Shown here piece after piece: positions 1 to 45,279 of a DNA stretch of 45,279 nucleotides. Below the pieces are notes generated by a model that was not told where the DNA came from, did not search any database, and saw nothing but the letters and a program-made list of their open reading frames with translations. The DNA is from Nemertoderma westbladi (Eukaryota > Animalia > Xenacoelomorpha). Each line of letters starts with the position of its first letter. The first letter of the stretch is position 1. The DNA lies in assembly GCA_032718475.1 (NCBI GenBank), contig JAUCBJ010007536.1:1-45279 (forward strand), written 5' to 3'. The position numbers and the translations under genes are program-made.

Positions 1-3000
1 CAGGAAGGGGTTCTTTCCACTGCAACCCTTTTTGACAAGCAGATGGGAAAATAGATTTCCATGGGGCTGTAACCGGAGCTAATATGAAAAGTGGGTCAAA
101 AACTCGGGCTACTAGCTGTAATAGGGCTTGTTTGGAAGGTATCAATTGTGAGACGTAACTATAAACTGACGAAATATTAAACGCAATTGTGTCAGTGTCT
201 AAGTGCCAAATATGGCCTAAAACTCTTGCTGTATTACCTGAGTTTGTTTCCGGTAAACTTAACGTTTCTTGTAGGTATGTTTGAGTGTTACTATTATCTG
301 CTTGTTTGACTTGTGTACTGGCTCCATACTCTTCTTTGGAAGTTAATGTTTGCTGTTCAAATTCATTGAACATCTTTTGAAGTGCTGTATGATTCGTTGT
401 CCATCTGCGCATATTAAAATGACCTCGTTCTAATATGGATGTACAAGATTTCTGTAGTTCTAATCCTTCTTTTATTGAATATACGCCAGTACACATGTCA
501 TCTACTACTTTATCGTCTAATTTTTTAATTGCTGATATGTCTGCCTTTGATGCATTGGGAATCTCTATATTAAGGTGATGTTCTAGAATTGAACTGAGTA
601 TATTAGGGGAAGGTTTTAATCCAAATAGTGCTCTAGTGTGTCTGTAAGCCTGAATATTTAAATTATTTGGGTCTACGTTATCACAATCGTTAACCCATAA
701 GAAACGCAATACATTCCTATCGTGTGCCTCTATCTGACATTGCAAGAACGCATGTTTGATATCGGCTGTGACACCTATGGGATACATTCGCCATTTGATT
801 ACTACATGTGTTAATTTCGGCATTAAGTTTGGGCCAGCCTCTAGGCAGTCATTCAATGAGTAATCCGACTTTGTGGGACGATATGAGGCGTTAAACACTA
901 CTCTCAACTTAGTACTAACGCGTTCCTCCTTTAAAACACCGCTGTGAGGAATATAGTGAACGGCGCCACCTTGTGGTGTTTTATGAAATTCCACCTTTTC
1001 TATATAACCTCTAGTAAGATGGTCTTGTATTACTTCGTTATATCTACTAAGTATGTTTAATTTTTTAAGACGTGGAATTAATCGTTTTAAGTGACTTACA
1101 CATTGTGGAAAATTGTCCTTAAGATTGTTAGGAGAGAGTTTCCATGGCAATGAGACAGTATACAAACCATCTTTCATGATTATGTTTCCTAAAACCGGTG
1201 GTTTATTATCATGAATTTCGGCATTCGGTATTCCTATACTTTCTAAGGACCAAAATGTTTGAACTAGGTTCAGTAATTCTTTATATTCTTGTTCTTGGGT
1301 GTCTACACAGTCAGTGAGAGTTGTAATAGTGGGAGTTGTATCGCCTATAGATACATTATTGCTCAACACCTCGCTATGAATGGATTCTGTTACTGATACA
1401 TTTGCTCTGCCTGAAAGTAAGTAACCAAAACTACTTTGTAAGGCTACTAAGTCAGTTTCAGCAGACCTAATTACAGTACCATGCACAAAGTTCCAGTAGT
1501 AATCACTACCAATGAGTAAGTCAACAGTAAAACCATTATTTGAGTGTACCGGTAAGTTATGAGCTAAATCCGATGTTTGTAAATTTAGAATGGTTGCCCA
1601 ATTTTTATTAGGTATATTTGTGTGAAGTGGTTCACAAATCTCTTCGACAACAACTGCTGTAATTTGACTTAGATCTCCGTTGCGATGGAGTAAATTTAAT
1701 TGAACAACATCAAGCAACTCTGGCTCCGTTTTAGATTGTTTGTCCCTGAAACGCTTAATCAACATCAATTCCTGACCTATTATTTGTAATTGATTGTATG
1801 TTGAAAAATGTTGTGTTACAAATGTACGTGTACTTCCTCCATCAAATAATGAGTTTGTATTCGCGGCTTTATTATTGCCCAGTTTACACCTTATAACAGC
1901 TGTTTGAAGTAGAATAGGCTCGGATAGTTTGCTATGTACTTCTTGAGAAGTAGTAAACAAAATGTTGCTAGTGCTTGTTGCTATGTTATCGCTTTGAGTA
2001 ATGGGTGCATTACTTTCATGAAATGCTACATTAACTTGAGATACTGATTTCGGTGTTGTGCAAATTGCAGTGTGGTGGCCAAACTTTTTACATGTGAAAC
2101 AAGGTTTACTGCGCGAGCAGTTTTGTGAAATATGGTCTTTGCCCAAACAGATAAAGCACCTTCTTAGTGCAATAAGCTGTTTTTTTCGCTCTGCCACGTC
2201 TGGTACCATATGATATGATGAGGAATAATGTGATTCTTGACAGAATATACACTTTGGGGTGTGCGATAATGTCAACGGTGTTTGTGGCCTTGTCTTTGTA
2301 ATGCTGTAATGATGTGATGTAGGTTTACTAGTGTTTACAAATGTTGCTGCTGATGGTGTAATATTGAGTTTTGGTTTATTGTTTGCTAATGTAGGTGTGC
2401 GGTTTTGTTCGTGAAGTTCTTGTATAATTTCCTCAGTGTCCAATTGTCCTTTTATTGCAGTCATGAGAACCGATAGGTCGTCTATTTCATTGTTGTGGTC
2501 GCGCAATAGTCGTTCAGTGAGTTGGCGAGGCAGTGACCGTAGTATATCTGGTATAACAATGCGTTGGTATTCCTCAGTACCTACACCTAGTGTTTTTAAA
2601 GCTCGAATGTTCTGCATACAAATGTTATATATTTGTCTAAGTGATGATGATGACCCTAATCGAGAAGTAATTGACCGCAGTTCTTCAATATGACTTCTAA
2701 TAATTTTATTTTTATTTCCGAATTGTTGTTTCAAAATATCAAGAGCTATTTCGTAATTTTCACCAGCTACAGGAAGGCCTGCCACAATTTCTTTTGCTGC
2801 ACCTGTCAAACTTTGGACCAAGTACTGAAATTTTAGCACATCCGGTAGGCCAGATTCATGCACAGCTGATAGGAAGGCATCGTGCCATCCGAAATATTTC
2901 AAAGGATTGCCGTCAAAGGAAGGTGGATGTAATTTTCCCAAAACAGAACGAGCAAAATGACTACTTGACTCATAAGGAACATTGTGAGATGTATTTGATC

Positions 3001-3406
3001 CGGCAAAAGTAGAAAATGGACTTACTGGGTGACGAGAGGTAGCCCCTACTTGTACATTATGTCCTACATTACTGCCTACTATACCTACAGTAGGAGTAAG
3101 AGAAAGTTTCAGTTCAGAAATGGCGTTACACAGTCTAACCTCGTATTCTGCGCATGGAGCTGTATCATCTTCTACATGATATTCGTTTGAGAGACCCCAT
3201 ATTTGTTCATTGAGTTCATCCAACCGTGAGTTGAACTTTTCTAACGACTTGATGCGACTATTCTTCGTTGTATCGTCGAGACTGCCAATATCACCGATTG
3301 AATTGAGGACACGTGTTGCAGCAGCTCGTACTCCTCTTCGTGATCCTACATGTTGCTTTAATTCCTGTGATAGCTGGTCTTCACCAGCAGCGTTGTTTAT
3401 TGACAT
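1..3406 (-). CDS. BEL/Pao gag-pol polyprotein, duplicate copy (5' part; runs off the window edge)
   Basis: Matches 10119-13524. Start codon is CAT at 3404-3406 on the + strand. Missing from the ORF track because there is no stop inside the window. Confidence 0.93.
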   Translation of the reverse strand, partial: MSINNAAGEDQLSQELKQHVGSRRGVRAAATRVLNSIGDIGSLDDTTKNSRIKSLEKFNSRLDELNEQIWGLSNEYHVEDDTAPCAEYEVRLCNAISELKLSLTPTVGIVGSNVGHNVQVGATSRHPVSPFSTFAGSNTSHNVPYESSSHFARSVLGKLHPPSFDGNPLKYFGWHDAFLSAVHESGLPDVLKFQYLVQSLTGAAKEIVAGLPVAGENYEIALDILKQQFGNKNKIIRSHIEELRSITSRLGSSSSLRQIYNICMQNIRALKTLGVGTEEYQRIVIPDILRSLPRQLTERLLRDHNNEIDDLSVLMTAIKGQLDTEEIIQELHEQNRTPTLANNKPKLNITPSAATFVNTSKPTSHHYSITKTRPQTPLTLSHTPKCIFCQESHYSSSYHMVPDVAERKKQLIALRRCFICLGKDHISQNCSRSKPCFTCKKFGHHTAICTTPKSVSQVNVAFHESNAPITQSDNIATSTSNILFTTSQEVHSKLSEPILLQTAVIRCKLGNNKAANTNSLFDGGSTRTFVTQHFSTYNQLQIIGQELMLIKRFRDKQSKTEPELLDVVQLNLLHRNGDLSQITAVVVEEICEPLHTNIPNKNWATILNLQTSDLAHNLPVHSNNGFTVDLLIGSDYYWNFVHGTVIRSAETDLVALQSSFGYLLSGRANVSVTESIHSEVLSNNVSIGDTTPTITTLTDCVDTQEQEYKELLNLVQTFWSLESIGIPNAEIHDNKPPVLGNIIMKDGLYTVSLPWKLSPNNLKDNFPQCVSHLKRLIPRLKKLNILSRYNEVIQDHLTRGYIEKVEFHKTPQGGAVHYIPHSGVLKEERVSTKLRVVFNASYRPTKSDYSLNDCLEAGPNLMPKLTHVVIKWRMYPIGVTADIKHAFLQCQIEAHDRNVLRFLWVNDCDNVDPNNLNIQAYRHTRALFGLKPSPNILSSILEHHLNIEIPNASKADISAIKKLDDKVVDDMCTGVYSIKEGLELQKSCTSILERGHFNMRRWTTNHTALQKMFNEFEQQTLTSKEEYGASTQVKQADNSNTQTYLQETLSLPETNSGNTARVLGHIWHLDTDTIAFNISSVYSYVSQLIPSKQALLQLVARVFDPLFILAPVTAPWKSIFPSACQKGLQWKEPLP

Positions 3407-3591
3407 GGTAACTTGATGACTGTGAATTTTAGTGGTGATGGAACATCACGTTGTTCCCAATGAATATAGTGACTGAGTTTAGTTGATTATAGTACCCATA
3501 AAGTTTGTACTTACAACGCAACGTAGTAAGCAAATGAATTCACAAAAAAGTCACAGTAAATTGAAGTTAAAGTATTATTTATCGGGCGCCA

Positions 3592-3861
3592 TATTGGATA
3601 ACGCGAAAGCGATATCCATAAATGAAAACATTTATTGATGTAAAATCAACAAGGTACAATATATTGATGTAATAATAGGTAAAGATATGTTACTCACAAT
3701 AAGTACAACAGATATAGGAGTGCGGAATGTATAATGTGTAAATCAGCTGTTAGTACATAGTGTAGATTAGTGAACTGTACTAACCAAACACATTAATTGG
3801 CAATATAAGTACTAAAGATATAATTGGCAATATAAGGTCTAATATCATATTATTCTCTACA
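3592..3861 (-). repeat. 5' LTR of the duplicated BEL/Pao copy (270 bp), with PBS at 3582-3591
   Basis: Same sequence as 13710-13979. Followed on the minus strand by TGGCGCCCGA and flanked outside by CCTAA (3862-3866). Confidence 0.93.
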
Positions 3862-4759
3862 CCTAACCACCCTCGGAAAGAAGGAAACAAAATACACGAT
3901 TGAAACAAAGATTGGACCAGTCTCGAAGAAATGGAACCAGAAGCAGATGTGGGACAACATCTGTACTTTATCGACGTTCGTGAAACAACTGGAACAAGGC
4001 CAGAAGGATGCCCGCTCGATTGCTTCACCTTGTATTTTCTTCCGATACTTCCAATTCGCGTTAGAGGAACTATGCAAGCTTGTGCTTGAGAAGATGGAAA
4101 GAAGCGCTTTAAAAGCTGGGACCGTAGACAATGTCAGTAAGATAAAGGCCATGTGCAGCTTAACCGTTGAGGATTTAAAGTTCATGGTGACTGGTGATAA
4201 TACAAAGTGGAACGAGTATATTTCTGTTCTGGCCCTTTGCGTAATTCTAAATACGCTGTTCAAAAAGACGGACCCAAACTTACTCAAGGTTATAAAGACC
4301 ATGACTCTTACCTTAGAAAACTTATTCGAAAACAAAAGTTTAAAGCTGGGAGAGGGAATAGCAGTTAAGTTTCCGAACGGGAAACTCTTAAACTTACCAC
4401 TCTGCGTCCAGGCCCTACTAAGCTGCCCAGACATGAAAGAGGAATATCAAGACATCATTGTGGATGTGGACGTTGAGCATAACAGAGTCCGGCTCAAGCC
4501 AGGCATGGTAATCGGTATGCTAAATACTGGTTCGACACTAATAACGATGATCTGCAATTTCACCGAGATATTGCGCAAGATTCAAAGTAGTGACGACTAT
4601 GTCGGACTAATATGGTCCTCTGTCAAAGAAAGCAGGTTAAAGAACGTCCCAGAAGAGGGCGTTGGAGCTCCTGAAGGCGCAGACATAGGGGATGTTGTGC
4701 CCCTTGCGGAAATCGGTGTTGATGAGAACTATAATCTAATACAGTGTGCAGTTAAATGA
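3862..4759 (+). pseudogene. PB1: Endogenous orthomyxovirus-like (Articulavirales) PB1 RdRp core fragment, copy A
   Basis: ORF 3947-4759 shows motif F-like TFVKQLEQGQKDARSIASP, motif A TGDNTKWNE, FENKSLKLGEG, motif B PGMVIGMLNTGST and motif C QSSDD. These are colinear with influenza PB1 (TMTKDAERGKLKRRAIATP, TGDNTKWNE, FSNKMARLGKG, PGMMMGMFNMLST, QSSDD). Truncated before motifs D/E. Confidence 0.95.
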
Positions 4760-5090
4760 ATTGCCAAAATGCATGAATGCCAAAAACAATGCTCTTATTT
4801 TCTCTCACAAAGATCCTGTCCATATTTCTTAAAATTTACATGTAGTATAGAATCCTGTAATGAGTGGTTCATTGATAATAAGTCACGTCCAGTAATGGTC
4901 ATAAGATAGAAAATGAAAAGGAAGTTAAATATTTAGGTGCTGCTTTGGCTAACTGAGTATCCAGAGAAAGCATGGTGAAAAATATTTTCTAGAAAGTTAA
5001 CAGTAGACTTAAGTTTATATAGTTTATTTTATTTTTATTTTATTAATTTTTATATTTTCACTGACTCTAGCAAGTTGCGAAAGTCGGTGT

Positions 5091-6020
5091 TTAACCCAGT
5101 TAAGCCCAATGACTACATTTGTAGAAACATCATTTAATGCAATGCAACATGAGTTTTCCATAATGTAGGGACTTTTTAACGTCATTGTGTTTCTTTGGAC
5201 ATGTTGGAGAAGGATTCTTAATCCAAAAATTTTATTTTTTTATTTTATCATTTATTAATTTTTTTTGTTCGAAATTTTTGTTTTTTGCCAAAATTTAGGC
5301 CCTTCTATAATGAAAAATTGTTCAAATATAAAATAGCAAAAAATATTTGTTTTGGCATAAATCATAATGATAAATATATATTTTATCATTATTTGATTTA
5401 AAGAAATATAGCAATTGGTTATTTTTCCTATTTGAAATAATGCACTTTTTGCCAATGACCATATTTGTAGTCATTGGGCAGTATATGGGATATGGCATTT
5501 ATGGAATTTATGAAATTATGTGTAATTTGCCAATCCCAAACTTTGATTCCATCATACGATCTATGAAAATTAACCCCCCCCCCACACCTAGTTTATATAT
5601 TAAAACACTAGCACACTCCCATTTGTGCTGTAAAAATTGAGTCTGTTACAGGTACAGTACAAAAGTTACCGGTATAGGTTACTGTACATAATGTTGAACT
5701 GTAAAGTTTCAGAATACTAAGTACTGAATACAGCTACGAGTCTTGCAAAATTGACTGTTTTCTCGATTTTTATAAACAGAACATGAATACATCACGCTTT
5801 TATGGGAGTGGGAAACGTATTGGTTTCATAAAAATGGCCGCTGCCATTGAGGAGGCTGTGGATCCGAGTCCTATGGAGTTAGTAGATATTGTAATGATTG
5901 GGCCGCCTATTGGAGGTAATGAATGATGGTGATAATGAAAACATCGATGATGATGATCTTTTGGTTGCAGAGGGTTTACCTGTCGAAGTTGTAGCTGAAC
6001 ACGAAGTCCATACCAATGAT
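5091..6020 (+). mobile_element. piggyBac-like left end and decayed N-terminal transposase fragment, copy A
   Basis: TTAA|CCC at 5091. 14-bp inverted repeat GCCCAATGACTACA (5104-5117) / TGTAGTCATTGGGC (5466-5479). Frameshifted peptide ...VDIVMIGPP...DNENIDDDDLL..GLPVEVVAEHEV resembles the acidic N-terminus of PGBD2/3-type transposases. Confidence 0.5.
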
Positions 6021-6303
6021 AACTATGATCAATAACAATGATTGTAAAATGATTTAATAAACTGCGACTTACCGACTTGAGCTTTTATTCCCAACAGCCG
6101 GAGTAGCCCCCCCCCCCCCCCTGTTTTTTATTTACTCTATACCAGAATTTAATGAGGTTTTAACATCTGAAAACCGCTTAGCGATACCTCATTCAGTTCT
6201 CGAGTTATCGCTGTTTTTCTGTATGATGGTCTGCCAGTCAAATTGTAGACAGACAGACAAACTAGATTCCACCAAACCTTAAAACTGACATCGGAAATGA
6301 AAT

Positions 6304-6569
6304 AACGAACTGGTTCTGTAGTTGAGACAGCCTGTCTGCCTACTTAGCTGTATACCATCGTTGACTGCCCGAATACTGAATAACTGCTCGTCTCGGTACC
6401 GGTAACCAAGGCGACCGATAACCCCCTTGGGCCTACCTTATCGTCCCTACTACAGTTGGCATTGTTTATTTCTCGCCTTCGACGGAGTCGAGTTCCCCTT
6501 TCTCTGGGCTGAGATCACCTGTTCCAAGCGTCCCCGCGAGTTAGTTGTCGTCCTCGTGGTTTGGGCCGT
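6304..6569 (+). mobile_element. 5' fragment of the CRE-clade element, cut by the duplication breakpoint
   Basis: Matches 16421-16686 except for one substitution; sequence then switches abruptly to the PB1 N-terminal block. Confidence 0.85.
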
Positions 6570-6648
6570 ATATGTATGTGCCGTACTGTTATCAAAAAAG
6601 AAAGACAGGCATCTGGCTGTTATCTTTGTTAACTTTGTTGACTTCTTC

Positions 6649-7037
6649 AATACTCGTCTAGTGTTAAACACTGTGAAGCGATCTTTGAAATACAATGGCC
6701 TTAAAAACAGCCAAGATGGATATCATAGACATACCCCCCACCGCATCGTCAATAAACTCTCGCCTCGATTTGAAGCTTGTCAGAGGAGCAGCCGTAGACT
6801 TCAGAATGCGTGAAGGGATGAAGGAACAGCTTGACGATGTATCCAAGAAGTGGATACAGTGGATGCGGACTACGAAGGCTGATGTAATGCGGCTCGGACG
6901 GATGACCTACTCTCCATTCCTCGATACAAATATACGGGCGGCTGAGGAATATTTAGAGACAGCTACCTTCTTGGCAGAGAATAGCGAGCGAGTGGCTATT
7001 GGTCCGTCGCTAATGGACCATCTTCAAGCTACCCTAA
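6649..7037 (+). pseudogene. PB1: Endogenous PB1 N-terminal fragment (left half of the EVE split by the BEL element)
   Basis: ORF 6695-7084 has TTKADVMRLGRMTYSPFLDTNIRAAEEYLETATFL...SLMDHLQATL, comparable to influenza [35 protein letters not shown]...RLIDFLKDVM. Upstream, in a shifted frame, TRLVLNTVKRSLKYN resembles TGYTMDTVNRTHQYS. It joins in frame to 13985 once the BEL element is removed. Confidence 0.85.
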
Positions 7038-7306
7038 TATTAGATAACGCGAAAGCGATATCCATAAATGAAAACATTTATTGATGTAAAATCAACAAGG
7101 TACAATATATTGATGTAATAATAGGTAAGATATGTTACTCACAATAAGTACAACAGATATAGGAGTGCGGAATGTATAATGTGTAAATCAGCTGTTAGTA
7201 CATAGTGTAGATTAGTGAACTGTACTAACCAAACACATTAATTGGCAATATAAGTACTAAAGATATAATTGGCAATATAAGGTCTAATATCATATTATTC
7301 TCTACA
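7038..7306 (-). repeat. 3' LTR (269 bp)
   Basis: Direct repeat of 13710-13979 with one substitution (TATTAG vs TATTGG) and one 1-bp indel (GGTAAGAT vs GGTAAAGAT). Begins TGTAGAG on the minus strand. Confidence 0.95.
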
Positions 7307-7320
7307 CCGCCCCCTTGCTT
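7307..7320 (-). promoter_or_regulatory. Polypurine tract
   Basis: Minus strand AAGCAAGGGGGCGG lies immediately upstream of the 3' LTR. Confidence 0.8.
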
Positions 7321-7698
7321 TGTATAAAAAGCAACACACATACTGTACTACCATAAATAATAGAAATGGGGCAATGGGCCACGGTTGCTTCTGACAATAT
7401 GGGTAACAATAAAAAACAATAAAGATGTAAATAGTAAATAATACAGAACACAGCAATACGCGATATGTATTTTGTATTATAATATCGCTCATAAATTTGC
7501 AACCACCACCATTGCAATGCTGTTTATAATTAATTGAGTTTATAATAAATTAATCATACAAATCTAACACCGTATAAGCACGCTACGGTGTTAATAACGA
7601 GTTATGTGAATACAAGAAATACAATTTATATATACTACTGTACCTACTGTATATTAACCAACGTCACCCATGCCAAGACAAGATTCGGGTTGTTTGAG

Positions 7699-10600
7699 TT
7701 AAGTTTTGTAAAAACCAAGTATTTTGTTTTGTTTGGCGTTGCGGGGATGTTTTGATTGCAGAGTAGACTCAATTTTTTGTTTTACACTTGAATCAGTTCT
7801 TGGTTTAATCTTGTCCATGCTAATGGTTATATTTTCTAGTCCTGTTGGGTTTGGTGGAACTTCCAACGGGATTAAATGTTTAATAGAGCGAGTCAAATAT
7901 GTAGCCTCTTTGCCTCTTTTTGCTATTTTAATTCGTACTGAACGAATTTCACCATCTCTGCTTTCGAATAATTTGTCGACCCTGCAGATTTTCCACAAAC
8001 AACGGGGTAATTTTTTGTCACACAATAAGCAAATGTCGCCTATGGCGGGTTTGATCAAATTCAATTCAGACCGATTATTGGTGCGGTGGCTTTCGCGTAA
8101 CTCTTTTAAGTAGTGGTCACGCCAAAATTGCCAAAAGCAATTAGCCGCAATCTCTTGATATTTTTTTCTGTTTTTGAGGGTTTTTGCGGTTATTTCTAAA
8201 TTTTGGGATTTGACAAACGGGTGGGGTAATGCACAGAGCCTCTTCCCAACCAGGAAGTGACTTGGAGTAAGGACATCAAAACACTCTGTGTCGTCAGTAT
8301 GTATATAAGTCAGCGGCCTACTATTTACAACTCCTTCACAAGTTACAAGTAAGGTTGCAAATTCCTCATCTGTTAGTACAGCCCGTCCCATTACTTTACG
8401 TAGGTTGGATTTTACACTGACAACCAGCCCTTCTATGAAGCCATACGCAGATGGATACCTCTCAACATTGAACTTCCATTCAATTGATAAATTTCCGAAT
8501 GCGTGTTTAACTGCTTCACTATTTAATACTTTATTGTATAACACTAATTCTTGGGATGTTTTTTTAAATGTACTGGCATTGTCACTTAATATCAGTGATG
8601 GTATACCCCTACGGCTTATAAAACGTTGCAATGCTGATATAAATGACGTCACATGTAAACTTGGGACAAGTTCTAAGTGGATCGCCCTGGTTACTGCACA
8701 CGTCATTAGGGCGACATAAACTTTGGTGATACTACCTTGTGGGTCACTAAGTGTCCGTGTTACGTTTAGAGGACCGCAGAAATCGATTCCTACATTGGTA
8801 AATGGGGATGATTCTTCGGTTAATCGTTCTATTGGTAGTGGACTAATGTCAGGTGATTTATATGGCTTACCCTGTATTACTTTGCAACTAATACAGTTTC
8901 GTAGCACACGTTTGATGACTTGGCGACCACGAGGTAACCAATAGTTTTCCCTTAGCTGTGCGAGTGTGGCTCTAACGCGACCATGCATAACCTGTTCGTG
9001 GGCAGTGCGAATTATTAATACTGTATAGTGGTCATTTGCTGGAAGTAATATTGGATTTTGAGAATACCAAGATAGAAGTGGCGTCTTCGCCCTGCCCTTT
9101 GAACGAATAATCCCGCCACTATCGATGAACAAATTCAATTGATTTACTAACTTTGGGCACTTACCTTTTCCTTGTGTTAAATATTGGATGATAGGCATGT
9201 AATGTTGTGATTGTATATGTTTTATTAATAACATTTCTGAGGTTTGAATTTCCTTGGTTGTGACTGTATTATCTAGTATAAGTGCGTTACTTGTGCCTTT
9301 ACCTATTTTGGCTTTCACATTAGCAATGAATCTTAACACCCATCCCAATATACGAAGTGGTTGAAGTTTTGAACTATATTTCGTATAATCAATAACATTA
9401 GATATAGAACAGTTTTGTTGAGAAATTACAGTTGTGGTTTGTGTGATTATTAATGGGGCGTGTTTTACTTCTTTCAAACACTCGTTGGAAATTTCAGTGG
9501 TAATGGGACACTCTGGCCAGCTTTCCTCTCCACCAGAAAGAAGAAATTTCGGACCATGGAACCACAATTCCGAATTAATCAGTTTTTTTGTGCTGATTCC
9601 TCTTGTAGGAATATCAGCCGGATTATCATGACCTGGGCAATAGCGCCATCTAGCGTTCATTTTTTCTGTCAACACGTTTATACTTTGGACTATATTCTGT
9701 ACAAACTGTTTATATTGTTTATTGCCATGTAGCCAATACAGTACGTCGTGAGCATCAGTCCAAAGATAGACAGTGGAATCCTGTAACTGAAGCTCACTCA
9801 TGACATCATACGCTAAATATGAAAGTATATACGTTCCAAGCAGTTCCAGCTTGGGAGTGGAGGGCGGTTTATTACTTGCCTTTGATTGCGGGGTTACTTT
9901 AGTTCTACTTGTTACTAATGAAACACTGTAACTGTTATCTGTATATATCGCCCTAATATATATAACTGCTGCATACAGACGATCACTGGCGTCTGAGAAG
10001 CCATGTAATTCTACTTGATGAACTTGTTTATGAGTATCAAAGTAGTATCTTGGAATTGAAACTTGATCGAGAGTTCGTAAGTTGTCTAAACATCTGTGCC
10101 ATAATGTTAATAAATCGTCAGGAAGGGGTTCTTTCCACTGCAACCCTTTTTGACAAGCAGATGGGAAAATAGATTTCCATGGGGCTGTAACCGGAGCTAA
10201 TATGAAAAGTGGGTCAAAAACTCGGGCTACTAGCTGTAATAGGGCTTGTTTGGAAGGTATCAATTGTGAGACGTAACTATAAACTGACGAAATATTAAAC
10301 GCAATTGTGTCAGTGTCTAAGTGCCAAATATGGCCTAAAACTCTTGCTGTATTACCTGAGTTTGTTTCCGGTAAACTTAACGTTTCTTGTAGGTATGTTT
10401 GAGTGTTACTATTATCTGCTTGTTTGACTTGTGTACTGGCTCCATACTCTTCTTTGGAAGTTAATGTTTGCTGTTCAAATTCATTGAACATCTTTTGAAG
10501 TGCTGTATGATTCGTTGTCCATCTGCGCATATTAAAATGACCTCGTTCTAATATGGATGTACAAGATTTCTGTAGTTCTAATCCTTCTTTTATTGAATAT

Positions 10601-13524
10601 ACGCCAGTACACATGTCATCTACTACTTTATCGTCTAATTTTTTAATTGCTGATATGTCTGCCTTTGATGCATTGGGAATCTCTATATTAAGGTGATGTT
10701 CTAGAATTGAACTGAGTATATTAGGGGAAGGTTTTAATCCAAATAGTGCTCTAGTGTGTCTGTAAGCCTGAATATTTAAATTATTTGGGTCTACGTTATC
10801 ACAATCGTTAACCCATAAGAAACGCAATACATTCCTATCGTGTGCCTCTATCTGACATTGCAAGAACGCATGTTTGATATCGGCTGTGACACCTATGGGA
10901 TACATTCGCCATTTGATTACTACATGTGTTAATTTCGGCATTAAGTTTGGGCCAGCCTCTAGGCAGTCATTCAATGAGTAATCCGACTTTGTGGGACGAT
11001 ATGAGGCGTTAAACACTACTCTCAACTTAGTACTAACGCGTTCCTCCTTTAAAACACCGCTGTGAGGAATATAGTGAACGGCGCCACCTTGTGGTGTTTT
11101 ATGAAATTCCACCTTTTCTATATAACCTCTAGTAAGATGGTCTTGTATTACTTCGTTATATCTACTAAGTATGTTTAATTTTTTAAGACGTGGAATTAAT
11201 CGTTTTAAGTGACTTACACATTGTGGAAAATTGTCCTTAAGATTGTTAGGAGAGAGTTTCCATGGCAATGAGACAGTATACAAACCATCTTTCATGATTA
11301 TGTTTCCTAAAACCGGTGGTTTATTATCATGAATTTCGGCATTCGGTATTCCTATACTTTCTAAGGACCAAAATGTTTGAACTAGGTTCAGTAATTCTTT
11401 ATATTCTTGTTCTTGGGTGTCTACACAGTCAGTGAGAGTTGTAATAGTGGGAGTTGTATCGCCTATAGATACATTATTGCTCAACACCTCGCTATGAATG
11501 GATTCTGTTACTGATACATTTGCTCTGCCTGAAAGTAAGTAACCAAAACTACTTTGTAAGGCTACTAAGTCAGTTTCAGCAGACCTAATTACAGTACCAT
11601 GCACAAAGTTCCAGTAGTAATCACTACCAATGAGTAAGTCAACAGTAAAACCATTATTTGAGTGTACCGGTAAGTTATGAGCTAAATCCGATGTTTGTAA
11701 ATTTAGAATGGTTGCCCAATTTTTATTAGGTATATTTGTGTGAAGTGGTTCACAAATCTCTTCGACAACAACTGCTGTAATTTGACTTAGATCTCCGTTG
11801 CGATGGAGTAAATTTAATTGAACAACATCAAGCAACTCTGGCTCCGTTTTAGATTGTTTGTCCCTGAAACGCTTAATCAACATCAATTCCTGACCTATTA
11901 TTTGTAATTGATTGTATGTTGAAAAATGTTGTGTTACAAATGTACGTGTACTTCCTCCATCAAATAATGAGTTTGTATTCGCGGCTTTATTATTGCCCAG
12001 TTTACACCTTATAACAGCTGTTTGAAGTAGAATAGGCTCGGATAGTTTGCTATGTACTTCTTGAGAAGTAGTAAACAAAATGTTGCTAGTGCTTGTTGCT
12101 ATGTTATCGCTTTGAGTAATGGGTGCATTACTTTCATGAAATGCTACATTAACTTGAGATACTGATTTCGGTGTTGTGCAAATTGCAGTGTGGTGGCCAA
12201 ACTTTTTACATGTGAAACAAGGTTTACTGCGCGAGCAGTTTTGTGAAATATGGTCTTTGCCCAAACAGATAAAGCACCTTCTTAGTGCAATAAGCTGTTT
12301 TTTTCGCTCTGCCACGTCTGGTACCATATGATATGATGAGGAATAATGTGATTCTTGACAGAATATACACTTTGGGGTGTGCGATAATGTCAACGGTGTT
12401 TGTGGCCTTGTCTTTGTAATGCTGTAATGATGTGATGTAGGTTTACTAGTGTTTACAAATGTTGCTGCTGATGGTGTAATATTGAGTTTTGGTTTATTGT
12501 TTGCTAATGTAGGTGTGCGGTTTTGTTCGTGAAGTTCTTGTATAATTTCCTCAGTGTCCAATTGTCCTTTTATTGCAGTCATGAGAACCGATAGGTCGTC
12601 TATTTCATTGTTGTGGTCGCGCAATAGTCGTTCAGTGAGTTGGCGAGGCAGTGACCGTAGTATATCTGGTATAACAATGCGTTGGTATTCCTCAGTACCT
12701 ACACCTAGTGTTTTTAAAGCTCGAATGTTCTGCATACAAATGTTATATATTTGTCTAAGTGATGATGATGACCCTAATCGAGAAGTAATTGACCGCAGTT
12801 CTTCAATATGACTTCTAATAATTTTATTTTTATTTCCGAATTGTTGTTTCAAAATATCAAGAGCTATTTCGTAATTTTCACCAGCTACAGGAAGGCCTGC
12901 CACAATTTCTTTTGCTGCACCTGTCAAACTTTGGACCAAGTACTGAAATTTTAGCACATCCGGTAGGCCAGATTCATGCACAGCTGATAGGAAGGCATCG
13001 TGCCATCCGAAATATTTCAAAGGATTGCCGTCAAAGGAAGGTGGATGTAATTTTCCCAAAACAGAACGAGCAAAATGACTACTTGACTCATAAGGAACAT
13101 TGTGAGATGTATTTGATCCGGCAAAAGTAGAAAATGGACTTACTGGGTGACGAGAGGTAGCCCCTACTTGTACATTATGTCCTACATTACTGCCTACTAT
13201 ACCTACAGTAGGAGTAAGAGAAAGTTTCAGTTCAGAAATGGCGTTACACAGTCTAACCTCGTATTCTGCGCATGGAGCTGTATCATCTTCTACATGATAT
13301 TCGTTTGAGAGACCCCATATTTGTTCATTGAGTTCATCCAACCGTGAGTTGAACTTTTCTAACGACTTGATGCGACTATTCTTCGTTGTATCGTCGAGAC
13401 TGCCAATATCACCGATTGAATTGAGGACACGTGTTGCAGCAGCTCGTACTCCTCTTCGTGATCCTACATGTTGCTTTAATTCCTGTGATAGCTGGTCTTC
13501 ACCAGCAGCGTTGTTTATTGACAT
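7699..13524 (-). CDS. BEL/Pao gag-pol polyprotein (gag, Zn knuckles, protease, RT, RNase H, integrase), 1941 aa
   Basis: Gag PSFDGNPLKYFGW; knuckles CFICLGKDHISQNC and CFTCKKFGHHTAIC; protease LFDGGSTRTFV; RT ADIKHAFLQ...VVDD; RNase H LHGFSDAS, WTDA, NPADIPTRG; integrase HHCC, GIDFCGP, SDNASTF; C-terminal FWQFWRDHYLKEL. Order PR-RT-RH-IN with BEL signatures. Confidence 0.97.
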   Translation of the reverse strand: MSINNAAGEDQLSQELKQHVGSRRGVRAAATRVLNSIGDIGSLDDTTKNSRIKSLEKFNSRLDELNEQIWGLSNEYHVEDDTAPCAEYEVRLCNAISELKLSLTPTVGIVGSNVGHNVQVGATSRHPVSPFSTFAGSNTSHNVPYESSSHFARSVLGKLHPPSFDGNPLKYFGWHDAFLSAVHESGLPDVLKFQYLVQSLTGAAKEIVAGLPVAGENYEIALDILKQQFGNKNKIIRSHIEELRSITSRLGSSSSLRQIYNICMQNIRALKTLGVGTEEYQRIVIPDILRSLPRQLTERLLRDHNNEIDDLSVLMTAIKGQLDTEEIIQELHEQNRTPTLANNKPKLNITPSAATFVNTSKPTSHHYSITKTRPQTPLTLSHTPKCIFCQESHYSSSYHMVPDVAERKKQLIALRRCFICLGKDHISQNCSRSKPCFTCKKFGHHTAICTTPKSVSQVNVAFHESNAPITQSDNIATSTSNILFTTSQEVHSKLSEPILLQTAVIRCKLGNNKAANTNSLFDGGSTRTFVTQHFSTYNQLQIIGQELMLIKRFRDKQSKTEPELLDVVQLNLLHRNGDLSQITAVVVEEICEPLHTNIPNKNWATILNLQTSDLAHNLPVHSNNGFTVDLLIGSDYYWNFVHGTVIRSAETDLVALQSSFGYLLSGRANVSVTESIHSEVLSNNVSIGDTTPTITTLTDCVDTQEQEYKELLNLVQTFWSLESIGIPNAEIHDNKPPVLGNIIMKDGLYTVSLPWKLSPNNLKDNFPQCVSHLKRLIPRLKKLNILSRYNEVIQDHLTRGYIEKVEFHKTPQGGAVHYIPHSGVLKEERVSTKLRVVFNASYRPTKSDYSLNDCLEAGPNLMPKLTHVVIKWRMYPIGVTADIKHAFLQCQIEAHDRNVLRFLWVNDCDNVDPNNLNIQAYRHTRALFGLKPSPNILSSILEHHLNIEIPNASKADISAIKKLDDKVVDDMCTGVYSIKEGLELQKSCTSILERGHFNMRRWTTNHTALQKMFNEFEQQTLTSKEEYGASTQVKQADNSNTQTYLQETLSLPETNSGNTARVLGHIWHLDTDTIAFNISSVYSYVSQLIPSKQALLQLVARVFDPLFILAPVTAPWKSIFPSACQKGLQWKEPLPDDLLTLWHRCLDNLRTLDQVSIPRYYFDTHKQVHQVELHGFSDASDRLYAAVIYIRAIYTDNSYSVSLVTSRTKVTPQSKASNKPPSTPKLELLGTYILSYLAYDVMSELQLQDSTVYLWTDAHDVLYWLHGNKQYKQFVQNIVQSINVLTEKMNARWRYCPGHDNPADIPTRGISTKKLINSELWFHGPKFLLSGGEESWPECPITTEISNECLKEVKHAPLIITQTTTVISQQNCSISNVIDYTKYSSKLQPLRILGWVLRFIANVKAKIGKGTSNALILDNTVTTKEIQTSEMLLIKHIQSQHYMPIIQYLTQGKGKCPKLVNQLNLFIDSGGIIRSKGRAKTPLLSWYSQNPILLPANDHYTVLIIRTAHEQVMHGRVRATLAQLRENYWLPRGRQVIKRVLRNCISCKVIQGKPYKSPDISPLPIERLTEESSPFTNVGIDFCGPLNVTRTLSDPQGSITKVYVALMTCAVTRAIHLELVPSLHVTSFISALQRFISRRGIPSLILSDNASTFKKTSQELVLYNKVLNSEAVKHAFGNLSIEWKFNVERYPSAYGFIEGLVVSVKSNLRKVMGRAVLTDEEFATLLVTCEGVVNSRPLTYIHTDDTECFDVLTPSHFLVGKRLCALPHPFVKSQNLEITAKTLKNRKKYQEIAANCFWQFWRDHYLKELRESHRTNNRSELNLIKPAIGDICLLCDKKLPRCLWKICRVDKLFESRDGEIRSVRIKIAKRGKEATYLTRSIKHLIPLEVPPNPTGLENITISMDKIKPRTDSSVKQKIESTLQSKHPRNAKQNKILGFYKT

Positions 13525-13699
13525 GGTAACTTGATGACTGTGAATTTTAGTGGTGATGGAACATCACGTTGTTCCCAATGAATATAGTGACTGAGTTTAG
13601 TTGATTATAGTACCCATAAAGTTTGTACTTACAACGCAACGTAGTAAGCAAATGAATTCACAAAAAAGTCACAGTAAATTGAAGTTAAAGTATTATTTA

Positions 13700-13709
13700 T
13701 CGGGCGCCA
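13700..13709 (-). promoter_or_regulatory. Primer-binding site, tRNA-Lys(UUU)-like
   Basis: TGGCGCCCGA directly follows the 5' LTR on the minus strand and matches the first 10 nt of the standard tRNA-Lys3 PBS. Confidence 0.75.
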
Positions 13710-13979
13710 TATTGGATAACGCGAAAGCGATATCCATAAATGAAAACATTTATTGATGTAAAATCAACAAGGTACAATATATTGATGTAATAATAGGTAA
13801 AGATATGTTACTCACAATAAGTACAACAGATATAGGAGTGCGGAATGTATAATGTGTAAATCAGCTGTTAGTACATAGTGTAGATTAGTGAACTGTACTA
13901 ACCAAACACATTAATTGGCAATATAAGTACTAAAGATATAATTGGCAATATAAGGTCTAATATCATATTATTCTCTACA
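13710..13979 (-). repeat. 5' LTR (270 bp)
   Basis: Direct repeat of 7038-7306, bounded by the PBS and the TSD. Confidence 0.95.
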
Positions 13980-14877
13980 CCTAACCACCCTCGGAAAGAA
14001 GGAAACAAAATACACGATTGAAACAAAGATTGGACCAGTCTCGAAGAAATGGAACCAGAAGCAGATGTGGGACAACATCTGTACTTTATCGACGTTCGTG
14101 AAACAACTGGAACAAGGCCAGAAGGATGCCCGCTCGATTGCTTCACCTTGTATTTTCTTCCGATACTTCCAATTCGCGTTAGAGGAACTATGCAAGCTTG
14201 TGCTTGAGAAGATGGAAAGAAGCGCTTTAAAAGCTGGGACCGTAGACAATGTCAGTAAGATAAAGGCCATGTGCAGCTTAACCGTTGAGGATTTAAAGTT
14301 CATGGTGACTGGTGATAATACAAAGTGGAACGAGTATATTTCTGTTCTGGCCCTTTGCGTAATTCTAAATACGCTGTTCAAAAAGACGGACCCAAACTTA
14401 CTCAAGGTTATAAAGACCATGACTCTTACCTTAGAAAACTTATTCGAAAACAAAAGTTTAAAGCTGGGAGAGGGAATAGCAGTTAAGTTTCCGAACGGGA
14501 AACTCTTAAACTTACCACTCTGCGTCCAGGCCCTACTAAGCTGCCCAGACATGAAAGAGGAATATCAAGACATCATTGTGGATGTGGACGTTGAGCATAA
14601 CAGAGTCCGGCTCAAGCCAGGCATGGTAATCGGTATGCTAAATACTGGTTCGACACTAATAACGATGATCTGCAATTTCACCGAGATATTGCGCAAGATT
14701 CAAAGTAGTGACGACTATGTCGGACTAATATGGTCCTCTGTCAAAGAAAGCAGGTTAAAGAACGTCCCAGAAGAGGGCGTTGGAGCTCCTGAAGGCGCAG
14801 ACATAGGGGATGTTGTGCCCCTTGCGGAAATCGGTGTTGATGAGAACTATAATCTAATACAGTGTGCAGTTAAATGA
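13980..14877 (+). pseudogene. PB1: Endogenous orthomyxovirus-like PB1 RdRp core fragment, copy B
   Basis: Same protein as 3947-4759 (motifs F, A, B, C). The reading frame is open back to the TSD (TTLGKKETKYTIETKIGPVSKKWNQKQMWD...). Confidence 0.95.
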
Positions 14878-15208
14878 ATTGCCAAAATGCATGAATGCCA
14901 AAAACAATGCTCTTATTTTCTCTCACAAAGATCCTGTCCATATTTCTTAAAATTTACATGTAGTATAGAATCCTGTAATGAGTGGTTCATTGATAATAAG
15001 TCACGTCCAGTAATGGTCATAAGATAGAAAATGAAAAGGAAGTTAAATATTTAGGTGCTGCTTTGGCTAACTGAGTATCCAGAGAAAGCATGGTGAAAAA
15101 TATTTTCTAGAAAGTTAACAGTAGACTTAAGTTTATATAGTTTATTTTATTTTTATTTTATTAATTTTTATATTTTCACTGACTCTAGCAAGTTGCGAAA
15201 GTCGGTGT

Positions 15209-16138
15209 TTAACCCAGTTAAGCCCAATGACTACATTTGTAGAAACATCATTTAATGCAATGCAACATGAGTTTTCCATAATGTAGGGACTTTTTAACGT
15301 CATTGTGTTTCTTTGGACATGTTGGAGAAGGATTCTTAATCCAAAAATTTTATTTTTTTATTTTATCATTTATTAATTTTTTTTGTTCGAAATTTTTGTT
15401 TTTTGCCAAAATTTAGGCCCTTCTATAATGAAAAATTGTTCAAATATAAAATAGCAAAAAATATTTGTTTTGGCATAAATCATAATGATAAATATATATT
15501 TTATCATTATTTGATTTAAAGAAATATAGCAATTGGTTATTTTTCCTATTTGAAATAATGCACTTTTTGCCAATGACCATATTTGTAGTCATTGGGCAGT
15601 ATATGGGATATGGCATTTATGGAATTTATGAAATTATGTGTAATTTGCCAATCCCAAACTTTGATTCCATCATACGATCTATGAAAATTAACCCCCCCCC
15701 CACACCTAGTTTATATATTAAAACACTAGCACACTCCCATTTGTGCTGTAAAAATTGAGTCTGTTACAGGTACAGTACAAAAGTTACCGGTATAGGTTAC
15801 TGTACATAATGTTGAACTGTAAAGTTTCAGAATACTAAGTACTGAATACAGCTACGAGTCTTGCAAAATTGACTGTTTTCTCGATTTTTATAAACAGAAC
15901 ATGAATACATCACGCTTTTATGGGAGTGGGAAACGTATTGGTTTCATAAAAATGGCCGCTGCCATTGAGGAGGCTGTGGATCCGAGTCCTATGGAGTTAG
16001 TAGATATTGTAATGATTGGGCCGCCTATTGGAGGTAATGAATGATGGTGATAATGAAAACATCGATGATGATGATCTTTTGGTTGCAGAGGGTTTACCTG
16101 TCGAAGTTGTAGCTGAACACGAAGTCCATACCAATGAT
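15209..16138 (+). mobile_element. piggyBac-like left end and decayed N-terminal transposase fragment, copy B
   Basis: Duplicate of 5091-6020: TTAA|CCC at 15209, inverted repeat 15222-15235/15584-15597. Same strand as the catalytic-core relic at ~22720-23020. Confidence 0.5.
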
Positions 16139-16899
16139 AACTATGATCAATAACAATGATTGTAAAATGATTTAATAAACTGCGACTTACCGACTTGAGC
16201 TTTTATTCCCAACAGCCGGAGTAGCCCCCCCCCCCCCCTGTTTTTTATTTACTCTATACCAGAATTTAATGAGGTTTTAACATCTGAAAACCGCTTAGCG
16301 ATACCTCATTCAGTTCTCGAGTTATCGCTGTTTTTCTGTATGATGGTCTGCCAGTCAAATTGTAGACAGACAGACAAACTAGATTCCACCAAACCTTAAA
16401 ACTGACATCGGAAATGAAATAACGAACTGGTTCTGTAGTTGAGACAGCCTGTCTGCCTACTTAGCTGTATACCATCGTTGACTGCCCGAATACTGAATAA
16501 CTGCTCGTCTCGGTACCGGTAACCAAGGCGACCGATAACCCCCTTGGGCCTACCTTATCGTCCCTACTACAGTCGGCATTGTTTATTTCTCGCCTTCGAC
16601 GGAGTCGAGTTCCCCTTTCTCTGGGCTGAGATCACCTGTTCCAAGCGTCCCCGCGAGTTAGTTGTCGTCCTCGTGGTTTGGGCCGTTCTCCCATCGTGTG
16701 GTTTTCTGCTAGCAATTTCATCCCGAACCGAGTTCAGGTGCGCAGACAACTTACTGGACCGGGAGCCGTATTCCCCCACGTCCACACCTACCAGGGAAAG
16801 TTTCACATGCAAGCTTTTTCTTCTTTGAACCTTTTTCTAAACTACGCAGGTGAGGAATATTTGTTCTGTTCACTTAGCTGTCTCACTCACCTCACTGAT

Positions 16900-17071
16900 T
16901 TAATTACCCGTTCATATAACTGTTTCATCCCATCTCATTGTGTTAATTACCTGTTCATATAGCTGTTTCATCAAATCTCATTGTGTTAATTACCTGTTCA
17001 TATAACTGTTTCATCCCATCTCATTGTGTTAATTACCTGTTCATATAACTGTTTCATCCCATCTCATCGTT
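16900..17071. repeat. 43-bp minisatellite x4 in the CRE 5' region
   Basis: TTAATTACCTGTTCATATAACTGTTTCATCCCATCTCATTGTG units start at 16900, 16943, 16986 and 17029. Confidence 0.95.
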
Positions 17072-17740
17072 TAAATTATCGCCCACCATTACGTTTATAT
17101 GGTTTTTTACTTTTATTTATAGCTCATCATTTAATAATAATAATATTATATTATTTTATTATATTATCTACATTTAATAATACGGATTATCACTTCTGTT
17201 CATCTCATAACTTATCAATCATTGGTCGGAGCCGTCATTAGGCCCTATTTCTCATTAGCAATAGAGCCCCACATTACATTTTTGTTATTAATTCATGTGT
17301 TTTCTGTGTTGGATTCTATTCCGCTTTAAGTTCCACTTATTCACTCATATCTGTTTCATTTATGCTTTCATTCATGTCCCTTATTTCTCTTTTCACTTAC
17401 AACCTTTAGACTGCAACCATTTACCCCTTTATTGCACCCTTTATTGGTTTAATTATCCACGATTTATGAACCTACCTTTACTGTACTCTGTGCTGTTTTC
17501 AGTTTTTGCCATAGTTTATTGTTACTTTTAATTAAGTCAATTGAGTCCATAGTTTGCCTGTCAGTTACTGTTCAGTTACTTTCTGTAACTGAGATCTGTT
17601 CTGCCCGTGGTCCTTTCCAATCCCTGCATACTTTTTACCCTAATCATTCCCTCTGCATAAACCCCCCCCCCCCCCAAGCTACTTACTAGCTGCCACCCAA
17701 ACCACCTTACAAACCTCAGAACTCACATCCTTCTCACGGG

Positions 17741-20700
17741 ATGGCCAAACCCCCTTTTCCCTTAATCGAAACCATTGACCTGACCGACTCGCTCCTTCTC
17801 AATTACCCACCTCCTCCATCTGATATCCACTGGGACCTTGCTGGTATACCACTGTCCAAGCGCGATTTAGCCTCCCTCTCCGGCGAATCAGTTGCCCCAA
17901 GAAGTGGGTGGCTTACTGACAATATTCTGGAGGCCATCATCCACCACTTCGCCGGACAATCTACCATCGGTCCGATCAAAGTGTTTAACTCCCAGTTCAT
18001 TGACTACCTACTCTCACCTGCACACGGCTACAACCTTGTTAGGAGATGGACCACTAAGGTTGACATATACAGCTTCACTTATGATCCTATTCCCTATTAA
18101 CCGAGGTGGTACCCCATTGGTCCTTGGGCGTATATCAACCCCCCAAGAGACTGATCCCCTTTCTGGACTCCTATGGGAGCAGGGGTGTCCGACAAGTGGA
18201 TGCCCTAAGTAGATGGGCATCCCTCGAGTCTGCCAGATGGGGAAATATTAGCCAGGACTGCCTCTCTGTTGTGTACCCCATATCCTCCCGTCTACAGCAC
18301 AACAGTTACAATTGTGGAGTTTATGTCGCCCACTTTGCCAAGGTTCTCCTTGAAGGAGGTTCACATTTTGCCACCAATGACATGGAGATGGATTCCTTCA
18401 GGGTTGATCTTCAGAAAACGGTAACTAGTAACATGTTACTCATCCCACCTAAGTCCCACCTAATCACCCCTACCTCTTCCCACCCGCCGTCACCCTCCAA
18501 CACTACTCCCATGGTCCAGGACTTCACCAACCAACATCCAGCCCACCCTGTGTCTGCCGTTGGCATCCCCACACACTCAGCACCCCCTCCATACAATGAC
18601 CCCCCGACACAAGACACCCCTCCCCCCAGCAATGCAGATCCATCCTTCATCCCCCTCTGTCACCCACAAACTGAAGCTGACATTCCAAGGACAACCACCC
18701 CTATCACTGCTCAGCCAGCTTCCACCAATCACCTGACCACACCACCCACATTCACTCACACCAGACATTCATCATCCCCCATCCCTCTGCACTCCAATTT
18801 AGTAACCAGTAGCGTACCCCAAACCCACTCACCCATCCTCGAGATAGATACCCTTAAGGTCAGTGATCTTAAGCTCCAGCTCAAATCTCGTGGCCTCCCC
18901 ACAACCGGCAAGAAGGAAGTGTTGAAGGCCCGTCTGCTGAATGCCACAGCTCCTTCACCTCCCATCAACACTCATCACCCAACATGTCCAGGTGTGTCAA
19001 GTTCACAACAACCTACCAGTGCTTCCCATGCACCCCACTTACACTCTCTGGGTGCCTCGTCCGCTTCTCTCCCTTCTATTGACTCTATCCTCCGGATGAA
19101 GATCCCAACCCTCCGTCATATACCCAAGGCTTGTCGTGATCTGTGGGCTGATGTGGTCAGTGGAGTGTTTGAATCCATCTGCTCGGATCCCCTTAACCCT
19201 ATCAACTGGGTACCCGCCTTCCTTCTATCCCCATGCATTCTGGCTAACCCCAAAAGGGCAGGGCGCTGCCATTGGAAAGACATAGAGAAGTTAGTCAAGT
19301 CCCGGCTACGAAAATGGCTTAACGGTGACATCCTTAGTCTCTGGGAAGAGTCATGCTCCAACTACTCCGCATCCAGGAAACCGAAACGGCTCAGCAAGCC
19401 AACCCCTGAGTCAATTCGTGAGTCCAACGCAAGGCGGGCCCGTCGTGCCATGGCAGATGGTCAATATAGTAAGGCGGCCCAAGCATTAACTTCCCAGGGC
19501 CTGGCTGAGCTCACGGAAGACACCTTTATAGAGATGCTCTCCAAGCATCCACAGCCCCAAGTGCCATCCCTACCATGTGGCCCTGTACCGCCCCCAGCCC
19601 TCATTCCAGCTGCAGCTATCTCCAAGGCCATCAAGTCGTTCCCCCCTGGCTCTTCCCCAGGACCATCCCAGCTACGACCTACCCACCTGAAGGAGGTTAT
19701 CTCTGCCCCATCCCCATCCAAGGCCAACCGTGCCCTCACGGCATTGACCAATGCCTCCAACCATATGGCTTCTGGCCAAGTCCCTCCCACCATCCTCCCC
19801 TACCTCTGTGGAGCATCTCTGTACCCTTGCGTGAAGAAGGGGGGTGGCCTACGCCCAATTGCCGTCGGTGAAACCTTAAGGAGGATGGTCTCCAAGTGTC
19901 TTTCTTCATCTGTTAGCTCAGCAGCTTCCACTCTTCTATGCCCCCTGCAGGTCGGTGTTGCCACCCCGAATGGCTGTGAAGCAGTTGTACGTGCCATCTC
20001 CTCCACTTTAGAGGATCCCACTATCCCTGCTGACAGCAAGTGGGTCCTTTTGGTAGACTTCAGTAATGCCTTCAACAACATTGACCGTTCCAACATGTTT
20101 GTGGAAGTTGGGGAACATATGCCATCAATCTCTGCTTGGATCGAAGCCTGCTACGGCGCCCAGGGTGTTCTGTGGGTGGGCGACCGCAAGATTCTCAGCT
20201 GCAGTGGTGTCCAACAGGGAGACCCATTGGGCCCACTGGCTTTCTCTCTGGCCGGTCACCCTGTGGCAGAGCGGATTCGTGATGAAATCCCAGGCCTCCT
20301 TATCCACGTATGGTACCTGGATGATGTTTCACTCTGCGGTTCCCCAGCAGACCTCCTCAAGGCCCTCAAGATACTTGAAGAAGCAGGCTACCCCAGAGGG
20401 CTCCACCTAAACCATTCAAAGTCCCAGTTCTTCATCCCTGAGTCATCTGCATCTGTGCCAAACCCCCTTCCCACCTCAATCCCTGTACTTTCCAAGGGTT
20501 TCATCCTACTGGGTTCCCCAATTGGTCCAGAATCCTTCTGCGAGGCCTCCTTGAGGGGCAGAGTTGAAAAGGTCAGGTCCATCATTGAACTGCTTCCAGA
20601 CTTGAAAGATTCTCAGATGGAGATGACTCTGCTTCGGTCGTGCTTGTCACTCCCCAAAGTTGTGTTTGCCCTTCGCTGCTGCCCACCTTACCTCATCCAA

Positions 20701-21830
20701 GATGCGACCGCACAGTTTGATTCCGTCATTCATGCTGCTCTGTCCGACCTCATAGGGGGCTCTCTTTCCAGCTGGTCGGCCAATAAGGCTGTTCTCCCAA
20801 CCTCCATGGGAGGTGTTGGTCTTCGTAGAGCAGCTGATCATGCCCCTGCGGCATACATTGCATCCGTCTGCCAATGCAAGGCATTGGTCTCCCAAATCCT
20901 GCATCATGCCCCTTTCAACCCTCACATTACCCCCACCCTGTCCTCCCTGGCGCAGGCTGCTAAAGAACCTGACTGGTCTACCCTCGAAGCTCTACCTTCC
21001 CCTGTTACTCAACGCCAACTCTCTCACTCCATCGATCTGGCCTTGTTTGATGACCTAATCTCTAATGCCCCTGACCACAGGTCTAAGGCGCTTGCCAACT
21101 CCTCCTCCCTGCCACATGCAGGAGATTGGCTACATACAATCCCTTCAGAAAGCCTAGGGCTACATTTCCTTGACGCTGAGTATCGCCACTCAATTTGCTA
21201 TTGGCTTGGCATCCGTATGAGCTCCTCCACCTACCCTTGTCCCGTATGCTCTTCCCCAGCAGACCCGTATGGGGATCATCAGGTCAGCTGCGGTGGAGAT
21301 GGGGACAGGATTGCTCGTCATGACTCTCTTCGAGGCGCAATTTTCTTAGCTGCACAATCTGCTGCTCTTGCGCCTCGAAGTGAAGTCCCCGGCCTCATTC
21401 CTGGGTCTCGCAGTCGTCCAGCCAATATTTTTCTCCCCAACTGGCATCGCAGTCAGCCAATGGCCTTGGATGTCACGGTCATCTCCCCCCTGCAGGCCTT
21501 AACCCTCAACGGTGCTGCCACAGACCCTGGCTATGCCCAATCCATAGCCAGAAATCGAAAGCTAGCAGCCCACGCAGATGAGTGCAGGAGCTCCGGCGTC
21601 GGTTTTACATTACACCCTTGGTCGTTGAGGCACTAGGCGGTTGGGATCCCCACTCTTCCTCTACCATTCGGGAAATTGCCAGACTCCAGGGCCTGAGACG
21701 TGGTACACCCACTGGTGACTCAATCCGACACCTTTTCCAGAGGCTATCCGTTATCCTGTGGCGTGGGAACTCCTCCATGTGGCTGCGCAGATCCCCAACC
21801 TTCCCCCCCTCAGTAGATGGTGTGCTTTAG
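17741..21830 (+). pseudogene. CRE-clade polyprotein: Ulp1-like (C48) protease - SAP - RT - CCHC finger - restriction-like endonuclease; frameshifted
   Basis: Ulp1 motifs GWLTDNIL, FNSQF, ILFPIN, HWSL, FLDS and QHNSYNCGVYV are spread over frames 17741, 17892 and 18106. SAP LKVSDLKLQLKSRGLPTTGKKEVLKARL. RT LRPIAVGETLRR, DFSNAFN, GVQQGDPLGP, WYLDD. Finger CPVC...DHQVSC...RHD. RLE RPAN..LDVTV. A last frameshift near 21605 leads into PLVVEALGGW... Confidence 0.9.
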
Positions 21831-21924
21831 AGGCCTCACAGACAATACAGACCTTACAACCTTGTTTTTAGCCTATTGTAGTGTATTGTCTCAAACCGAT
21901 TTGTACTGTACAGAATAGTAACGT

Positions 21925-22200
21925 ATTTATTGTATTGTATTGCCTGTTTTTTACTGTATCGTATTGCAATGTATCGTATTGTAGTGTATTGTAATTGTAT
22001 AGTAAAGTATTGTATTATCTGGTATTGTACTGTGAAGCATTGTATTGTATTGTTACGAGTTCTATTGTAAAGTACTGTATCATATTATAGTGTTTAGTGT
22101 TGTATTGTAGAGTTTTGTACTGTATTATATTGCTTAGTATTGTATTGTAAAGTTTTGTGCTGTATTACATTGTTTAGTATCGTATTACGTACCTTAAATT
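21925..22200 (+). repeat. Degenerate (TATTG)n microsatellite, 3' UTR/tail of the CRE element
   Basis: Repeated TGTAT/TATTG units run up to the right TSD. Confidence 0.85.
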
Positions 22201-22245
22201 ATGTATTATTAATGAAATGAAATCAGCGAACCCTAAAACCCCCAT

Positions 22246-22332
22246 GATTTACTGAACTAAAGCCTTATAGAAACTATACTATAGAGATTTACTGAACTAA
22301 ATAAAGCCTTATATAGAAACTATACTATAGAG
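22246..22332. repeat. ~40-bp imperfect tandem duplication
   Basis: GATTTACTGAACTAAAGCCTTATAGAAACTATACTATAGA occurs twice; the second copy has small insertions. Confidence 0.85.
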
Positions 22333-22479
22333 TATATGATACAGTATAAGATTACATTCTATGTTTATATATATGTATATATTGTACTGTACGTACATAT
22401 TGTATACCATTTTATATATTTCTACATGGGGGCAATAATGCCCCCAGCGGCTTTATTTAGCATCACTAATGATAGTAAA

Positions 22480-22632
22480 ATTAGTACTATAATAGTAGTA
22501 TATATATATAATATTATATAATAATAATATATATAATAAATAAAATAAAAATAAAATATAATAATAAAATATATTAATAAATATAATATTATATATATAT
22601 TATATATATATAATAGTAGTAGTATAATAATT
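22480..22632. repeat. AT-rich low-complexity tract
   Basis: Almost only A/T (TA, TAA and TAAAA units). Confidence 0.9.
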
Positions 22633-22719
22633 GTTACCAAATATGATACATATATTACATATTCATACTGTAGTAGTATTCATCGTTTGTTTTGTAAATT
22701 ATATCTTATTTCAGCTATG

Positions 22720-23020
22720 GATGATTTGTGGATATTCTGGGTTGCCTATATATATGACGGAAAGTCTCAGGGAAATATTGATGGACCACTTGGGTCTCGT
22801 GTTGTCATTGAGTTGTTATCCATTACTCAGGATCCGTCACAACATCATGTTTTCTTTGATAATTTTTTTTACAAGCCACGACTTATTGACAAACCTGCAT
22901 GAAATGGGTTTCAGGGCAACCGGCATGGCACTATTTGTGACAATCGCACTGCGCAATGTCCTCTCCAAGATTCAAAGGATATGAAGAAGCAACCCCGTGG
23001 AGTTTATAATTTCAGGTCAC
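22720..23020 (+). pseudogene. piggyBac transposase catalytic-core relic
   Basis: Across frameshifts: YIYDGKSQGNIDGPLGSRVVIELL...HHVFFDNFF / TSHDLLTNLHEMGFRATG / NRTAQCPLQDSKDMKKQPRG. This matches the piggyBac DNFFTS...G..ATGT.R.NR signature. Confidence 0.85.
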
Positions 23021-23811
23021 CATAGATATACATTTTATATTGTAGGAATTTTCATTTTATTTTAACAATTTGTTTGTTACACTATGCTATTTGACTACGA
23101 TATTTCATAATTATGGTAATATATATAAATTATATATATGTTACCAAAGGAACTACCACTGCAAATAACAACTGTCAGTTAGAAAAAAGCTATATTATAT
23201 TTCTGCCCATTACGGGTCTTCATCAAATACAGAAATGCTCTCACTCACATCATCACCAGTACAGCACAAAATCCATTGATTTTGTGCTGTCTTCCAGATC
23301 TTCCAGATGACCAGTTAACCCCTTTTCTAGGTGTCATGCCACAAAAAATTGAAGCCTTTATAGTACACCTGCTCACATACAACAACAATAAAGACTTATC
23401 TGGCAAACTGTAAATTAAGTATCTGATTGGAAAAGTTGTGCTAAGGGATGCCTAAAATCTTATGTAATATTATGGTTTTGTTTAGAAATGGAAAAAATTA
23501 GGAAGCAGGTCACTGTGCATTAATGAAAGGATTGAGGTTGTAACTTGAGGACCTAACTAATTATGGGGTACCGGTAATAATGGTTTGTACTGTACCTACA
23601 GTAGTAATTAATACCTTTGGGGGGATCTAAGTGAGCGTTCACATATACATGTCTGATGTCTGGATAAGTACTGAAGTACTGGTAGGGAGGGATATGTATA
23701 ATATAATACTGATTGTGATGACTGAAACCTGTTGTTACCCTGTGTTATCGTGTTCGACGTGCTGAACTGCTGAACCATCTGGGAGTCTTCAATTAGGCCT
23801 GTGAACTCTAA

Positions 23812-26719
23812 GGCAGGTTGGAGCCTGTCAGTCAGCGGTGGGATACGGTCCACCCCGCTACCCTAATTAAACTGAGTGCGTTATTTGCACATTTGTGTAT
23901 CATCAGTGAGTTCTGACATTCGTACCGAGGTATATATAATGCAATAATCATAATGGCTGAATGGGAATTACCCAATTATGAACTGTTGGAAGGAACCGGT
24001 AGGCCTACTGTTCTACCAGTACTGTAGTAGGAAGTGGATAGACTGTAACTGTACTGCGGCTAGTATTTGGAACCGGACTGGAAGTTAAAGTGTGGGATTT
24101 AAGTGTAAATATAGGCCTAAAGTATGGGTGACGCAGAGGAAGATGTTGAGGCCGGGGCCACCGGCCTGAGGTCCCGTAAAATCGGCGAGGTTGGTCGACT
24201 GAAATTTGATAGGAAGAAACCACAGAAATTCTTTTCAACTTTAGGGTGTATGGGGTGATTAAACAGATGGTCAAGTGAGGAGGTTGTATTAGCTGGAATC
24301 ATGCAAATTGGTGACACTGAGGAATGGTTAGCTGACTACCTTGAGGATTTGTCATTAGACACATTGGAGGAACTGGAGAAGAGTGCGATTGATAAATTAG
24401 AACCACCAGAGCAACGGACGATGTTCTTGAAGGAATTCCATGATGCCACCGCTTGATACATTAGACCAGCTTATCGCTAAGATGGATGTTATTAAGGCAA
24501 CTGAAGGTGCTGTCGGTGGATTTGGCCGTGACACTGTAAGGCGGCAGAAGTTTAGTGGGTCCCCATCTAGCTCCAGTTCCGGACGTGGAGGCAGTTTGGG
24601 TGTTACCTGTTATCGATGCAATAAGGCTGGGCACATAGCTAGAGATTGTAGAAATGGTCCAGGGTCTCGTTTTGGGTCCAGGGGTAATGGACATCAAGGT
24701 AGTTTTCCATTTGCATGTTATCTTTGTGGCGTCAGAGGATACAATTCAGTGGATTGTCGTCGAAAGGTTGGTGATAATAGGCAAGCACAGGACAGGAGGG
24801 ACTCCAGTAGCATGGCAACTGGACATAGTAATTTCCGTAGGGTAGTTAGGTCTGACAATAGTAGCACAAGCACAGGCAATCGAGTTGCTCGAGTACCGGT
24901 AATGTTGCCAGATGAGATGGGTGTTAGTGATAATACGAAATGGATAGTTGAAAACCCAGTAATAGATGACATTACCGTGGACGTCAGCTGTGGTGGGCAG
25001 TATATTGAGGCAGTAGTTGATTCTGGTAGTGCATTCTCATTGGTGAAACCAAGTGTTGCGAAATTAATTAATCTGGAAAGTGAGGTTGGTACTATTTTCC
25101 ATCACGAATCTTTAACTGCTGCAAACAAAACAACATTAGAAATTATTGGTGAGGGGAAGGTCTGGATGGAACTCGATGGTCAGCAGCAGGAGATAGACCT
25201 CCAAATTGTAAAAGACCTATCGGATGACCTAATTCTGGGAAGGAATGCATTAAAGCAATTTCGAATTATTATTGACTGTGAAAGTAACACAGCAGTTTGC
25301 AGACATATAGCAATGTCAGAGACTTTGAGTGAATCAGCAAAGGGATGTTTGGACAGATTATTGGATAAACATAGCAGGATTTTATCAAAAGATCAGTTTT
25401 CTGTTGGTCGAATTGGGAATGTAGTGTATTGTATTGATTTAATGTCCAATGTTCCAATTGCTAGACGCCCTTATAATCTTGCGGTTCATTTACGAGAACG
25501 GGTGGAGGATTTTGTTTGCAGTATGAAGTCTGCAGGGATAGTACAAGAGTCAAATAGCCCCTATGCGTTTGGTGTGGTGATAGTTCCAAAGAAATCTGGT
25601 GATATTCGATTCACTGTTGACTACTCCCCATTAAATCGCATTACAGTAACAGATCCATACCCAATGCATAACTTGCATCACATGCTGGAGCGAGTTGCAC
25701 AAAAGAAAGTGTTTAGCTGCATGGATACTAGGCAAGCTTATTGGCATATTCCCATGGCATTGGGGGATGTTCACAAAACATCATTTGTTCTAGAAGGGCA
25801 TCATTTAGAATTTCTCGTTATGGCTATGGGACTAACGAATGCTGGTAAAACCATGCAGCGAATGGTGGACAAGGATGTTTTAGCAGTTGCTCGTTCCAGA
25901 TGCACCACAACAGGTTGTTTTGAGGGATTTGTTGATGACATTATGGTTGGCAGTGACTCTGATAATGAACATAGTGCCGATCTATTGTTGCTTTTTGAGA
26001 TATTTAACAATTTACATTTAAGAATTAATCCAGATAAATGCCAGTTTTGGAAATCTAAAATTGAGGCTCTTGGACAGGTGAGGCCTTTGAAGTCATATAA
26101 ACAGGAAGTCGAGGAATGGGCACCACCAATCGACTTAAGACAATTATGTCAATTCTTAGGGTTCGTTGGATTTTGTAGGGCTTTTGTTCCTAATTTTTCA
26201 GTTCGGGCAAAGGTCCTTACAGACAAGACACGAAACGGCGTGAAATGGTGTTGGACAGTAGAGGACCAAAGGGCATTTCAGGATTTGAAGATAGCAATAG
26301 CAGATGCTCCAGCTAAAGTTCCCCTAGATATAGAAACAGACATTGAGTTAATAACTGATTCTAGTGAGGATGGTTGGGGTGGAGTAATCGAACAGAATGA
26401 CCAACCTGTGGATTTTGCATCAGGTAAGTGGTCTGAAGCACAGTCACAGTATTCTACAACCAAACTTGAATTGCGTGCTGGGTTGGAGGCAGTACGTAAG
26501 TTCCGTCATTATATATTAGGAGCTCCAAATGTTACCTGGGTGACTGATCATCAATCCTTGCGAAACATCAAAGCAGATAGTGATGATAAAGTCTTATTTC
26601 GGTGGCGTCAACAATTAGATGAATATGGTATGCAAATAATACATCGATCAGGTGTAGAAATCCCGTCGCATATTGACAAATGAGTGGGTTGTAGCAGCAG
26701 GGCAGGTTGGAGCCTGTCA
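23812..26719 (+). mobile_element. Gypsy/Ty3 LTR retrotransposon, internally deleted (no integrase, 3' LTR reduced to a stub); left LTR boundary unresolved
   Basis: 19-bp direct repeat GGCAGGTTGGAGCCTGTCA at 23812-23830 and 26701-26719, ending in CA. The left copy is followed by GTCAGCGGTGGGAT, which resembles a tRNA-Leu PBS (GGCAGCGGTGGGAT). Confidence 0.75.
24440..26683 (+). pseudogene. Gypsy gag-pol remnant (Zn knuckles, protease, RT, RNase H), 747 aa
   Basis: CYRCNKAGHIARDC; AVVDSGSAFSLV; IRFTVDYSPLN, MDTRQAYWHIPM, FVDDIMV; ITDSSEDGWGGVI, YSTTKLEL, TDHQSL. Ends right after RNase H. Confidence 0.93.
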
Positions 26720-27587
26720 TTAAGAATGCTATGCCAACTTATTGACAAAATTCCACCATCACAACTTACTATCCCCATCGACTTTCGCAAGATTATCCGA
26801 AACTTTATTTAAGGCCAGTGTTCATTGCAAAACTAATGTCCTGCAAAGTGGAGGCGGCTTTGTTAACATGTCAATCTTGGGGGGGGGGGGGGGGGGGTGT
26901 CAGTGATTGGATTATTTAGTTGAGCTTCTCTCTACTTATGTCACAACAATTCCATAACAATAGTTGAATAGACTATAATTCTAAAAGCATAACTATTGAA
27001 CCAATATAGTAATAAAATATGTGCTGATCACTATCTTTTGTTAGATTCTCTGTTAGAATTTCGTTCTATCTTATTATTTAAAAAAATAAAAATAATTCAA
27101 GAAAAAAGAGTACCAATAGGGTAGGTACCAAAATGGCATCTCGAAAAGGGTGAACGTGTTCGTTCCAACCAGTTAATATAAAATTTACAGTGTCACTAGT
27201 CCCACCCACAGAGCGTTAATGATATCTTTTGCATAATCATCAATATTTGAAATATGTAACAAAATGTTTGCACACAAAATATTACTACACGAATCACAAT
27301 GCAGATTAATATTATTTAACTGGTTACTTATAGTCTGTTTAAACAAATCCTGTTTGGCGGACTAAGTCAGCATTAAAGTCACCTGTTAAAATTATATTAT
27401 TTGTATCTGAAACTCTAATAATGTCACTTATATCATAACACAAAGTAAAAAATTCATCAGAAACCGAATCGAATCTACGTTTTGTATTGAAGCTTGAAGC
27501 CATCTATTGTTTGTTTCGATGTTGGTAACATTATTTAGATGACGATTTCCGAGTTAAATTACACAATCCTGCAATAGGTCTACCGGA

Positions 27588-28380
27588 TTGACCAGTAGCA
27601 TTAGTATTAGTAAGTTAGGCGCTATGCCATGTGTCACCTGGCAGGCTGCACCCATGCCCATTCTCATAACATCCGTGGTCCAGATGGTATCACAGTTTGT
27701 ACCCACCTTGGCAGGCACATTCCAGCAGCAGACGCAGTGTCACTTGTTTCATGGGGCCGCTGTCCCTAACCTCGCTGATTATATGACTGATGCCATTTCC
27801 TACATTAGCAACAATGTAGCTGAACTTGAGAGCTACATGCGCAATGGTCGCCCATTCCATTGCGACACTATTAGCACCCTTCATAGCTGGGAAGGGATCA
27901 ACAAATCTTGGGGCGACGCCCTATACGGTAGCCTTGAAATCAATCCGGCTTGGTGGGCCACGAGTTCGCTCTACACGCGAATGTGGATTTCATCCTAGAC
28001 ATTCACAACTGCAACTAACTACTTGGCTCAGCCCATTCACCCAATTAACAACATTGACATCACCGCGCATCCCGCACAGGGCGCTGGCACTGAGATAGTT
28101 CGTGCCACCATAGTTATTGCCGAGCTGGTCTTCTTAGCCGACGATGGCGCAGGACTTACAACTACTAGCTAACGCTTGTTCTGGTTTCCCTCGCTGGGTA
28201 ACCGTGGCACCTCCCCCAGCCACAGGCGCTAGCCTCCTAGCTGCGGTCCAAATGGGGATGACTCCATTGACCCTTCTTTGGGGCAGACCATGATTGGATT
28301 TCACTGTTCCTCGAAGTCCTGTTTGCGACTGTGTAAGTAGAAAGCCAAACAGAGGCTGTTGTACCAATTGTCAGTGCTGA
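27588..28380 (+). other. GC-richer decayed coding island of unknown origin
   Basis: Visibly more GC-rich than the AT-rich flanks. ORF 27588-27998 continues in frame past one TAG for a further 57 codons (to 28172). No motif recognised. Confidence 0.35.
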
Positions 28381-29308
28381 CATATAGCCTTTATCTAAAA
28401 ATCCTGCTTTGTTCAGTAAAGCTGCTACAACATTTTGCTGTCTTGAGAACTAAACACACAATATCACAGTCTATAGCTCCAAAAGAATTAGCTCCGAAAT
28501 ATATGAAAGTTGAGAGCAAATAACCCATATAGTATAGTCTGTCAATAAAAACATTTTATGCCAAATCTAGCTCGTTTGGTTTTTATAAACTGTTTGAAGT
28601 GTAATCTTCCTTTGTAGAGAAGTAGACACTCATAGAGAGTATAAACTTTTACAGTTTTATGAAGTTCATCGAATAGGTTATTCAATCCAGTCATTTTGTC
28701 ACCTGGTTTAAACCTGGTTTCTAAGTTAGAAAATCGAATGTTTCAAAGACTTGTCACAACAAAGATCCAGTGATATTTCCAAAATGTGGTGTTGCGATAT
28801 TCCCCTGAGAGGAACCAGTAACTATGCAGAGTTGGTTTCTATACGACACCCATTAGGAAGACTAGCCCTAAAAAAATTAATTCATTAATACCAATGCTAG
28901 AGATCAGGTCAATTCCGACACACAAAAATGAATTATTTTCAATGTTGGTAGGTCGAAATTGTCCTACAGAAGCTGGACAGAAACAAAATTCACGTTGGTT
29001 GATATTTTCCACCACCAATACGAAATTGAGTATTACAAAATAAATCATCACACAATCTGGCTGCTGTCAGCTGATCACTGATTGCATGCAACGTCTAGGT
29101 CCTGTTGTTGCCTTTTAGTTTTTTACATAATTTGATACTAACACACTTACTGGTAAAGTTTTTTTACTTAACGTGCTTGAAAATAAATAATATAATTAAT
29201 TGTAATTAATTATTGGTTTTCAAGCTTCTACTTCAATATTTATTTATTTCCTTAAAACTCCACCTGGTAAACCAGTCGCACAAGCTGATAATTTAAAAAC
29301 AAGGAAAT

Positions 29309-29405
29309 TTTTTTTTTTTTTTATTATTACGCCAAATACTGGCAAATAGGCGATATGGTCATTAACTAAAATTAAATCATATTTACAATAAAAACATAAT
29401 TACTT
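29309..29405 (-). mobile_element. Short 5'-truncated retroposed insertion with poly(A) tail
   Basis: A 20-bp direct repeat TAATTTAAAAACAAGGAAAT (29289-29308 and 29406-29425) flanks a 97-bp segment that begins with a T-run. Confidence 0.8.
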
Positions 29406-29579
29406 TAATTTAAAAACAAGGAAATAAGAGTCAGTTGTCCAACAGGTGATTAAATGTGAATAAAACATACACATCAATTAATACTACTTTACCGGTATCT
29501 AAAGAGTATACTAATAAAAGGTGGATGCAGCATGGTGCAGTATCAATATAATCAATCAATATCAATATTAGAATTATAA

Positions 29580-30100
29580 TAAATGATCAATATATTTCTG
29601 ACATTTAGGGTCATTAAGAATATTATACCAGAAATGTATTATCGATGTGCGCAGTTCAGTACTGTTCTGCGTTTGAGTCGTGTTTCTTATATAATCTTTA
29701 AGTTCATGCCAGATTAGCTCGATTTGATTGAGGTCGGGACTTTCAGGGAGCCAGAAATAAGGGCTGTAAGGTAACCCAATGAATCTATGTAATTCAGGGT
29801 CTCTTTGGTGGTGTGACGGGTCAGAGTCGGCCTGGAGAATTAATTGTTTATTTCATGTATCCGCTAGACAATAGTCTAACATCGAACAGTATACAGTTGA
29901 ATTTATTGTATACAGTTGAATTTATAGTTGTTTTTCCATTTATTATTACGAGTGTAGTTTTGCCGTTGTAAGTAATGCCCCCATAAATATGTAGCTTGAT
30001 AGGATAATTCGCTCGAGATCACAAGTGTCCCCCTTTACATAAAATATTTTACGAAAGTTTTGTAACTGCACACAACATTCATCGGTAAATGTTACTCTAA
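29580..30100 (-). pseudogene. IS630-Tc1-mariner (Tc1-like DDE) transposase relic
   Basis: Minus-strand translation gives VTFTDECCVQL (~30080), LHIYGGITYNGKT (~29980) and LQADSDPSH...WLPESPDLNQIELIWHEL (29850-29700; D-35-E as read). Broken by frameshifts and stops. Confidence 0.85.
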
Positions 30101-32140
30101 TAAGTTCTTAATAGTTTCTTTCAGTAATTGTAATAATATTTACTGTAGATTGTATTATTTATTATCTACATTTTTGTTTTCAGGAATTCTATGTTTTTCC
30201 ATGAATAGCTCGACCTTTTAAATACATTTTATCCACTTCTGTTTCTTGTAATATAAAAATAATAGCGATCTTGTTTCTATTACCTGTATATTACTGATAA
30301 TTAATTTGTTCAAGAAATAATATACTTTTTACTCACTTCTATACTGGATTTATTATTTTTTTTAAAGTTATATTTCATCCCCACATAAATAAAACTATAT
30401 CAAGTTTAGCTTAGGAAATTTAAAGATATTTGTGTCCACATGATTAAGGCTCGGCGTTCCATTAGGTCAAGTGTGTACCCACTTATTATTATAGAACGTT
30501 TTATTAATAGTTTGTATGTTAAAATGTTCTAGAATTAAATTATTTGTTCTTGAACCTTTCATATATTATTATCTAACATGTTTTAGAACATTTTAAACGA
30601 ATCATGAAAATTTACAGTAGCTAGTTTAAAAAAATGGGAGGAATGGGATAGTGTTGGGTTCCCAGTAACCTAATGGAGAGGCGAACCTAACATAGGAACT
30701 TTAATTTGTTATTAAACAATTCGTGTTTACTATATATGACTAATCGTATAATAAAACAATTAAATCTCTGGAGGTAAGTGAGCTTGGTCGGATTCTTTGC
30801 CAGTGCGAACAAGCAATACTGGGCTAAGCAAGTGCTAGTCACTGTATGGCCACCATGAACTCCAAAAGAAAACAATAAATGAATATGTTCACCTGCAAGT
30901 ATAGGGGCTTACTATATTGTAGTCAGTAATAATACATTATATTATTGTCAATTATAGCTTTTAATACAACATTGTTCGCGCTTTCAGACCTTTAGCAGTT
31001 TAACCTGCCAAATTAGGATGTCTTCTAGATAATAGATAGTCTTTAGCCTACGACAAATATTTGATACACTACATTAGCCGAAACCAGTCTATGCGCGATC
31101 ATTCACCCACTGGATATACCCGGGAGACTGGATTCGGAAGCCTAATCGTATTGCGGGATAGGCCTACTGTATTATTCGACTGATCTTAATATATATAATC
31201 TCTGACAAATATTATTCACTTTCGGGAAATATTAACAGTACTCTAAATATATAAACAGAGTTATGACTTAAACCAGACGCAACGGGATGGCTATAGATTC
31301 ACGTATATGGCGCATTCTTTAGGAGATGCTTCGTTATCAATCACAGTCATACACAATACTGCACAATGCTGCACACTAATCTGCCGACCTTCACTAATTT
31401 TAGTCACATATAAGGAGAACAACAGACAATACGTGTAGAGCCTATAAAATAGCATTAGATTCACTTCAAACCACTTAATGTAAGTCGCAATCGTTATATG
31501 TATCCGGTCTCTCTAACCTTTAGTATATCAAGAAGATTGGGGTGTCTGATTGTTTATCAGTATTCCAAATATAATGTTACATCAACAAATATAATGAATA
31601 ACCGACAGCAAAGCAGTAATGTTAAGAATTGATATGATCAGTGAGTAAGTTAGTTGGTTTGTGAGATATGATAACGGATATACGTTCTATAATTAAGCCT
31701 ACTAATGTTGATGCTAAAGACTGAAACACGGAGGTTCCACGCCGGTGTTGTAGGCTGTGGAAGAAATCACATACTGACTCACTTCCCTAGTTTCTATATA
31801 CCATCTCCAACACAGAGGCAAAAAACGCTCTGATTGGTCGTCCGAACAAAGAGAGAACAAAGAACAAAGAGATGTTCTACGTGGCAATATCAGCTGTTAG
31901 CCGTCGTCATGGTATCTACACTGTTTCAAGAGGATCCGGCTTATTGCGTCATAGAATTGCTAATCATGTCCGCTAAAGTACACATACAGAAGAAATGGCT
32001 TTTATGTCCTCTAAAACAACAATACAGTAAGGACACGGCCTTTTATGCCGGTTAAACCAACTACAGAGTACTTTACGGGGAAAATAACCGGCTAATTACA
32101 CAAAAGCCTTTACACCGCTCCCAGAAAATGGGATTTAAGT

Positions 32141-33539
32141 CTATAAAATATAACAAATCACAGTTTCTAAAATATAAAGATACTCTAAACAGTTAGTCTT
32201 TCTTATGCAGACGGCGTTTACGCAGTTTTTTGAGGCTAGCAAGAGTCCTTTTCTCTTTGGGGGGAGCCACTTTACTCTGTTGGTAACGAAGACGCTGAAC
32301 TGACAGACTTCATTGGTTATATACTCCAACACGAGTAAAGCGTCGGTCCAATAAACAGTTTTCTCCAGTGGATAGTCAATCTGTTCTGTTACATTCCGGC
32401 CGATGGCTGTAGCGTATAGAGCCGCTTTTAACTCCGCTCGAGGAACTTTCAACTTATTGTTTATCAATGCCTTAGAAGTAACCAAGGCGACTTTGATTCC
32501 GTCCGGAGTTTCCACCCTTAGGTAGGCTACTATACCTATTCCCATATCGCTGGCGTCTCCAAACACATGGAGTTGATAGGAATACGTAGGGAGAACATGA
32601 CCAAAATATGAACGGGAAATTATAAAGTTCTCGATGGCTGGTAGAAAATCTTCCCATTTCATCCACTTCTTTAATAATTCTCCCTTAAGTGGATCATCCC
32701 ATGAGTGGTTTTCAAGCCACATTTGTTGTACTAAACTCCAAGCAATCAATATAACTGGGCTAATAAATCCCAATGGATAGAAATAAGTGCTCAGTATACT
32801 TAAACAAATCCGCTTAGTCCGAACTGGATTATCTCGTTGTTTTAGTTGGAAAAACAGGATATATCTTTCTGTGTCCCATTTCAAACCAAGGGTCTTAGTT
32901 TCTGGGAGATCATCTTTTATTAGATCAAGATCTTTCGCTCCTCGATCTTCTACCGGGATCGACTCCAGAAACTCACGGGAGTTGCTGGTGAATTTAGTTA
33001 ATCGAAATCCACCTCTTTTTAAGCACTCTACCGTTCCTTTAGCGATGTCAATGGCTTCTTCGACTGATGGAAGGGACTTTAGATTGTCGTCCATGTATAT
33101 ATCCCTCTTGATGTTGTCAATCACCTCTTTAGAGAAGGCGTCTCGGTTATCATCCGCAGTGGTGCGCACCACGGAACAGGCATTTGAAGGGCTCGAGATT
33201 ATCCCAAAAGCTTGGATGGTCATCCAGTACTCCACCGGTTTCTGGTTGAGGTCTCCTTCAGGCCACCACAGAAATCGTAGGCTATCTCGATCCCTATCCA
33301 GCGCTTTGACTTGTAAGAACATGCCTTCTATATCTGAGGCGAAAGCAATGGAATATTGTCTTAATCTTAAAAGTATTCCCAACAATGATTGGAGTAAGTT
33401 GGGTCCGGGTAGCAATTCAGAATTAAGGGATTGGCCCATATAGAGGGCGGAGCCGTCAAACACCACTCGTACCTCATGTGGTTTACCGGGTTTGGGAACG
33501 TAATGGTGAGTTAAATAATACGTTCTCTCAGTTATAGGT
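32141..33539 (-). pseudogene. BEL/Pao RT-RNase H fragment
   Basis: RVVFDGSA, SLNSELLPGPNLL, SDIEGMFLQV, IYMDD, LHVFGDAS, PRAELKAA, YWTDA, FVTNRV; similarity stops at ~32270. The ORF-track start (33565) lies in the LINE tail. Confidence 0.92.
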
Positions 33540-34002
33540 TCAATTTTTTTTTTCAATTTTTTCAATTCAATTTAATTTACATTTTTTTACATTTCTCACG
33601 TAAGCACAAACCATAGCACAGTTTAGACTAGGCCATAGCTCTACAGAGCTAGTGCGGCCAAATTATAACAGGTGATGAAATGTAAATATTTCGGTATTAA
33701 TGTAATTTTAGATGTAATTATAACGGTAGATGACAGGAGGAAGATGTAGTGGGGAATATAGGGGGGGGGGGGGGGGGGGGGGGCAAGGGGTGGATTTACT
33801 AATCAGAGACATGAAGGGCGACGGCGAACACGAAATGAGGACGATGGGCTTTCACCGAATCATAGATGCTTACAAATTATAGTTACTAACATCTAGTTAT
33901 GAAATTATGCGCGAATAATAAGTAAATTATGGGGAAATAATTATTTAAATAATAACAATTTAGATAAGAATAAATTTTTTGGGAAAACTAGTTTTCGGAG
34001 TT

Positions 34003-37000
34003 TTAAATACGATCAAGCAGTGAGAAGAGGTGATTTTTTAGGTACTTTATAAAACTGCTTCGAGATTTTTGTAATTTAATATTTTGGGGAAGGTTATTCC
34101 ATACTATTGACCCGTCATAGTGTATTGATTTTTGTGCAACTACTAATCTTGTAGATGGAATAAAGTAGTTTCCTCGCGAGCTAGATCGAGTGTAATGTTC
34201 GTGTATTTGCGAGGATTTTTGAAATAAAGATTTTAATGCTACTGGTTTGTTGCCATGATGTATTGAAAACATGAATTTTGCTACTTCTTGTTTGTATAGT
34301 AGATCTAGAGGAAGGATATGTAGGGACTTATAGATAGGGGCGGCGTGTGCCTGGTAGTGGTTGAATGTTATAGCGCGGATGACCTTATTTATTTTTATTT
34401 GGATTGGATTTAAATATTTTTTGCATGTATTTCCCCAGAGAATTATTCCATAGGATATATAAGGATATAGCAGGGAGTAGTAAAGAAGTCTAAGTATATT
34501 TAAAGGAAATATGTATCGCAATTTATAAAAAATTCCTATAGTTTTAGATATTTTTGACAGGATATAGTCACAGTGTGGTTTCCAAGATAATTTATTATCG
34601 ATTAATGTTCCTAAAAATTTAGTAGATGGTTTCATTTTTATAAGTTGGTCACGGATTTTGATTGGATGAGTTGTTGGATGGTTGTCATAAGTACTGGAGA
34701 TAAAAATATATTCTGTTTTTGTGAGATTTAAGGATAACCTATTGTCTATTAACCATTGGTCAATATTCTTTAATTCATCATTTACTGTTTGTATCAACCT
34801 ATGTGGATTTCTATCAAAGTGGAGAAGTGTGGTATCGTCTGCAAAAAGAGTGGTGATTAATTTTGTGGAGTTGGGAAGGTCGTTTATATATATTAAAAAC
34901 AAAGTAGGGGAGATTAGGGACCCTTGTGGAATACCGCAAAGCAAGATTAAAGGATCTGACAGGACGTTATTAATACTAACTACATGCTGCCGATCCTTTA
35001 GATAGTCAGCAATTAGTTTTAACGGGAGACCCCTGATACCGTATGATTCTAATTTTTTCAACAAAATATTATGGTTAAGCGTATCGAACGCTTTTTTAAG
35101 GTCCAGACTGATGAGACAAGCAGTGTTGTGATTATCGAGACAGTTCCTTATTTTTTCTGTGGTAATTAATATCGCGTCTGTAGTGGACCTTTTTTTACGG
35201 AAGCCGTGCTGTGATTCAGAGAGGTGGGAGAATTTGTCCAGATATGATAATAATTGGTTATTTATGAGACGTTCATACAATTTACTGAAAACTGGCAAAA
35301 TGGATATAGGTCTATAATTGTTTACATCAAAAGGGTCACCATTTTTGTAAACGGGGATAATTTTTGCACACTTTAGGGCATCTGGGAAGAAACCCTGGTC
35401 AATGGATAAATTTATAAGCGCGGCTAATCGAGGTGCAATTTGTTTAACAGCTAATTTTAGTAATTTTAGTGGGAAATTGTCATTGGTTGAGCAGGAGTTG
35501 TCCAATTCTAGAATAAAAAGGGAGATCTCAGCGGTACAAGTACCGATTAGTGAAAATGATTTTGGGTGTTTATTATTTATATATCTTGTTGGGGACCGGT
35601 TGGATATCGGTATAGCCTTTTCTAGCGTTGGGCCAATTGAACCAAAATGAGAATTAAATGCAGTGGCAATATCTCGCGGTTGACTTATTTCTGTCTTGCC
35701 GATTTGTGATGGAATGAGTAATTTTTTTGGTATATTTGTTTGGTTTCGTCGGTTTATTGCGGAGTTAATGGTGCGCCATGTTTTTTTGATATTTCCGGAG
35801 TTATTAGTAAATTCTTTATGATAGTATTGCTTTTGGGCCGAACGCAAAGTTTTTGTTAGGAAGTTTCTGTAATTCCTATAATCCACTTGTTTCTTATGAG
35901 ATGGGTATTCCATTAGATCTCGATACATTCTATTTTTTTTTATAGCGCAGTTTACTAAACTTTGATTCATCCAGGGCTTTTTTATTATTGGAAAAGTAGA
36001 GGCTTTTTTCAATGGCAAGTTTTCATTACATATTTTTTCAAAATCTGCATAAAACTGCGAGAACTTTAATTTATTTGGCACAGCCGGGTCTGCATAGTTC
36101 CAAGACAATTCTTCAATTAGGTCACGCTGAAAAATGTCGTTCTTGAATTTGCTATAGTCATGTGTGAATTTGGTGTGTGTATGTTTTTCAAAATAATTAT
36201 CGTAATTATCTAAAACATAAAAAGTTGGTAAGTGGTCTGTTGTACCGATCTCATTAAGAAACACACCTGGTTTTTTAATAACTCCAGAAATATTTGAAAA
36301 TATGTGATCGATAAGTGATTTGGAATGCTGAGTGATGCGCGTGGCCTTGTCAATTAGTTGCTCAAATCCAATGGATTGAAAAAATTTAAGATATTTCAAA
36401 GAGTAACTTGTGGGAGTTAGAAGGTCAACGTTGAAATCTCCAGCGATAATTATATCAAGCTTTTTCATCGTTATATTATTTAATAATTTTTCCATTACTT
36501 CTAGGAATTTTTCTCGGCAATAAGAATCAGGTCTATAAATAGATCCAATGATGAGATTTTTCATTTGGTTTGGGCGCTTAATTTCAATCCATGTTGATTC
36601 AAGCCCTTCAAGTGTTATATCTGTTCTGTGAGCTACAGAGTAACCAGTTCTAACATAAATTCCAGTGCCACCGCGTGACAGTTTGCCGTATTTTCTATTG
36701 CAGATAAAAGGGCCTTCATAGCCATTAATTTTGAATTGGTTTAAATCATGTTTGTCTGTAAGAAATGTTTCGGTAAATGTCAACGCATCAAATTTGAAAT
36801 TTAAAAGGTCCAAAAAATCAATGGTGTCACTAAAATTCGTAGAAAGGCTTCTGCAATTAAGGTTGAAGATGGAAAAATTTTTATTTTGGATATTAGGCGT
36901 CGAAAATTCTTCGTTAAAATTGGTTTCATTGTAGTAATCTGATTGACACACGTAGGATGGTATGTGCTTATCGGGGTCTATATGCCGGAGTAAATTATCA

Positions 37001-37398
37001 GTATTTGTATTGGGTGGTATGATATCGACAATATCTCTTTCGAAAATGTCACTGTCAGAAGTATCAACCATTGAAAAAGGAAAAATATCATGATAACAAA
37101 AAATGCAAGTAATTTCATAACTGTCAGTTACTTCCTGCCCACATAAGTAAGTTCCACATGGCAAATGGTAAGCGCCACCACATACCACACAGCGTATCGA
37201 TCTGTCACGGTTCAGTATCTCTGAAAAGCAATGAGTACAGAATGGGGGAGAAGGGGGTAGGGCGACGGGATGGGATGGGGAGGAGGGGTCAAGGTTGGGG
37301 GGTTTGGGATTATAAAGGGTAGAAAACAACATTACTAGCAGCTGTAGTTGGAAGCAAAAAAGCAACTCAACACCCACCACCATAACTGTATTCAGCAC
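34003..37398 (-). CDS. LINE ORF2: PHD-like finger, APE endonuclease, reverse transcriptase (1131 aa; true start uncertain)
   Basis: CTHC...CVVCGGAYHLPC...CIFC; APE NLNCRSL, TETF, GGTGIYV, IYRP, GDFNVD, IDHIF, TDHLP; RT NYRPISILP, QHGFR, DLKKAFDT, GIPQGS, FADDT. Confidence 0.96.
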   Translation of the reverse strand: MLNTVMVVGVELLFCFQLQLLVMLFSTLYNPKPPNLDPSSPSHPVALPPSPPFCTHCFSEILNRDRSIRCVVCGGAYHLPCGTYLCGQEVTDSYEITCIFCYHDIFPFSMVDTSDSDIFERDIVDIIPPNTNTDNLLRHIDPDKHIPSYVCQSDYYNETNFNEEFSTPNIQNKNFSIFNLNCRSLSTNFSDTIDFLDLLNFKFDALTFTETFLTDKHDLNQFKINGYEGPFICNRKYGKLSRGGTGIYVRTGYSVAHRTDITLEGLESTWIEIKRPNQMKNLIIGSIYRPDSYCREKFLEVMEKLLNNITMKKLDIIIAGDFNVDLLTPTSYSLKYLKFFQSIGFEQLIDKATRITQHSKSLIDHIFSNISGVIKKPGVFLNEIGTTDHLPTFYVLDNYDNYFEKHTHTKFTHDYSKFKNDIFQRDLIEELSWNYADPAVPNKLKFSQFYADFEKICNENLPLKKASTFPIIKKPWMNQSLVNCAIKKNRMYRDLMEYPSHKKQVDYRNYRNFLTKTLRSAQKQYYHKEFTNNSGNIKKTWRTINSAINRRNQTNIPKKLLIPSQIGKTEISQPRDIATAFNSHFGSIGPTLEKAIPISNRSPTRYINNKHPKSFSLIGTCTAEISLFILELDNSCSTNDNFPLKLLKLAVKQIAPRLAALINLSIDQGFFPDALKCAKIIPVYKNGDPFDVNNYRPISILPVFSKLYERLINNQLLSYLDKFSHLSESQHGFRKKRSTTDAILITTEKIRNCLDNHNTACLISLDLKKAFDTLNHNILLKKLESYGIRGLPLKLIADYLKDRQHVVSINNVLSDPLILLCGIPQGSLISPTLFLIYINDLPNSTKLITTLFADDTTLLHFDRNPHRLIQTVNDELKNIDQWLIDNRLSLNLTKTEYIFISSTYDNHPTTHPIKIRDQLIKMKPSTKFLGTLIDNKLSWKPHCDYILSKISKTIGIFYKLRYIFPLNILRLLYYSLLYPYISYGIILWGNTCKKYLNPIQIKINKVIRAITFNHYQAHAAPIYKSLHILPLDLLYKQEVAKFMFSIHHGNKPVALKSLFQKSSQIHEHYTRSSSRGNYFIPSTRLVVAQKSIHYDGSIVWNNLPQNIKLQKSRSSFIKYLKNHLFSLLDRI

Positions 37399-37622
37399 TT
37401 GAAATTCAGAATGTGACGATATTATTAACTAACTTCTTTCATTATTAAGAAAAGAAAAGAAAAGGATTAGAGATTACATGATATAATATAATATAGGGTA
37501 AACCTAATGTAACATATACCAGTACGTACATATATGGTGTGAAATGTTTTAGACAGTAAATTCATAGCGAGGGCCATTTTTACAGAAAAGTTGTGTGAAC
37601 GATGAAGTATTTTAATTATTAA

Positions 37623-38507
37623 TCATTCCTTACCGCGGTTGATATCGTTCAATACAGCATATTGGTTCGAGTTTTCTATCGTCGTTACGGCTCCGGTAGC
37701 CTTGCGTCGTGGGCGATGAGTATAGCTGGATGTAGATCCGCTGGTTATTTTAGGATCGCTTCCGTGGGGGCTACGGGTGTCCGAATTTTGGGGGTTCACT
37801 TCGGAGATACAGACCTTATCGACTTCGGCAGTAGAGTGAACTGGTATCGGTTGGCCGCTTGGCGATAATCGAACCGTTACCACGCCATTATACGAATAGG
37901 CGGCGTGGAGACGTTCTGAGCGTTTCAACTTTAGGGCATAGCGGAGGAGAGCGGACCGTTGCGGAGTGAGGTGGTCTGTTAGGTATACACCTGGGGGAAG
38001 CGATTTGCGGTTGCCAAACGCGATCCATCGGGATGAATGTCCGTAGAAACGCACGATGATTGGTCGGGAAGATTTTTTATTACCGCTAACAGGGGGTTTC
38101 GGTTTACCAAGGCGATGGAAAATATCGACCGAGTTGAAGCTAATGTCTAATTTGGATAGGATATCTGTAATACTTTGTCGGTCGTCGTCTTTGTCATTGT
38201 TAATATCCGGGATGCCGTGAATGAGAATCGAGTGACGCCGCTCATATTGGTTTAGTTCATCTATCGTCATCGCTTGTTCGTCGAGTTTCTCCTTTAGGAT
38301 TTCGTTTTCTTTCTTTAAGTGGTCATTCTCGTTGATAAGGAGTGGGATATTTTCTAGTTGTGTTTTAATGAGTTTCATGTCTTCATCTAGAGTTTCGAAC
38401 TTAGTTTCGATTAGGTCTTTTAGTTTCTCCATGGCCGTATTCCAGTTGTCAGATTTTGGACCCATGTTGGTGGATACTAGAGGAAGACGGGGACTGTAGA
38501 TAGCCAC
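37623..38507 (-). CDS. LINE ORF1 (coiled coil plus RRM-like domain), 294 aa
   Basis: Heptad-rich N-terminus, then NQYERRHSILIHGIP, HRLGK, RPIIVRF and VYLTDHLTP, typical of ORF1 in CR1-group/L1-like elements. Lies upstream of ORF2. Confidence 0.9.
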   Translation of the reverse strand: MAIYSPRLPLVSTNMGPKSDNWNTAMEKLKDLIETKFETLDEDMKLIKTQLENIPLLINENDHLKKENEILKEKLDEQAMTIDELNQYERRHSILIHGIPDINNDKDDDRQSITDILSKLDISFNSVDIFHRLGKPKPPVSGNKKSSRPIIVRFYGHSSRWIAFGNRKSLPPGVYLTDHLTPQRSALLRYALKLKRSERLHAAYSYNGVVTVRLSPSGQPIPVHSTAEVDKVCISEVNPQNSDTRSPHGSDPKITSGSTSSYTHRPRRKATGAVTTIENSNQYAVLNDINRGKE

Positions 38508-38864
38508 TCTGAGCGGGCGTAGGCCTATAGGATAGGGATTATTTCTGTGTGATTACAGGATTGAAGTTAGGCCTTTGAACGGATTATTTAACTGCGATGT
38601 AGGATGGTGGAGGGCGTTAGGTTGGCATCAGTGCAACCAACAGCTCATGGTGTAGCAGGTGAACAATACGGTCCAGAAGTCAGCAGTACAGCAGTACAGC
38701 AGTACAGTGAAAGGACCACAGTCAGACAGTACAGCAGTACCCAGATCCAAACATAGGTGTTTCTTCCGGTACTAGCTCCGCATATCCCTTGCTAATAAAC
38801 TTCTTCAACTGCGTTTGATACATTTCTTTAGCTGAAGAATTTGCCGTAAGGCGTCGATGTAGTT

Positions 38865-39020
38865 GTTTGGGAACGTAATGGTGAGTTAAATAATACGTTC
38901 TCTCAGTTATAGGTGTTTCTTCCGGTACTAGCTCCGCATATCCCTTGCTAATAAACTTCTTCAACTGCGTTTGATACATTTCTTTAGCTGAAGAATTTGC
39001 CGTAAGGCGTCGATGTAGTT
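38865..39020. repeat. 156-bp in-frame tandem duplication inside BEL pol; the other copy (33490-33539 + 38759-38864) is split by the LINE
   Basis: GTTTGGGAACGTAATGG...CGATGTAGTT is present twice; the peptide MYQTQLKKFISKGYAELVPEETP repeats in ORF 38722-38979. Confidence 0.93.
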
Positions 39021-39141
39021 AAGCAATTCTTTTCTCCGCCAAGGGTCTGTTGTTTACGAACTTTGGTTCTCGCTTTCGGAAAGGTAGACCGATCTCATAT
39101 CTACCTTGATCTTTAAGAAAACGTGTAGTTGTCTCTTGGAT

Positions 39142-42100
39142 CTACTTGGCTCTTTCTTCCTCTACCGATAGGGCCTTATCGTAGGAATTGGGCTCTACAG
39201 CCTCTTGAGTAAAGAATCGTATGGCGTGTTCGTCCCGAGTCTTAGCATTATAACGTTCAATGACATCATTAAGTTCGTCGTTATAGTCGTCTCGCTCTGA
39301 TGGAAGAAGGAGTTGACATAAGTTCACTTGGTTTTGCCAAGTCTCGTTTTCCTTAAGGAGATCGATGGCATTCTCCTCGTCAAAAAGTTGGTGGACATCG
39401 TCATTATCTGAGGAGTATGGTGTTCCCTCAGTTGGATCGTCTAACTCACTGCTCTCGACTTCCCATTCTCTCACTTGACATACCTGGTCTTTCGGTAATC
39501 TTTCCATGAGGGTTCTACGGGAAGGGCCAGTAAAGTACCAACCCACTCTAGTTCTTCCCGCATAAGCTTGCAGTGGTTGCGGTTGAGCGGGCCGTTTCTC
39601 CAATGTCTCGAGCGCTTCATGCGCGTTTTGACCGATGAGTATTTGCACTCCAGGGTAATCGGTGTTGAATCTAGGTATTTCCAGCTGCTGGGTGAAATCG
39701 TCCTCATCCCAGTTATAAGGTTCCACTTGAGTGGTAGCGAAGTTCTTTATCGCCACCATTTTTACTGACCTTATGCTATGTTCTCCTAGTTCATCCTGGG
39801 GGGTGGACAACGCACCTACATAATAATCCGCGATTACTGTAGATTTCCAAACCTGCATAATTCCTGACATGTTTAGCTTAGTTCGGAACTTGGATTGTCC
39901 AGCAAAGATGTCTTCGGCTAGTTCTTTGTCGATGAATGTTCCTGTACTACTGGAGTCAAGGAGGTCGTTCACTACATAACTCCTTTTAGGTCCGTGGACC
40001 CTTACCTGTACTACAGGAAATTCTCGGATTCCTACATTGGAAGATGGCACTTTCCAAGATGGTTGTCGATCAGAAGTAGTTAGGGTGAGGTCGCTGTCTG
40101 TATCTTTTTCATACGTGAGTGCTCGATACACTGCGGTATTTATCATGTAACAGGATTCGTTTTCGTCGGAGAACTCGTCCGTATAGAATCCTTCCATCTC
40201 AGATTGATCAGTGTCGTTCACATCACTGAATTGGACATGTAGTTCGGAATCACTTACCTGACTCGGACTATTTCGCTCGAATTTAGTGTGCAACAAGATA
40301 TGATTTTTCGCACCGCACTTTGCACACCTTGTGTCGGAGTAACAGGTTCGCTGTTGGTGTCCTTGTCTGAGGCAATTATAACACAACCGCTTATCCCACA
40401 TGACTTCCCGTCTCTCCGCTAATGATTTCTTCAGGAATTCATCACACATATTCAAACGGTGAGTCCCGTCACATAGCGCATATTTCGGTTTGATGTTACT
40501 TACCTTATTTTGAGTAACATTTTGCACACTCGTTCTTTCTTCGGGCTTTCTCACCTGAATTCTCTTGGGAGACTTAGGAGGAGTTTTTCTTACCTGTTCT
40601 CTCCTGTCATTGGTTCGAGACTTGAATTTACTTACCTGGTCTTTAGGCATTTTATTGACATAATAAGATCTTTCAGTGTCTTTCCCGCTATCCTCTCCTT
40701 GAGAAGTCTGGCTTTCGCCGTCGTCTGTATAACACACTGGTGTTACCTTTCTCCTAGAGACGGGTTTCTCACTTACCTTGTTTTCCGGTGTCTTCTCTCT
40801 GGACTGCTTTATGAGCTGTAATTTCACTTCGCCATCCAAGAATGACATGAGATCAGCCATGGTAGGGTCTCGTTGTTGTTGTTCCATCATATATAACACT
40901 TTCTTGTCCCAGCGTGTACCTACTCCGCCCTTCGGTAAAGTAGAAGCCACTGCCCTAATAACCATAGCACTCTGATACTCATGAGACTTACCTAGCCAAT
41001 CTAATTGTCGGCAAATCTCCTGAATCTCATCGGAAAACTCTATAATCCCGCTGCTCATAAACTTTCGGGGCGCTACCAACTTTGTATACAAATACCCAGC
41101 TATGTTATTCCTATTACCATACCTGATGTTTAGTGTATCCCAAACTTGTCTTAATCCGTCTGGATGTGCAATAAACTTTAACGCCATTAACTTGGGAGAT
41201 CCTTCCAAGCACTCGATGAGGAATCTAAGTTTCTCTCCATTAGATAGTACAGAGTTCTGTATGTTATCTTTGTAATATTCATTAAAAGGTAACCATTTCA
41301 TCTCATCTCCATTGAACTTGATGATCTCTCCCACCTTTACCGCTTGCCGGGCTTCGGTTCTAGCCATCTGACCCGTAAAACTTTCTTGGGCCATCGAGTT
41401 ATTTAATATCGAGGTATCGGTATATAAATTTCTAGGATTATGATCAGGTCTATAGGGAATATCATTATCAACATGTCTATAATTACCCTTAATAGGGTTC
41501 ACTATAGGAGTTTCTACTTCGCTAGCAGTATATATGCGTGTAGGCTCCACACCTTGCGCATGAGATACTTCAGACCTAACAGGTTGACACATTGTTACCG
41601 GGGGTGGTGGTATACCCTTTTGTAAATTTACTAATTTATCGCGTTCTAGCGCGATACTTTGCTGTACTTCTTGCAACTCTAACCTACTTTCCTTTACGGT
41701 TCCCTTTAACTGTTGAACAGTCCCTTCTAACTCTCGGACCTGTTGGGAGGAGCGCACTCGATTCTCCTCCATCTTTCCGAGGAGAATATCCATCCCCCGC
41801 CGTCTCTCGTCTACCCAATCAACCGCCGAAGCGGGATCCGCCAACGTCGTAGCGGGCAGACGAGGGACTACGGGCGATATATCCTTTATATTTCGCTCGG
41901 AGTCCAGGACCGACACTGTTTCAGGGGCTGTTCCTCTAGGCACAGATAATTTGGTGCTGTGTAAAGGGAATTTAAAGGTAGGTTCTGGGAGTACAGGTGT
42001 CTCTATCACCGAAGGGGTGATTTCAAGAACAGGCCTAATTATTTCAGGCTCATCTACTATAGTAGGGAGCCTTTCTATTTTAATTATTTGGTCTGTGGGT

Positions 42101-43806
42101 TCTGTACTACCTAAGTTTGTGTTAGTTAGTTGCCTTCTAACAGCTGGGGGCAAATCAGGCAATTTCTGACGGTGGGATATTCTTCTACGTCTGCTTAGAC
42201 GAGATCTATTTCCTCCGCCTTCAGTATCGGTGGTATCGCCTTCCTCAGATGATGTATAACCTTGTCTTTTGGGAGTAGATCGATTCATCATCTGCATATT
42301 ACTAGCTGTTAACTGTTTATTAAAGTTATCTTGCCTCTCTTGAAGATTTTCCAACTCTAGTTGGGCAGTCTCTTCAGACGCCTTTCGTTCTGCTTCTGCC
42401 ACTGCAGCTGCCAAAGCCGCTTTTCTTTCTGCTTCTGCCACTGCAGCTGCCAAGGCCGCTTTTCTTTCTACCTCTGCCACTGCCGCCTTTCTTTCTGCTT
42501 CTGCCACTGCTGCTGCCACTGCTTTTCTTTCTGCTTCTGCCACTGCAGCTGCCAAGGCCGCTTTTCTTTCTGCCTCTGCCACTGCCGCTTTTCTTTCTGC
42601 TTCTGCCACTGCTGCTGCCGCTGCTGCTATCTTTCTGTCTTCTATACGTTTTTTCTTTACTTGTTCTTCTTGAACCTTAGTGATGCGGATGCTTTCATCA
42701 AATTTAGCTTGGTTCGCAGCTCTCATATCCACATCGATGGCGTCCAACACACGCTGGGCTCCTTCACTATTAGGGCTAAGTCCCTCTAGCCTTCTCCTCA
42801 GCTCTTCATCACCTACAAAACGTTGATAGTCCGACAGATAGATGTCAATAGCATCCCTCTTATGCGGTTTCTCTGCTGTCGCTTCACTCTCCACTTGGGA
42901 AAATGTAGCGTCTGTTGATTCTCCATGGGTTGAGCGCTCATCTAGCTGGGCTTTCCACTGAGCCGTTCCTTGAACCTGGAGACTCACCTTTTGAAACCAA
43001 GTCTTTACAGCAACTTGCAACGACGTGTCTTGTCTTCTTTTAGAAGCCTCCTCAAAGGCTGATAAGATTAGCCTGATTCGTAGAATTCTTTCTCTAACTT
43101 GATAAAGCAGTTGTCCCTGCTCTTGAGGTCCTTGGGGTTGTTGAAACAGTTGTTTTTCTAATCGCTCCATAGAGCTTACGAATCCCCGTACGTATCCGGC
43201 TGCGGACCTCTTCCACACAGCTGGATTGACGGTTTCTTTGGTTACTCCCATCCTGTGTATATCTTCCCAGGCAGCTTCTGATAAATCAAACGGGAGTCCG
43301 GGTCCGGGGAAGTTCCATTGCGACTCGACAATAGACTTCAGTTCTTCCCTTGTATATCCCGCATAACTATCTTTAGTCGATCGCTTACTTCTCGCCCAAT
43401 CGATCTGGTGTTCTTCCACCGCAATCAATAACCTAGTGAGTACGGCTGCAGGAAGGATGAGAAGGGGATCCGAATAAACCGCATCCGTCATCTTTGCTCC
43501 GCGCTCGGGTGTCAGCTCTACAGTATCCTCACTACTGGAGCTGTCGGGCCGTTGAGAAATAAGTTCTTGGCTCGCGGGTTGTTGTTGTTCCGCTGCTTCT
43601 TGGTCCCGCTTGACCTGAGCTCGAGTGCCTATGATAGACCTACGGTGTTGGACCAGCCTAGGTTCTGATATTACTACTGGGGGAATGATCTTTCTTACAG
43701 TAGGAGGTGAGTTGAACTTCGGTCCTACACGTTCCACACTCCTGTCTGGGTCACATATGGTTATATCTAGGAGACTGTCTGACAGGTTTTGCTTTGTGTC
43801 AGACAT
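39142..43806 (-). CDS. BEL/Pao gag-protease with long N-terminal extension (1554 aa, ends at a premature stop)
   Basis: IIKFNGDEMKWLPF...LRFLIECLEG (BEL gag); CYNCLRQGHQQRTC and CAKCGAKNHILLH; protease LLDSSSTGTFI, ILIGQN, RTRVGW. The frame continues past the stop (GRYEIGLPFR). Confidence 0.9.
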   Translation of the reverse strand: MSDTKQNLSDSLLDITICDPDRSVERVGPKFNSPPTVRKIIPPVVISEPRLVQHRRSIIGTRAQVKRDQEAAEQQQPASQELISQRPDSSSSEDTVELTPERGAKMTDAVYSDPLLILPAAVLTRLLIAVEEHQIDWARSKRSTKDSYAGYTREELKSIVESQWNFPGPGLPFDLSEAAWEDIHRMGVTKETVNPAVWKRSAAGYVRGFVSSMERLEKQLFQQPQGPQEQGQLLYQVRERILRIRLILSAFEEASKRRQDTSLQVAVKTWFQKVSLQVQGTAQWKAQLDERSTHGESTDATFSQVESEATAEKPHKRDAIDIYLSDYQRFVGDEELRRRLEGLSPNSEGAQRVLDAIDVDMRAANQAKFDESIRITKVQEEQVKKKRIEDRKIAAAAAAVAEAERKAAVAEAERKAALAAAVAEAERKAVAAAVAEAERKAAVAEVERKAALAAAVAEAERKAALAAAVAEAERKASEETAQLELENLQERQDNFNKQLTASNMQMMNRSTPKRQGYTSSEEGDTTDTEGGGNRSRLSRRRRISHRQKLPDLPPAVRRQLTNTNLGSTEPTDQIIKIERLPTIVDEPEIIRPVLEITPSVIETPVLPEPTFKFPLHSTKLSVPRGTAPETVSVLDSERNIKDISPVVPRLPATTLADPASAVDWVDERRRGMDILLGKMEENRVRSSQQVRELEGTVQQLKGTVKESRLELQEVQQSIALERDKLVNLQKGIPPPPVTMCQPVRSEVSHAQGVEPTRIYTASEVETPIVNPIKGNYRHVDNDIPYRPDHNPRNLYTDTSILNNSMAQESFTGQMARTEARQAVKVGEIIKFNGDEMKWLPFNEYYKDNIQNSVLSNGEKLRFLIECLEGSPKLMALKFIAHPDGLRQVWDTLNIRYGNRNNIAGYLYTKLVAPRKFMSSGIIEFSDEIQEICRQLDWLGKSHEYQSAMVIRAVASTLPKGGVGTRWDKKVLYMMEQQQRDPTMADLMSFLDGEVKLQLIKQSREKTPENKVSEKPVSRRKVTPVCYTDDGESQTSQGEDSGKDTERSYYVNKMPKDQVSKFKSRTNDRREQVRKTPPKSPKRIQVRKPEERTSVQNVTQNKVSNIKPKYALCDGTHRLNMCDEFLKKSLAERREVMWDKRLCYNCLRQGHQQRTCYSDTRCAKCGAKNHILLHTKFERNSPSQVSDSELHVQFSDVNDTDQSEMEGFYTDEFSDENESCYMINTAVYRALTYEKDTDSDLTLTTSDRQPSWKVPSSNVGIREFPVVQVRVHGPKRSYVVNDLLDSSSTGTFIDKELAEDIFAGQSKFRTKLNMSGIMQVWKSTVIADYYVGALSTPQDELGEHSIRSVKMVAIKNFATTQVEPYNWDEDDFTQQLEIPRFNTDYPGVQILIGQNAHEALETLEKRPAQPQPLQAYAGRTRVGWYFTGPSRRTLMERLPKDQVCQVREWEVESSELDDPTEGTPYSSDNDDVHQLFDEENAIDLLKENETWQNQVNLCQLLLPSERDDYNDELNDVIERYNAKTRDEHAIRFFTQEAVEPNSYDKALSVEEERAK
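42380..42630 (-). repeat. Coding minisatellite (AAAVAEAERKA)n in gag
   Basis: Seven AEAERKA/AEVERKA units with variable Ala spacers. Confidence 0.93.
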
Positions 43807-43942
43807 GTTGGTTTGTACAGTTGAATGCCTACTGCTATATTACAGTTTAAGCAAGTCTAGTAATTCAGTATCACTGTTAGCCTAGTAATTAATTACCGAT
43901 ACTGCTACTCAGTGTAGCGTGATATATATATAATATATTAGA

Positions 43943-44194
43943 ATACCGGTATGCTTATAGTATATATATAAGTATTATTACAGACTAGGTTTGTCACAGG
44001 ATACCGGTATGTAATTCCAGCACAAATATATATAAATATATAATAGGCCTATCGTGAATACCGGTATACAGCTTACACTTATAGTGTATATATATAAGTA
44101 TAATTACAGACTAGAATTAATTACAGAATACCGGTATAATTTCAGCCTAAATTTATAGAAATAAATATAATAAGCCTATGGTAAATACCGGTAT
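43943..44194. repeat. Degenerate higher-order tandem repeat containing five ATACCGGTAT palindromes, in the BEL 5' leader
   Basis: Palindrome starts at 43943, 44001, 44058, 44128 and 44185 (spacing 58/57/70/57); intervening segments alternate A-B-A'-B'. Confidence 0.85.
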
Positions 44195-45279
44195 GTCAAT
44201 TATTTTAAATAATTGAATTTCTGAATTTTAAGGGTTACTTGGTTACTTTAACTTACTTTATTACCGTTATTTAAGCAGTAGTCCAACTGACATTGAGACC
44301 TAGTTGTTGTATGGCAGGCCTACTATTTATAAATCGTTTGCATTGATTTATAATATATATATACCCGTTTAATGGGTTTTGTCAATATTTGAAATAAATG
44401 TTATTATTTCTGGGGGAGTCACTACACAGAAGCTATGCGCTCTCAGTGGAGTGCTACTTGTTGGACACTAAAACAAATAATTCTAATTTACCTAAGTTAC
44501 TTAATACTACAAATTACGTACAATTCGGGTTGAGATTACAATCTCTAAATAAACATAAAAAATTACAAGTACGAATTTTTTAGGGTAATTTTACAAGAAG
44601 TCTACAAACCAGCCTAACAAAGGGTTAGAATATCTGGTTATTACAACGGACAGGGTACTACGGTATTTGAAAATAACAAGCAGTAGTAAATATATTGCGT
44701 TGTCCAGATAGAAAAATACCACCGTCTGACGACTTATGGCCGTATCGCTATAAGTACTACGTTATGTATCACGGAGTGTTCCTACCCAGAAGTTAATTAC
44801 CGCGGTCTACCAGAACCAACGTGCCTATTAACCACTTTACAACACAAATATACTGCCTACAAACTAATCACCTTCGGAAAGCACTGTACACTAAACCCTA
44901 AATTAGGTACAAGTACTTGTACAACAAATAATCAGTAGTTAGAAATACTTGTACAGCTAAAAGAACCACGGCATCTGCTGGAGTGACCGGTGCACAAAAT
45001 CGCCAGTCTTTACCTACGCCGAGCAGCCCTGATGTAGTACCGGGGTTAGTTTAACTATAACGGTATGTATAACAAGCACAATTACTGTAGGAATAAACTT
45101 GGGGAATGAATGTTGCGAATAATCGCATAAACTCTGAATAATAAATATTACGCTACGCGTACAGACTACTCAAACAAAATGCAGACCAAATACTGACAGA
45201 CTACTATCAAGCCTAAACAAACTACGGTATATGCAGACTCCGAAATGGTTAGTTAGTATGCGTTCTAACCTAGTAGTAC

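What the first reader, a model, noticed from the sequence alone, without database searches (positions are those of the whole stretch)
1..16686. EVE + BEL block amplified as a ~10.1-kb tandem unit
The unit 6570-16686 starts only ~80 bp before the recognisable PB1 sequence. It carries the whole split EVE, the BEL element, a piggyBac end and the first 266 bp of the CRE element. The copies are nearly identical, and more may lie left of the window. The junction places the CRE 5' end, a possible internal promoter, directly upstream of the PB1 N-terminus (chimeric ORF 6427-6813). Amplified viral sequence inside a TE graveyard is what a piRNA-type antiviral memory locus would look like; that part is inference.
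Basis: partly seen in the sequence, partly recalled or inferred. Interest (0 to 1): 0.7.

Follow-up and report, generated by a model that had tools for sequence, protein, structure and literature searches.

The report
Duplicated flu-like virus fossil among transposons
A broken piece of the polymerase gene of an unknown flu-like RNA virus sits in this animal's DNA in two nearly identical head-to-tail copies, likely made by a recent repair accident rather than an assembly error, and an antiviral role for it is untested.

Summary
The repeat is as described: 1-6569 equals 10119-16686 with two differences; unit 10,117 bp. The junction is very likely real DNA: a 55-nt contig crosses 6569/6570 without mismatch in 2 of 3 runs (two studies), though with only 30+25 letters a side, under the tool's bridging rule. 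The runs also show the original left flank and reveal a 5-bp microhomology (GCCGT). Rough depth gives about 1.6-2.3 copies per EVE-bearing haplotype: a duplication, not a large amplification. The EVE is a truncated PB1 (Pfam E 4e-28), nearest Xinjiang sediment and Wenling orthomyxo-like viruses (35-37%), outside influenza, thogoto and quaranja clades. It starts directly after a 63-bp LINE-RT-like piece. The BEL insertion is not fixed: one run holds the empty site, so the first duplicated unit may have been 3.17 kb. The 'chimeric ORF' has no ATG and only about 28 PB1 codons; a CRE promoter would give sense RNA. No RNA run was available, so the piRNA idea is untested. Duplicated EVEs are common in arthropods; the host here may be a sponge (weak evidence), which would be the new part.

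The parts
1..6569 (.). Left copy of the tandem unit, cut by the window start (begins inside BEL)
   Evidence: 99.97% to 10119-16686; two differences
6570..16686 (.). Complete tandem unit, 10,117 bp
6565..6569 (+). 5-bp microhomology GCCGT at the duplication junction, shared by the CRE-side breakpoint (16682-16686) and the original left flank
   Evidence: loose ends before 6565 (X1, X2) and behind 6569 (X1-X3); chance of 5 or more bp about 0.006
6588..6650 (+). Piece of a very high-copy repeat reading as LINE reverse transcriptase (RTE-like label recalled), directly abutting the viral sequence
   Evidence: summed contig depth up to 7e5-1e6 against 25-200 on PB1; run loose ends continue it with ALRRIIE before and FKAFDS after (read by eye); no Pfam hit for 23 aa
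6651..7037 (+). PB1 EVE, 5' part (about codons 33-170 of full-length relatives), frame break within about 6716-6740
   Evidence: 6652-6738 aligns to aa 33-60 of P0233/P0234/P0237, 0 of 300 shuffles as good; 6716-6991 to P0234 aa 61-149, E 2e-7; Flu_PB1 E 1e-3, below cut-off
7038..13979 (-). BEL/Pao LTR retrotransposon, 1954-aa open frame 7699-13563, LTRs 269/270 bp differing by 1 substitution and 1 indel, 5-bp TSD 7033-7037 and 13980-13984
   Evidence: Pfam Peptidase_A17, DUF1759, DUF5641, Integrase_H2C2
13985..14877 (+). PB1 EVE, core part with polymerase motifs GDNTKWNE, PGMVIGM and SSDD; ends shortly after motif C
   Evidence: Flu_PB1 E 4e-28, 98.4 bits against cut-off 26.4; PDB influenza PB1 E 7e-18; 37% to P0233; no PB1 match found further right in 14 of 15 comparisons
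14897..15135 (+). Degraded high-copy repeat that reads like the C-terminal half of a CR1/Crack-type RT (label recalled, not confirmed)
   Evidence: depth 4e3-4e4 in the matching bins 4526-5181; motifs seen; no RT hit in Pfam or against the window's own LINE
15209..16130 (+). piggyBac-like left end (TTAA|CCC) and N-terminal remnant
   Evidence: 14-nt inverted pair 15222-15235/15584-15597; transposase remnant outside the unit at 22702-23022, DDE_Tnp_1_7 E 9e-4
16421..22214 (+). CRE-like non-LTR element (Ulp1-like, SAP, RT); its first 266 bp lie in the unit
6406..6813 (+). Junction-made open frame without ATG: CRE 5' sequence, host DNA, LINE-RT motif and PB1 codons ~33-60
   Evidence: no Pfam hit

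Best explanation
A truncated, frame-broken PB1 gene piece of an unclassified orthomyxo-like virus lies in transposon-dense animal DNA in two near-identical head-to-tail copies, likely produced by a recent microhomology-guided repair or replication slip and likely carried along as a passenger rather than amplified for defence. Inferred order: (1) viral RNA was reverse-transcribed, likely by a LINE enzyme, and integrated joined to LINE-RT sequence; (2) it lost both ends and gained a frame break; (3) a BEL element inserted into it on some chromosomes only; (4) a strand at the CRE 5' end (16682-16686) switched to the same five bases GCCGT just left of the EVE and re-copied the block. Whether (3) came before (4) is open: X1 holds the junction and the BEL-free site, so the junction may first have duplicated a 3.17-kb unit, with the two BEL-bearing copies of this window arising later by unequal exchange. 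Shown: anatomy, identity, junction and empty-site contigs, microhomology. Inferred: the repair pathway, the LINE role, the order, neutrality.
For: Junction contig 6540-6594, no mismatch, in X1 (depth 56.6) and X2 (25.4), two samples and studies; all 25 of its 31-mers occur once in the window. Same 22-letter left flank in X1 and X2, right flank in X1-X3. Microhomology 5 bp, p about 0.006. Depth bins deconvolve exactly (check 470.1 vs 470, 157.8 vs 157.8): left flank 98 and 20, junction 57 and 25. Virus-host joins are bridged in DNA runs: X1 record 6606-6716, X2 record 3876-5120 with 0 differences. Empty-site joint 7037->3870 in X1, depth 194.5. Copies differ by 1 substitution in 6568 bp, LTRs by 1 in 270. 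Duplication of EVEs is common: 126 of 276 in Aedes aegypti have a copy at 98% or more (PMC6580184, passages).
Against: Contig depth is, by the tool's own note, no copy number. No run listed a BEL-PB1 junction (0 of 4, tables cut), so two BEL-bearing copies in tandem are seen only in this assembly; the copy-specific T at 6457 is not shown in any run. Passenger status is a default, not a result: no expression or population data. The LINE labels of both flanks failed to get a Pfam or BLAST hit.
Confidence: 0.66

Rival explanations
1. The locus is a piRNA-type antiviral memory: the EVE lies in a piRNA cluster and extra copies raise the output of small RNAs against a circulating virus. The likelier antisense driver would be the BEL 3' LTR (minus strand, pointing into the PB1 5' part) or cluster-wide transcription, not the CRE end.
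For: Window is nearly all transposon debris. EVEs in ticks and mosquitoes favour piRNA clusters (PMC6580184 passages); a whelk EVE gives antisense 5'U small RNAs (PMC6085071 passages). Core ORF of 297 codons keeps its motifs. Junction seen in two studies.
Against: Elements lie on both strands (21.5 kb minus, 10.2 kb plus among those tallied). No cognate virus closer than 37% over the long core match was found. Copy number about two. The CRE end would give sense RNA. PMC6085071 found no distinct antiviral small RNAs for RNA viruses in its sponge, anemone or earthworm samples.
Confidence: 0.17
2. The junction is real, but the assembly over-copied the block: the individual has one BEL-bearing and one BEL-free copy (or two haplotypes), and the assembler wrote the BEL-bearing unit twice.
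For: Copies are practically identical and the one substitution is not shown in runs. X1 passes through the empty site at full PB1 depth; X2 and X3 contigs stop exactly at 7037, the pattern of a fork at the insertion site.
Against: Graph cleaning removes low-depth links next to a high-depth LTR (own knowledge of de Bruijn cleaning), so missing BEL-PB1 junctions prove nothing; a filled double or triple haplotype plus an empty single haplotype fits the left-flank and junction depths as well.
Confidence: 0.13
3. The whole repeat is an assembly artefact and the junction does not exist in DNA.
For: Near-perfect identity; window begins inside the repeat; bridging rule not formally met.
Against: Identical 55-nt junction contig at depth 25-57 in two samples of two studies, with the matching left-flank branch.
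Confidence: 0.04

Closest known systems
Orthomyxo-like NIRVS/nrEVEs of Ixodes scapularis and Aedes mosquitoes (PMC6580184, PMC10956553; passages read)
   Same: Fragment of a segmented negative-strand virus gene in transposon-rich DNA, frameshifted, duplicated after insertion, near non-LTR elements.
   Different: Virus lineage is not quaranja-like; PB1 EVEs are the minority in mosquitoes (6 PB1 against 180 NP, PMC10956553); host seems not to be an arthropod (weak); here the duplication junction and both parental flanks are resolved; piRNA output unknown.
Xinjiang sediment orthomyxo-like virus 1 (UMO75720.1) and Wenling orthomyxo-like virus 1 (AVM87616.1) PB1
   Same: Best 2 of 31 hits among 1.84 billion representatives; clade with the EVE at 92/86 and 100/98 after pruning.
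   Different: Only 35-37% identical; long-branch warning in both trees; these are exogenous full-length proteins of 752-760 aa.
Microhomology-mediated tandem duplication (MMBIR/FoSTeS or alternative end joining; recalled)
   Same: Head-to-tail copy of about 3-10 kb, 5-bp microhomology, no inserted bases, breakpoints in unrelated sequence.
   Different: No pathway test possible; later unequal exchange may have reshaped the array.
Retroelement-virus chimeric cDNA (LTR-guided vDNA in Aedes, PMC6797480, listing and abstract start only; L1-made bornavirus elements, recalled)
   Same: Viral sequence joined without spacer to retroelement RT sequence in the same sense.
   Different: Here the partner is a 63-bp internal LINE-like piece; no poly(A) tail or TSD of the EVE was found, so integration into existing LINE debris is equally possible.

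Membership tests
Articulavirales PB1 | Flu_PB1 profile above curated cut-off | tested here: met
   98.4 bits against 26.4, E 4e-28
Articulavirales PB1 | Palm motifs KWNE and (S)SDD (PMC10636315 passages) | tested here: met
   GDNTKWNE and QSSDDY in the core piece; the GINMS-type motif after it is not found
Named genera (influenza, thogoto, quaranja) | PB1 nests inside the genus clade | tested here: not met
   Falls outside the influenza, Hubei orthoptera virus 6 (thogoto-like, recalled) and insect quaranja-like groups in both trees
Proposed 'Metamyxovirus' or 'Cnidenomoviridae' (PMC10636315) | Clade membership with the paper's reference sequences | not tested
   Reference set not fetched; that Wenling orthomyxo-like virus 1 is the paper's lizardfish virus is recalled, not checked
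Non-retroviral EVE | Present in host DNA, joined to host sequence | tested here: met
   3 DNA-type runs hold it; both virus-host joins lie inside contigs
Non-retroviral EVE | Partial gene with disablements | tested here: met
   codons 1-32 and the last ~40% missing, frame break, BEL insertion
BEL/Pao | Gag-PR-RT-RH-IN in one frame with Peptidase_A17, DUF1759, DUF5641; LTRs; 5-bp TSD | tested here: met
BEL/Pao | TG...CA LTR ends (recalled as usual) | tested here: not met
   Both LTRs read TG...TA on the element's strand
Microhomology-mediated tandem duplication | Novel head-to-tail junction in DNA with short homology to both parental flanks | tested here: met
   formal 31-letter bridging rule not reached
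piRNA cluster / antiviral EVE | 24-31 nt 1U small RNAs map to the locus | not testable with these tools
   no small-RNA data could be laid
piRNA cluster / antiviral EVE | Uniform antisense orientation of inserts (uni-strand clusters) | tested here: inconclusive
   both strands used, about 2:1; dual-strand clusters are not excluded
piRNA cluster / antiviral EVE | Close match to a circulating virus | tested here: inconclusive
   best long match 37% protein identity; host's viruses are probably unsampled
CRE clade non-LTR element | RT clade placement and REL endonuclease | not tested
   RT, SAP and Ulp1-like domains found; no tree with named CRE references

The most novel reading that the evidence does not exclude
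The host is a sponge or another non-bilaterian, this is a genomic record of an Articulavirales lineage in that phylum, the LINE-RT/PB1 fusion is the footprint of a template switch that made the EVE, and the locus segregates in empty, BEL-filled and duplicated states that change antisense piRNA output against a still circulating virus: heritable antiviral memory caught in the act of dosage change in an early-branching animal.
Probability: 0.08. Interest if true: 0.8.

Novelty: new member of a known kind. Interest (0 to 1): 0.4.

Why it matters
The EVE shows that a little-sampled orthomyxo-like lineage, known from a sediment sample and one other metagenomic virus record, infected the germ line of this animal, which gives the lineage a true host once the organism is named. 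If that host is a sponge, the papers found here list none among Articulavirales hosts. The locus also has several natural alleles (empty, BEL-filled, single, duplicated), so whether EVE dosage or an adjacent LTR changes small-RNA output can be tested directly. Without such data it is a well-resolved but ordinary duplication in transposon debris.

Tried and rejected
No whole genome is held, so the upstream contig could not be read. No RNA holder listed: no evidence either way on expression. X5 (same species label, third study) shows no cover on PB1 and only scraps of BEL: not counted as absence. Word-based protein searches found no PB1 relative (0 of 2613 and 0 of 1031 candidates); viral and metagenome contig scans none (0 of 21, 0 of 127 stretches). 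Atlas gave only generic RdRp clusters and nothing for ORF 27558-27998. Rfam and ARAGORN: nothing. The sigma-70 scan does not apply to an animal. LINE identity of both EVE flanks was not confirmed by BLAST or Pfam. Codon positions of 26 listed run-versus-window differences in the BEL frame (6, 8, 12; p 0.21; 60 table rows not shown) do not separate neutral decay from subfamily divergence. My interim reading that the chimeric frame holds no PB1 was wrong and was corrected. One of 15 tail comparisons reached p 0.005 (P0237) but out of order and with a stop; rejected. Host naming through cluster members gave 1 name in 10 clusters. Earlier findings: none. PMC11521997 has no 'orthomyxo' or 'PB1' in its main text.
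Full report
Observation. Self-comparison gives one long direct repeat, 1-6569 against 10119-16686, 99.97% identical, with a C-run indel at 6121 and a T/C difference at 6457/16574. The unit is 6570-16686, 10,117 bp. The window has no N and GC of 28-56% per kb; its long frames are retroelements: two BEL/Pao, a gypsy, a CRE-like and a CR1-like element. No genome is held for it.

Anatomy of the unit. After 18 bp of host DNA comes a piece (6588-6650) of a repeat with summed contig depth of 7e5-1e6 against 25-200 on PB1. The loose ends of the runs continue it with ALRRIIE before and FKAFDS after, which I read by eye as a LINE reverse-transcriptase motif (RTE-like; recalled, and no Pfam hit for the 23 residues). 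Viral sequence starts directly after it: 6652-6738 aligns to codons 33-60 of three full-length PB1 proteins, with 0 of 300 shuffles as good, and from about 6716 another frame aligns to codons 61-149 of P0234 (E 2e-7). A BEL element with 269/270-bp LTRs (1 substitution, 1 indel) and TSD CCTAA fills 7038-13979. The PB1 core follows at 13985-14877 (Flu_PB1 E 4e-28; influenza PB1 structures E 7e-18) and stops shortly after SSDD. Then come another high-copy repeat that reads like a CR1/Crack RT end (recalled; unconfirmed), a piggyBac-type end at 15209 whose transposase remnant lies outside the unit (E 9e-4), and the first 266 bp of the CRE-like element, whose limits are fixed by a 9-bp TSD.

Is the junction real? 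Three DNA-type runs of two studies hold the locus; all are Logan contigs, and one may be the source sample. A 55-nt contig 6540-6594 crosses the junction without mismatch in X1 (depth 56.6) and X2 (25.4); X3 does not show it. It is however the shape expected of a unitig between two forks, and both forks are seen: the right flank (equal to window 16687 onward) as a loose end behind 6569 in 3 of 3 runs, and the same 22-letter left flank before 6565 in 2 of 3. The forks overlap by five bases, GCCGT, which chance gives with p about 0.006. An artefact of this one assembly would not recur in two samples, so I take the junction as real.

How many copies? The depth bins resolve exactly into left flank 98 and junction 57 in X1, and 20 and 25 in X2: about 1.6 and 2.3 copies per EVE-bearing haplotype. 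The tool warns that contig depth is no copy number, so this is rough, but it speaks for two or three copies, not an array.

BEL is not fixed. X1 has a joint 7037->3870 that passes the insertion site without the element, at depth 194.5, as high as PB1 itself (145-197); in X2 and X3 the PB1 5' contig ends exactly at 7037, which suggests a fork; no run lists a BEL-PB1 junction (0 of 4; pieces and loose ends were cut in the output). Two histories fit. Either the junction first duplicated a BEL-free unit of 3170 bp and the BEL-bearing copy was later doubled by unequal exchange, or BEL came first and an empty single-copy haplotype segregates beside filled duplicated ones, with the filled links lost in graph cleaning. 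The high depth of the empty-site contig slightly favours the first (my estimate 55:45). A partial over-copying by the assembler is not excluded.

The virus. HMMER over 1.84 billion representatives gave 31 hits; the best two are Xinjiang sediment orthomyxo-like virus 1 (37%) and Wenling orthomyxo-like virus 1 (35%). A tree of 26 rows (25 of the 31 hits; six short or partial matches left out) groups the EVE with them, P0249 and two unnamed proteins from long ENA contigs at 92/86; with 8 more rows removed, among them the longest branches, the trio has 100/98. Both trees carry long-branch warnings. It is outside the influenza, thogoto-like and quaranja-like groups.

The host. Unknown. Among 120 listed relatives of the CRE protein only one carries an organism name, Amphimedon queenslandica, at 49% and rank 87, while the best unnamed ones reach 55%. 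This points weakly to a sponge or another marine invertebrate (my odds for sponge about 40%).

The frame 6406-6813 is made by the junction and does hold PB1 codons ~33-60, but it has no ATG, leaves the PB1 frame at the break and has no Pfam hit. CRE and PB1 are on the same strand, so an internal CRE promoter would give mRNA-sense RNA. Antisense RNA would more likely come from the BEL 3' LTR, which points into the 5' part (inference). Elements of the window lie on both strands. No small-RNA test was possible.

Comparison with print. Post-insertion duplication of EVEs is common: 126 of 276 in Aedes aegypti, 18% in Ixodes, where orthomyxo-like EVEs and nearby non-LTR elements are enriched (PMC6580184, passages). 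PB1 EVEs exist in mosquitoes (PMC10956553, passages). Articulavirales are known from cnidarians, ctenophores, acoels, molluscs and others; PMC10636315 screened Porifera transcriptomes and the host lists in the passages I read name no sponge, and PMC12277240 has no 'sponge' or 'Porifera' in its main text. Searches for a sponge or non-arthropod orthomyxo EVE and for hemizygous tandem EVEs (0 papers) found no such report; the library lacks most subscription papers and I read no supplements, where host tables may say otherwise. PMC6085071 (passages), PMC12548735 (one passage), PMC11521997 (term search only), PMC6797480 and PMC6211395 (listings only) were also seen.

Verdict. Observation confirmed; junction very likely real and microhomology-made; copy number low; BEL polymorphic; defence role untested. 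A new member of a known kind, of moderate interest for the virus lineage, the possible host and the testable allelic series.

Noticed in passing
window 7038-7306, 13710-13979: Both BEL LTRs end TG...TA on the element's strand instead of the usual TG...CA; the run contigs show the same LTR start next to the primer site, so it is likely a family trait.
   Followed up: partly
window 7699-13563: The BEL copy differs from the runs' majority contigs at about 33-35 sites and its RT catalytic-motif region reads atypically, although the frame is open.
   Followed up: partly
window 15209-23022: Nested stack: piggyBac remnant, interrupted by a high-copy repeat with (GACA)n-like tracts, itself interrupted by the CRE-like element with a 9-bp TSD.
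   Followed up: yes
window 17690-21830: CRE-like element carries an N-terminal Ulp1-like protease and a SAP domain, with frame breaks near 18095 and 21630, a 43-bp x4 repeat in its 5' region and a (GTATT)n tail; 208 relatives at E<=1e-30, mostly unnamed.
   Followed up: partly
window 5128-5920 (and 15245-16037): Runs hold a second, diverged version of the piggyBac remnant at about 1:3 (X1) and 1:1 (X2, X3) depth: a paralogue or an EVE-free haplotype.
   Followed up: no
window 3994 to 5872: A joint skipping 1877 bp is listed in X1 (depth 73.7) and X3 (12.4) with only 30 letters on one side; the X1 contig 3949-5120 runs unbroken over it, so it may be spurious.
   Followed up: no
P0235, P0236: Two unnamed PB1-like proteins lie on ENA contigs of 25-172 kb and pair at 100/99 near the EVE in the tree: likely EVEs of the same virus group in other genomes.
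   Followed up: partly
window 32141-43839: A second BEL element appears to be split by a CR1-like element with its own ORF1 (37623-38552) and PHD-like start; a 112-bp direct repeat lies at 38753-39020.
   Followed up: no
window 27558-27998: 146-codon open frame with no Pfam or Atlas match.
   Followed up: partly
window 14750-14877: About 45 open codons after SSDD, acidic, without match to the PB1 relatives tested: a virus-specific insert or non-viral filler.
   Followed up: partly
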